Translations under genes and position numbers: made by a program
Notes under the pieces: model-generated
Told to the model about the DNA's origin: nothing
Database searches by the model: none
Seen by the model: the letters and a program-made list of their open reading frames with translations, nothing else
In this document: in pieces, positions 1 to 64,000 of the stretch
Numbering within the stretch: position 1 is the first letter of the stretch
How the letters are laid out: each line of letters starts with the position of its first letter
DNA from: Emiliania huxleyi CCMP1516
Taxonomy: Eukaryota
Reading direction: 5' to 3'
Length of the DNA: 64,000 nt
Assembly (NCBI RefSeq): GCF_000372725.1
Contig: NW_005202368.1
Location: 356,293-420,292 of the forward strand

Positions 1-3000
1 ACTCGCCCTGCCCGTACGCGTCCGTGTACGACCCCTTGGCGCACACCGACTGCTCGGTGGAGCCGGCGGCGGCGAAGTGGCCCGGAGCGGCGTCGGTGCA
101 CTCGCTCGCGGCGGTGAGGTTTGTGGCGTTCGAGTACGACCCGGCGGAGCAAGCAAGGGGGACTTCCGCGGTCCCTCTCGGGCAATAGCGGCCAGCAACG
201 CAGGGCAGCGGCTCATAGGTCGCCTCTGTGGGGCACTGGGAGCCAGCGGGGCAGGGGCCGGCGCAGCTGCTGCTCGACTGGTCCTCGGGGTCGGCCGAGC
301 CGAGGAGGCCGGCGGCGCAGGCGAAGGGGAAGTCCTGCTCGACGGGGAGAAGCGGCAGCTGGTAGAGGCTCTTGCCGAGGAGGGAGGGATCGCCGCCGGT
401 CTCGTTGTTCCAGTTGCACGGCTGCACAAAGGTCGTGTCCTGGCAGTGCCACTCGCTTTTGACGTCGAGGGTGAGCGCGCAATGATCGCGGTGCTCGAGG
501 CAAGCCGTTTGCTTCGGTGTAGGTTTGCCGTTGACGTCGTTGCCGTAAGAGCACGCCTCCCGGTACACCTCGCAGCGCGCGTTTGGCAGCCAGCGGCCGG
601 CCGGGGCGGGGAGGGTGTAGGAGACCTCGCCAGCGAGTAGGAAGACGGAATTCCCCTGACCCTCAGCAGAGCAGCCGCTGATGAGGGTGCCGTCGCTCAG
701 GGAGGTGCGCCCACCCGCCGAGTAAAGGCCGCCGCCAGACTCTGTGGCGATGCAGTTGGAGATGGTTGAGCGGGCCAGGCTGGCTGAGCCCGACGCAACG
801 TACACTGCTCCGCCTCGCCTGGCATTGCAATCGGAGATGGTGGAGTCGGTCACGTTGAGGTCGGTGCCCCACGTGTATGTCGCTCCGCCGTCCTGCCAAG
901 GAGGCGCGACAGGCCTTGTGGAGGGGCTGCAAGCACGAGGGGAGGCGCGGCGAGGCGGGCGGTGACTCTCCTTGCCTTGTCTTGAGCCTACTCACCTCTT
1001 CATGGGCGGTGTGGAGCTGCAAGGAAGTGGCTAGCTCTACGCGGCGCACAAAGTAAGCCGAGCAGCCCGTCGCCTTCGAGCTGGTTATCGAGACCGCACC
1101 GCTCTCAAGCGCGTTGACGACGCCGCCATACTGCGGTTGCGAGGAGAGAGCGGGGTGAGGCAGCCGTGGCCCTCTCCATCGCTCGCCCCGCTGCTATGTG
1201 GTGCAGGCTGCAGGGCGGCGGCTAGCTCTAAGCGGCGCACAGTGGCAGAGCAGTTCCTCAGGGTCGAGTCGATTATCGAGACCGCACCGCTGTTCACCGC
1301 GTAGACGACGCCGCCGTACTGCGGTTGCGAGGAGAGAGTGGGATGAGGCCAGCCGTGTCCCTCTCTATCTCTCGCCCCGTGGCTGCGAGGCGCACCTCGC
1401 CAGCCCAGCAGCCAGTCACGGTCGAGCCGATTATCGAGACCGCACTGCTGTCAGACGCGTGGACGACGCCGCCGTACTGCGGTTGCGAGGAGGGAGAGCG
1501 GGATATTAGGTAGGCGTGCCCTCCCCATCTCTCGCCCTGCTGCTGTCCGGCACTGCAGGGCGGCTAGCTCTAGCGCACATAAGAAGCAGAGCAGTCTCTG
1601 ACCGTCGAGTCGATGATCTCGACGTCGCCTGCGCCTTTCGCGTTCACAGCGCCGCCCCACTGCGGTTGCGAGAAGAAAGCGGGGTGAGACTGCCGTGGTC
1701 CATCTCACGCCCCGCTGCCGTATGGCGCTACTGGAGGTGGCTAGCTCTATGCGGCGCACCCTTTCAGCCGAGCAGCCAATCACGTTCGATCTGGTTATCG
1801 AGACCGCACCGCTGTTCCACGCCCTGACGACGCCGCCGGACTGCGGTTGCGAGGAGAGAGCGGGGTGAGGCAGACGGGCCCTCTATTTCTCGCCCCGATG
1901 CCGTGCGGCGCTGCAGGGCGGGCTGCTAGCTCTGCGCGGCGCACCCGGCCAGCCAAGCAGCCCGTCACGGTCGTGTCGATGAGCGAGACCACACTGCGAT
2001 CCGCGTAGACGACGCCCCCGTGCTGCGGTTGCGAGGAGAGAGCGGGGTGAGGCAGCCGTGGTCCTCTCTCTCTCCGCTGCGACTAGCTCTACGCGGCGCA
2101 CAAAGACAGCCGAGCAATCCGTCACCTTCGGATTAGGATATGAGGTAGACGTGCCCTCTCCATCTCTCGCCCGCTGCCGTGCTGTGCTGCAGGGCGGGCT
2201 GTCAGCTCTACGCGGCGCACATCAGCAGAACAGCCCGTCACGGACGTATTCATTAGCGAGACCGCGCCGCTTTTCCTCGCGTAGATGACGCCGCCGTCCT
2301 GCGGTTGCGAGGAGAGAGCGGGGTGAGGCAGACGGGCCCTCTATTTCTCGCCCCGATGCTGTGCGGCGCTGCAGGGAGGCGGCTAGCTCTACGCGGCGCA
2401 CATCGTCAGCCAAGCAGCTCGTTACGGTCGAGCCGATTATCGAGACCGCACCTCTCTCATCCGTGTAGACTACACCGCCGTCCTGCGGTTGCGAGGAGAA
2501 AGCGGGGTGAGACTGCCGTGGCCCTCTCCATCTCACACCCCGCTGCCGTGCGACGCCTGGGAGGCGGCTAGCTCTACGCGGCGCACCTTGCCAGCCGAGC
2601 AGCCCGTCACGGCCGAGCTGGTTATCGAGACCGCACCGCTGTACCTCGCGTAGACGACGCCGCCGGACTGCGGTTGCGAGGAGATAGCGGGGTGAGGCAG
2701 CCGTGTCCCTCTCCATCTATCGCACCGCTGCCGTGCGGCGCTGCAGGGAGGCGGCTAGCTCTATGTGGCGCACCTCGCCAGCCGAGCAGCTCGTTACGGT
2801 CGAGCCGATTATCGAGACCGCATCGCTTGACCACGCGAAGACGACGGCGCCCTCCTGCGGTTGCGAAGGGCAACCGTGGCCGTATCCATCTCTCGCCCCG
2901 CCGTGTGGCGTTGCATGACGGGCGGATAGTCTCTACACCGCGCACCCGAGCCGTGCTGCGCGTCACGGTCGAGTTGATTATCGAGGCCACACCGCTCACA

Positions 3001-5036
3001 ACCACGCAGACCACGCCGCCCTTCTGCGGTTGCGAGGAGAGAGCGGGGTGAGACTGCCGTGTCCCGCATCTCTCGTCCCACTGCCGTGTGACGCCCTGGA
3101 GGCGGCTAGCTCTACGCGGCGCACATCAGCAGAGCAGCCCGTCACGTCTGAGTCGGTTATCGAGACCGCGCCGCTGCGCCTCGCGTAGACGACGCCGCCC
3201 CACTGCGGTTGCGAGGAGAGAACGGGGTGAGGCAGACGTGGCCCTCTCCATCTCACGCTGCCGTACGGCGCTGATGGAGGCGGCTAGCTCTACGCGGCGC
3301 ACTCGAGCAGAGCAGCCCGACACGGTCGAGCCGATTATCGAGACCGCACCGCTGTCATACGCCCTGACGACGCCGCCGTCCTGCGGTTGCGAGGAGAGAG
3401 CGGGGTGAGGCAGCCGTGTCCCTCTCTATCACTCGCCCCGCTGCCGTGCGGCGCTGGAGGGGTGCGGCTAGCTCTACGCGGCGCACCAAGCCAGCCGAGC
3501 ACCCCTCCACATTCGATCTGGTTATCGAGACCGCACCGCTGTCATACGCGAAGACGACGCCGCCGGACTGCGGTTGCGAGGAGAGAGCGGGGTGAGGCAG
3601 CCGTGGCCCTCTCTACCTCTCGCCCCGCTGCCGTGCGGCGCTGCAGGGCCGGCGGCTAGCTCTACGCGGCGCACCTCGCCAGCAGAGCAGTCCCTCACGA
3701 CCGACTCGATGATCTCGACGTCGCCTGCGCCGTACGCATACACAACGCCACCGTAGGCCGCAATCCCGTTGACGAGCGTCAGCCCCCGCAGGGTGAGGCT
3801 GCAGCCGCCCCAGAGTCCAAAGAGCCAGGTTTCTCCCTGGCCGTCGAGCGTCGCGCCCTCGCCGCTGGTGGCGATGGTCACCTTGATGTTGGAGGTGCAC
3901 TCGATCGGGTATTTCAGTTTGAAGTCCACACTGGGCGGCAGGTAGATTGAGACGTCGGCAGCAGCCCCAACAATCAGGGAGCGGAGATCGTCCTCGCTCG
4001 CCGCGGCGAAATCAAAGCCGGGGACGGCCGGCGGTCGTGGGGGAGCAGACGGGGGGGACGGTCGCGATGGCGGTGGCGGCGGTGATGGGATCTGATATTC
4101 AGCCGCAAGCCGAATGTAGCCGGAGTCATCAAGATGGCCGGGCCCAACTACCACCCAATACTGCTCGCCTTCGGTGAGCTGCAGTCCTGTGATGCGAGAG
4201 TAGTCTTCGTAGCATCCGCTCAGACCCTCCCCGTTGCCGTTGCATGCCACCTGCGTGAGCGTGTCGCAGCTTCCCGTGAAGATGGACAGGTCGGTGCCCC
4301 AGGCTGTGTTGGCCGCGCAGGTATGCAGATCGAGGGGAAACGTGCGCACGTCGGTGAGGCGCAGCCAGAAAACTCTGTCGGTCGCGTCTAGGTTGAATTG
4401 CGTGCCTTGGCACTGCGTTAAGTTATATCCGCCGCTTGGACCCGGGCCAGCGTCGGTTGAGGCAATGTAGACTTCGAAGGAGGCTTCACCCGCCCCACCG
4501 AAGGGTATGGCAGTCTCGCAGGTACTGCCGGGCGGTGGCGGCGACGGCGGCGACGGCGACACTGCACATGCGAGCGGGAGCAGCGCGACGAGAAGCCACG
4601 CGCCGCGGCACAACCCCGTCCGGCACCGCACGAGGCGCCCTTTGCTCCTCCGCCCCGAGGCCGCACCGAAGCGCGGCGGCCGCCACCCGCACAGCCGCAC
4701 GCCGCATGCTCCGAGCAGCAGGAGGACGGCCCACAACAGCTGCTGGGCGCGGTCAGGCGCGGACGAGGGCTCGCGCATGAAGGGACAAAAGGGGGAGGGC
4801 AGGTCGTTGGAGAGCTCCGGGTCCGCGGACGGCTTGTCGGTCTTGTTGGGTTTGCGCGAGGCAGGCGTCGTGAGGGCGAGCGTCGGGTGAAGAGCTCCAG
4901 ACCCGATGAAGAGCTCAATGACGACGTCGGTGCGGTTGCGCGTGTTGATGAACGGGTCCCCGCGGCAGGTAGGTGGGCGAGCGGCGGCGATCGAGGGCGC
5001 CGCGACGAGCATGACGGCGTGCAAGAGGGAAATCAT
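1..5036 (-). CDS. Large secreted/surface protein: signal peptide, Pro-rich linkers, parallel beta-helix (Pmp/pectin-lyase-like GGxxY) repeats, then Cys-rich GCC2/GCC3 (ephrin-receptor-like) repeats; 17 exons in window, 3' end beyond the left edge
   Basis: ATG at 5036 (MISLLHAVMLVAAPSIAAA). Exon 1 runs to 3675, then 15 small phase-0 exons (3487-3567 down to 1050-1130). A long exon from 892 reads DGGATYTWG..GGAVYV..GGGLYS..CPAGSQCPTEATYEPLPCVAGRYCPRGT..CSAGSYSNATNLTAASEC.. and stays open to position 1. Exon 1 may hide further introns. Confidence 0.8.
1030..3674 (-). repeat. Tandem array of ~155-190 bp exon+intron units
   Basis: Recurrent donor GTGCGCCGCGTAGAGCTAG and acceptor CTCTCTCCTCGCAACCGCAG on the minus strand; exons are 78 or 81 bp, one is 24 bp. 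Confidence 0.95.
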
Positions 5037-6025
5037 GGGCACTTTCAATCAAGGGCAAAAAAGAATTTTGGCGGCCACGATTGCCTCTGCAAAAAAAGAT
5101 ATTCAACGGGGCAATGCGCGATGGCAGGGACAGAAACCAAGGGGCCTGTGTTGCCGTGTCGATAATCGAACAGACCGGCGGAGAGAGACCAAGGGTGAGG
5201 GAGGGCCTGCGACTGGCACGCGCTCGGCCACTGCCGCACTGGCGCCGACGGCACTGGCCAGGGGCTGCGCGCCGCGGACCCCGGCGAGACACATCACTCG
5301 CCCGACGCCAGCCCGCAGGTGGCGGGGTCGAAGGCGTGGCCATAGGACGTAGTTTCTTCTCAATAACAAGACTGTGAATTGGTTGAAACGGGGGATCTTA
5401 GGATTAAGTTGGTGGGAGGCCGTCCGGATATCGAAACGCAAGTGAAGTGCAGTCGCATCCTAGGTCGCATACACTAGTAGTCCGGGTCATACGCATCGTC
5501 ATCCTCGTCCTCCCAGCCCCCCGTCGCGCCCTCTCCGACCCATCCACCGGCACGACTCCATCCACGACGCCTCCGCCACCGCCGCCGCGAGAGAGTGCAA
5601 ATGCGGCCTCCGCTTCCCTCCTCGGTGCCTCCACCTCTTTCCCCGGCAGAGCGGCCGCCAGGTGATTCCGCCGCGGAGACGCTGCGGCGGTAGGAGGTGC
5701 CTCCTGCAGCGAGCCCACATCTGCTGCCGCTTCCGCCGCCCCTCGCCGCGCCGTCTCCGCTCCACCGAGCCGTTCTCCGCCGCGCCTCCCTCCGCCGCCG
5801 CTTCGCAAGCTCCATCGCTGGCCGCTCCCACGCGTTGGTCCGAGCCGGCCGCTGAGGGGGGGGTACGGGTGCGTGTCACGCATGGGAGTTGCAGTCTCCC
5901 CAGGGTTCGCCCCCACTGAGGGGTAGGGGATCCCCTATCCCCCAGGGGGGAAACCCACAGTGGACGCGCGTCTGTCCAGCATATGCGTACAATGTATGAG
6001 CTCACTAGTGAGTCTATCGGTAAGC

Positions 6026-6206
6026 GTGGGTTAGCGCGGGCTAGTGCTCACTAACCCGGCACGGGTCAGCTCGGGTCAGAATGGGTTACCATAACCCGGC
6101 ACTAACCCAGCGCTAACCCGCGCAGGTGGGGGGCATACGTCAGCATGGGTTTGCGCCGGGTTAGGGGTGGGTTAGGGCCGGGTTAGTGCAGCGCACCCCA
6201 GGTTAG
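6026..6206. repeat. Cluster of degenerate CTAACCC/GGGTTAG motifs in both orientations
   Basis: ctaacccggc, ataacccggc, ctaacccag, ctaacccg, followed by gggttagggg, gggttagggc, gggttagtg. Confidence 0.5.
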
Positions 6207-6879
6207 AGCTGGTTGGCGAGATGAAACGGCTGCGGCGGCGCCCGAGCCGACCTCCGCGATGGAGCCTTGGCTGCAGAAGGCCGTGGATGACAAGCTGCTC
6301 ATTAAGAAGAACATCCGCGTGCGCAGTTCGGACGGGTCCAAGGCGATTGCTAAGGCCGTCGGCTACACGTGCGCCAAAGAGGAGGACGAGGAGGAGGAGG
6401 CGGAGGTGGAGGAGGTAGGGGAGGGGGAGGATGCGGATGCCCCCAAGGGAAAGCTCAAGGAGCTGGATGGCGATTACCGCTTTGCGCGGGAGCAGAATTG
6501 CGATCTGCGCTTGTTCGACTTCGAGACCTTCGGAGGCTTTGGAAAGGAGGTTCGCAGCACCCAGAGGGAGGCGGCGAACCAGCTGAGCAACAAACTCTTC
6601 GCATGCTCAGCACCTGGACGAGGTCACATGGACAACCAAGAATTGGCACGGCCTGCAAATGCAGCGTTTGTCGGTCGTCCTCCACACCGCTGTGGCGTGG
6701 CAGACGGTGAACGAGCTAGCGTGTGGGGAGAGCGGCATTGTGCACGGAGCTAAGTGCATTGCCGTTCTTAACGGAGTGGCTTAGGCGGCTCCGGTGGTGA
6801 GCCGGTGTGTGTGCCAGTCCGCGCCAGTCCGCGCCCTCGTCGTGCCAGTGTGCTGTGAGAGAGGCTTGTATTTTAAGAA

Positions 6880-6910
6880 TAGCACGCGCCAGTTCGCACC
6901 TGTGTCGAGC
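6880..6910 (+). repeat. Dispersed repeat core, also at 24240-24270 and 58739-58769
   Basis: Identical 31-mer TAGCACGCGCCAGTTCGCACCTGTGTCGAGC in three places; TTAGGCGGCTCCGGTGGTG is shared upstream at ~6781 and ~58705. Confidence 0.85.
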
Positions 6911-6937
6911 GGCCCGGGCGTGTTTTGTTTTTTCGCG

Positions 6938-8404
6938 ATGTCCACCCCGCCGCGCCGCCGCTCGCGCCGCCTCGCCTCCGCCGCCTCCGCCGCCGCTCCC
7001 TCGCCAGGCACGCCGCCACCCACCCGCCTCCTCGACCTCCCCAGGGAGCTCCTCGAGCGCGTCCTCTCCCGCTTCGACAGCCCCATCGACATCGCTCGCG
7101 CCGCGGCCGTCTCGCTTCTCTTTCACGCCCCGCTCGCGGAGGAGGCCATCCGCTTGTGGGCGCAAGAGCGCGGCTTCGAGCTGCCGGCGAAGCCAGAGGA
7201 TGAGAACTGCGCCGTGCGGTGGCTGTGCTTCGCTGCGTTGCTGCACGAGTCCAACCCGCCGGCGAGGGCGGCGGCAGGCGAACGGCACAGCGTCTTCATC
7301 GACGGCGAGGGGCGGCTCTCGTCGTGCGGTTCAGCGGCACCGGAGGGCGAGGAGGAGGAGGAGGACGACGACGAGGAATCTCCAGGCCTTCTCGGCCACG
7401 GCGAGGGCGTGACGCGGCTCAACACACCGACCCGCCTCCCGTCGACGTTGGGTGATGAGCGCGCCGTGAGCGTGTCGGCTGGAGCCATCCACAGCCTCGC
7501 CCTCACCGCCGACGGCGCTGTCTGGAGCTGGGGTGAGGGCTACGTTGGCCGCTTGGGCCACGGCGACCAGCAGGCTCAGTGGCAGCCCAAGAAGGTCGAG
7601 GCCTTTGCTGGGCGGCGCGTCATCGCTGTTTCGGCGGGAGGATGGCACAGCATCGCCATCACCGCCGATGGCGCCGTCTGGAGCTGGGGCGGTGGAGGTT
7701 TTGGCACGCTTGGCCACGGCGACTGGCAGGACCAGCTGCTGCCAAGGAAGGTCGAGGCCTTCACTGGGCAGCGCGTCGTCGCTGTGTCGGCTGGAGGCTT
7801 CCACAACCTCGCCATCACCGCCGATGGCGCCGTCTGGAGCTGGGGCGGTGGAGGCTTAGGCAAGCTGGGCCACGGCGACGAGCAGGACCAGCTGCTGCCC
7901 AAGAAGGTCGAGGCCTTCGCTGGGCGGCGCGTCGTCGCCGTGTCGGCTGGAGGGTACCACAGCCTCGCCCTCACCGCCGATGGCGCCGTCTGGAGCTGGG
8001 GCGTTGGAGACTCTGGCAGCTTGGGCCACGGCGACCAGCAGCGCCAGCTGCTGCCGAAGAAGGTCGAGGCCTTTGCAGGGCGGCGCGCTGTCACCGTGTC
8101 GGCGGGAGATTTGCACAGCCTCGCCATCACCGCTGACGGCTCCGTCTGGAGCTGGGGCGATGGAGCCTTTGGCAAGTTGGGCCACGGTGACTATCAGAAC
8201 CAGCTGCTGCCCAAGAAGGTCGAGGGCTTCGCTGGGCAGCGCGTCGTCGCTGTGGCAGCTGGAGATAACCACAGCCTCGCTGTCACTGCCGACGATGCTG
8301 TTTATGCTTGGGGGCTGGGCGAGGGCGGCTGCCTTGGCCACGGAGAAGACCTGTCGAACCAGCTGCCTCCCAAGAAGATCGAGGCGTGGGCGCCGGGGCA
8401 GTGA
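6938..8404 (+). CDS. F-box-like + RCC1-repeat (beta-propeller) protein, intronless
   Basis: ATG at 6938. N-terminal LLDLPRELLERVLSRF..DIARAAAVS motif, then about seven 52-aa repeats VSAGxxHSLAxTADGAVWSWGxGxxGxLGHGD..LLPKKVEAF. Confidence 0.9.
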   Translation: MSTPPRRRSRRLASAASAAAPSPGTPPPTRLLDLPRELLERVLSRFDSPIDIARAAAVSLLFHAPLAEEAIRLWAQERGFELPAKPEDENCAVRWLCFAALLHESNPPARAAAGERHSVFIDGEGRLSSCGSAAPEGEEEEEDDDEESPGLLGHGEGVTRLNTPTRLPSTLGDERAVSVSAGAIHSLALTADGAVWSWGEGYVGRLGHGDQQAQWQPKKVEAFAGRRVIAVSAGGWHSIAITADGAVWSWGGGGFGTLGHGDWQDQLLPRKVEAFTGQRVVAVSAGGFHNLAITADGAVWSWGGGGLGKLGHGDEQDQLLPKKVEAFAGRRVVAVSAGGYHSLALTADGAVWSWGVGDSGSLGHGDQQRQLLPKKVEAFAGRRAVTVSAGDLHSLAITADGSVWSWGDGAFGKLGHGDYQNQLLPKKVEGFAGQRVVAVAAGDNHSLAVTADDAVYAWGLGEGGCLGHGEDLSNQLPPKKIEAWAPGQ

Positions 8405-8527
8405 GAAGTTTTGCCCGACGTACAGGCTACAGGTCAGCCTCGAACACCACACGCACCGCCGAGCACGTCGAGCACCACGCCCGCGCCCTGGATCGCGGCG
8501 GGTTCTGAAGGCAAACTATCAGTTTTG

Positions 8528-8667
<140 letters not shown>

Positions 8668-9395
8668 TCAAAAGTTTTTTACTCCGAGTCGGCGCAGCGA
8701 CACCACAGCACAACTGCGATTTCGAAAAAAAAAATTGCTTTCGAAGAAAAACGAGCACGCATATTCTCCCCCCTCCATTCTCTCCCCCTTGGCGTGGCGC
8801 GCCTCTCCCCCAGCTCTCGGTATCGCGTACTGCACGAGGCTACCGTGGGCCCCGCCTGCGCGCTGGGGGTTCCCTGCCCTGTCGGGCAGCCTAGCTCTGA
8901 ACCTGGGGTCGCTACCTAATGCGGGGCGAATGAGTGATGAAGTTAGTGCCTTGGTGTGCCCGTTCTCCGTTATGGCTTCCCCTGGTCTCGCGACCATGAA
9001 TGAGAGCTCTCACTCCCAGGGTACTCCCGCGTATCTGGCTCCCTTATCCCCCCCCTCTTCCCCCCCCTTTCTCTCTCCGAGATGACCCGTGCTCTACGTG
9101 CCTAGGTTTGGTCTTCGGGGAGGGGGGATTGTCGGTGTGTCCTCGCGAGTTTTTCTCGCTGGACGCCCAACAGCTTCGATTTCCCTCCTTAGCGCCCCGG
9201 GTAGAGCGTGGTCTCCCCTGGAGCCTGCCACGCCCGTTCTGTCTAGGCCCAGGGTTCAGCTTTCCAGTTGATCCTTATCGGACTGGTGAGTTCCTTCTCG
9301 CTGTCAGTGTGGCGCCCCGGCAACATTGGCAGCGGTGCTACACACACTACGCCATCTTTCGTTTGAGTTTTAGGAGTGTTTTTTGTTAACAATTT

Positions 9396-9560
9396 CTACG
9401 GGCTAGCGATGCCGCAGTACATGCGCACTAGTCTGGCAGCGATAACGTCCCCGTGGCATGCTAAGGGGGCGCATGCGCACACCAGCCCCACGCGTCTGCC
9501 TCGCAACATCAGGGAGAGGACTCTTCCCAGCATCTCTTTGCGCTGTTCTCCCGTGACTGG
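9396..9560 (-). pseudogene. DUF4326-like C-terminal fragment or exon
   Basis: LRGRRVGLVCACAPLACHGDVIA resembles the DUF4326 L-x-C-x-C-x-P-x-x-C-H-G-D-V motif; the N-terminal half was not found. Confidence 0.5.
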
Positions 9561-9758
9561 GGGGTGAGAGGTGAGGGGTGGGGGGTGGGGGGTGAGGGGT
9601 GAGGGGTGAGGGGTGAGGGGTGAGGGGAGGGGGGTGAGGGGTGAGGGGTGAGGGGTGAGGGGTGAGGGGTGAGGGGGTAGAGGGAGGGGGTGAGGGGGGG
9701 AGGGGGGAGGGGAAGAGGCGGTGAGGGGTGAGGTGAGAAGTGAGGGGTGAGAGGTGAG
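9559..9758. repeat. (GGGGTGA)n tandem repeat, G-quadruplex prone; same unit at 55628-55748
   Basis: Visible directly in the sequence. Confidence 0.95.
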
Positions 9759-10712
9759 GCAAGGGTTCGGTACTATGTTGGTAGGGGAGGGGTTAGGCTG
9801 TTTGTGAGTACCCCAGGTGGGTTGAAGGGGAAGGGGAGATGCTCCTGCTTGCTCGCGCCGGGGACGGCGCAGACCTCGACGTAGAATGTCTTGGAGTGGG
9901 AGCACTCTGCACAGCCACAGGCATGGGGAGGTGAAGCAATCTTGGCCGAGCCGCCCGGGAGCGCGCGCGGCGAGCCAGCGCGCCTCGCCTGTGGGAACGG
10001 AGCTGTCGCGGGGTGCAGTCAGCCGCGCAGTGGGCGGGCGGCGTGAGCGTGCGTGTGTGTTGAGTGTCCAGCAGGTCTGCTGCACAGCATGCTGGCAGGC
10101 TGTGCAGCTCTGGTCGGATGGCGGGGCGCGTGCGCGGCGGCCGCCGCGCGCGGCGTGCCGCCGCGCGCGCCTCGCGCGCTGGAGCTGCGTCCTGCCGGGC
10201 GCGGCGCGCTCTGGTAGAGCATGGTGCCTGAAACAGTGTGCAGGCGCCTGGCAAAGGGCGTGGACTGTCAGTGGGGTTCACTGCGGCGCGCGCGTCGCGG
10301 CGTGAGTGGTCGTGCGGCTAGCTCTGATGGTGCGAGAGGCGCGTGGCTGGTGCGGGCGGCTGGCGCGGCCATGGGGTGCCAGCACAGGGCAGACGCACAT
10401 GACACAGGCTTTTGAGCGCTGCTCGTGTGTTTGCGTGCGCGCGGGGACGTACGCGCAGTTTTCACGCGGTGTGCGTGGAGAGGGGCATGAGGGGCGCCGG
10501 CCGCGCGTGTATTGGCGTGTGAGAGTGCGTGGTGCCCGAAGGCGAGGAGGGGCCCGAAGGCAGGGAGGAGTTCTCCGCCTCGCGAAACGAGACTTGAAGA
10601 AAACCTAACTACAACTGCGATTTCGGCCCGGGGGGTTGTTCTTGCTGTTTATTAAGGTGGCAGTCCGGGTTCTGTGAAGAGGGTCGCTCGTCGAATGCGA
10701 GCCAGTTCGCTC

Positions 10713-10746
<34 letters not shown>

Positions 10747-11851
10747 AACGACCGCGGCCGCCGGTCGAGGCTCGAGCGGCCGCCCCGGCCAGCGCGGCCG
10801 TATCGGGCCTGCCCGTCGCGAAGGCTCTGGGCCGGCGCGGGGGGCCCAGAGTCCATGCGGGGGGGAGATGGGGTCCCATGGCCCGCCGCAGGCGCCGATT
10901 TTTTGGAGTTTTTTTCTTTTTTCGCGATTTTTTACTTGTTTTCATGGGAATTCGGCGTACTTGCGGCCATGCTATCACGCCTTGCGACAGCCTGTCGGCG
11001 CAGCTGACCGTGCCATGATGCACAATTGATCACCTGCATAGCTCGCGGCCTTAGTATTAAGCATTCAGTGACGACCTGATCGTACGGCCAGTAGGAAGGT
11101 GTCCTTCCATCCAGCTGCGTGCACGCTTCTGGCGCAATGCGCGTCACCTCGGATGGGCTGCTGGCACTCTCGAGGCTATGCCTACACAGCCTCGCGCGCA
11201 TGGGCAGTCAAGAGGGACCATGCACCTTCTCAGGACAGCGCCGGTGCCTCTCTCTTGGACCGGCAAACTTGGTGGTCTCGTGTCACCAATGCGGCATCGC
11301 GCCATCGACAGCTCTGAACTGCGCCTCACCACTGACCGGGAAGGCCGCCAAGTGGGCCAGCACAGGTCGCACATTGTGGCAGCAGTCAGCAGTGCATGTC
11401 TGATAGCTAGAGCAGCAGCGTCAGGGTCTCGCAGGGAAAGGGCCATCAAGTAAACACAGGTCTCCGTCCGAGGGTTGGCCCCGCGTACCGGTTTTTCCTT
11501 AACTGCAGGACGCCCCCTCTCCTCTATCTACTCGGAGCTAGTGAACACAACACTGCACGCCAGTCGTCGCCGGGGGACTCATCGCAGCGTTGTTATTGAG
11601 AAAAAAATACGTCCGGCGCTCTTCACTCAAAAACACAACCCCGGACCCAAGCAAGACGCACAAGCAAGCACAGACAGTCGAGAAGGGAGAGACAGCAATG
11701 ACAGTCAGAAGCCAGCGCTGGGTACAGCAAACCCTCAAGCTCATACGCACGGCGCTCTTCACACCCACACAACCCAGCCTGCTGATCACGCTAGGGACCG
11801 GGCTGATCACGCCTGGGGCTGTGTGGCTTGTGCTGATCAGAGGCAGTCGCT

Positions 11852-14800
11852 ATGTCCCAGACAGTGGAGGTGACCGCCGCTGACACACACGAGACACACA
11901 CATACTCACGCTTCCAGCCAGCACACTCCACGCATGCACGCGACAGCCGGTGGTCGCGCAGACGCTGCGCTGAGCGAGGACTCTGGCTCTCCCATCGCTG
12001 CCGCGCGCGCGTTTCCGCTGGCGCGCCAGCCTCAGGCGCCTGGATCGCCGCTGTGCTGCAGGTCGGCGGCCGCCAATACTCCGTCTTTGAGGGCGTCTTC
12101 CTGCGGCCGTTCCCAAAGGCGCCTCCGTGGCTGGCGCGGATTGAGGAGATACGACCGCGCATCGGCGGCAACAACAAGGTGCAGTACTGGCTGGCCGTCC
12201 GCTGGTTCTACCGCCGCTCCGACCTCGCGCCCTCCACGACGCACCGCCGCCCGAGGTGAGAGCAGCCGCCTGGTCCACAGCCACGCCGCCGCCCGCGCCG
12301 CTGCGGGCGCTGCGCTCCTCCACTCACGCCGGCGTCGCGCCCCCAGGTGCGACGACGAGGGCAAGGAGGTGTACCTCGCCACGGGCAAGCTCGACGAGGT
12401 CTGCAGCAGCACCATCGCCGGGCCGGCGCGCATCCTCTGCGCGTCGGATGCGCCAAACTATGCCGCGCTGGCCGACGAGGCTGCGGCTGCCTGCGCTGCC
12501 GCCGGATGCGTGGGACGGTCCCTCACCGCTGTCGCTCCCCTCCGGCAGGCGGAGGACGCCTTCTTCTACCGGTACGAGTACAGCCCGCACCTCCGCAGCG
12601 GCTCGCCCGCCTTCACGCAGCCCGGCGGCGCGCCCCTCGCGGCCGACGCGTGGGAGCCGGCCGGCGCCGAGCAGCCGGCTGAGCTTGCCGCTCCGATGGA
12701 GGTGGAGGCGCTGCCCGCGGCGGCGCGGGGCTCGGGCGGCGGCGCGGCGGCCGCGGCCATCGCGCTCGCCATGCAGCAGCAGGCGCCGCCGCCGCCGGCG
12801 GACGTGGCGGCGGCGCAACGGCAGGCGGGAGGAGGCGCGCCGGGCGCGCGGCAGCGGGGCGGCGGCGGCAGGAGCAACGAGGAGCGGCTAGCGCAGCTGC
12901 AGGCCAAGCTTGACCGGCAGTGGCCGCCGTTCACGGACGTGTCGGGCGTGCAGCGGCGCGAGTTCACCGCGGTGATCCCGCCGCCGGGCGACCGCTACGC
13001 GGGCGAGGGCTGCGCGCGGTGCGAGGTTGAGGGCTGCGACCGGCGCGGCGCAGTCTTTCACCTCAAGAACCTGCTCACGCACTCGCAGCCGCGCGGTGGG
13101 CAGCCGGTGAGAGAGCCGGCCCGCCCCGCCCCGGCTCGAGGGGGCCACGCCCCCTGACGCCGCGAGCCTCGCGCCGCAGGTGAAGACGGCCGCTTCTCGC
13201 TCGCACTCGGCCGCCCTCGTCAAGCTTCTCGGCTATACGCCCGCACCGCCGGCAGAGGCTCCGGCGGCCGCAGCAGGCGCGGAGGCGAGGCCGAAGCTGG
13301 GAAGGCCGTCGGAGGGCGCGCCCGGCGTCGGCGCCACCGCGCCCGCCGAGAAGCCCAAGATGACGCCGCGCAACGGCGAGTCGCGCAACTTCACCGGCGA
13401 GGACGGCCGCTTCATCTACTACCGCGGCATGCGGCTCTCCTTCATGTGCGGACAGGTGCTTCTCGTGCGGCGGCTGAACCTGAGCCAGAACCCGGCGCGC
13501 AACGTCAAGTTCCTCGGCAACCTGCAGGGGACGGAGGGCGAGTGGGGCGGCGCGCTGCACGCCGCCTCCGAGCGCGCGCACGCCGCCGGCCTCGTGCTGC
13601 TCATGGCGCGGCAGTACTCGGACCTCAACGTCTCGCGCCCGGGCGGGCTCGACTCGAACCACTGCCTGCACCTCTTCAACCACTTCCGGCCGCCCGACAA
13701 GAAGATGATCTCCAAGTGGGAGACGTACTTTCCGGTCGCGCTCCACCGCACCTACGACCGCCTCGTGCGCCAGCCCCTCGCCATCGCCGCCGAGCAGCTC
13801 TCGACGCTCTCGTTCGAGACGCTGTTTGACGCGCTACGCGAGAAGGAGCTGCGGCGCGCTGCGGCGGCCAGGGACCCGCGCCGCCGGTGGCTGCTGCTCG
13901 TCACGCGGCGGTGGCGCTCGCGGACGGCGCTCGTGGTCGACGACTCCGTCCTCGCGCGCTACCGCGACGGGCGCGAGTGGTACCGCGGCGCGCTGCAGGC
14001 GGTGCACGGCGACGGCACGGCAGACGTCCGGTACGAGGACGGCGACTTTGAGCGTCGGGTGCCCGCGGAGCGGATCCTGTCGGCGGAGCGAGAGGAGGGG
14101 GAGTGGGAGTATGCGGTGGCGGCGCCCGACGAGACCAAGGCGGACTCGGAGCAGCGCCACCCGTGGTGGCCCGCTTCGGAGCACTTTGTCGCCTTTGTGG
14201 AGGAGAGCGCGAGCGCGCGCGCGCGAGAGAGGTGTGTGCCCCTTCTCACTCGCGCCTCCACCGGCTGGTAGGAGCTATGCCTCGAATCGGAGCTGCCGCA
14301 GCGCGTCGCCGCGCTGCGCGCCGAGGCGCCCAGCCGCTTCGCCAGCCGCTTCGCCAGCCGCTTCGCGCCGCCCACCGCGGCGCCCGCCCCGGCAGACACG
14401 CCGGGCGCCGGCGGGGCAGTCTCCGCCCCGCCCCGCGCGGAAGAGCGGCCGTGGCCGCTGCTGCAGCTCCGCGCGGGGGGCAACGGGCGCGGCGGTGGCG
14501 GCGGTCGGTCGGTGGCGGGGGATCGCGCGGCGGCGGCGGCGGCCGGCGCGGCCGACGGCGGCGGGCTGGCGCAGCGCGAGGGGCTCGTGTATATGTTTCG
14601 CAAGCTCGCGGTGCTGTTTCTGGAGATGGTGGAGGCGGAGCTGCGCGCGTCGCACCTTCAGCCCTCACAGCCCGACGGGGCGGCGCTGAGCTGCGTCGCG
14701 TGCGCACCGGTCGAGGCGGCGTGGCTGTGCGCGCCGATTGCACAGATCCCCGAGGGGTTTCGCCAAAAGTGCGACGTGTGCGAGACGTCGATCCTCGACC

Positions 14801-17800
14801 GCCACTGGGCTTGCACCGTCGCCGGGTGTGAGTGGGAGGTTTGCCTCGAGTGCCACCGAAAGGGGGAGCGGCGGCGCGCCGCGCGCCGCGAGCGGCAGGG
14901 AGGAGGGGGCGCGCCGCGGCGGAGGCCCGCGTCGCTGCCGCTGCTGAACGAGCGGCGCGGCGGCGGCGGCGGCGGCGGCGGCGAGCGCTTGCGCCCGGCT
15001 TACGACGGCAGCGAGGCGACGCTGCAGGAGCGCATTTCCCTCGTCTTTCCGCCGACGACCAACGCGCGCGGCGAGGTGTGGCACGAGTTTGTGGCCGTCA
15101 TCCCTCGCGAGGGCAAGTATTGCGGCCAGCCGTGCGCCGTCTGCAACGTCGTCGGCTGCCCCATGCACGGGCGCATCTTTCACCAAAAGAACCTGGCGAC
15201 GCACGCGCGCCCGCGCGGCGGCGGAGTCCGCTCGAGCGTGCTTTCGAGGCAGCACGACGCGGCGTACAACGCCTTCGTGGCTGCNNNNNNNNNNNNNNNN
15301 NNNNNNNNNNNNNNNNNNNNNNNNNNNNNNNNNNNNNNNNNNNNNNNNNNNNNNNNNNNNNNNNNNNNNNNNNNNNNNNNNNNNTGCGCAAGTCATCCAA
15401 TTCTAAGGCAGGCATTTCTGGTTTGCCGGAGCCCAGGCGATTCTGTGGTCCAAGACCAGGAGCGGGCTGGTCTGCCTTACATCAGATCAGCCCGCCAATC
15501 GTCCCAAACACTTGAGTTTCATTTCACCTTGGGATCAAAAGGCAACGCCCAAAGTGACGCCGTATGTACGCGGCCCCCCAATGTGATTGTAGTCAAAACC
15601 AAATCCCGAGAGAAGGTCGACGCTTGAGCTAAAATAGAACTTATTAGCCAGGTTCTTACCCCAAATAGACCCATTGAAACGCCCGTCTGCACTCTAGCAG
15701 TCCACGCACCCATAGGCCGATGGGGAGGGGGAGGAGGACGAGGCGCCGCCGGCCGTCTTTGAGGAGGGCGAGCTCGGCTGCTTTTGCGACACCGACCGCC
15801 ACCTGCCGACCAACGACGTTCCGTTTGAGGGCGTGTGGATTAGCTGCGACGTGTGCGGCCGCTGGTGCCACGGCGAGTGCGCCGGGATGGACAAGCAGCA
15901 AGCCGAGGAGACGGAGGAGTACACGTGCCCGCTCTGCGCCGCGCAGCCGCCGCGCGAGGGGCGCGACGCTCCCGCCGCTGCCGGCGCGGGCGCCAACGAG
16001 CCGGCCTCTTCCGCCGCGGCCGCCGGGCAACCAGAGGATGGCGAGGAGGGCGAGGAGGGCGAGTCGGGCGAGTCGGGCGAGTCGGACGTCGGCTCCTCCG
16101 AGGAGAGCGGCGAGGAGGGGGGCGGCGAGGAGGAGGAGAGCGGCGAGGAGGGCGAGGGCGTCGATCTGATAGAGATCTTGGAGGGGGTGGGTGGCCTCGC
16201 GGGGCCCGGCGGCGACGGCGACGCGGAGGCGGAGGAGGAGGCCGAGGAGGAGGAGGAGGAAGAGGAGGAGGACCTGTTCCACATGAGCCGCCCCGCCGCC
16301 GCGTCGTCTTCGGCTGACGAGGACGACGACGACGACGGCGGCGTCGGCGGGATCGACACCGGGGAGGCTTTTCCGGGCGACGACGAGGCGGAGGAGGAGG
16401 GCGAGGAGGAGGAGGAGGGCGAGGAGGACGAGGGAGAGGAGGAGGGCATCGAGGACATGGACATGGAGGGCATGGAGGAGGGTGGCGTGGGCATGGACGA
16501 GGGCTGCGGGGCGGGGGGCGAGGAGGCCGGCGAGGAGGGCGGCGAGGAGGGGGCGGAGGATGCCGTTGGCGCGAGCGGCGACGTGCTCGCCGCGGAGGTC
16601 GGCGGAGAGGCGGAGGCGAGCGACTCGGGCGACGACGAGATTGGCGCCGAGGCGGAGGCTGGCGACGAGGGCGGCGACGAGGCGGCGGCGGAGGAGGCCG
16701 GCGGGGAGGTTGGCATTGGCGAGGCCGCGGCCGAAGAGCCAGGGCTTTGCAGCGGCCAGGCGGCGGCGCAGGCTCCAGAGCAGAGGGCCACGGCTGCCGC
16801 GGAGGCGGGCGAGGCGGCGGAGGCGGGCGGGGCGGCGGAGGCTGGCGAGGCGGCGGAGGCTGGCGAGGCGGCGGAGGCTGGCGAGGCGGCGGAGGCGGGC
16901 GAGGCCGCAGTGGCGGAGGCTGGCGAGGCCGCGGCCCTCGGCGCAGGCGGCGCCATCGAGCCCGCTGCGCAAGAAGGCGGGGCTGGTGAGGCCGCCTCCG
17001 CCGCAGCAGCCGCGGGCGAGACTGGCGGCGAGACTGGCGGCGAGACTGGCGGCGAGACTGGCGGCGAGCTTGGCGGCGAGGTCGGCGTCAAGGTCGAGGC
17101 TGGAGAGGGCGCGGGCGAGGGCGAGGCGAGCGGCGGCGGCGCGGAGGGCGGCGCGGAGGGCGGCGCGGAGGGCGGTGCGGAGGGCGGTGCGGAGGGCGGT
17201 GCGGAGGGCGGTGCGGAGGGCGGTGCGGAGGGCGGTGCGGAGGAGGCCGCCGGCGCGGAGGGGGGCGCTCTGCCGCCCGCCGCGTCGAGCATCAGCCGCG
17301 TCTCATCGGGCGGGCGGTGCCGCGTCTGCCGGCAGCGGCAGTGCCGCAACGGCCCCGCATGCAAGGAGGCGCGCGCGCGCGAGCGCAGCGGCCAGCCGTA
17401 CCACGAACCGCCGCGCGTCCGCTCGCGCCCGTCGGAGCGGGCGGCGGCGTCGGAGCCGAGCGCGATGGAGGTCGACGTCGACGGCGGCGGCGGCAGCGGC
17501 GGCTGCGGCGGCGGCGGCGCATTCGTCAAGCCGGAGCCGCCGCCGTTTGCCTTCGAGGCGCGCCCGTCCCGGCGCGCCGCAGTGAGCGCGCGCGACGGCA
17601 TCGCGGCGCTGGCGCAGGCGGCAATCCTGCGCCGGCGGAGAGGCTGAATTAACGAGTGAATCCACTCATTGGCTGGCTACTCACCAATAGGCGGCCGTAT
17701 CCGCCGGAGGAGAGGCTGCGGTCCGGGACAGCTCTCCGGGCGCGCGGCTGTGGCAAGGCCGCCGTGTCTTGCCACGAGGGTCTGCTGCATGGATGGGCCA

Positions 17801-20800
17801 GCCTCCAGACGGCGCTGGCCACTTCGGGGGAGGGAGGGCGGCGGCCGCGGGCGGTGGCGGCGGCGACGGGGCGGCGGAGGGGGCGGGCGCGGCGGACGCG
17901 GGCGTCGGGCTTGTCGTCGGCTGCAAGGCGCGGGTGCACCGTCCGGGGGCGAGCTTGAATGAACGAGTTGATGAGCTGATAGAGTACGAATGAGCAGGCG
18001 CGGGTGCACCGTCCGGGCGAGCTGCACGGCCTGAGCGGGCTCTGCGTCGCCGCGAAGTGCGGCTACTACCAGCTGCAGTTCGCAAACGGCCGGCAGGCGC
18101 ACTTTCGAGGCCGCGAGCTGTCGCTGGCGGTGCCCGGGGCGGCGGGCGACGCGCCGCTTCCCGCGCGCCCGCGGAGCGGCGGAGCGCGCCCCTTCATCCC
18201 TCGGGACCCGGCCAGGCCGCAGCGCGAGGCTGCGTGTGCCGCTGGCGCGGCGGTGGAGGCTGCCGCCCGTAGATGCTGGGGGGCGGACATTGTATTCCGA
18301 CGGGCGTTCGAGGCGGCACACGCACACTCGCCCCGTGTTGATCGCCTCTGCATGCACGCGGTGCTGCGACCCCAATGCCACGGAACACCGTGTCTCCCCC
18401 GCGGTAGCAGCGGGCAGCCGTCGCGTCTAAGAGGGTACCCCGCACCGCCAGGCCGCCGTCAAGGAGGAGGTGCGCGGCGAGCACACGCGCAAGCGGAAGC
18501 CGACCCAGCTGTACGACGGCGGCGGCGGGCAGGGCGTCGCGTACGTCCCTCCCGAGCCGTCGGGCGGAGGGAACGTCTCCCGCTCGCGCATCGCGTACGG
18601 CTCGGACGGCCTGCAGCTGGTGATTGGAGCCGCCGTGGTCATTGTCAAGCAGGGCGAGCCTCCCCCCTCCCCCCCCTTCACTCATTCATTCGTTCATTCC
18701 ATTCACTCTATTCACTCCGTTCACTCCATTCACTCGTTTCACTCTATTCACTCCGTTCACTCCGTTCACTCGTTTCACTCTTTTCACTCCGTTCACTCCG
18801 TTCACTCTTTACTTTTCACTCCATTCACTCGTTTCACTCTTTTCACTCTTTTCACTCCGTTCACTCCGTTCACTCTTTACTTTTCACTCCATTCACTCGT
18901 TTCACTCTTTTCACTCCGTTCACTCCGTTCACTCTTTACTTTTCACTCCATTCACTCGTTTCACTGTTTTCACTCCGTTCACTCCGCTCACTCCGTTCTT
19001 CAATCATAGGTCGTCGGCCTCACCCCCGCGCCCCACCGCCCACTAGCGAGGCCGCAGCACGCACCGCAGCGCGCGGCAGCGCGGCCGCCGCCGCCGCCCC
19101 GCCGGCCGCGCCCGACCAAGCCCAAGCCGCCGCGCATCTCGTGGCGCGACCTGGGGGGGGAGGAGGCGGAGGAGGCGCCCGCGGCGGCGCACGAGCACGT
19201 GTACGCGCGCGCCGTCAAGTCTCGGCCACGCGACGTTGGCGAGGCGAGCGAGAGTCCCCGAGAGAGCTTCCCGAGAGAGTACCCGAGAGAGCACCCGAGA
19301 GAGCACCCGAGAGAGCACCCGAGAGAGTACCCGAGAGCACCTCTTCGCCCTCCAGTAATCTCGACCGCACGTAGCACCACGTGAGCAATCGTTCTGATGC
19401 GAGAGCGCCAGCCGCCTCTGGGAGGCATCAGTAGCTCTCGCGTACTCTTTGGTGATCTCGCTTCATCTCAGGCGGTGGAGATCTGGGGAGATATGGGGAG
19501 ATACGATCTCGCTTCATCTCAGGCGGTGGAGATCTGGGGAGATATGGGGAGATACGATCTCGCTTCATCTCAGGTGGTGGAGAGATGGGGAGATATGGGG
19601 AGATATGATCTCGCTTCATCTCAGGTGGTGGAGATATGGGGAGATATGGGGAGATACGATCTCGCTTCATCTCAGGTGGTGGAGATCTGGGGAGATATGG
19701 GGAGATATGGGGAGATACAATCTCGCTTCATCTCAGGTGGTGGAGATATGGGGAGATATGGGGAGATACGATCTCGCTTCATCTCAGGTGGTGGAGATAT
19801 GGGGAGATATGGGGAGATACGATCTCGCTTCATCTCAGGTGGTGGAGATATGGGGAGATATGGGGAGATACGATCTCGCTTCATCTCAGGTGGTGGAGAG
19901 GGTCGAGTACCTCCTCGCGCTCCACCCGCCCGAGGACCACGCCGACCAGCTCGCGTCCGCACACGCACACGCCCCGCCGCTCGCCGCGCTGCACGCCGCG
20001 CCCGAGGGGGCCGGAGGCACGCGCGCCGCCGCCGCCGCCGCCGCCGCGCCGGCGTTCGGGGGCGAGGCGCTGCGCATGTCGTACACGCTGCGGTCTGCAG
20101 GGGGGCGGGGCGGCGGCACGGCCGCCGAGCTGGCCGAGTTCCAGGCGCGGGGAGATTTGGGGGGGATCTGGGGAGATCTGGGGAGATAGTGCCCACCCTC
20201 CAGGTGATACGGGGAGATATGGGGAGGTGAAAGGGAGTGCCCACTCCCCCTCTCTCTCCCTCTGTTTTTCTCTAGTAGGGAAGGGTCCGCGTTTTGAGGT
20301 TTCCCCCTCTCTCCAGGCGCCTTGGTGGGCTGGGCAAAGCCCGGGGTGTTTGGGTCGCTTCCCCCGCCAGTTTTAGTCTGCCGGGGGGGCCCGCACGGGT
20401 TTCCTGGAGGGGGTTTNNNNNNNNNNNNNNNNNNNNNNNNNNNNNNNNNNNNNNNNNNNNNNNNNNNNNNNNNNNNNNNNNNNNNNNNNNNNNNNNNNNN
20501 NNNNNNNNNNNNNNNNNNNNNNNNNNNNNNNNNNNNNNNNNNNNNNNNNNNNNNNNNNNNNNNNNNNNNNNNNNNNNNNNNNNNNNNNNNNNNNNNNNNN
20601 NNNNNNNNNNNNNNNNNNNNNNNNNNNNNNNNNNNNNNNNNNNNNNNNNNNNNNNNNNNNNNNNNNNNNNNNNNNNNNNNNNNNNNNNNNNNNNNNNNNN
20701 NNNNNNNNNNNNNNNNNNNNNNNNNNNNNNNNNNNNNNNNNNNNNNNNNNNNNNNNNNNNNNNNNNNNNNNNNNNNNNNNNNNNNNNNNNNNNNNNNNNN

Positions 20801-22519
20801 NNNNNNNNNNNNNNNNNNNNNNNNNNNNNNNNNNNNNNNNNNNNNNNNNNNNNNNNNNNNNNNNNNNNNNNNNNNNNNNNNNNNNNNNNNNNNNNNNNNN
20901 NNNNNNNNNNNNNNNNNNNNNNNNNNNNNNNNNNNNNNNNNNNNNNNNNNNNNNNNNNNNNNNNNNNNNNNNNNNNNNNNNNNNNNNNNNNNNNNNNNNN
21001 NNNNNNNNNNNNNNNNNNNNNNNNNNNNNNNNNNNNNNNNNNNNNNNNNNNNNNNNNNNNNNNNNNNNNNNNNNNNNNNNNNNNNNNNNNNNNNNNNNNN
21101 NNNNNNNNNNNNNNNNNNNNNNNNNNNNNNNNNNNNNNNNNNNNNNNNNNNNNNNNNNNNNNNNNNNNNNNNNNNNNNNNNNNNNNNNNNNNNNNNNNNN
21201 NNNNNNNNNNNNNNNNNNNNNNNNNNNNNNNNNNNNNNNNNNNNNNNNNNNNNNNNNNNNNNNNNNNNNNNNNNNNNNNNNNNNNNNNNNNNNNNNNNNN
21301 NNNNNNNNNNNNNNNNNNNNNNNNNNNNNNNNNNNNNNNNNNNNNNNNNNNNNNNNNNNNNNNNNNNNNNNNNNNNNNNNNNNNNNNNNNNNNNNNNNGA
21401 AAAGGAGAATCGAGAGAAGGTACAACAGGTGGGTATATGTCAAAAGGGAGAGGATAAGGAAAGGCTAGAAAGTGAGGGAGAGAACAAGGGACGGAAAGAA
21501 GAGTGGAAACGAGGGAGACCGAAGCAGAGAGGAGACGCGGAACGGAGAAAGTAAAAAGAATATGACGTAAGAAAAGGGGAAGAAAAAATCTCCCTCCCCA
21601 TCCCTCCTCTTCGCCTCCCGCCCCGCTTCCTCGGTCCCTCCCCCCCTGAACTTCCCTGAACCTTCCCTGAACCTTCCCGGACCCTTCCTGCAGGGCGGGC
21701 ACACGAACCTGCACTGCGACGTCTCGGACGCGGTCAACGTGATGGTGGACGTGTACGAGGGCGACGACGGCGACGACTCCGAGGATGAGACCGACGAGGC
21801 GAGAGCGGCGCCGAGAGCTGGGGAAGAGAGCCTCATGAGTCCTTGGCTGCTGACGGGGCTGGTGAAAGAGGAGTAGGCGAGCTTGGCCGACGCCGAGTTG
21901 GGCAGCCTCTCCTGCCAGCACGGCGCCGTCGGGGGCATCTTCCGCTGGCGGGGCTGTGAACAGCGTCTCTTCACGCCTCTAGCTGTGAACAGGCGCCATC
22001 TGGGACATCTACCGCTGGCAGGACACCGAGGCGATCCTGCAGCTGCTGCACGCGGTGGCGCGCGAGCGCGACGTCGAGATCACGAGCAACCCGATCCACG
22101 ACCAGCTCTTCTACCTCGACGACACGCTGCGCAAGCGGCTGCGAGACCAGTACAAGGTGCGCGGCTGGCGCTTCGTGCAGCGACGCGGAGACGCCGTCTT
22201 CATCCCGGCGGGCTGCCCGCACCAAGTGCGCAACCTCTCGTCGTGCGTCAAGGTGGCGCTCGACTTTGTGTCGCCCGAGAATGCGCACCGGTGCGTCCAC
22301 CTGACGGACGAGTTTGCAAAGCTGCCGCGCGGCCACCACCTCTCCGAGGACAAGCTGCAGGTCAAGACGATGCTGCTGCACACGATGAAGCACCTCACCG
22401 AGGCGCTCATGCCGCGCAGGCAGCCGGCGGAGGCGGAGGGGGCGGAGGGGGGCGAGGCGGGGGAGGGGGGGGAAGGAGCACCGCCCGCGCCGCCGCCGGG
22501 CGCTAGCAACGGCACGTAG
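11852..22519 (+). CDS. Multi-exon KDM3/JMJD1-type JmjC histone demethylase with BAH, Tudor, Cys-rich zinc finger, PHD and acidic regions (single-gene model uncertain across gaps at 15285-15383 and 20417-21398)
   Basis: BAH: PWLARIEEI..VRWFYRRSDL..EVYL..FFYRYEY (12062-12590). Tudor: VLARYRDGREWYRG..DVRYEDGDFE (13950-14080). CDVCETSILDRHWAC..C..VCLEC (14770-14855). PHD: WISCDVCGRWCHGEC..YTCPLC (15830-15940). JmjC: TNLHCDVSDAVNVMV, GAIWDIYR, PIHDQLFYL, FVQRRGDAVFIPAGCPHQVRNLSSCVKVALDFVSPEN. Stop at 22517-22519. Confidence 0.7.
18678..18997. repeat. Intronic TTCACTC(C)-based tandem repeat; shorter copy at 24974-25171
   Basis: Visible directly in the sequence. Confidence 0.9.
19454..19899 (+). 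repeat. 51 bp intronic minisatellite containing the splice acceptor (9 acceptor copies; 8 in the duplicate at 25665-26059)
   Basis: Unit GATCTCGCTTCATCTCAG-GTGGTGGAGA-TATGGGGAGATATGGGGAGATAC; one unit in each array is 61 bp. Confidence 0.95.
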
Positions 22520-24964
22520 CCCGCATGCAGCCAACTGACGTGTGAATACTACGTAGTCGTCGAGTTATATTCGTAGATGCATCGAGGTGTCGAGGCCAGG
22601 GCTCAGGTCACTTGTCTTCCTTGCACCTTGGGGCAAGGTGGGAGACGAGATTGCCCGAGATCAGGCGAGGCCAGGCGAGATAAGTCTGCAATCCGTCGAT
22701 AGAGACTTACTTTGTCTTTGAAAGGTCGGCGTCGGGCGGGGTCAGGGAAGCCGAGATTGCGCGAGATCACAGGCGAGAATTAGGTCAGCCGAGGACCTCC
22801 GCCCGAGATAGTCCGAGATCGACCGACGGAGGTCGAGAGATAAAGGGATGTCCAGTGTCTAGTCGTGGAGTGACTGCAGCCAAGAGGTGCCGAGATCGGG
22901 TAAGGCTAGGAAGGTGGACACCCTCCCGTCCTCGGAATAATCCTCGTCCGACACGGAATCCGTGGCACATGTGACATGTGCATGTGCATGCACATGTCAA
23001 CCCGGTGTCTGCCTCCTGCTTCGCGGCGCGGTTGGACTCTGTGTGTAGGAGGGAGATGGTCATCAAGCGCTCGTCTGCTGCGCGGCGGTCGACCGCGAAT
23101 CCTTCGCGACTATCTCCTTCAAAACATGCATGGCGGGGCGATGCATTCATTCAGAACGAATACCAACCACGCGCACGCATCCACTGTCTAGTTTCTGCTC
23201 TAAGCCAACGAACGATCTTATATTTGCTACTAATCTAATTAGAGACGATCGAGGGGTCCCGTACCATGCGGAACCGACCCTATCCAGTGCTCAAGTGCTC
23301 AAGATCCTTCGGTCCAAATTACAAAAAAACGCCCCTCAAACATCCTCTTTGCTGTTAGTCAATAGGAGATTGCCTCGCGGGACGTACGAACTGACAGGAT
23401 CTAGTTATCGCGGGTCGGCGACACACAAAATTTGTGGCCTGCTGCCGCACGCCGTCCGAGTCAGAGAGAGCGGCCGCTACCCGAATCGGCGCCGCGCCAA
23501 GCTCGAGCCCGGCCGGCGTGCGAATGGAGGCGGTCCATGCCCCGCGGCTGGGCAAAGCCGCCGCGCTCGCCGTCCGAGTCAGCGCCACGGCGGCGTGCGG
23601 CAGCTCCCACTGTCGCAGGTCGGCGCCGAGCCGCGCGGGCACGGAAGCGGAGAGAGTGCTCCCGCTCCGGAGACCCGACCAGCTCTGCGCCTCCGACGGG
23701 TGTTGCCGAGGGCGTAGCTCCTGCTCACCACGCCACGCCTTGCTTCTTTCTTTGGGGGGGTGGGTGGGGGTGGGGGGGTCGGGGGGGGGCACGTCACATG
23801 AACCTTTTTCCATGCAATGAACAAACACTTTAGAGTTGTTTGGTATTGTAAAAATGTGTGTGAATAAAATCTCTCTCTCTCTCTGCAACTCTCTCTCCCC
23901 CCCGCAATGATTCATGTTCTTAAATTCTTTTTCTTGCACCTCTTCTCTCCTCTTCCCTCTTCGGGCGCCCCAAAATTCTCTCTCTCTCTCCCAAAATAAA
24001 AAAGAATTTTCCAATCAAACTCTATCTATAAAAAAGAATCCCCGCGCGTTGACAAGCAAGGGTCGGGTGGGGTGGGGGTGTCGTCGTCTGTCGAGGGAGG
24101 GCTTCAACCTTGGTTTGGCTGGCCACGGGCACGCCGTAAAAAAAGAAAAAAAGAAAAAACAACCCAAGGGAGGGATGGGAATGACGCCGTGGTGCGAATG
24201 GTGAACGGTTGTTTTTCTTCCGTGTGCCGGTGATAGTACTAGCACGCGCCAGTTCGCACCTGTGTCGAGCCTGTGTGCTGTGAGAAGAGTTGTTTTCTCG
24301 GGTTACACCAATCCTCGCTACCCAACGCGGCCAAAGGATATCCACCTCGAGAACCTCGAGAACCTCGAGTTGTTTTGTTTAAATTCTTCCCAGACCGGCG
24401 GACTCTCTCAGCAGCTCGCGAAAGCGCTAATGCTGCCTGGTGGCCGCCGCTGAAGCGGGTGCGTGTCTACCTCGACCCACGTGCCCCGGCCGCGGCCGGT
24501 GCCTCGGCGCACAGCGCCGCGGGCCGCTCGGGCCGCGCCGAGGACAGCGCCGACGCCCGCCGCTGCCGCTCGCCTGCGCAGCGCCGCCGCTGCCCTGCGG
24601 CACTGCCGCCCATCGCCCGGCCCTCACCGTGCCACCGCACACTCGGATCGCGTCCGACGCCGCCCGCGCCTCTTCCCATAAGGGGGGGGGCGGCCGGCGA
24701 CCGTTTCGCCGGCGGCTGCGGGGTGAGCGGTGTCGGGCGCTGCGGAGAGCGCGTTGCTGGGAGGTGCGGCCGGAGGCGGGTCGGCCGGGGTGTGCGCGTC
24801 GTGGATGCGACACCACCGGTGCGCGAGCCGATCGCCGACACCACCGGTGCGCGCCGCCGCCCCGCCGCCGCCGCCGCCTCCTCCTTCCCTCCGCCACCCT
24901 CGCCACCACCACCGCCACCGACACATTGCCACCGCTCCCCCCCCCCCCCCCCGACCCCAGGCCC

Positions 24965-27900
24965 CCCCCCCCTTTCACTCATACCTTCATTCCAGTCACT
25001 CGTTTCATTCCAGTCACTCTTTTCACTCCATTCACTCTTTTCACTCCATTCACTCGGTTCACTCGTTTCACTCTTTTCACTCTTTTCACTCCGTTCACTC
25101 CGTTCACTCTTTACTTTTCACTCCATTCACTCGTTTCACTCTTTTCACTCCGTTCACTCCGTTCACTCCGTTCTTCGATCATAGGTCGTCGGCCTCACCC
25201 CCGCGCCCCACCGCCCACTAGCGAGGCCGCAGCACGCCCCGCAGCGCGCGGCAGCGCGGCCGCCGCCGCCGCCCCGCCGGCCGCGCCCGACCAAGCCCAA
25301 GCCGCCGCGCATCTCGTGGCGCGACCTGGGGGGGGAGGAGGCGGAGGAGGCGCCCGCGGCGGCGCACGAGCACGTGTACGCGCGCGCCGTCAAGTCTCGG
25401 CCACGCGACGTTGGCGAGGCGAGCGAGAGTCCCCGAGAGAGCACCCGAGAGAGTACCCGAGAGAGTACCCGAGAGAGTACCCGAGAGAGTCCCCGAGAGA
25501 GGTTCCCGAGAGAGCACCCGAGAGAGTACCCGAGAGATTACCCGAGAGCACCTCTTCGCCCTCCAGTAATCTCGACCGCACGTAGCACCACGTGAGCAGT
25601 CGTTCTGATGCGAGAGCACCAGCCGCCTCTGAGAGGCATCAGTAGCTCTCGCGTACTCTTTGGTGATCTCGCTTCATCTCAGGTGGTGGAGATATGGGGA
25701 GATATGGGGAGATATGATCTCGCTTCATCTCAGGAGGTGGAGATATGGGGAGATATGGGGAGATACGATCTCGCTTCATCTCAGGTGGTGGAGAGATGGG
25801 GAGATATGGGGAGATACGATCTCGCTTCATCTCAGGTGGTGGAGAGATGGGGAGATATGGGGAGATACGATCTCGCTTCATCTCAGGTGGTGGAGATATG
25901 GGGAGATATGGGGAGATATGGGGAGATACGATCTCGCTTCATCTCAGGTGGTGGAGATATGGGGAGATATGGGGAGATACGATCTCGCTTCATCTCAGGT
26001 GGTGGAGATATGGGGAGATATGGGGAGATACGATCTCGCTTCATCTCAGGTGGTGGAGAGGGTCGAGTACCTCCTCGCGCTCCACCCGCCCGAGGACCAC
26101 GCCGACCAGCTCGCGTCCGCACACGCACACGCCCCGCCGCTCGCCGCGCTGCACGCCGCGCCCGAGGGGGCCGGAGGCACGCGCGCCGCCGCCGCCGCCG
26201 CCGCCGCGCCGGCGTTCGGGGGCGAGGCGCTGCGCATGTCGTACACGCTGCGGTCTGCAGGGGGGCGGGGCGGCGGCACGGCCGCCGAGCTGGCCGAGTT
26301 CCAGGCGCGGGGAGATTTGGGGGGGATCTGGGGAGATCTGGGGAGATAGTGCCCACCCTCCAGGTGATACGGGGAGATATGGGGAGGTGAAAGGGAGTGC
26401 CCACTCCCCCTCTCCCTCTCTCTCTCTCTCTGCTAGTGAGGTGTCCGTGTTTGACGTCTCCACCTCTCTCCAGGCGCGCTGGCGGCGGGGCGAGCCGGTG
26501 GTGGTTGGGTCGCTCGACCGCGAGTTTGAGCTGCCGTGGGGCCCGCACGGCTTCCTGGAGCGGTTCGGCGCGGAGCAGGTCAACATGATTGACTGCCGCG
26601 ACGGCAAGTCGGTGCACTGGCTGACGCTGGCGCACTTCTTCGCCGGCTACACCAAGCCGTGGACGCGCGCAAAGTGCCCCGACACCTTTCGCCGCATGAT
26701 GCTCAAGCTCAAGGACTGGCCCCCAAACACCGACTTCCGCGACAAGATGCCAGAGTACTTTGACGACCTGATGGAGGCGCTCCCCTTCCCGCAGTACACG
26801 CACCGCGACGGGGTGCTCAACCTCGCGCGCCACTTCCCGCCCGACTGCGTGCCGCCCGACCTCGGCCCGAAGATGTACAACGGCTTTGGGCAGAAGCACG
26901 CGTGGCGGGGGATGGACCCGGCCGTCGCCAAGGTCGGCACAACCCACTCTCTCCGCCACGCTCCCTCGCTCCCTCCGCTCCCCTCCCCTCCCCCCCCGCC
27001 CCTTCCCGTCCCTTCCCCGCCCTCCCCTTCCCTCCCCTCCCCCTCCCTCTCCTCCCCATCCCTCCTCTTCGCCTCCCGCCCCGCTTCCTCGGTCCCTCCC
27101 CCCCTGAACTTCCCTGAACCTTCCCTGAACCTTCCCGGACCCTGCCTGCAGGGCGGGCACACGAACCTGCACTGCGACGTCTCGGACGCGGTCAACGTGA
27201 TGGTGGACGTGTACGAGGGCGACGACGGCGACGACTCCGAGGATGAGACCGACGAGGCGAGAGCGGCGCCGAGAGCTGGGGAAGAGAGCCTCATGAGTCC
27301 TTGGCTGCTGACGGGGCTGGTGAAAGAGGAGTAGGCGAGCTTGGCCGACGCCGAGTTGGGCAGCCTCTCCTGCCAGCACGGCGCCGTCGGGGGCATCTTC
27401 CGCTGGCGGGGCTGTGAACAGCGTCTCTTCACGCCTCTAGCTGTGAACAGGTGCCATCTGGGACATCTACCGCTGGCAGGACACCGAGGCGATCCTGCAG
27501 CTGCTGCACGCGGTGGCGCGCGAGCGCGACGTCGAGATCACGAGCAACCCGATCCACGACCAGCTCTTCTACCTCGACGACACGCTGCGCAAGCGGCTGC
27601 GAGACCAGTACAAGGTGCGCGGCTGGCGCTTCGTGCAGCGACGCGGAGACGCCGTCTTCATCCCGGCGGGCTGCCCGCACCAAGTGCGCAACCTCTCGTC
27701 GTGCGTCAAGGTGGCGCTCGACTTTGTGTCGCCCGAGAATGCGCACCGGTGCGTCCACCTGACGGACGAGTTTGCAAAGCTGCCGCGCGGCCACCACCTC
27801 TCCGAGGACAAGCTGCAGGTCAAGACGATGCTGCTGCACACGATGAAGCACCTCACCGAGGCGCTCATGCCGCGCAGGCAGCCGGCGGAGGCGGAGGGGG

Positions 27901-28002
27901 CGGAGGGGGGCGAGGCGGGGGAGGGGGGAGAAGGAGCACCGCTCGCGCCGCCGCCGGGCGCTAGCAACGGCACGTAGCCCGCATGCAGCCAACTGACGTG
28001 TA
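24965..28002 (+). CDS. Near-identical second copy of the 3' part of the JmjC gene, including the catalytic exons that fall in the gap in copy 1
   Basis: Matches ~18670-22543. Reads WRRGEPVVV..LKLKDWPP..DDLMEALPFPQYTHRDGVLNLA..PDLGPKMY..LHCDVSDAVN..HQVRN; stop at 27975-27977; no 5' exons visible. Confidence 0.8.
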
Positions 28003-28392
28003 GGGCGGGCTCTCCTCCCGCCCCGACCGCTCTTCAGCAACCGGTCGGGGTTCACATCTTTTTTGGTATATACACGAGGTTTATTGCACAATGGCTAGTT
28101 CCATTTCACTCTGACACGCTAATCTTGAAAAAATGATAAACGTCCAACGGAGCTCCGTGTTGCTCCCAGCGCCCTCCCACGCGCGGTTCCTGCGGCCACA
28201 TGGCCGATGGTACTAGCATGGGAGGTCATCTGGCTACCGCGAGAGCGACCCAACTCGTCGACATCGTACGATGATGGTGCCTCAAAGTCAGCCTTCGGAG
28301 GCCGCGCTGTGTCCGCGCGCTGTGTCTCTGTGCGGTGTGCTGTGGGGCAACTTGCTGCGAGGAGCCCGGAGCGCGCGGAGGAGTGTCGCGTG

Positions 28393-29763
28393 TCACATCC
28401 GGGTCTTTCGCGCGTGCGGGTGCGTCGGCGCGCTCGGCGGCGTGTTGACGCCCGCAACACGGAGGATCTCGTCGAAGAGCGCCTCTGCCTGCTCCTCGAA
28501 ATCGGCATCCTCCGCGAAGTTGGCCTTGAAGAGTGTACCGCCGAGCTCCATGCCAACCTGCCCCTTCCAATTGCCTGGCATGAGGCAGTCGGGCTCCATG
28601 GGCACGGGCACCATCTTGGTGGCGGACTTCCGCTGAGTAGCGTACTTAAACTCCTTCTTGCAGTTGTCGTTCGGATTCTTTGACGCCACCTTGTCGAGAT
28701 ATGCCTTGGACACGAAGACCACGATGGCAGCCGAGTCGTCGATGCCCTCGCACATCTTGTCGGCGATCTCGCCCTCCATCCGGTCGCCGTCAAACCACGT
28801 CACCATGCCGCGCGCCTTGAGGTGGTCGTTGATCCGCGAGACGCGCGCATGCGTGTCGCGGCCCTTGCCATCCTTGACCCACGAGTGGGTCAGGAAGGCG
28901 TGGTAAAGACAGCCGTCGGGCAGCGGTAGCTGCGGCACTGTGACGCGGGGCGGTGGCGAGGACAATGGCGCCATCTTGTTGCCATGCACCGATGCCGCGG
29001 ACTTGGCGGGCGCACCGTACTTGCCCAGCTTGAGCTGACACTGCTGGCAGATCCAGAAGTCGCACTGCGCACATGCATCAACAAATGCGCCACCGCGAAC
29101 CCCCGCATGGCAGACGTCGCAGATGCCATCTCCCCGGACGCGACCCGTCATCATGCCATGGCCGTTCGGGCACACTCCGCACGCATTGTCGTTGTGCTTA
29201 GTCTGACCCTCCGAAAGAAAGCTCACTCCGAGGACAGGCGGCTCATTCCAGCACGCCAGAAGCTTGTGCAAGAGGTCCTTCTTTCCCATGCCCAACGGCA
29301 TTGGTGAGCCGAACGCAAGGTTGTGAAGGCGAGCAGCCTCGCGTGCGCCCAGTCGGTAGCTGATCATCACGTCACCGCCATACTCTTCCAGCCCCAGAAA
29401 GTCGACCCAGATGCGCCGGACGAAGCGCTCGGGGTCGGACTCGATCAGGCACCCTATGAGCTCCATCTTGGTCATCGTCGGCATGCCCTTCTTGTACACC
29501 GCGTAGAGCTCCTCGATCTCGTCCATCGTGTAAAGGATGTCGGCGACAGTAGCGAGAATCGTGTCCATTGCTCCGGTCGAGGGAGTGCACAGCGCACTTT
29601 GCTGTCTGTACAGGCTCCTCGCCTGATCGTCAACTTGATCGTCATCGCTTAGCCACGCAAGCAACGCGGCCTCATCGCCTCGGCTCAGGGCAGAATGAAG
29701 CCAGTCAGGAGCGTCGTCTTCTTGCCCGCCTGCTCCGCGCTGTGAGGAGACCTTTCCGCCCAT
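28393..29763 (-). CDS. TIR (TIR_2-like) domain protein with a Cys/His zinc-finger region and possible N-myristoylation site, intronless
   Basis: 456 aa ORF starting MGGKVSS; CPNGH..CDVC..CAQCDFWICQQC; YHAFLTHSW..LKARGMVTWFD..MCEGIDDSAAIVVFVSKAY..NCKKEFKYA..MVPV. Confidence 0.88.
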   Translation of the reverse strand: MGGKVSSQRGAGGQEDDAPDWLHSALSRGDEAALLAWLSDDDQVDDQARSLYRQQSALCTPSTGAMDTILATVADILYTMDEIEELYAVYKKGMPTMTKMELIGCLIESDPERFVRRIWVDFLGLEEYGGDVMISYRLGAREAARLHNLAFGSPMPLGMGKKDLLHKLLACWNEPPVLGVSFLSEGQTKHNDNACGVCPNGHGMMTGRVRGDGICDVCHAGVRGGAFVDACAQCDFWICQQCQLKLGKYGAPAKSAASVHGNKMAPLSSPPPRVTVPQLPLPDGCLYHAFLTHSWVKDGKGRDTHARVSRINDHLKARGMVTWFDGDRMEGEIADKMCEGIDDSAAIVVFVSKAYLDKVASKNPNDNCKKEFKYATQRKSATKMVPVPMEPDCLMPGNWKGQVGMELGGTLFKANFAEDADFEEQAEALFDEILRVAGVNTPPSAPTHPHARKTRM

Positions 29764-30387
29764 CGGCTAGCGCACGCGCGCGGCGACGAGAGGAAACGGA
29801 TTGCGCTCGTCTTATTGAGCGCCTCAAGGGAAGCCGCCACTAGGACCCTTGATGCTATCAAATCGCGCGCCCGCACCAAGCAAGGAATGCCGCGGCGCCC
29901 GATCGCCTTTGCGCTGCCTTGATTTGAGCGCCTTCGTTGTAGCACGTACCTCCGTCTACACGGCGGACCCGACCTCCTGACGTACCATCGTCTACACGGC
30001 GGACCCGACCTCCTGCCGGGGAGCTCGCCACCTCGCCCTGTAGGTAGAAAGGTGAAGAACAGCCAGGCTCGGACTGGACACCAACGCGGTATGGGTGGAC
30101 GCAAGACAGATGATGACGACACGCACGAGCGACACACAGACACAAACAGGCTCACAAGACACACAGCCAGCTGGCTGGCACACACCCTGAGTTGGCGTAC
30201 ACATAACTCAAGGCCACATCCTCCCTGTCGCCCCCCCCAGCACTCCACGGTGCCAAGAGAACAAACAAGGGCACAACAAACAACACACAACAGGAAGTGA
30301 CATGCGAGGCACGGACACTAGGATTGATTGATTGATGGGAAGGCGAAACACAGTCCGACCACAAAACTGCTTCACTCTCAAAAAGAA

Positions 30388-30615
30388 GAGGCGCGTGAGC
30401 CGGACTTGTGAGCCGGACCACCCCCTCTTGTACCCTGCGTTGTTGAGCCAGGAGCCCAGGACTCAACATACTCGGGCTGTCGCCGTCCCAAACTGTCACT
30501 CCCCTCTCTCCCGGCCGGGGTGGGGCGCGCGCGGCGGCGGCGGGTGTGCGGCGAGTGTGCGGGATGTCTGTGGGCCCGAGAGCGATATGCCATGTCCGCC
30601 TTGCGTTGTTTCATT
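30388..30615 (+). repeat. ~225 bp repeat, inverted partner at ~33920-34139
   Basis: GAGGCGCGTGAGCCGGAC..GCCATGTCCGCCTTGCGTT is the reverse complement, with mismatches and indels, of AACGCAAGGCGGACATGGC..GTCCGGCTCACGCGCCTC. Confidence 0.9.
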
Positions 30616-30747
30616 ACTCGAAGGCTAAGCTCAAAAAAGAAGGACGCGGTCTTTATGAGCGTCGGGCGCCACAAAACGCTGCACAACGCCAGCCCAGTGG
30701 GGGGGGCCGCGGTGCTGTAATCGCGCTGCAGCACACTTCCCAGCACC

Positions 30748-32564
30748 ATGCGCGAGCTTGTAGTACGCGAGGCTCTCGCGGAGGCAGGCATAAAGCGGCG
30801 GCGCTCCTCCGGCGGCGAGCCGGCGACCCGCCTCTCGGCGCACCTGTTGGAGCTCTTTGAGGAGATCGATTGCGACCCGGCCGTCTGTCGTATCTCCGCG
30901 GAGGAGCTGCGGCGCGGCCTAGAGCGGCTCGGCCTGCCCTGCTCGCCCAACCTCGTCGATGAGATCTTTGACCTCGCCGACGCGAACGCCGACGGGCTAC
31001 TCGACTACGGCGACCTTCTCGTGTACGCGACGGAGAGGGAGGCGCAGGTGGCGCGCACGTTTGCGCGCATCGCGCGCGACGGCCGGATCCGGCGCGGCGA
31101 GCTCCAGCAGGCGCTCGGCGACCTTGGCCTGCGCGTGAGCGCGGAGCAGGCGCAATCCTCAGCCTCTCTCCTCCTCCCTCCCTCCCTCCCTCCCTCCCTC
31201 CCTCCCTCCCTCTCTCCCTCCCTCCCTCTCTCCCTCTCTCCCACCCTCTCTCCCTCGCCCCCCTCCCGATAGCAGCAGTTCTGTTTCAGCGCCGTTCTTC
31301 TTTGACTCGCTCAGGCGCAGTCCTTCTTCGACGCGCTCGACCGCAACGGGAGCGGCACGGTTACCCTGGACGAGTTTGAGCAGTTCTGCTGGCTGCTGCC
31401 TCGCGTCGACGCGCGCGCCGCCTTCGAGAGCTGGCAGAAGCACGTGCCGCTCGACACGGGGCAGGAGCCCGGGCTACGCCTCGTCGTTCATGATCAAGTA
31501 GCTATTCAGTAGTGAATTCATTCATTGATTACTTACTGCGGCAGGAGCCGGGTCTCGGCCTCGTCGCCGAGAAGCCGCTCGCCGACGGCAGCGGCGGCAG
31601 CACGCCAGCCTCTCCGGCGCCGCCGTCGGTGGTGCTCGCGGCGGGCGCTGTGGCCGGCGTAGTCTCGAGGACGGCCACGGCGCCGCTCGACCGGCTCAAG
31701 GTGCTGATGCAGGTTGGGTCGCACGAAGTCGCTTCCGTCGACGGGTCGGTGCGCAAGCTCGGCCCGGTGGCGATGATTGAGCGGCGCGCGGCAGCAAGCG
31801 GCGTGCTGGCGGGCCTGCGCGCCATCTACGCGGCCGGCGGCGTGCCCGCCTTCTTCCAGGGCAACTTGGCAAATGTGGTCAAGATCGTGCCTGAGTCCGC
31901 CCTCAAGTTTTGGGTGTACGACTGGGTCAAGCGGCTCAGTGCGAGGGACTACTCGCGCCCTACCGCAAGCGAACGGCTCCTTGCGGGCGCAGCTGCCGGC
32001 GCGGCGTCCTGCACTGCCATCTACCCCCTCGAGGTAGTCAAGACGCGGATGGCAATCGCTCGGGCCGGGGAGTATGAGGGGATCGGCCACTGCCTCCAGC
32101 GCACCGCGAGGGCGGAAGGGCTGCGCGCGCTCTACAAGGGACTTCCGGCCTCACTCGCAGGCATCATCCCCTTCTCCGCCGTCGACCTCGCCCTCTTCAA
32201 CACGCTCAAGGAGTGGCTTGCGCGCTACCGCCGCCGAGAACCGGACGTGCTCACTCTCCTCGGCTGCGGCGCCCTCTCGTCGACGGTCGCTCAGCTCGCC
32301 ACCTACCCTCTCGCGCTGGCGAAGACGCGCCTGCAGGCGGCGGGCATGCCCGGCTACCCGCAGAGGTATAACGGCCTCGCCGACTGCCTACGCCAGACGT
32401 ACTCAGACCGCGAGGGTGGCGGCGTCCGCGCGCTCTACCGCGGCATCCTGCCAAACATGCTCAAGGCGGTGCCCGCGATCTCGATCTCGTACGTCGTCTT
32501 CGAGACGAGCAAAAAGGCGATGCTCTCGCGGATCGACGACCAGCGGAGAGCAGAGCCGCGCTAG
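30748..32564 (+). CDS. Calcium-binding mitochondrial carrier (SCaMC / ATP-Mg:Pi carrier type, SLC25 family), EF-hands plus three carrier repeats
   Basis: EF-hands DANADGLLDYGD and DRNGSGTVTLDEF; carrier signatures PLDRLK, PLEVVKTR, PLALAKTR; introns 31150-31314 and one ending at 31544. Confidence 0.88.
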
Positions 32565-32724
32565 CCGCCCGCGCTAGCCGCCCGCGCTTGCCGCCTTGCG
32601 CCGGGATGTGTGGGCTAGATCGCTGATCGGTCCATATAGGGCAGGGTCGCTGCCAAAAGCCCGATTTTACCTATCGCTGCCAAAAGCCCGATTTTACCTT
32701 AGACCAGCACACAGAGTATTTCAG

Positions 32725-33747
32725 TCAGCCCTTTTCACCCCGCGCGTGCGACGCGCTCGCACCGTCGAGGGCGCCCTTCACCGCCTCAAAGCATACAAAG
32801 CTGATGGCGACCGAGGGAATTACCTTCACAATGTTGACCGTCAGGCCGGCGTAGAGCCCCCGCACGATGCCATCGCGCCGCCCGATCCCGACCAGAGCCT
32901 CGAGCATGCCCCCGTACCGCACGCCGCTGTGCTTCACCTTGACGTCTTGCACCTGCAGCACCCTTCGCACCGTGTCGAGCGGGTACGCCACTGTCTGGCC
33001 ACACGCCCCCGCAAAGCCGCCGGCGCAAAGCTTGCCGACAACGGTCGGCTCTCCCCTCTCATTGCGCGGCATGTGCGGTCGCAGCGTGTCGTACACGGCG
33101 AAATCAATGCCCACATACGGCACGATGCCAATCAGCGACGGCAGCAGGCCGCGAAACAGGGCCGCTGGCCCCTCGTCGCGGGCCACAGTGACGATGGCGG
33201 CGACGATACCGTTGTGGTACCGCCCCGCCATGTCGGTCGATATGCGTGCGCGCACCATGTCGAGCGGATAGGTGAGCAGCTGCGCAATCGCACCCGCGAG
33301 CCCGCCCGCAACGAGCCGCTCCTGCGGCAGGAGCTCGCCCCGTGCGCCCCGTTCGCCAAAGAGCCGCGTCTTTAGGTCGGCATAGGCGCCAAACTGGATG
33401 GCGGACGAGGGGAAGACCCGCACACAATTGACGGTGTTGCCCTTGTAGAGGCCCAGCATGCCCTCTGTCCGCCAGAGCTCCCGGAGCGAGCGAGCTAGCG
33501 ATGTGTGGTGTGGTGTCTGGCCCTGCGCAGAGAGACCCTGCACCTGCAGCAGGATCTTGACGCGCTCTAGCGGCGCCACGGCTGTCCGGCTGACGACGCC
33601 AGCAACCCCACCAGCTATCAGCGTGCGCACAGCGGGGCTGGCGATGAATGCCTCCGCACCCACCTCGGCCGATTCAAGCGCGGCAGCCTCCACAGAGTCT
33701 CTGCGGCCGATGGTGGTGCGCCGAGCAGGTGGCTCTTTGGATTGCAT
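32725..33747 (-). CDS. Mitochondrial carrier (SLC25; adenine nucleotide/CoA transporter-like), intronless
   Basis: AGGVAGVVSRTAVAPLERVKILLQVQ, YPLDMVRAR, YPLDTVRRVLQ; first ATG at 33747. Confidence 0.9.
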   Translation of the reverse strand: MQSKEPPARRTTIGRRDSVEAAALESAEVGAEAFIASPAVRTLIAGGVAGVVSRTAVAPLERVKILLQVQGLSAQGQTPHHTSLARSLRELWRTEGMLGLYKGNTVNCVRVFPSSAIQFGAYADLKTRLFGERGARGELLPQERLVAGGLAGAIAQLLTYPLDMVRARISTDMAGRYHNGIVAAIVTVARDEGPAALFRGLLPSLIGIVPYVGIDFAVYDTLRPHMPRNERGEPTVVGKLCAGGFAGACGQTVAYPLDTVRRVLQVQDVKVKHSGVRYGGMLEALVGIGRRDGIVRGLYAGLTVNIVKVIPSVAISFVCFEAVKGALDGASASHARGEKG

Positions 33748-33919
33748 TGCGATATGGCGTCGCCTGACGCCAGCGACTCTGCACCACCTGTCGAACACGG
33801 ACCACTCCGACGGACGACCCCGCGTCGGGAGTTGCACCACCTCCGACACCGACCACTCCGACGCGCAACTTCTTCAACTCCGGCCGACCGACGGTCGTTC
33901 GACGCCAAAACCTTCGATG

Positions 33920-34139
33920 TTATGAACAAACGCAAGGCGGACATGGCAGATCGCTCTCGGGCTCACAGACATCCCTCACACCCGCCGCACGCCCGCCGCC
34001 CCCGCGCGCGCCCCACCCCGGCCGGGAGAAAGGGGAGTGACAGTTTGGGACTCGCAAGCCCGAGTATGTTGAGTCCTGGCTCAACAACGCAGATAACAAG
34101 AGGGGGTGGTCCGGCTCACAGGTCCGGCTCACGCGCCTC
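33920..34139 (-). repeat. Inverted partner of the 30388-30615 repeat
   Basis: Reverse-complement alignment by eye. Confidence 0.9.
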
Positions 34140-34453
34140 GAGCTCGCCATCTACCGCACTGAACACTTCCGCCCCTCCAGAACCGCGCGATCTCGGGCGA
34201 TCTCGGGCCGCGCCGCGCGATCTCGGGCGATCTCGCGCTATCTCGGAGCTCCACGCCACGCCGCCCCCCCCCCCCCACCCCCCACCCCACCTCACCCACC
34301 GCCGCGCCGCGCTATCTCGGGCGATCTCGGAGCGTCGCTCGCGCGGCGTCACACCTGCTCAAAAAATTTTTTCTTTGAAAAAGAATTCTTCGACCGCATC
34401 TTTTTGGCCCATCTCCTTCCCACGTAGGCGGGGCGGCGGTCGCGGGGTGCGGG

Positions 34454-36305
34454 GTGCGGTGCGGTGTCAGTACCAGGTGCAACATTGAGAATTCTTGCCT
34501 TGCCCTTGGAAGCGCTTGCACATTCCGCAAGTCCTTTGAGAGCATTGCTCGCGCCGACGCCTCGCCCCAGGCGCTCCGCGACCTCGCGTGGCTCCAGGCA
34601 CAGCTGCCGACCGAGATGGGCGGGTGCAACATCGATACCGCCTTCTCGCGAGCCGACAGCGACTTCTCCATGTCGCTCCTCAAGAACTGGCGCACCCTCG
34701 TCGCCCACAACCCCGACTTCGCCCTCGACGAGGCAGGTGCGTCCAAGTACCCCGCCATCGCCGCAGCTATCGCCACCTACGAGTCCGCCCTCTCGGACTG
34801 GAAGGAGGTGTGCGAGAAGCGCACCGCCCGCGACAAAAACAAGTACTACACCGTCCGCGGCGGCTACCTGACTGAGTTCTACCCCAAGAGCGTCCCGCTC
34901 CCCGAGCCCGAGTCCCTTCCAGCTACCGACGCGATTCTCAATGGCACTTGCAAATCCACGTACCCGCGGCCGCGGGCGCTCGCTGCCATCAAGAATCACA
35001 AGGACTGGTTCGCGCACCAGGAGCTCGTCAAGGCGCGGGATGTACACGTCAAGAACTACCCGTCCCTATGACGATCGGCCGTCGATCCCGAAGGGTCGTC
35101 GGTTGAGCTAGGGAGCCTGGCGATGGACGCCACCGCGACCCCTCGTGGCATCTCTCTCGCCGTCGGCGAGCTGGGGGCTCGCGGACGGCCGACTTTCTAT
35201 ATGACCAGTAGGACAGCCGTGAGTGTGAATCAGATAAGGAGTTTGCGTCCGTCCACCGTCTTCGTGGACGTCTGTCCTCGTGACACCCACACCCCACACG
35301 GCCTGTCTTGCTTAGCGCCGTCAACAACCGCGAAGCCGCGCGCCTCGTCTCCGCCTCATTAACAACGCCTTTCGCCGGCAAGGCCTTCGATGTCCGTGTC
35401 GACGGTACGTACGCTACCGCCCTCTCCTCCGACACCCTCCAGGACGAGCTCCAGCGGAAGCTCGGCCTTTGGCTCTCCGCGGCGCTTCCCACCCTTCGGG
35501 TCGCGCTCGAGCGGGGCATGCCAGTCGATTTCTTCGGCGACTACCTTTACAACAAGGCCCACCACCGGCGGCCCCACGACGGCGTCCTCGCCGCCTGAGC
35601 GGACGCGATGCGCGCCCCGGCCAACGCGCCGGTCGTGCACGGCGACAAGGAGAAACCAGAGCTCACCCGGCAGTACAATGAGGGGTACAAGACTGACCTC
35701 GCAGAACCCCACGCTGGCCCGGGAGGATGCGATGAAGTAAATGAGATCAAGCTCTGGACGCCCCTCCTCAAGACCTCCTCGACGGGCGTTGGCAACGCCT
35801 CGAGTGGCGGCACGCCCGCCTCCGTCGGCCACTCCTACGCCTTCGGCAACACCGAGGAGAAGGCCCGCCGCCTGAACATGGGCTGCAAGGCGCGCGGGCA
35901 GCCCAGCCAACCCTTCTCCCACAAGACCGGCCACGGCTACGTCAAGGCGCATCGCGGTTTCTACCACGACGCGATCTTTGTCAAGCGCAACAACTTCAAC
36001 CTGCTGCTCCACGAGACGTTCGGCGGCGGCTTCTCGCCCACCGCCGTTCTCAAGCTGCGCCGCCTCGCGCGCAAAGTCGCGCGCGGCAGCGTTGACCGCA
36101 CGGCCTACTCGCCCAAGTACTCGCTTTCTTTTATGTCCCACCATGCAGAGCGCATCTCTCTCTCTGTTGTGCGAGGCGTGAACCGCGCCATTCGCTCTCA
36201 CCTGGCAACCCTGTCTGCACGTCTCGCGCGCGCGTGAACAGGGCTCCAGGCCCCAAATTACGTGTGAGTGTTAGAGTTGTTTGGTATTGCTAAAAATCTC
36301 TCTCA
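34454..36305 (+). mobile_element. 5'-truncated, degenerate CRE-type non-LTR retrotransposon (post-RT region plus restriction-like endonuclease)
   Basis: QAQLPTEMGG, LQRKLGL, DFFGD..RPHDGV, TDL..EIK, LLHETFGGGFSPTA..LRRLAR and ERISLSVVRG resemble motifs of RLE-bearing CRE elements; in-frame TGA at 35596-35598 and a broken frame near 35070-35300. Confidence 0.7.
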
Positions 36306-37144
36306 CATTCCCACATCTGTGGAGTACATGACGCGGTACACGCCCCGCTCCTTCAGCCAGATCCATGGCACCAACTCAACGAACTGGTAAGCTATGCTCA
36401 CAAAAAAGTCTCCTGGTTGAACGGATGTGTTCAGCTCAATCAAGCACTCGGACCGACCAGTTAGCCGCTGTAAAACCAACAGACACTGCACTCCAAGTGC
36501 TCCAAGACAGGGTGCGCGTGGCTGCCATACAAGGAGACGAGCACACTCGGCCTACCGCCGCTGCAACCAATGGATGCCGGAGAGGGTGACGAGCATGAAG
36601 ATGGAGAGGAAAGTGGTGGAGAGGAAAGTGGTGGAGAGGACGAGGACGAAGGAGAGGAGGACGGCGTTGTCGCAGCATCATGACGTTAATGTTGTCAGAG
36701 GCGAGAGGGTCGCGAGGGAGCGCGTCATCTTATCTGTAGTCGGTCTGAGTCGAGTCCTCCCTTTTGCGTAGCAACACCCATATCGCATTTGAGAAAGAGC
36801 CAATGGCCGACGCTTGCGCGTGCCTCGCCTCCCACACTCTAGGGGGTTTGGGGGAGCGAGAAGCGTCCCCCATGAGAGATAGATAGGCCGACCGTCCACG
36901 TCCACGTCCATCACTTCACTCTGGCGCTCTCTTCTTTTAAAACGCAGCTTTTTTTTTTGCCCGCCCGAAAATCCGAGCGCCTGACCCGTGAGACCCTGTA
37001 CACCTTTCAGCCTGTAGTGTGTGCGGAAAATAGCGTTATACACATCCACTGGGACGAGTCAATTCATTCACTAGAATGACTAGAAGGGGCACCCATGTGG
37101 TGCGGTGATCGTACCCGGGCTTCTATGACGGACATGACTAACTG

Positions 37145-38722
37145 CTAGGCGTCCTCGTTGAGCGCCACGACCAGATTGGCCTGCCACTCATCCAGGATAG
37201 TCGCATTGGTCATTCCGTCCCGCGGCACATCCAAGTCCACAAAAGCTGGTGACGTCCACGCGTCGAGCGCTGCGTCATCACCCTTGGCTACGCCCACAAT
37301 GACATCATGGACTTGCCCGACGATCACCTCAAATCCGTGACGCACACCTGGCAGTTTGTAGACCTTGACCGTGCTCTTCCAACGCTCGCAGACAGACAGG
37401 CTCTCCGAATGGACCGTCCCGTCGCCATCTCCGATTTCGACCGAAGCTCCGATGTCTGCGAAGACCCCCCCTGCGGGGAAAGTGAGGTGGGAAAAGGTTC
37501 GCACGTTATGGCTGTAAATGCAGTGCGTCGGGACACCAGGATCTTCGGTCGTCCCGACGGACAAGGCATATTTCATCCGCTCCGCCTCGTCGTGCATGAG
37601 CAGCCTCCTGAACAGAGATGGCAGACCGGAAGCTTTGATCTCTTCTGGCTGCGCCCATGGCCCATGTTGGAGCGTGACGTAGCTTCTGTCGGGTATGGAG
37701 TCGTCCACGCCCGGCGACATCCAGTACAAGGATGGAAACTCGCGGAGGAGCCGCGTGATATCCGTGACGAGCCAATCCATGAGCAGCTCCTTCAGTACAG
37801 CCCCAAACCCATCCACGACTTTCATCACAAATTGTTCCTCGCTCACCTGCTCGGCCAAAGGTGGGTCGCACAAGGGGCACGTGAACTTGGCAGCGCCTGG
37901 CTGGCCCGGGGACGCGAAATCAAAGACAACGCCGCCCATCAGTGCGGATAGGGCATTAACTGCGCCATTGAACGGGCCTGCGACCGGCACGAAGGCGTGC
38001 ACGTTCTTTTGCACCCAACTCTTGCCCCCGCGCTTTGCGTTTGCCCATTTCAGGAACGCGTGCGTGAACGGAGCCGCCATCGAAACACCAGTCAGCACAA
38101 CCGGCTGACCATTCCTCGACACCGCGTCTGAGATTGTCCTGAAGAAGCGAGGAAAGGCTTCTTGCTCCCAGTCGGCTACGCTCAACCGCCAGTCGTAGCC
38201 CATCGGGAGGATATCGACGTCTCTGACAAACCCTTCGGATTCCAGCCGTTGGGTTAGGTTGCCGTACACATCAATTCCGAAAAACGTCAAGCCATCCCAA
38301 CCCTCGGCAACCCTCACCTGGACATGCTCCGGAGACTTGGTGCGGTTCGTCGTAGGGTCGAAGGTGAGTCCCAGCTGCGCGTGGGAGCTGTGCAACGCAC
38401 ACGCTGCGGCAAACTTGTCCAAGTTCACCCACGCCGTCGTCCACGTTGGCGTCCACGGACTGCACGGGTTGAGCCATCGCGCATCGTTGACTTGCAGCGT
38501 CTGTCCTAGCAGTGGCCCTACGAGCACCACTGGGTGGCGAACGCTGCTGTCCCTTGTCGTGCCGGCGGGCTGGCGCTCGGCGACGAAGGCAAGCCGGTCG
38601 GTGTCGCGCTTGGCGAAGGAGCCGTGGCGAAGTGTCGCGCCGAGCGCGAGAAGGGCGACGCCGAGCACGAACAGTTGGACCGTCGACGGAAACTGGCGGG
38701 ATCGCAGCGGTGGGTCCAGCAT
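37145..38722 (-). CDS. LCAT / lysosomal phospholipase A2 (PLA2G15)-like acyltransferase with N-terminal hydrophobic anchor, intronless
   Basis: 525 aa ORF; PVVLVG..L, MGYDWRLS, nucleophile elbow VVLTGVSMA, GDGDGTVH..SL and a downstream His (VRHG). Confidence 0.85.
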   Translation of the reverse strand: MLDPPLRSRQFPSTVQLFVLGVALLALGATLRHGSFAKRDTDRLAFVAERQPAGTTRDSSVRHPVVLVGPLLGQTLQVNDARWLNPCSPWTPTWTTAWVNLDKFAAACALHSSHAQLGLTFDPTTNRTKSPEHVQVRVAEGWDGLTFFGIDVYGNLTQRLESEGFVRDVDILPMGYDWRLSVADWEQEAFPRFFRTISDAVSRNGQPVVLTGVSMAAPFTHAFLKWANAKRGGKSWVQKNVHAFVPVAGPFNGAVNALSALMGGVVFDFASPGQPGAAKFTCPLCDPPLAEQVSEEQFVMKVVDGFGAVLKELLMDWLVTDITRLLREFPSLYWMSPGVDDSIPDRSYVTLQHGPWAQPEEIKASGLPSLFRRLLMHDEAERMKYALSVGTTEDPGVPTHCIYSHNVRTFSHLTFPAGGVFADIGASVEIGDGDGTVHSESLSVCERWKSTVKVYKLPGVRHGFEVIVGQVHDVIVGVAKGDDAALDAWTSPAFVDLDVPRDGMTNATILDEWQANLVVALNEDA

Positions 38723-38842
38723 CAGCCGCTACGAAGGAAAGCACGAGCGCCGAAGGTCAGCGCTCAGCGCGGCGCCCACGCCGCCGCGTGGGGCCCAAGG
38801 CCGCCCGCCTAAATTCGAGAGAAAAAGAATTTAAACAGCACA

Positions 38843-39088
38843 CATGTCAGTTCGACGTGTGAATAGCCTCGAGCAATTAATAATTAGATGAGGACGTGTC
38901 AGTTCGACGACGACGTGTGAATAGCCACGACCAATTAATAATTAGATGAGGACATGTCAATCCGACGACGACGCGTGAATAGCCTCGAGCAATTAATAAT
39001 TAGATGAGGACCTGTCAGTTCGACGTGTCAGTTCGACGTGTGAATAGCCTCGAGCAATTAACAATTAGATGAGGACATGTCAATCCGA
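38843..39088. repeat. AT-rich ~58 bp tandem repeat (4 units) between divergent genes
   Basis: GTGAATAGCCTCGAGCAATTAATAATTAGATGAGGAC (with minor variants) at ~38859, 38917, 38975 and 39040. Confidence 0.92.
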
Positions 39089-39362
39089 GTGTCGTGCGAG
39101 GGAGTTTGCTTGTAAAATTCTTTTCCATTCAAAGAATTTTGAAGTGCCCCAAACCGTCCCAGATTGTGTACCCCGCCGCCTTTGACAAATGCTCACCGCG
39201 CTGACCGCTACAGCAGCGCCGGCGCCACGCCGCCTCGAGGCTTACGCTTAAGGTCTCCGGGAGCTCCGCGTGCCGGGTTGTAGTACAATACAAGAAAATG
39301 GCCGAGATTCCGAAATTCTTGTTCTCAGCGCCGATCCATCTGGTTAAATTCTTTTTCTCGCG

Positions 39363-40807
39363 ATGACTGCCCTCGGCGCCGCTCGCGCCGCCTCGCCTCC
39401 TCCTCCACCGCCTCGCCTCACACACCGCCGCCCGCCCGCCTCCTCGACCTGCCCTCGGAGCTCCTCGAGCGCGTCCTCTCTCGCTGCGACAGCCCCCTCG
39501 AAATCGCCCGCGTCGCGGCTGTCTCGCTCCTCTTTCACGCCTCGCTTGCGGAGGAGGGCATCCGCTTGTGGGCGCAGCTGCGCGGCTTCGAGCTGCCGGC
39601 GCTGCCAGAGGGCGAGAGCTGCGCCGTGCGGTGGGTGTGCTTCGCGGCGCTGCTGCGCGAGTCCAACCCGCCGGCGAGGCTTGCGGCGGGCGCACGGCAC
39701 AGCATCTTCATCGACGGCGAGGGGCGGCTCTCGTCGTGCGGCAAGGCTGAGAGCTGGCAGCCAGGCCTCCTCGGCCACGGCGAGGGCGTGACGCGGCTCA
39801 ACACGCCGACCCGCCTCCCTTCTCCGCTGGGCGGCGAGCGTGCCGTGAGCGTGGCGGCTGGAGCATACCACAGCCTCGCCCTCGCCGCTGACGGCAGTGT
39901 CTGGAGCTGGGGCGATGGTCTCCACGGCCGGCTTGGCCACGGCTATGCGGCCCAGTGGCAGCCGAAGAAGATCGAGGCATTTGCTGGCCAGCGCGTCGTC
40001 GCTGTGTCGGCTGGAGGCGAACACAGCCTCGCCCTCTCCGCCGACGGTGCTGTCTGGAGCTGGGGTTGGGGAGGCTTTGGCCGGTTGGGCCACGGCGACG
40101 ACGAGCAGCGCCAGCCGCTGCCGAAGAAGGTCGAGGCCTTGATTGGCCAGCGCGTCGTTGCTGTGTCGGCGGGAGGTCTGCACAGCTTCGCCATCACCGC
40201 CGACGGTGCCGTCTGGAGCTGGGGCTGCGGTCTCCACGGCCAGTTGGGCCACGGCGACCAGCAGAACCAGCTGCTGCCCAAGAAGATCGAGGCCTTTGCT
40301 GACCAGCGAGTCGTCGCTGTGTCGGCTGGAGCCTACCACAGCCTCGCCCTCACCGCCGACGGCGCCGTCTGGAGCTGGGGCTGGGGCGACGACGGCGATA
40401 CGCGCTTTGGCAAGTTGGGCCACGGCGACCAGCAGAACCAGCTGCTGCCGAAGAAGGTCGAGGCCTTGGCTGGCCAGCGCGTCGTCGCTGTGTCTGCTGG
40501 AGGCGACCACAGCCTCGCCCTCGCCGCCAACGGCGCCGTCTGGAGCTGCGGCGATGGAGCTTTTGGCCAGCTGGGCCACGGTGATGAGCAGCGCCAGCTG
40601 CAGCCCAAGAAGGTCGAGGCCTTTGCTGGCCGGCGCGTCCTCGCTGTGTCGGCTTCGATCGGCGGCCATAGCCTCGCCCTCATGGCCGACGGCGATGACT
40701 TTTTTGCCTGGGGCGAGGGCGAGCACGGCTGCCTAGGCTACGGAGAGGACCTGTCAAACCAGCTGCTGCCCAAGAAGATCGAGGCGTGGGCGCCGGCGCA
40801 GGAATGA
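39363..40807 (+). pseudogene. Second F-box-like + RCC1-repeat gene, with a frameshift just after the homologous ATG
   Basis: Paralog of 6938-8404 (LLDLPSELLERVLSRC.., RCC1 repeats, ..NQLLPKKIEAWAP). The ATG at 39363 is out of frame with the F-box/RCC1 frame, which has no ATG between the TAG at 39281 and the repeats. Confidence 0.75.
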
Positions 40808-41136
40808 GGTCAATGATGGCAAAAAGAAAACGCGCGCGCGTGACTGAATTGCAACAATGTGTGAGTGTTACAGTTGTTTGGTATTGGCTATTGCGGATCT
40901 TACCCCACCTGTGTACGATATTGCTAAAAATCTCTCTCAATTGGGTGCGGTCCGCTCTGCTTGGCCGCTCGTCGTAGTACATCCATTGACAACGCAATGC
41001 TCCAGCCAGGGGGGGGGTGGGGCTGGGATCCTCCCTACCTCGAACAAACTCACCCAATCGTTTCATTGCCAAAAAAGGCGCCCGCCAATTGCGGCGGGCG
41101 ACGGAGAAACCGGGGGCAGCCTCGAGGCCAACAGAT

Positions 41137-43520
41137 ATGGCGCCCACGAAACCCGCCGCACCTCAGCCCAACCCGCAGTACGTGAAGAAGCTTCGGCTGC
41201 ACCACCAGCGTACGGGCGAGACCAAGCTGCCCGTGCCCGCCGTCGGCGACGACAGGGGCGGCAGCTTCATTACCGCCGCGCCTTGCTGGCCGTGCTCGAC
41301 CAACAAGACGCATCCGGAGGAGGAGGCCAAGGGCCGCGGCCTCTTCACCCGCTTTTACGGACCGGTCCGCGGCGATTGGTCGCAGGTTGGAGAGACCATT
41401 GGCGGCGCCGTCTGCGCCGACGGCTTCGGCAACAGCATCGCCATGAGCGCGGACGGCCAGCGCTGCGTCGTCGGCACCCAGGGCAAGGTGCGCGTGCTCC
41501 AGCTCAAGGACGGCGACTGGTGCGAGCTGGGCAATGAGCTCACAGGGCCCGGGGAGTACGGGCGCAGCGTCGCCCTCAACGGCGACGGCTCGATCCTGGC
41601 CATCGGCGCACCGAGCACTGAGGGCGGCAACGCCAACGAGACGGCCGGCGCGGTCTATGTCTACAAGCTCGCCGAGTCCAACGAGTGGGAGCAGGTCGCC
41701 GAGCTTCAGCCGCAGCAGGCGGGCGCCAAGACGAAGCGCAAGTCACGGACCACCGTCGTGGAAGCCCTCAACGCCTCCTTTGGCTTCAGCGTCTCGCTCA
41801 GCAGCGATGGCAAGCGCCTCGCCGCCTCCAGCCCCGATGAGGGCGGCGGCGTCGTGCGCATCTACGAAGAAGTGGAGCGCGTGTGGTCGATCGCGACGAC
41901 GCTCGATGGGGCTGGAGAGCCCTTCGATGTCGTCCATGGAGACCGTTTCGGCCACCAGGTCGCCCTCTCCGCCGACGGCGACGTCCTCGCCGCTGGCGCG
42001 CCCATGCACGGCGACGGCGCCGGCATGGTGGCGGTGTACGAGCGCGTGTGCTCCGCCGACGAGGGGGAGGGGAAGCCCGAGTGGACGCCCAAGGGCGAGG
42101 GCATCTTTGGCCGCGTGCAAACCGCCATCGCCGACCCGTGCAACCCATACGACAAGACGACCATCGTCGACAACCTCGGCTGGAGCGTCGCCCTCTCTGG
42201 CAACGGCTCGCGCCTCGCCGCCGGCGCACCGAACGCGGTGTCGGTCTTTGAGGAGTGTGGGGAAGTCTACAAGGCGACGCCCGCTTGGGCTGCGGAGAAC
42301 CAAACCTTTGACGGCATCGCGACGGCCGGGTACGTCGAAGTGCTTGAGATGGAGCGCGACCAGTGGCGCCGGGTGGGCGGCCTGATTATCGGCGACGGCT
42401 CTGCCGACAACGTCCAGGTGGGCACCTCGGTCGCCCTGAGCGACGACGGCGAGATCGTCGCCGTTGGCGCGCCGAACAACGGGCCGACCGGCAGCCCCAT
42501 CAACGGCACGCGCGCGGCGGCGATGGCGTACAAGGTGCAGGACAGGGCACCACCGACCACCAGCCGCATCGGCCGGGCGGGCCCGACCTCGGCCGAGCCC
42601 AACATCTGCAAGCGGGCTGCCATCTGGCTGCAAGACCACGTCTTCTGGATCTGGGCTGGCGGCGAGTACGGCGAGTACGGCCTTCTATCGGCGCGTGCTG
42701 CGTGCCGACAGCGTCCCAGACTCTCCCGCACCTCTGAACCCCCCCCCCCCCCCAGGCCAACCTCGCGCCGGCCGGCAAGGAGGTTGCCTTCACCTCGCTG
42801 CTCGCGCCGGGCAGCGGGCTGTGGCGGGGCGCCTTCTTCCGCAACGTCGGCGGCGAGTACGCGGATGCCGAGCCGAACCAGTTCGGCAAGGTTTGCGACA
42901 CGCTGGGCAAGTACGTCGGCTCGGTCAAGGTTTTCGGGGTGCGTCTGCCGAGAGGGCACCGCCAGCCCGAGTGCGCGGCACGTGACTCACACCCCTCTCT
43001 CAATCCCGTGTAGGCCTGCGGCCGGAACAACGGCCTCGTCGAGGTTCAGGCCGGGCCTAAGTGCTGGCCGATTGCCTACGTGGCGGTGATGAAGCCCGGC
43101 TTTGGCCTCGCATACGTGCAGGCCGGCGGCAAGGTGGAGGAGCCTCCGACGTTCCCCAAGGGCCCCCTCACCCCGCCGCCGGACCCGCCCCCGCCTCCGC
43201 CTCCGCCTCCGCCTCCGCCTCCGCCTCCGCCTCCGCCTCCGCCTCCGCCTCCGCCTCCACCTCCGCCGCCGCCACCGCCTCCGCCACCGCCTCCGCCACC
43301 GCCTCCGCCACCGCCTCCGCCACCGCCTCCGCCGCCTCCGATGCGCAACAAGCTTTGGATGCAGATGGGCAAGCAGGAGGGAATCCACTCGACCGACGCC
43401 TCGCGCTGGCGCTGGGGTGGCAGCGTTAGCCTCAGCGGCGACGGCATGTCGCTGCTGGTCGGCACCGCCGGCGACGCCGCCGCCCCCGAGGCCGCGTCGT
43501 TCAAGTACACGCCGCCTTGA
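41137..43520 (+). CDS. FG-GAP-like repeat (integrin-alpha-type beta-propeller) protein with a long polyproline insert; about two introns near 42690-42755 and 42940-43013
   Basis: Repeats FGNSIAMSADG, YGRSVALNGDGSILAIGAP, FGFSVSLSSDG, FGHQVALSADGDVLAAGAP, LGWSVALSGNG, VGTSVALSDDG, WGGSVSLSGDG; poly-Pro at 43185-43340. Confidence 0.75.
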
Positions 43521-44070
43521 GGAACCACTATCAGATCGGTGGCCGTGCATCCTTGCGCCGCGCGGGGATCCGGGCATATACATGAGATGACGAGAGCTGC
43601 GCCGAGCGTATGCGGACATCGCCGGATGGCGAGGCGCTGGCCGCTGCTCTACAGGTGTGCAACGTGGTTCTGTTTGGCTCGGCCGCCATGGGAGGGGGGG
43701 GGGGGGTCGCGTGTCGCGGACCGCGGTGCTTGGGCTCAAGCTCTTGCTCCCTCGCCCCCCCGGGCCCTGTCCCGCTGCGACGTGCGAGCGTCGAACGAGC
43801 GCTGTGGCGGCCTGGTGCCACGTGTGCGCGCACACGCACGCACGTCTCCACCCCTGGGCAACGCACGTGGACTCGTGGACGTGCGTAATGTGGCGGCTAT
43901 CTCGGGAGATTATCTGGCGGGCCTCATGGTCCTCCCCCCGTAGTCGGGCCGCGGCTCAGGGCTCTTCTGATATATAAATCACAGTGTGTCGTGTGTGCGA
44001 AGGCCGGACTCAATCTCTGATATATGAAGAGGGACACGGACATACGCCAGACAGTGGCGACCAGTGGGCC

Positions 44071-45157
44071 CAAGGACTCTCACGCCCCCCCCCTTTGGGA
44101 GGTTCCCCGGAGGGAGGTTCGTGTCATGAGAGAAGATACACTCCTCCGTGTATCTAGACGGGCGGAAGATACACTGAAGATACACTTATGCGAAGATACA
44201 CGGCCCGGCCCAAACGAAGAGGTGTATCTTCATACGAAGATACACCGCGGCCCAAACGAAGAGGTGTATCTTGACGGACCGCGTTCATAGTGAAGATACA
44301 CGTAAGCGGGAGCGGCAGTTGCTCATGCCGCTGGAGGGGCTCGGCCCGCCCTTTGAGGGCCCCAATGGCATCATGTTCCGCGCCGGCTTCTGGAAGGGCA
44401 AGCCCGTGGTTCTCCGCATGTCGTCCGCGTCCAGCACCGGCTACGAGAACGTGTTCAAGCAGGGCGGCAGCAAGAAGCGCAACCGTCCCTATGTCGCCAA
44501 GTTCAAGCGGGTCGGCGAGAAGACTCAGCGCCACCTGCCCGACTCGAACAGCGCGACAGCCGAGGAGGCGGCCGCCAAGCTGGCCTACCACCACGAGTAC
44601 GGGTCGGAGCTGCCGCCGCCTGCAGCTCGCCAGCCTCGCCGCTCCCCGGAGGTGCGCTCCTGAGCCCGCACCCATCCTGGCTGCGCTCAGTCCTCCTTCC
44701 CTGGGCTGTAGGAGATGGCGGCAGAGCGGGCGGTCAAGGAGGCGCGCAAGCAGGCCAGGCGGCCGCAGAGGCCGCCGCTCACGCCCGCGCCGGCGCAGCC
44801 TCCACAGTCTCCTCTCACGGGTCCCGGCGTGCCGTGTGTGCCGGTAGTCCCTCTCCCCATGGGCTACCGCCCCCTCCCCTCGGAGCCAGTCATCCCTGTG
44901 GGCCCTGTGGGTGAGCCCCAGCCAGGCCAGTGCCAGCACTCGTGGGACCCGGCCACCTGCGCCCTGTGCAACTGGTCCGCCTGGGGCGCCCGGCGCTGAG
45001 ATGTACACTCAAGATACACTCGAAGATACACTTCGAAGATACACCGGTGGAATGTTATAAAGTGTATCTTTGAAAATGTATAGTCAAGTGTATCTTTGGC
45101 TATCACTCGAACTTTGGACAAGGGAATCGCCAGAAGAGGGGGGCGTGAGAGTCCTTG
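44071..45157 (+). mobile_element. 1087 bp non-autonomous DNA transposon (P- or hAT-like): 20 bp perfect TIRs, 8 bp TSD, subterminal GAAGATACAC arrays
   Basis: TIR CAAGGACTCTCACGCCCCCC at 44071-44090, reverse complement at 45138-45157; AGTGGGCC at 44063-44070 and 45158-45165. Confidence 0.92.
44325..44999 (+). CDS. AP2-like DNA-binding domain protein (~204 aa, 2 exons) inside the transposon
   Basis: ATG at 44325; SSTGYENV..RPYVAKF..RHL..SATAEEAAAKLAY resembles AP2/ERF; phase-0 GT-AG intron 44652-44711; Pro-rich exon 2 ends CQHSWDPATCALCNWSAWGARR*. Confidence 0.65.
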
Positions 45158-45374
45158 AGTGGGCCCTCCATGGGGCGACAACCGACACTCAAGCGCGAGC
45201 GCCGAGCCACCAAGACAGTTGTAGACACCGCGTCCCGTGGGCACGCGGCTGCGTGCCGCCGCGGCGTGCCGAGAGAGCCGGCAGGGGCTCCAACAGCAGG
45301 GGAGGGAGGGAGGGCGGCGGGGAGGCGGCGTGCGGCGTGGGGCGCGCCCCACGCCGCGCGCGTTGCGCGCCGAC

Positions 45375-46784
45375 TCACTTTGGCGCGTAGGGCAAGTCGT
45401 GCGCGCCCGCGTCCTCGAGGAACTTTCCGAGCGTTGGGAGCGGCTCCCACTTCGGGTCGTACCTGTGGGGGGGTGTGGGGAGGTGTGGGGAGGTGTGGGG
45501 AGGTGTGGGGGAGGTGTGGGGAGGTGTGGGCGAGGTGTGGGGAGGTGTGGGGAGGTGTGGGGAGGTGTGGGGGAGGTGTGGGGAGGTGTGGGGAGGTGTG
45601 GGGAGGTGTGGGGAGGTGTGGGGAGGTGTGATGAAAANNNNNNNNNNNNNNNNNNNNNNNNNNNNNNNNNNNNNNNNNNNNNNNNNNNNNNNNNNNNNNN
45701 NNNNNNNNNNNNNNNNNNNNNNNNNNNNNNNNNNNNNNNNNNNNNNNNNNNNNNNNNNNNNNNNNNNNNNNNNNNNNNNNNNNNNNNNNNNNNNNNNNNN
45801 NNNNNNNNNNNNNNNNNNNNNNNNNNNNNNNNNNNNNNNNNNNNNNNNNNNNNNNNNNNNNNNNNNNNNNNNNNNNNNNNNNNNNNNNNNNNNNNNNNNN
45901 NNNNNNNNNNNNNNNNNNNNNNNNNNNNNNNNNNNNNNNNNNNNNNNNNNNNNNNNNNNNNNNNNNNNNNNNNNNNNNNNNNNNNNNNNNNNNNNNNNNN
46001 NNNNNNNNNNNNNNNNNNNNNNNNNNNNNNNNNNNNNNNNNNNNNNNNNNNNNNNNNNNNNNNNNNNNNNNNNNNNNNNNNNNNNNNNNNNNNNNNNNNN
46101 NNNNNNNNNNNNNNNNNNNNNNNNNNNNNNNNNNNNNNNNNNNNNNNNNNNNNNNNNNNNNNNNNNNNNNNNNNNNNNNNNNNNNNNNNNNNNNNNNNNN
46201 NNNNNNNNNNNNNNNNNNNNNNNNNNNNNNNNNNNNNNNNNNNNNNNNNNNNNNNNNNNNNNNNNNNNNNNNNNNNNNNNNNNNNNNNNNNNNNNNNNNN
46301 NNNNNNNNNNNNNNNNNNNNNNNNNNNNNNNNNNNNNNNNNNNNNNNNNNNNNNNNNNNNNNNNNNNNNNNNNNNNNNNNNNNNNNNNNNNNNNNNNNNN
46401 NNNNNNNNNNNNNNNNNNNNNNNNNNNNNNNNNNNNNNNNNNNNNNNNNNNNNNNNNNNNNNNNNNNNNNNNNNNNNNNNNNNNNNNNNNNNNNNNNNNN
46501 NNNNNNNNNNNNNNNCGCCTTCCCTCCACAGCGACCGCCGTGACCGGCATGACGAGTTTTTCGTGGTAGGCGCAGTCACCCTGCAGCCCGACGCCTGCGG
46601 GGCGGATCGCGCAGCGGGTTTGGGACGGCTCCGCTTTTGTGCGCGATGATCGCCGCGCACCCACGGCGTCGATCTGGCGGCCGATGCCGCGTACGGCGGT
46701 GCCGACCGCGTGCCAGAAGGACTGCGGCCCGGGTGGTCGCGCAGCCCACGCGAGGTTCTGGCGTGCGTACGCTGGAATGCTCAT
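45375..46784 (-). CDS. Gamma carbonic anhydrase-like protein (mitochondrial complex I-associated type); middle hidden by the N gap
   Basis: N-terminus AVGTAVRGIGRQIDAVG|VGLQGDCAYHEKL resembles plant/algal gamma-CA leaders; the hexapeptide core is not visible (gap 45638-46515). Confidence 0.55.
   Translation of the reverse strand: MSIPAYARQNLAWAARPPGPQSFWHAVGTAVRGIGRQIDAVGARRSSRTKAEPSQTRCAIRPAGVGLQGDCAYHEKLVMPVTAVAVEGRXXXXXXXXXXXXXXXXXXXXXXXXXXXXXXXXXXXXXXXXXXXXXXXXXXXXXXXXXXXXXXXXXXXXXXXXXXXXXXXXXXXXXXXXXXXXXXXXXXXXXXXXXXXXXXXXXXXXXXXXXXXXXXXXXXXXXXXXXXXXXXXXXXXXXXXXXXXXXXXXXXXXXXXXXXXXXXXXXXXXXXXXXXXXXXXXXXXXXXXXXXXXXXXXXXXXXXXXXXXXXXXXXXXXXXXXXXXXXXXXXXXXXXXXXXXXXXXXXXXXXXXXXXXXXXXXXXXXXXXXXXXXXXXXXXXXXXFITPPHTSPHLPTPPHTSPHLPHTSPHLPTPPHTSPTPPHTSPTPPHTSPHLPTPPHRYDPKWEPLPTLGKFLEDAGAHDLPYAPK
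45474..45630. repeat. (GGGGAGGTGT)n intronic tandem repeat
   Basis: Visible directly in the sequence. Confidence 0.95.
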
Positions 46785-47372
46785 GCCGGCGAGCGCTGCG
46801 CCGAGCTTGCGCGACCAAATTCTTTTCTTCCACAAAAAAGAATTCGCGCTTCTGGTGCAACAAAACTGCGGGCGTGCAAGGCGGCTAGGGATGAAGCAGC
46901 AAAGGAGGCGCGCGAGGCAAGAAGGAGAAACGGAGAACGGAGAGATTGGACACAGTGTGAGTGAGTGAGTATTCTTGATACGAATCCAACAAAACTCTCT
47001 CGAATCCACGACGACACACACCAGTCGACTCGCATCGGTCGCCTCCACAAACGGCGGAGCAGCTAGTCTCGCGTCCACACCGCCCCTGGCTCCAACGTGG
47101 ACACGCCCATGCTCGACGCGGTGCGACGGCGACGGCGCTGATGTTGCAAATTCTAAAAAGGTTCCACCAGGGTTTGCGCGTGGCGGCGGCGGCTGGCGCC
47201 TTGGTTTGGGCGGCTGTGACTGGCGCCTCGGCCTCCGTTTGGGCAGAGGCCTCAGCTGGTTGGTTGGCCTTGTGGGCGGCGGCCTCGGCTGTCGCCTCGG
47301 CTCCAAGGGCAGCACTGGCAAGTGCAACGCGCGCCTCATGTCGGAGAGCGACCGTGCCTCGTTCGCCGCTTA

Positions 47373-47580
47373 TGATGTAGAGTTTGTTGCAGAGATTTCA
47401 CGTTGTAGAGCGCCTCTACATCGCTCTACATCGGACTCACATCGTCCCGCGGCGGATGTAGAGCTCTACAGCTCTACAGCGCTCCAGAGCGCTCTACATC
47501 TCTACATCTCTACAGCGCTCTACACTCTTCATCCTCTACACCCTCCCTCAGGGGTTAGGGTTAGGGTTAGTTAGGGCTAG
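47373..47580. repeat. CTCTACA-motif cluster abutting a short interstitial (TTAGGG)n tract
   Basis: About ten CTCTACA/TGTAGAG motifs at 47373-47540, then ggggttagggttagggttagttaggg at 47551-47576. Confidence 0.75.
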
Positions 47581-48683
47581 TCTTGTTGTGTCTGTATATG
47601 CCAGCGTTGCACAGGGTTCTGCACAAGCTGTGATTTTCGTGCCAAACCAGCCGATCTTGGCCCGTCGTTCTCCGCTCGCGCCGGCCGCCCATGCGCTCGC
47701 GGGGCTGGCCGACGGCGCGGGCCTCTTGCCGATGGACCCAGCCGAGGTGCCCGACCAGTCGGAGTGGCGCTGACGCGCCGCGCGCGACCACCAGCCAGCT
47801 TTCCGGCCGGGCCGAGAACGGTGCCTCGAGAATGTAGACACTCTCCGGTCCATCCGGAATTTTGTCGTTCTAGTTAGCACTGCTGCTGCAGACAGGGCCC
47901 GCGCGACCCCTTGCCCTTCCCGGATCCAGCTCGCTGAGGCTTGGCGCCACCCCGATGACCGCCCACAGGTGGCTGATCGCGGCCGCCACTCACGTCGTCG
48001 GCGCCTGGCTCTCAGAGGGCCCCTGCGGCTCTCGCTCGTCGCGTGACCGCCGCCGCCGACAGCATCTGCTCGGTCGTGCCCGCCGGCGCGGAGCTGCGCG
48101 ACGTCGAATTGTTCGGCGGCTCGACCGCCGGCGCGCCCACTCTCGCCTCCTGCGCGCCTCACACATAGTATTCACCTCGCGCGCGGCCGACAAAGTGCGC
48201 GCACGACCACGGGCACCTCCCTCTCAGTCACCCCCCCGACGATGCACAGCCCGTTCGTTCTCGCCGAGAAGACGCTCGGAGCGCCCAACTTTGCCTCGTG
48301 CGGCCATCAAACAGGCGCGTTGCCTCCCATCTCCGCACTTCCCATCTACCCCCACACTGCCACTGCCGGGGACGCGCAGATGCGACTCCCGGGCCCGCTC
48401 ACCTCACCCGAGCCCGCCGACCAGGCACGGCCCGACGAGAACCCGCCGGGAAGGAGCTGGCCGAGCCATCGCCGGCGTCCCTGCCGGCCGGCTCATGAGC
48501 CCGCAAGAGATGCCGCACCCCTCTCGTACCTATACTCAACCAATGAGAAGGTGAAGAGATCTTGTCGGCCAGGCGGGCAGGGCAGGCGGCCGGCGGGGGC
48601 GGGGTCAGGGAAGACACAAAGGATATCCACCTCGAGAACCTCGAGAACAAATTAAAAAAAGAATTTCGCCGACCGGTTGCCAT

Positions 48684-51135
48684 ATGCCGACTTTCGGACT
48701 CTGCTTTCTCTCTGGCGCCGTTGCGGCCAGCCTGAGAACAACCGCCGGTGTTCGACACGCGCCACCAAGCGTGCACACGCTGAGTCGCCAGCAGGTCTGC
48801 AGCGGGGCCCTCGCGGCGCTGGCGTTGCTGCCGTCGCATGGCTTGGCTGCGGAAGAGCCTGGAAATGCGGCGTTGGTGACGGACCGTGTGGCGCTCGTCT
48901 TCACGGAGCAGCTCTCCGCCGAGGAGCGGCGCGAGTACGCGATGACTCTCGGCCTCTACGGCGGCAAGGCCCCACGCGCAGTGGAGCGCTTCAAGGCACT
49001 CGCCACAGGCACGTTGAGCGCGCCGTGCGAGGACCAGATGGAGGCGTCCGAGGCGGAGGCGCTGGCGCGCAGCGCGCTGACGAAGCGCTCCGTCTACCGG
49101 CAGTGCCTCGCCGCCGAGGCGGAGCCAGTCTCGTACGGTGGTTGCGCCAGCGCCGTGCTGTTGCGGCGAGTGAGCTCCGGTGCGGCCAGACTCGACTCTG
49201 ACCCTTGGCCCTGCAGGCGGCTCGCTCGTCTGGCGCATCACCGGCCGCCGTATCGACGCAGGGCAGGCGCGCGGGGCCGAGCCTGCCCGAGACTAGCCGA
49301 AGGCCACGCCGAGACCGCACTCATTCCTCTCGCGCCGCTCTCCACCTCACCTCCGCCCTCTGCCGCCCTCCGCACCGCCCTCCCATCGCCACCGCCCTCC
49401 ACACCACCGTCGCCGCCGCCGCCCCCCGCACCGCCCTCGCCGCCGCCGCCGCCCTCCGCGCCGCCCTCGCCGCCGCCCTCCGCACCGCCCGGCCCTCCGC
49501 TCCCCTCCACCGCCCCCACCGTCACCCATCTGATGCAGACGGCGCCAGGCCAGACCCCTCTGGCCGCCCTCTCGCACGCACCTGGGTTCGAGGAGTCAGG
49601 GGGGTAGGGTAGGGGGGCCCCATACACCCCCTACCCCCCCTACCCCTCCATACACCCCCCACGTGGTAGCTGACCCCGCTACCCCCTACCCCCCTACCCC
49701 TACCCCCCTACCCCTACCCCCCTACCCCAACCCCCACCCTGGACCCCCACCCTACCCCCCAATCGTCTCGAACCCAGGTGCGCGGCAGGTATGCGGGCAG
49801 GGTCCCGCCGCCCATCCCTCCCTCCGAGGGGGAGGGCCTCTCGCATGACGCCGCCGGACTCGTCTCTGTGCGACGGAGCGGCGCGAGGCTAGCCGAGATG
49901 CGCAGAGATGCGCAGAGATGCGCAGAGATGCGCGGAGATGCTCCGAGATGTGCAGAGATGCGCCGAGATGCGCCGAGATGCGCCGAGATGCGCCGAGATG
50001 CGCCGAGATGCGCCGAGATGCGCCGAGATGCGCAGAGATGCGCCGAGATGCGCAGAGATGCGCCGAGATGCGCCGAGATGCGCCGAGATGCGCCGAGATG
50101 CGCGGAGATAAGCGGAGATGTGCCGAGATGCGCCGAGATGTGCCGAGATGCGCCGAGATGCGCGGAGATAAGCGGAGATGTGCCGAGATGCGCCGAGATG
50201 TGCCGAGATGCGCCGAGATGCGCCGAGATGCGCGGAGATGCGCGGAGATGCGCGGAGACGCGTCGAGGTTGGGCCTTGTCGCTGTCTGCTGCCCCGCCGC
50301 CCCTCGCCCAGCCTCTCCGTTCCCTCGCTTGCAACCCGCCCACGGCCGCTGCTGCCCCGCCCCTCTCCACGCCTTCTGCCGCGGACATCCACGCCTTCTG
50401 CCGCGGACAGGCTCGTGCCCTCGGAAACAAAGGGTAGCATGCTGACACGGCTTTGGAGAAGAAAAATAGGCTCCTTTGACTTTGGACTGACGACCGCGGC
50501 GGACGCGACCGCCGATGACGAGTGCGACACTTCCTAGACACTTCCTAGACACCTCCTAGACACTTCCTAGACACTTCCTAGACACTTCCTAGACACTTCC
50601 TAGACACCTCCTAGACACCTCCTAGACACCTCCTAGACACTTCCTAGACACTTCCTAGACACTTCCTAGACACTTCCTAGACACTTCCTAGACACTTCCT
50701 AGACACTTCCTAGACACTTCCTAGACACTTCCTAGACACTTCCTAGACACCTCCTAGACACCTCCTAGACACCTCCTAGACACCTCCTAGACACTTCCTA
50801 GACACTTCCTAGACACTTCCTAGACACTTCCTAGGAAGCGCCGATGCCGAGTGCGACGCCACGGCGAGACGAGACTAGTCGTCCAGGGCACGTCCACGAC
50901 GCGGCCTTGCCCCCCCCCCCCCCTGCCCTGTAGGTATGTCGTCATCGGCAGGGTCGTCGAGGGGGGAGACGCGCTGGCGGCGATCGCGGCGCTGCCGGTG
51001 GTGGCGGTGCCGGGGCAGGGCGAGGGGATGGCGGCGTCGCGGGAGAGGGCGTGCGCCTACGGCGGCGCCGACGCGTTCTGCGCGCAGGGCAAGCCGCTGC
51101 GCAAGCTGCAGCTCGCCCGCGCAAAGCTCCTGTGA
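48684..51135 (+). CDS. Cyclophilin-type peptidyl-prolyl isomerase-like protein, probably plastid-targeted, multi-exon
   Basis: Bipartite-looking leader; VTDRVAL..LGLYGGKAPRAVERFKALATG; last exon YVVIGRVVEG..LAAIAALPVV..KPLRKLQL. Internal exon boundaries not resolved. Confidence 0.7.
49892..50259. repeat. (GCCGAGATGC)n 10 bp intronic tandem repeat
   Basis: Visible directly in the sequence. Confidence 0.97.
50527..50834. repeat. (ACACTTCCTAG)n 11 bp intronic tandem repeat
   Basis: Visible directly; T/C variant units occur in blocks. Confidence 0.97.
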
Positions 51136-51442
51136 CAGCAGACACCAGAGCGTCCGGCCCACGCTCGTCCGTGCCGGTCCTGCTAGAGCCGTAAAGCCGT
51201 GTAGCTGGGTGTTGACTGTGTCACACACAAACATGAGGGGGTTGCTGATGACCCCGTACAATAGTCAATATATGTCTCATCACTCCACCCCATGTGCATG
51301 CACATCGTGCTTTAGACTCGTGTATGCAGCTAATGCTTGCCGCTTCCCAATCCCATGTGTGCGTGAACCTACCCTGTAATTATACATTATACGTTATACG
51401 GCGGACACGTTGGACGTTGCGGTGGATACACTGACTGTACTA

Positions 51443-52584
51443 GAGGGTGTGGAGGGTGGGTTGAACGAAATCCGGGGACGCGACCCACTTCGCCACAGAC
51501 GGTCCCGCGCCTCGCCGCCAAGACGGCTACACGACCGCGGCTCGTGTGCGTGTAGCCGTCTTTGTCCGGAGTGAATACTCCAACGCGCTCGTCGGTGACG
51601 GTGTCCCCGGATTTCGCCGCACTCGGCGAACCTCGACAGCGCCGCTTCGGTGGCATGCATCAAGCTGCTGTACGGCCCCAGAATCGCCTTCCCAGGCTTA
51701 GCTAGACTGAGAGATATTGTGGACATGGTTGGTCTCTACAATATATACATTGACACTGAACCTCCCAGAGCTCGTCCCGGTCCGTCACGGCCATCCTCAC
51801 CTTGTGATTTTTGGGTCAAAATCGTCCCGATTTCATAATGTTCGTTCGTACGTGCATCCGCGGCGCCCAGCGCGGTGCCAGCGGCTCCCATACCTCTAAG
51901 AGGCCACCCACCTCCGTATAGACCGCCTTATATCCGCGGTTTACGCCCAATAGAGGCAGCTGCAAGAGGGCCCGGACGGGCACTGCGGCACACACTGCTC
52001 ACTGCTCGGCCATGCGGTAGCGTCTGGTGATGCCGCCCCTGCGCGGGCGGGGGCGTCTCGCTCGGCAGCAACTGCGCCGCGCAGCGCAGGTTCGAGGGTC
52101 GCGGTGGGTGGGTACACTGGAAGACGTAGCGGTCGAGAAAGCGCTCAGCGACCGCTACGTCTCGAGGATGGAGCCGTCGCGCGGACCCGACCGGCCGACC
52201 GGCAGTAGCAGCAGGCGCCGGAGGGCGCGGGAGGCAGCGGCGACACCTCGGGCCAGAAGCGCGAGCCCTAGGCTGGTGAGGGGGCCCGCTCATGCGTAAA
52301 CGGCTCTGGGACTTAGCTAAATCGCGCATCGAAATCGCGACGATTTTGCCAGGGCACCGTCACAAGGTGCGGCCTCCGGAGGGCCCCCAGCCGCGCCCGC
52401 GGCGCGGTGCGGCGGAGTCACAAATCCGACGGCAGAGCACCGGGACGCGGTCGGGCGATCTAAGGCCCAGTGAGGCGTATGCATTGCCCATCCAGGACTA
52501 TCACCTGGACCTATCAACAGGGGCTGGAGCCGAGCAGGAGGGCCCAGCGCACAACCCCTTGTTCAACTCACCCTCCACACCCCG
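51443..52584. mobile_element. Probable non-autonomous Tc1/mariner-like element (24 bp imperfect TIRs, TA on both sides)
   Basis: GAGGGTGTGGAGGGTGGGTTGAAC (51443-51466) versus the reverse complement of 52561-52584, CGGGGTGTGGAGGGTGAGTTGAAC (21/24 match); TA at 51441-51442 and 52585-52586; no transposase recognised. Confidence 0.55.
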
Positions 52585-52676
52585 TACTCGGTCGGAGAAC
52601 TGAAACGTACACCGCCCTCGGTAACAGAGTCCGGAGCCGGCCCCACGCAGCCACTAAAGCCGTACTGACGTACGCA

Positions 52677-53270
52677 CTAGAACGGGTTGCCAAACGGGTT
52701 GGCGTCCTCCGCGGAGGACCAGCTAGTTGGCGGCGGCTGCGACGCTCCCTGCGCCACCGGTGCGCCGACTTGTTGCCCTCGCACCTGATCCAGTTCCGGT
52801 GGCGCCGGCGGCTCGACGGCCGCGTCAGTGCGGAACTCGTTGGCGGCTGGGAGCGTGCCCGCCGTAGATCCCAACGTGCCCCCGGCGGAGCCCCAAGTGC
52901 CCATCGCCTTGCGCCGCACGTCCATCCGAGCGCGGAGGGCCTGCATCAGATACTAGTCATCAGGTCGGGTGACCTCGGGTGACCTCGGGTGACCTCGCGT
53001 GATCTCGGGTGGACCTCTCGTGATCTCGGGTGGATCTCGCGTGATCTCGGGCCATCTCGGGCCATTCTCCAAATTCACACATCGCCTGCATCAGATCGCC
53101 GCCGCCGCCGCCCGGCGCGGCCTCGCTGCCGCGCGGCGCCTTGCTGTCGGCGGCGGCGGGCTGGCCCACCTTCTTCAGGGGCTTGCCCTGTTGGATCGCC
53201 ATCAGCAGCGCGTTGCGCGAGTCGCCGCCACCTGGCCGCGGCGCCCCAATCGGCGGCGGCGGCGGCGCAA

Positions 53271-53304
<34 letters not shown>

Positions 53305-53654
53305 AGGCGGAGGAGGAGGAGGAGGAAGAGCGGCACCGGGCGGCACCGCCGGCGGCTGGACGGGCGGGTAGAGCTCGCTCGCAAGGGCGTGCTCTCTGCG
53401 GTCCAGCTCCTCGAGGAGCTCGCCGTCGCAGGAGTGCGGCTGCGCCTTGCAAGGCCCAGTGCGCGTGTGTGACCGTGTGTGTGCGTGCCTGTGTGTGTGT
53501 GCGCGGGTCCGCGTCCGTCTGCGTTTCTGTGNNNNNNNNNNNNNNNNNNNNNNNNNNNNNNNNNNNNNNNNNNNNNNNNNNNNNNNNNNNNNNNNNNNNN
53601 NNNNNNNNNNNNNNNNNNNNNNNNNNNNNNNGGAGGTTGTCTTACACATAATCT

Positions 53655-53718
<64 letters not shown>

Positions 53719-56700
53719 TGTGAGTGTGAGTGAGTGCGGCTGCGCCTCGCCGCCGGCCTCGCCGCTCGCCCACGGCGGCTGGCCGCTCTCGACGACTTCG
53801 CCGTGGACAACCGGGAGGGGGGCAGGGGCGGAGAGGGGTGCGGAGAGGGGTGCGGGTAAGGGTGGTGCAGACGCCGCCCCCGCCACCCACCACTCTCCTC
53901 CGCCCTGCACCTCCTGCGCCACCTCCTTGCCTCCTTCCGCCTCCCACCACTCGCGCTGCTGCGACGCCGCCTGCTCTGGCGCCGCTTGCACCGCTCCTTC
54001 CGCCTCCCACCACTCGCGCTGCTGCGACGCCGCCTGCTCTGGCGCCGCTTGCACCGCTCCTTCCGCCTCCCACCACTCGCGCTGCTCCGGCGCCGCCTGC
54101 ACCTCCTCGCCTCCTCCCCCCGCCCAGCCCGCCGGCGCCGTCTCCCACGTCGGACTGCGCAGCGCACCGCCGCCGCCGCCACCGCCGCCAGCCTCGGTCG
54201 GCGAAGCGAGTGGCGGTTCGAGCGCGTGCGGCGGGGGTGCGGCGTCGCTGCCGGCGCACAAAAAGGGGTTGTTCGCCGCCGCTGCGTCGCGCCTCGCCGG
54301 CTCCTCCTCCTCCTCCTCCTCCTCCTCCTCCGCCCGCCTCCTCGCCCGCTCCTCCTCCACCTGTCGGAAGGTTCCGAGAGGGTTCAGAACAGGGAGACAG
54401 GCGCCGCACGGCGGTTCGAGCGGGAAGCGCAGTGCGCGCGAGGGAGAGGGGGCGTGCGCGGCGGAAGAAGGAGGAGCAAGAGTAGCAGCAATAGTGTGCG
54501 GTAGTAGCTCCTCCTCCACCTGTTCGTGGAGCCGCTGGCGCAGCTCCTCGGTGTGGTCGCGACGGGCCTAAATTAAATAGAATGGAGTGAAATCGAATGA
54601 AATTAAATCGCTCCTCGGTGTGGTCGCGACGGGCCGGCGCAGCCACGGCCGCCCCCTCCCCCTCCCCCTCCCCCTCCTCCGCCCCCGCCCCCGCCCCCCC
54701 CGCCCTCGTCGCGCACAGCGCGGCGTACGCGACCACACACTCGCGCAGAGGCGCGCAGACGAGCCGACGTACCTACGGAAACAAGAAGTCGCCGCTGCGA
54801 GAAACTCAGCGCGGGGGTCGCAGGCGAGCCGACGCACCGAACGCCCGCCCTCGCCCCCCATGCCCGCCGCGAACGCCTCCAGGTCGGCCGCGATCGCCTC
54901 GTTGGCCGCCGCCTAGTCTCGGTCAATCTCGGGAGATCTCGGGTCCTCTCGCGCGATCTCGTGCGATCTCGGGTCCCTCTCGCGCGATCTCGTGCGATCT
55001 CGGGCCCCTCTCGCGCGCCGCCGCCTTGTCTGCCACCTCGCCCGACAGCCGGGCGAGCTCGCCTCGCTTCTTCTCCAGCGCGGCGCGTGCCTTCTCCGCC
55101 GCGCCGCCGCTCTTGCCCGCCGCGCCCGCGCCCTCCGCCGCCGCGCTCAGCTTGCCGACCTCCGCCTGCGCCGCGTCGCGCTTGGCGGCGAGCCCCCGCC
55201 GCGCCTAGAGAAAAAGAAATCGCTGGGCCGAAAAGAGACACAAGGGGGAAAGCTCGGCGAGCCCCCTCCGCGCCTTCTCGCGCTTCTCGTACTCGTCTGC
55301 ACTAGCCACCCACTCCTTGAGCAGCAGCCTATTCGGCGAACAGAAACCTGGGAGCCAAAAAAGAAATAATGCCCACCCGCTCCTTGAGCAGCAGCCTAGA
55401 GGGCGAACAGAAACCTGGCAGCCAAAAGAAATACATGCCCACCCGCTCCTTGAGCAGCGACCGGAACTCGCCACACGCCGCCGAGAGCGCGACGCACGCA
55501 GAATGGCACTGGCCGCACCCGCGCGCCGCCTCCGCCTGCGCCTCCTCCGCCAGCGGCACCGCGCGAAGCCTGCGCGCCGCCTCCTCCGACTCGCACCGCG
55601 CGGCGAGCAGCTCGAGCGCGGCTTCCTAGGGTGAGGGGTGAGGGGTGAGGGGTGAGGGGTGAGGGGTGAGGTGCGAGGGGCGAGGGGCGAGGGGTGAGGG
55701 GTGAGGGGTGAGGGGTGAGGGGCGAGGGGTGAGGGGTGAGGGGCGAGGTCACCTCCCCTGGCGGCGAAAGCAGCGCCTCGAGGCCCGACTTAGCAAACTC
55801 GTCCAGCAGCGCCGCCGCCGCCTTGCCGCGCCGCTTGGCCAGCGTCCACTGCACCACGTACGACGCGAACCGCGCGCCTATAGAGGGAGAGACGAACTGT
55901 CGAGCCGAAACACAGGGCACGCACGGACGACGCGAACCGCGCTCGCCTGGAGGAAACAATCGCAATACGCAACAGAAGCGACGCGCGCGCGCACGACGCG
56001 AGAGCCCGCGCGCCCGTCTCCTTGGGCGCCTTGCGCTTTGCTGTCGGGCAGTAGCCGCTCGGCAGCTGGGCCCCGCGCAAGACGCGCGCAGCGCCGAGCG
56101 CGAAGCAGACTGCGGGTGGTGAGGTAAGGTAAGGTAAGTGGTGGGGCCTGCGGGTGGGATCAGGTGTGGGTTCAGCGGTGGCTACGCCGACATCGGGGCG
56201 GGAAGACGGGAGTCTGGAGAGTCTTCAGAGCGGTGCGGGAGTGTCCGAGCAACAGGGGACGACAGCGGTCGACATCGGAGCGACCGGTCGAGTGCGTCTG
56301 AAGTCGTGCCCTCTCGAGGCCTCGAGGTTTGGAGTAGTTTGGATTCAAGGGTGCAGCACTGCGTCTCGGTGACCCATTGTGGCAACTCTGCGTTGTGCAT
56401 TGGTGTACTCCACGTTGGAGCCATTACGTGTGGGAGCGCATGCTTCGTCTTCTAGGCAAACGGAGCCGTACGCATCGCGCAGACCCTCCGCCGCCGAGGC
56501 CACCGGCCCGTCCTCCGCGCGCTGACGAGCCTCCGCAGCGGCGCGCAAGGCGGCGGGCTGTGCGTCGGAGGCAAGCCGAGCCTACTCGCTGAATACGCCG
56601 ACTTGAGGGCGTGAAGACGGGAGTGTGCAGCGTGTACAGAGCAACGCAAGGAAGACAACGGAGAGGAGGGCGGTGAGGACAGCGGAATGCAGCGGGATGC

Positions 56701-57521
56701 AGCGGAGTCCGTGTCCTCTCGAGTGCTGGTTGGGAGACATGAATACGTATTCCGCTTCTAGGCTCCCGGGCGAGCAACTCCTCTGCGCGTCGCGCCGCGC
56801 CCTCGGCCTGCACCACATCGGCGTCCGCCCTCTCCTGCGCGCGCTGCGCCGCCGCCTGCGCCGCCTGCCGCCTCTTCTCGTCCTTGAGCGCCGCCGCCTT
56901 GCGCCCGTCCGCCTTTGCCGCCTCGCCCGCCGCAGCGCCTCGCCGGAGCGCCTTGGTGGCCGCCTCGCTCGCCGCGCTCGCGTCGCGGAGCGCGAGCTCA
57001 AAGGCGCAGACCGCGTCCAGCCCCTCCTCGCACAGCCGCCTCGCCTCGCCACGAAGGCCCGCCGCCGCGCGGCCGATTGCCGCGTGCTCTGCCGCCAGCA
57101 GGTCGTCGATGGCCGCGAGCTGCGCCGCGCAGGTGTGGAGCACGCGGCGGCTCTCCTCGTCGCCGCAAAAGGCCTCGTGGCGGCTCCACTCGGCCAGGTC
57201 GGGCAGCAGGAGAGGCAGATTGCCGCTCGCCGCCCCCCGCTTGCGCTCCGCGTACTTGGAGTAGAAGGACGCCGTCGTATCGACCGCGTCGCGCAGCCGT
57301 CGCAGCGACAGCTTTGCAGCCGTCACCGCCGGGTCGATTGGTAGCCCGGCCACCTTCTTGTCGTGCGCCCTGTCCGGGTCGGCCGAGAAGCGCGAGACGG
57401 TCCTCGTCAGCGGCCCGCGCGGCGATGGGCCGCGAACGGGCGCGGCGGCGAAAGGATCTCCCGACGTGGAGCTGCGCTCCGATTTGCTGCTCCGAGAGAG
57501 GCGGGAGATGCTGCGACGCAT
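52677..57521 (-). CDS. Multi-exon coiled-coil / polyproline / WH2 actin-binding protein (WASP/verprolin-like C-terminus); single-gene model tentative
   Basis: ATG at 57521; long helical Ala/Glu/Arg-rich exons; poly-Pro followed by GGDSRNALLMAIQQGKPLKKV (WH2, ~53165-53230); stop at 52677-52679. Confidence 0.6.
53657..53735. repeat. (GT)n microsatellite in an intron
   Basis: Visible directly in the sequence. Confidence 0.95.
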
Positions 57522-57632
57522 GCACACAAACACACACACAGATGGTGTGCCCGGCAAGGCGGCCCACGAGTGGGCGAAGGCGCTCTCTTCGCGAGTTTGC
57601 AAAAGAATTTCGGGCGCCTTCCTGGAAGCCGT

Positions 57633-58997
57633 CTTGGGTTGTGTGTTTTCTTTCTTTCTTTCTTTTTCCTGAGACCAGGGTGGGCGACGGCTAGCGCATC
57701 ACACCCTCCTCTCCTTAAAATCCCTGTGTGGTGGCGGCGTGCCGTTCTCCCATCCCTCCCTTGGGTTGTGTGTTTTCTTTCTTTCTTTCTTTTCCTGAGA
57801 CGAGCGAGGGCAGCCTCCTTAAAGGCGAAAGGGTCTAGATTTGGAGCGCTCGCCGAAGAGGAGTACGACAAAATAGCGCCCGTGATTGCCTGCACGCTAC
57901 CCGCACTCACGGACTCCATACCCGAAAGAAAGAGAAGGGAGCTCGCGGGAGAGGTGACGAGTGAACTACAGGTAGTGGGGAAGGCAGCCTCGATTGCCAT
58001 ACAGACATGGGTGCGAAACAACGACAAGACCAAGGCACGGGCAGAGGAGCGAGAGAAGAATATAGGGTGGATAAAGCGCCTGTTCACGGCATGGAGGGTG
58101 AGCCACACCGAACGTACCGAGCGAAGAGCCGAACGGAAGGAGGACGGGGAAGATGACTCCGAGGAGGACGAACCAGTGGAAATTCAGTTGTCAGATGTCA
58201 CGATGCATCCGAAGGGGACCCCTGCGCCGGCATCATCCGTAGAGGCACGAGTGTTCGAAGAGAGAGTGGACCTGAGCAACAACATGACCTGGAGGCAAAT
58301 GATCGGAGTGGGAGTCAGAAATGTGGTCCTTGCGCGAGGGGAGCTCGATAGACTCGAGGGGCCAGGATATGCAGCAAGGAGGGCGGAGCTGCGCCGAAAG
58401 GCGAAAGAAGCCGAGAGAACAAGGGAACGGCAGGCGGCGGCGGCGCAGGACGAGGCAGAAGAGAATGACGCGACAGAGGAGGAAGTGACAAGGGAGAGAA
58501 CGACGAGAGTGGGACGGCCGCGAGGTGGCATGAAGGTTGCAGCGAGAATCGGCGAGAGACTGCGAAAAGAGATAGGAAGAGGCAGACTCCCTAGGGTGGG
58601 CGACGGCTAGCGCATCACACTCCTCTCCTTAAAATCCCTGTGTGGTGGCGGCGTGCCGTCCTCCCATCCCTCCCTTGGGTTGTCTGTTTTCTTTCTTTCT
58701 TTTCTTAGGCGGCTCCGGTGGTGTGCCGGTGATAGTACTAGCACGCGCCAGTTCGCACCTGTGTCGAGCCTGTGTGCTGTGGGAGAGAGTTGTCTTGTTT
58801 AAATTCTTTTCTTTCTTTACCCTCACCACGGAGAGAGACTGCGAAGAGAGATAGGAAGAGGCAGACTCCCTAGGGTGGGCGACGGCTAGCGCACCACACA
58901 CCTCTCCTTAAAATCCCTGTGTGTGGTGGCGGCGTGCCGTCCTCCCATCCCTCCCTTGGGTTGTCTGTTTTCTTTCTTTTTCTTTTACCCTCACCAC
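57633..58997 (+). mobile_element. Cluster of 5'-truncated non-LTR retroelement 3' ends with (TTTC)n tails and TSDs
   Basis: Shared RVGDG*-3'UTR-tail block at ~57677, 58594 and 58872; ORF remnant ~57800-58610; direct repeats TTTTCCTGAGAC (57664-57675 / 57790-57801) and TTTACCCTCACCAC (58816-58829 / 58984-58997); an inverted tail copy at ~24138-24190. Confidence 0.7.
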
Positions 58998-59750
58998 AGA
59001 AAATGCCATGTGGAGGCGCTGCTCTTCGAGGAGTTCGGCGCAATGAGCGTGGGGGTGGAGGAGCTGAGGGCCCAAGTTGAGAATCGTGCTCTTGGGTTGG
59101 GTTGTTGGGTTGGGTTGGGTTGTTCCGGGTGAGGTTGGGTCGTCGGCGCGAATGGTGAGGTCTCGACCGCCGCCGCTCACGCCAGCGGACGGCCACCATC
59201 GGTGTTTTTGGCTTCGCCACCGTCCAAGGCGTGCGCCATGCGCTCGCCGGCATCGAGCGAGCAACGTGATCGACCGAGCGGCTTGCTGTGTGGACGCCTT
59301 CTTCTGCTCTCGTCGAGAGCGTTTTGCGTCCCGGCGGGTGGGAGAATATGTGTCGACTGATGTGTCACTGTGTGCGTCACATCGGTCTTGATAACAAGCA
59401 CGGTCGATCCGTCGAAGCGATACACTCGTTCCTATCACGCTGGAAGGCTTGCACGGAGCTCTGTCACCCCTGTCGTCGTGCAAGTGCCTCTCGAGGAGGT
59501 CGCCGGTCGCCTACTCATAAAAAAGAAAACGAATGACGGGGCCGCCGAACCTTCTCGTGAACGCCTTCGGCCGACGCCGACGCGTGAGGTGGCGTCCAAA
59601 TCCCACGCCTCCGGCCCTCCGCTGGGCTTGTGTGACCAGAGCCGTCTGGGGGGCGGAAGGATTGTCTCGTCTCGGCTCTGTGCGGTCTGCGCTGCTGCGT
59701 GCCTCGCGCTCTGGCGCAGGCGCCTGCAGCGCGTCTCGCCCCCCATTCTG

Positions 59751-59751
<1 letters not shown>

Positions 59752-59842
<91 letters not shown>
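59752..59842. repeat. (CT)n microsatellite
   Basis: Visible directly in the sequence. Confidence 0.98.
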
Positions 59843-59847
<5 letters not shown>

Positions 59848-60403
59848 GAGCGGGAGGAAGGGTGCAGCATGTTTTGTGTATGGGTGTCCTAGGCCAGTAA
59901 GGCGGTAGAGTCGCGCCGGGCCGCGTCATTTGTCGGCCGCTTGTGTCTTGCGCGTCCGGCGCAGGGCCGGCCCGTGGGGCTCCAAGAAGGGCCGGAATCC
60001 TCGCCGCTGCTGGCGTGTCGCAGTCTCGGCACACCCGTGATGTGCTCGCTGTGATGTATGGCTTCTACGAGCTGGAAATTCTACGGCTGGACCTGACACC
60101 TGTGCGGGAAGCGTGCGCGGCCCCGCGGCGCGCGGGGCGGCGGCCGCGGCGGGCGGGTTGCCGCCGCGACTGCCGCTGCGATTTCGTGTCGTGCGGGGTG
60201 TGCATGAAAAGAGCGAGATGTAACTTAGCATGCGGGCGGACCCCTCTAAGGTAAGGTAAGGTAAGGTAAACTTCTCCACACACACGAGGTGGTGGGGCAA
60301 GGGGGGGCAACCCTCGCATCTCCACGTCTAACGACAGGAGCCCCACGGCATTTAAAGTGCAAGGCCCGGTGCGCGTGGGACCCCTCTCACAGCTCACAGC
60401 TCA

Positions 60404-63400
60404 CTAAGCAGAGCCGCCGCGCCCCGCGCCCCGCCCACCCCGCCCGCCCCGCCCACCGCGCCCACCGCGCCCGCCGCGCCCGCCGCGCCCGCCTCGCCCC
60501 CCTCGCCCACCGACCGCCGCCGTGGCGCCCACGGGCTGAACCTGGGGCACGGTGCGCGAGGGCGGCTGGTGGACAAACGTCGTCTGCGCCGCCACCAGCC
60601 GCCCAGTTGCGGCGATGGGCAGCGCCGGCTGGCGGCAGGCCGGGCAGATGGTGTCGCGCTCCAGCACGCGCGGCGCACACGTCTCGCAGTACAGCGCGTG
60701 GCCGCACGCGAAGCGGACCGAGCGCGGCGCGTCGTAGCAGAGGTCACACAGGCGCTCCTCGGCCCCAGCCGTCTCCTCCACCTCCCCCGCCGCCTCGACT
60801 AGCGCCTCCAGCCGCGGCAGCGCCTCTGCGAGCGGCATCCGCCGCTTCTTCCTCACGAGAGCCAGCCCGACCACCAGCCGCGCCAGCTCCTCGGCCTGCG
60901 CCGCCGACCAGCCCGCGTCGGACGCCGCGATCGATCCCTCCGCCGTGTCGGGCTCCTCCAACGCATCGTCGCACTCGTCGAGGAGGCCGACGGCGCCGCG
61001 GCCGGTCAGGGCGACGAGCAGCGTGATGCCGAGCGCATAGCCGTCGGTCAGCACTGACGCCTGCCCGCTCTGCGAGATGATTGGGTCCATGTACCCGAGC
61101 TTCCCAAAGATGCGTTGCGTCGACAGGTGCGAGACCTGTCCATTGGCGCCGGCCGTCGCCTCTGCCGCGCGCGCGAGGCCCACGTCGGCGAGGTAGCCGT
61201 TGCCGCGCTCGTCGAGCAGGATGTTGCCCGCCGAGACGTCGCGGTGCAGGATCATCGGAGAGAGCGTGTGCAGGTAGTGCAGCGCGCTCGCGGCGTCGCG
61301 CAGCACGCGGAGCCGTGCGGCGGAGGAGAGCGGCGGAGGCGGCGTCTCGAAGCCGAGCATGCGGAGCCGCTGCAGTGCGGCTGGTGAGCGGTAGAGGCGG
61401 TCCTCGAGGCTGCCGCCGCGGCAGAGGGGGTAGACGAGGCACGCTCTCGCCGGCGCCAAGCAGACGCCAAGCAGAGGGAGGAGGGACAAATGGCACGCCG
61501 CGCTGAGCGTGCGCACCTCGCTCTGCAGCTCGGCGAGGCCTTGGGCGCCGACACCGACCAGCGCCGTCTTGACGGCGAACCCGCAAGCGACGCGCGGGAA
61601 CGACGGCAGCGCGTCGGCACGGTAGACGCGCCCAAAGCCTCCCTCGCCCACCTTGCGCGCCTCGGCAAAGCCGTCGGTCGCCGAGATGAGCTCGTCGAGA
61701 GGGACGGCGGCGGGCGGCGCGGCGGCGGCGGCGAGGGCGGCGACGCTCGACGCCGCCTCCACTGCCGCCGCTGCAGCGGCCGCCGCCTCCACTGCCGCTG
61801 CCGCCGCCTCCGCTGCCGCCGCCTCTTGAGCCTCCGCCGCTGCCACTGCCGCCACTGCCGCCTCTACAGCCGCCGCCTCCGCCGCCGCCTCCGCCATCGC
61901 CTCCGCCTCCGCCTCCGCCTCCGCCTTCATCCTCGCCTCCTCCCTCTCCCTTGCCTCCTCCTCCCTTGCCCTCGCCTCTGCCTCCTCCCTTGCGAACGAC
62001 GCCGCCTCCGCCTCCTCCGCCGCCCGCGCCGCCGCAGCCTCTGCTACCACCCGCTCCGCTTCCTCCGCCACTCGCGCCTCCTCAGCCGCCCGCGCCTCCT
62101 CCGCCTGCTCCGCCGCCCGCTCCGCCGCCCGCGCTGCCGCTGCCGCCGCCTTCTCCTCCTTCTGCCGCTGCCGCTTCAGCGCCCTGGCCTCGCGGGTCTT
62201 TCGCTCCGCCAGCTCGTCGCGCAGCCGCCGCGCCGCCCGCAGCGCCTCCGAGCCGTCGGCGGCCTCGGTGTTCGCGTTGATCGCCGCCCTGAGCGCCTCG
62301 AGATCGGCGTCGCCTCGCTCGCACGCCTCAACCGCCTCGCGCAGCGCAGCCTCGGCAGCATCGCGCGCCTCCGCCGCCTCCGCAGCAGCTGCCGCCTCGC
62401 GTGCGGCCGCCTCGGCCTGCTCGGCTGATTCTGCGGCCGCCGTCTCCCCCCCAGCCTGTGCTGCGGTCGACGAGTGCTCCTCGAAGGCGCGCACGCACTC
62501 GGCGTGGCCTTTCTCCTTGGCCCACTGAAGCGCCGTCGTGCCGCTCGCAGTGCGCGCCGCAGCGTGTGCGCCCGCCCGCAGCAAGCGCCGCACGACCGCG
62601 GGGTGGTTGAAGAGAGCGGCGGCCATCAGCGCGGTGCCGCCGACGCTGTCCTGCAGGTTGACCTCCGCGCCGTGCTGCAGCAACAGCTCGACCACCCGCT
62701 CGTGGCCTTGGAAGGCGGCCATCATCAGCGCAGTCCAGCCGCTGCTGTTCTGCAGGTTGACCTCTGCCCCGCCCCGCAGCACCATCTCGACCACTCGCTC
62801 GTGGCCGTTGTTGGCGGCGCCCATCAGCAGCGTGAGGCCGCTAATGCCGTCTCTCTCGCACGTCGCGTCGGCCCGCCCGCCACTGTCGAGCCACGCCAGC
62901 ACCGCCTCCTCCTCGCCTCGCTCAGCCGCTGCCACGACCTCATCGGGGGCTGCCGCGACACCGCTCGACGCCTGCTCCGCCGCCGCCGCTGGAGATGGCG
63001 TCTTCGCGACTCTCGATCCAGCCGAGGAAGCGCCGCCGGAGGAAGCGCCGCCTGCGCCTTCGCCGCCGGCTGCCGCCGCCATGAGCCGTCCCGCCACCAC
63101 CTCCTGGACGTGCTTCTTGAAGGCCTCGACGCACTCGGCATGGCCCTGCTCCTTGACCAGCTGCAGCGCCGTCATGCCGATCGCATTGCGCGCCGCCGTG
63201 TCTGCGCCCGCCCGCAGCAAGCGCCGCACGACGGCGGGGTGGTTGAGGTAAGCGGCGAACATCAGCGCGGTTTCGCCGACGCTGTTCTGCAGGTTGATCT
63301 CCGCGCCGTGCTGCATGAGCAGGTCGACCACCTGCTCGTGGCCTTGGCCGGCGGCGGTTATCAGCAGCGTGAGGCCGCTCAAGCCGCCTCTCTCGTACGT

Positions 63401-64000
63401 CGCGTCGGCCCGCCCGCCGCCCTCGAGCCACGCCAGCACCGCTGCCTCGTCGCCTCGCCCAGCCGCTGCCACGACCTCGTCGGAGACTGCCACGCCACCG
63501 CTCGGCGCCCACTCCGCCGCAGCCGGCGACAGATTACCCGGCCGCACCCGCACGCTCTCGCCGCCGCCCTCGAGCGCCACAGCGTACCGCCCGCCCTCGA
63601 AGCTCCGCGCCACGCCCCGCTGCCCGTTCAGCTCGGGGCGGGCAGAGAGGCCGCCGAGCACGACGCGCTGGCCGAGCAGCGGCGCGTCCACAGCTGCCGC
63701 TGCCGCGCCCGAGGAGGCCCGGCCGTCTGCAGCCGCCGCCGCCTCAGCTAAGACCTTGACGCACTCGGCGTGGCCGTTCTCCTTGGCCAGCTGCAGCGCC
63801 GTCTTGCCGTTGACAGTGGGCGCCGCGTCTGCGCCCGCCTGCAGCAATCGCCGCACGACGGCGGGGTGGTTGAGGAGGGCGGCGCCCATCAGCGCGGTGA
63901 GGCCATTGCTGCTCTGCAGGTTAACCTCAGCGCCGCGTCGTATCAGCGAGTCGACCACCCGCTCGTGGCCGTTGCCGGCGGCGTGCATCAGCGCGGTGCT
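60404..64000 (-). CDS. Ankyrin-repeat / coiled-coil / IRAK-Pelle-RLK-like protein kinase / RING finger protein with RGG tail; 5' end beyond the window
   Basis: Open frame of more than 1194 aa. Three ankyrin blocks (TALMxAA..GH..VV..LL..GA); GQRVVLGGLSARPELNG (SH3/KOW-like); ELISATDGF..KVGEGGFGRVYR, AVK, HRDVSAGNILLD, LADVGLAR, GKLGYMDP; CDLC..CGH..CETC..CPAC; GGRGGR repeats. Confidence 0.92.
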   Translation of the reverse strand, partial: STALMHAAGNGHERVVDSLIRRGAEVNLQSSNGLTALMGAALLNHPAVVRRLLQAGADAAPTVNGKTALQLAKENGHAECVKVLAEAAAAADGRASSGAAAAAVDAPLLGQRVVLGGLSARPELNGQRGVARSFEGGRYAVALEGGGESVRVRPGNLSPAAAEWAPSGGVAVSDEVVAAAGRGDEAAVLAWLEGGGRADATYERGGLSGLTLLITAAGQGHEQVVDLLMQHGAEINLQNSVGETALMFAAYLNHPAVVRRLLRAGADTAARNAIGMTALQLVKEQGHAECVEAFKKHVQEVVAGRLMAAAAGGEGAGGASSGGASSAGSRVAKTPSPAAAAEQASSGVAAAPDEVVAAAERGEEEAVLAWLDSGGRADATCERDGISGLTLLMGAANNGHERVVEMVLRGGAEVNLQNSSGWTALMMAAFQGHERVVELLLQHGAEVNLQDSVGGTALMAAALFNHPAVVRRLLRAGAHAAARTASGTTALQWAKEKGHAECVRAFEEHSSTAAQAGGETAAAESAEQAEAAAREAAAAAEAAEARDAAEAALREAVEACERGDADLEALRAAINANTEAADGSEALRAARRLRDELAERKTREARALKRQRQKEEKAAAAAARAAERAAEQAEEARAAEEARVAEEAERVVAEAAAARAAEEAEAASFAREEAEARAREEEAREREEARMKAEAEAEAEAMAEAAAEAAAVEAAVAAVAAAEAQEAAAAEAAAAAVEAAAAAAAAVEAASSVAALAAAAAPPAAVPLDELISATDGFAEARKVGEGGFGRVYRADALPSFPRVACGFAVKTALVGVGAQGLAELQSEVRTLSAACHLSLLPLLGVCLAPARACLVYPLCRGGSLEDRLYRSPAALQRLRMLGFETPPPPLSSAARLRVLRDAASALHYLHTLSPMILHRDVSAGNILLDERGNGYLADVGLARAAEATAGANGQVSHLSTQRIFGKLGYMDPIISQSGQASVLTDGYALGITLLVALTGRGAVGLLDECDDALEEPDTAEGSIAASDAGWSAAQAEELARLVVGLALVRKKRRMPLAEALPRLEALVEAAGEVEETAGAEERLCDLCYDAPRSVRFACGHALYCETCAPRVLERDTICPACRQPALPIAATGRLVAAQTTFVHQPPSRTVPQVQPVGATAAVGGRGGRGGRGGRGGRGGRGGRGGRGGRGAGRGGSA

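What the first reader, a model, noticed from the sequence alone, without database searches (positions are those of the whole stretch)
893..3760. Candidate diversity-generating surface receptor: one beta-helix coil per phase-0 exon, with homogenised introns and hypervariable positions
Seen: 16 introns with a shared donor block (15 of them 77-110 bp, most also sharing the acceptor block) separate 14 exons of 78/81 bp plus one of 24 bp, all phase 0, so any exon could be skipped, duplicated or swapped in frame. Example exons: SGGVVFAYDSGAVSITRSNVEGCSAGL, WGGVVYARRSGAVSITDSDVTGCSAD, DGGVVYTDERGAVSIIGSTVTSCLADD, YGGVVNALESGAVSITSSKATGCSAYF. The scaffold (GGVV, SGAVSI, CSA) is largely fixed while positions 1, 6, 8, 9 and the last 1-2 residues vary, often to Y/W/R/D. 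Known: one-repeat-per-exon shuffling is described for brown algal LRR-ROCO candidate immune receptors. Inference: an analogous variable recognition system built on a beta-helix with a Cys-rich stalk, with conserved introns acting as recombination substrates.
Basis: partly seen in the sequence, partly recalled or inferred. Interest (0 to 1): 0.85.

Follow-up and report, generated by a model that had tools for sequence, protein, structure and literature searches.

The report
Exon-cassette beta-helix receptor of bloom alga
A spliced gene, likely of the bloom alga Gephyrocapsa (Emiliania) huxleyi, has 14 short exons that each encode one coil of a predicted beta-helix with six positions under diversifying selection, and because its close relatives end in predicted membrane spans and a TIR signalling domain it is likely a fast-evolving surface receptor.

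Summary
The array is real and spliced. RNA-like runs show GT-AG junctions at 13 of the 16 predicted introns. The "24-bp exon" is a deletion remnant skipped inside one 198-nt intron, so the gene has 14 cassette exons and 15 introns. The six variable positions (1, 6, 8, 9, 26, 27) fit dN/dS of about 5-8, both in the window's 14 units and in 24 units from other loci. A spliced paralog folds as a right-handed beta-helix (pLDDT 93), one exon per coil. The same intron occurs in 16 of 16 fetched loci, always before such a coil; paralogs carry 1 to about 7 cassettes. The closest paralog continues into Cys-rich repeats, hydrophobic spans and a TIR domain; the window ends before that part. Not supported: gene-specific intron homogenisation (intron interiors differ as much as silent exon sites; units are no closer within the gene than between genes) and exon-skipping isoforms (none among the junctions shown). 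Verdict: a TIR-coupled receptor family likely diversified by inherited unit duplication, recombination and selection. It works like brown-algal ROCO and Tetrahymena LRR arrays, on a different fold. Ligand and immune role are untested.

The parts
3675..5036 (-). Long 5' reading frame (start codon and any introns here unverified): hydrophobic leader, beta-sandwich-like domain, Pro-rich stalk, beta-helix cap and first coil
   Evidence: Open frame; first Met at 5036 and hydrophobic stretches; contigs of RNA-like run X4 match parts of 3930-4889 with 0-1 differences
4086..4535 (-). N-terminal domain resembling PPC / galactose-binding-domain-like beta-sandwiches; paralogs carry CUB-like, MAM or other domains in this slot
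   Evidence: ESM Atlas feature hits at 0.96 (PF04151 in 32%, PF23759 in 49% of members; a lead only); no Pfam hit; weak CUB hit in L010; UniRef names CUB and MAM for P0149, P0150
3675..3755 (-). Coil 0, the 'first-coil' type (AGDVEII) at the end of the 5' exon
   Evidence: junction 3567->3675
3487..3567 (-). Cassette exon 1 (81 nt)
3303..3380 (-). Cassette exon 2 (78 nt)
3125..3202 (-). Cassette exon 3 (78 nt)
   Evidence: upstream junction seen, downstream junction (intron 3024-3124) not among the joints shown
2946..3023 (-). Cassette exon 4 (78 nt), lacks the conserved Cys
   Evidence: covered end to end by a spliced contig in X5 and X6
2774..2854 (-). Cassette exon 5 (81 nt)
2587..2667 (-). 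Cassette exon 6 (81 nt)
   Evidence: one contig spans both flanking junctions
2402..2482 (-). Cassette exon 7 (81 nt)
2221..2298 (-). Cassette exon 8 (78 nt)
2023..2220 (-).
   Evidence: Junction 2022->2221 in X5 and X6; deletion alignment; one unspliced contig over 2078-2271 at low depth in X10
1945..2022 (-). Cassette exon 9 (78 nt)
1760..1840 (-). Cassette exon 10 (81 nt)
1579..1659 (-). Cassette exon 11 (81 nt), a first-coil-type unit sitting inside the array
   Evidence: 70% amino-acid identity to coil 0 but 53-67% DNA identity to the other cassettes
1396..1476 (-). Cassette exon 12 (81 nt)
1241..1318 (-). Cassette exon 13 (78 nt)
1050..1130 (-). Cassette exon 14 (81 nt)
893..1049 (-). 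Last intron (157 nt): family donor block, different 3' half
   Evidence: junction 891->1049 in X4, X5, X6, X10
1..892 (-). Post-array exon: three fixed coils, then Cys-rich repeats; cut by the window edge, so any membrane spans and TIR lie outside
   Evidence: homologs with PF07699 and PF13229; closest locus L009 at 69% over 248 aligned residues

Best explanation
This is a spliced member of a multigene family that likely encodes surface receptors, with a predicted right-handed beta-helix built one coil per phase-0 exon and, in its close relatives, Cys-rich repeats, predicted membrane spans and a TIR domain, and it is likely diversified by inherited duplication, loss and exchange of exon-plus-intron units together with selection on one predicted binding face. 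Shown: splicing of neighbouring exons, phase 0, codon-level diversifying selection at six positions, different cassette numbers in paralogs, TIR in paralogs. Inferred: that this gene also ends in a membrane region and TIR; that the six positions line one groove (the first strand of each coil and the loops on either side); that unequal crossing-over or gene conversion between the repeated units is the mutational route; that ligand binding, most plausibly to variable microbial or viral surface glycans or proteins, triggers TIR signalling.
For: Splicing: 14 CT..AC junctions, 13 with 31 or more letters on the shorter side in at least one run; two runs of one study carry most, runs of two further studies carry 6 and 2; the two such junctions listed are absent from X1 and X2. 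Selection: M2a against M1a LRT 57.5 (14 window units, omega 7.6) and 95.2 (24 other units, omega 6.4), the same six sites in both; 23.9 and 54.4 with multi-nucleotide changes allowed; 0 of 102 recombining null simulations reached 57.5. pN at those sites is 0.67 against 0.215 in intron interiors; column entropy correlates between the two sets (rho 0.83). Fold: pLDDT 92.9, Z 27.5, rmsd 2.9, 270 aligned to Rhombotarget A, and Z 23-25 to beta-helical lyases and tailspikes; each repeat gives one strand-turn cycle. Family: 16 of 16 loci have the intron before a coil; 1, 1, 2, 3, 4 and about 7 internal cassettes in the six distinct loci where both array ends are held, against 14 here; TIR_2 above Pfam's cut-off in 3 of 5 loci scanned, just under in 1, no hit in 1. 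Exchange: units are no closer within the gene than to other loci (exons 0.278 against 0.262, introns 0.154 against 0.147; 12 of 14 exons have their nearest neighbour outside, about 9 expected from set sizes); a first-coil-type exon lies inside the array; a dead remnant records a deletion.
Against: The gene's own 3' end is outside the window and no genome is held. The folded protein is a paralog (P0069), and the face assignment rests on secondary structure and in/out alternation, not coordinates. Direct recombination tests are weak: 0 of 8 Mantel tests significant, PHI-like p = 0.03, 0.06, 0.20; a star-like burst of duplications fits too. Positions 26, 27 and 1 flank the splice junction where indels occur, which can inflate omega; GC-driven codon bias can lower dS; the multi-nucleotide test was not calibrated by simulation, and one single-nucleotide null replicate reached 24.9. 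Short-read metagenome contigs may collapse repeats and understate cassette numbers. The one published transcript that looks related (cogent9830_i1) shows only a fall (log2 -3.0) as its significant change in the infection time course row.
Confidence: 0.6

Rival explanations
1. Same architecture and evolution, but the receptor is not for defence: it reads self or partner surfaces (mating or ploidy-stage recognition, cell or coccolith polysaccharide adhesion) or senses environmental glycans.
For: Beta-helices bind many polysaccharides and also proteins; self-recognition loci also show diversifying selection (recalled); the related published transcript is not clearly induced by virus.
Against: A cytoplasmic TIR with a Glu at the expected catalytic position (read by eye) and repeated turnover at the same six sites match described defence receptors (PMC3341825 passages); G. 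huxleyi membrane TIR genes are proposed as infection receptors (PMC12489294, section 20).
Confidence: 0.2
2. One reading: an active diversity generator in which cassettes are skipped by alternative splicing or rearranged within a clone, using the shared introns as recombination substrates.
For: All exons are phase 0; the intron ends are far more conserved than a splice site seems to need (p about 0.065 over 20-28 nt); a 61-nt identical tract is shared by two introns whose flanking exons are only 72-74% alike; brown-algal ROCO genes have such isoforms (PMC11378527 passages).
Against: All 14 canonical junctions shown join neighbours at similar contig depth (24-83 in X5 and X6); the non-adjacent joints shown have non-canonical ends or inserted letters and look like paralog transcripts; units differ by 15-33% from their nearest neighbour in the gene, so there is no sign of very recent copying of whole exons. 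Contigs drop rare variants and 7 joints were hidden, so rare isoforms are not excluded.
Confidence: 0.12
3. Neutral tandem expansion of a structural stalk or spacer, with relaxed constraint at exposed loop positions and no selection for new specificity.
For: Intron interiors and silent sites have diverged alike; exposed loops vary in most solenoids; one unit has decayed; no direct recombination signal.
Against: The six sites exceed the neutral yardsticks about threefold in raw distance and reject M1a in two independent sets; other predicted outward-facing positions (14, 16, 19, 21) vary less (0.4-2.0 bits against 2.3-3.4).
Confidence: 0.06
4. The shared intron is an introner-like mobile element that happened to colonise this gene.
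For: Near-identical introns in many copies; 2,235 contigs of run X1 laid on 5.4 kb at 90%.
Against: In 16 of 16 fetched loci the intron sits at the same point of the same coil, and it does not occur elsewhere in the 64-kb window.
Confidence: 0.02

Closest known systems
Brown-algal LRR-ROCO and NB-ARC-TPR candidate immune receptors (PMC3341825, PMC11378527; passages read)
   Same: One solenoid repeat per symmetric exon, inactivated exons inside introns, variable repeat number, positive selection at a few sites of one face, a signalling domain behind the repeats.
   Different: Here the solenoid is a right-handed beta-helix, predicted extracellular, coupled in paralogs through Cys-rich repeats and 7-8 hydrophobic spans to TIR, not LRR/TPR with ROC-COR or NB-ARC; exons are 78/81 nt in phase 0 (ROCO LRR exons are 72 nt, phase 2 in PMC11378527); no skipping isoforms seen here.
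Tetrahymena LRR genes with 90-bp exon arrays (PMC6564038; passages read)
   Same: Large family, variable exon number among paralogs, exons often closer to exons of other genes than to their neighbours, ectopic recombination proposed.
   Different: LRR rather than beta-helix, phase 2, thousands of genes, link to a REP retrotransposon; the terms 'positive selection' and 'alternative splicing' do not occur in that paper's main text.
G. huxleyi membrane TIR genes expressed during EhV infection (PMC12489294; abstract, sections 19-20, passages, rows of supplementary file 1)
   Same: TIR_2 behind several predicted membrane helices. Transcript cogent9830_i1 (8 helices, TIR_2) has the same SHxWxTGQD-type TIR start and, translated by eye from the first 400 letters shown, a cap resembling this family's beta-helix cap.
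   Different: The main text has no occurrence of 'beta helix', 'pectin lyase', 'ephrin' or 'intron'; no exon arrays, selection or family structure in the parts read; cogent9830_i1 is at most a distant relative and was not aligned.
Toll-like receptors (recalled)
   Same: Extracellular repeat solenoid, Cys-rich juxtamembrane part, cytoplasmic TIR.
   Different: TLRs use LRRs and one membrane helix; these paralogs use a beta-helix, several hydrophobic spans, and a second unclassified domain after TIR.
Right-handed beta-helix fold: Rhombotarget A (9cdv, 9cdu), PL6 lyases, tailspikes; Pfam Beta_helix and Chlam_PMP weakly
   Same: Fold and GG(A/V)(I/V)-type coil start.
   Different: At most 17% identity; the ladder position holds Cys; no catalytic residue is conserved across coils, which argues for binding rather than lyase chemistry (inference).

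Membership tests
Exon-per-repeat shuffled receptor arrays (ROCO / Tetrahymena kind) | One structural repeat per symmetric, same-phase exon, spliced in vivo | tested here: met
Exon-per-repeat shuffled receptor arrays (ROCO / Tetrahymena kind) | Repeat number differs among paralogs; dead exons in introns | tested here: met
   1-7 internal cassettes against 14 (short-read contigs may collapse repeats); remnant at 2102-2125
Exon-per-repeat shuffled receptor arrays (ROCO / Tetrahymena kind) | Positive selection at a few codons of the repeat | tested here: met
   own ML implementation, two independent unit sets
Exon-per-repeat shuffled receptor arrays (ROCO / Tetrahymena kind) | Selected sites on one ligand-binding face | tested here: inconclusive
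   DSSP of a paralog model places them on the first strand and its two flanking loops; coordinates not available
Exon-per-repeat shuffled receptor arrays (ROCO / Tetrahymena kind) | Recombination between units or genes | tested here: inconclusive
   No gene-specific clustering, misplaced first-coil unit; direct tests weak
Exon-per-repeat shuffled receptor arrays (ROCO / Tetrahymena kind) | Exon-skipping isoforms | tested here: inconclusive
   None among 15 of 22 joints shown; contigs drop rare forms
LRR-ROCO proteins | LRR repeats followed by ROC-COR | tested here: not met
   Repeats fold as a beta-helix; no LRR, ROC or COR family in Pfam scans of window frames and paralogs
Toll-like receptors | LRR ectodomain and a single membrane helix | tested here: not met
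   Beta-helix model; 7-8 hydrophobic peaks before TIR in P0069, P0101, P0111 by a crude Kyte-Doolittle scan
Membrane TIR receptors of G. huxleyi | TIR domain after membrane spans in this very gene | not testable with these tools
   Window ends inside the Cys-rich region; no genome held; met in closest paralog L009
Membrane TIR receptors of G. huxleyi | TIR NADase or signalling activity; response to infection | not testable with these tools
   Needs assays and stranded expression data
Introner-type mobile introns | Near-identical introns at unrelated positions in unrelated genes | tested here: not met
   16 of 16 loci in the same coil context; none elsewhere in the window; no whole-genome scan possible

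The most novel reading that the evidence does not exclude
G. huxleyi keeps a genome-wide pool of interchangeable beta-helix coil cassettes that recombine through a shared intron fast enough to give strains, or clones within a bloom, new TIR-coupled receptors for EhV or bacterial surfaces: a Toll-like, VLR-like recognition repertoire built on a beta-helix in a single-celled alga, and a candidate basis for strain-specific virus resistance.
Probability: 0.25. Interest if true: 0.9.

Novelty: new variant of a known kind. Interest (0 to 1): 0.7.

Why it matters
How G. huxleyi recognises its giant virus and bacterial antagonists, and why strains differ in resistance, is open; PMC12489294 points to TIR genes but, in the parts read, not to a variable ectodomain. 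This family supplies a testable candidate with six selected positions per coil and countable cassettes. It would also show that the one-repeat-per-exon route to receptor diversity, described for LRR and TPR arrays, has arisen on a beta-helix with TIR output in another eukaryotic lineage. Automatic gene models break these genes (EMIHUDRAFT_220409, _232686, _358045 are fragments or read into the intron), which may be why they are overlooked. Nine full-text searches found no description of the family; subscription journals and bioRxiv supplements were not searched.

Tried and rejected
No whole genome was held, so the gene's 3' end, the family size and allele comparisons could not be examined. Pfam found nothing in the window's two long frames, and the exon profile found nothing in the PDB by sequence. 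A single-sequence fold of P0009 failed (pLDDT 41) and was not used; alignment A2 was misaligned and not used. The first codon-model run had a stuck optimiser; only its entropy comparison is used, and the models were refitted. Summed contig depth over the intron in X1 is several hundred times that of unique parts, but the tool states this is no copy number, so no family size is claimed. DNA-like runs X1 and X2 gave only short contigs across the array, so cassette order in other strains could not be read. Non-adjacent joints such as 1316->1583 and 1318->2588 were rejected as skipping isoforms because of non-canonical ends or inserted letters. A regular-expression check for the TIR catalytic motif matched nothing because the pattern was wrong; the Glu was read by eye. 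L008 and L015 were dropped from unit counts as near-duplicates of L004 and L014; exons of other loci outside 75-87 nt or failing the parser (for example the 165-nt double coil of L013 and the long exons of L007) were left out of the 24; two sparse alignment columns were dropped. Earlier-findings look-ups by genome and by sequence returned nothing.
Full report
Observation. The gene lies on the minus strand. A long 5' frame ends at 3675 in a first repeat. Then 16 GT..AG intervals separate 14 exons of 78 or 81 nt and one 24-nt piece, all in phase 0, and a long exon runs from 892 off the window's edge. The acceptor block occurs 13 times, only here, against 0.23 by chance.

Organism. Two proteins with six of these repeats are E. 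huxleyi CCMP1516 gene models, a paralog cluster contains EMIHUDRAFT_358045, and the best named hit of a neighbouring carrier gene is the haptophyte Diacronema. The source is therefore likely Gephyrocapsa (Emiliania) huxleyi; this is an inference.

Splicing. Twelve public runs hold part of the stretch; seven were laid. At 98% likeness, 14 of the 15 joints shown (22 in all) have CT..AC ends and fall on predicted sites. X5 and X6 (one study) carry most of them, X10 six and X11 two (two other studies). The intron at 3024-3124 is not among the rows shown. The fourteenth junction, 2022->2221, removes 198 nt including the 24-nt piece, at a depth like the rest. That piece aligns as a unit that lost about 70 nt across its acceptor and exon. 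So the expressed gene has 14 cassettes and 15 introns. The run kinds are not on record; X4-X6, X10 and X11 are taken as RNA because they skip introns, while X1 and X2 show neither of the two canonical junctions listed. No canonical junction shown skips an intact exon, but contigs drop rare forms.

Introns. Introns average 85% identity and exons 72%, but the excess lies in the intron ends (p 0.064 and 0.069); the middle (0.215) is as diverged as four-fold exon sites (0.177). Window introns and exons are no more alike among themselves than they are to those of other loci. The intron is thus a family-wide part of the duplicated unit, not something homogenised within this gene. Why 20-28 nt at each end are so conserved is unexplained; splicing constraint and conversion both remain possible.

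Family. A scan of metagenome contigs with the acceptor block returned 16 loci (14 distinct). In all 16 the match is followed by a GG(V/A) coil, which argues against a mobile intron. Where both array ends are held there are 1 (L003, L005), 2 (L001), 3 (L012), 4 (L014) and about 7 (L013) internal cassettes; L013 has two coils fused in one exon. Downstream the paralogs have Cys-rich repeats (PF07699), a hydrophobic region and TIR: TIR_2 passes Pfam's cut-off in L009, L012 and L014, is just under it in L002 and was not hit in the L003 pieces. L009 is the closest to the window gene in the post-array exon (69%). Transcript-derived P0069 shows the spliced layout with four variable coils, 7 hydrophobic peaks and a TIR-type segment. 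The N-terminal slot varies: PPC or galactose-binding-like here (lead only), CUB-like or MAM in others.

Selection. Whole-exon pN/pS is 1.23, with pN 0.67 at the six named positions and 0.17 elsewhere. In my own codon-model fit (F3x4, FastTree topology, one branch scale), M2a beats M1a by 57.5 in the window's 14 units and by 95.2 in 24 units from other loci, with omega 7.6 and 6.4 and the same sites 1, 6, 8, 9, 26, 27. With multi-nucleotide changes allowed the values are 23.9 and 54.4, omega about 4.9, and site 6 drops below 0.9 in the window set. Of 102 null simulations with recombination, 4 exceeded 6, the largest was 24.9 and none reached 57.5. Caveats: junction indels at 26, 27 and 1, codon bias, and no calibration of the multi-nucleotide test.

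Structure. Residues 15-331 of paralog P0069, folded with a 28-row alignment, give pLDDT 92.9 and pTM 0.91 and match right-handed beta-helices: Rhombotarget A at Z 27.5 (rmsd 2.9, 270 aligned), lyases and tailspikes at Z 23-25. Each repeat is one strand-turn cycle. Positions 5-8 form the first strand, 9-12 the following turn, and 26, 27 and 1 the loop and bridge before it. By in/out alternation 6 and 8 point outward. The selected sites would then cluster on one sheet and its flanking loops, the groove that binds ligand in many beta-helices (recalled); predicted outward positions on the other sheets vary less. This is inferred, not measured.

Recombination. Distance matrices of intron and exon segments do not correlate significantly (0 of 8), and a PHI-like test is marginal (p 0.03, 0.06, 0.20). 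Indirect signs are the variable cassette number, a first-coil-type exon inside the array, the deletion remnant, a 61-nt identical tract in two introns with dissimilar exons, and 12 of 14 exons having their nearest neighbour in another locus (about 9 expected from set sizes). Nothing places breakpoints in introns specifically.

Mechanism. Most likely the exon-plus-intron unit is duplicated, deleted and exchanged by inherited unequal recombination; phase 0 keeps every outcome in frame; and selection drives change at six surface positions, giving a family of TIR-coupled receptors with different binding surfaces (0.6). A non-defence recognition role is the main rival (0.2), then an active splicing or somatic generator (0.12), neutral expansion (0.06) and a mobile intron (0.02).

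Known and new. [quoted passage not shown] Membrane TIR genes of G. huxleyi are reported (PMC12489294: abstract, sections 19-20, passages, some rows of supplementary file 1; other tables and figures not seen), and one listed transcript resembles this family by eye, but that paper's main text does not mention beta-helices or introns. Nine literature searches found no description of this family. Verdict: a real, expressed, positively selected cassette array; a new variant of a known kind; interest 0.7.

Noticed in passing
window 6785-8404 (+) and about 39284-40804 (+): Two related intron-less F-box-like plus RCC1-repeat genes, 82% identical over about 1 kb, each with 156-nt tandem repeats; Pfam RCC1 (7 stretches) and weak F-box in the first.
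   Followed up: partly
window 18798-22543 and 24971-28001: A duplicated block (93-99.5% identity in pieces of 0.5-1 kb) around an assembly gap; may be a segmental duplication or an assembly artefact.
   Followed up: no
window about 20400-21400, 45600-46500, 53600: Runs of N (2,060 in all); the low-GC bins in the composition profile are these gaps.
   Followed up: yes
window 31494-33873: Two frames on opposite strands that both look like mitochondrial carrier genes; the minus-strand one was searched and is PF00153.
   Followed up: partly
window about 60407-64000 (-): Long frame with ankyrin-like repeats, recognised by eye, cut by the window end.
   Followed up: no
L013:1221-1385 (-): Two coils fused in one 165-nt exon, suggesting precise intron loss within a paralog's array.
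   Followed up: partly
L009:2574-3200 (-), L002:3614-4138, L003:925-1452 (-), L014:5212-5832: A second conserved domain after the TIR in paralogs, with no Pfam hit in the three scanned; may be a degenerate second TIR-like fold.
   Followed up: partly
window 2078-2271: One unspliced low-depth contig in X10 covers the dead cassette: intron retention, pre-mRNA or DNA.
   Followed up: no
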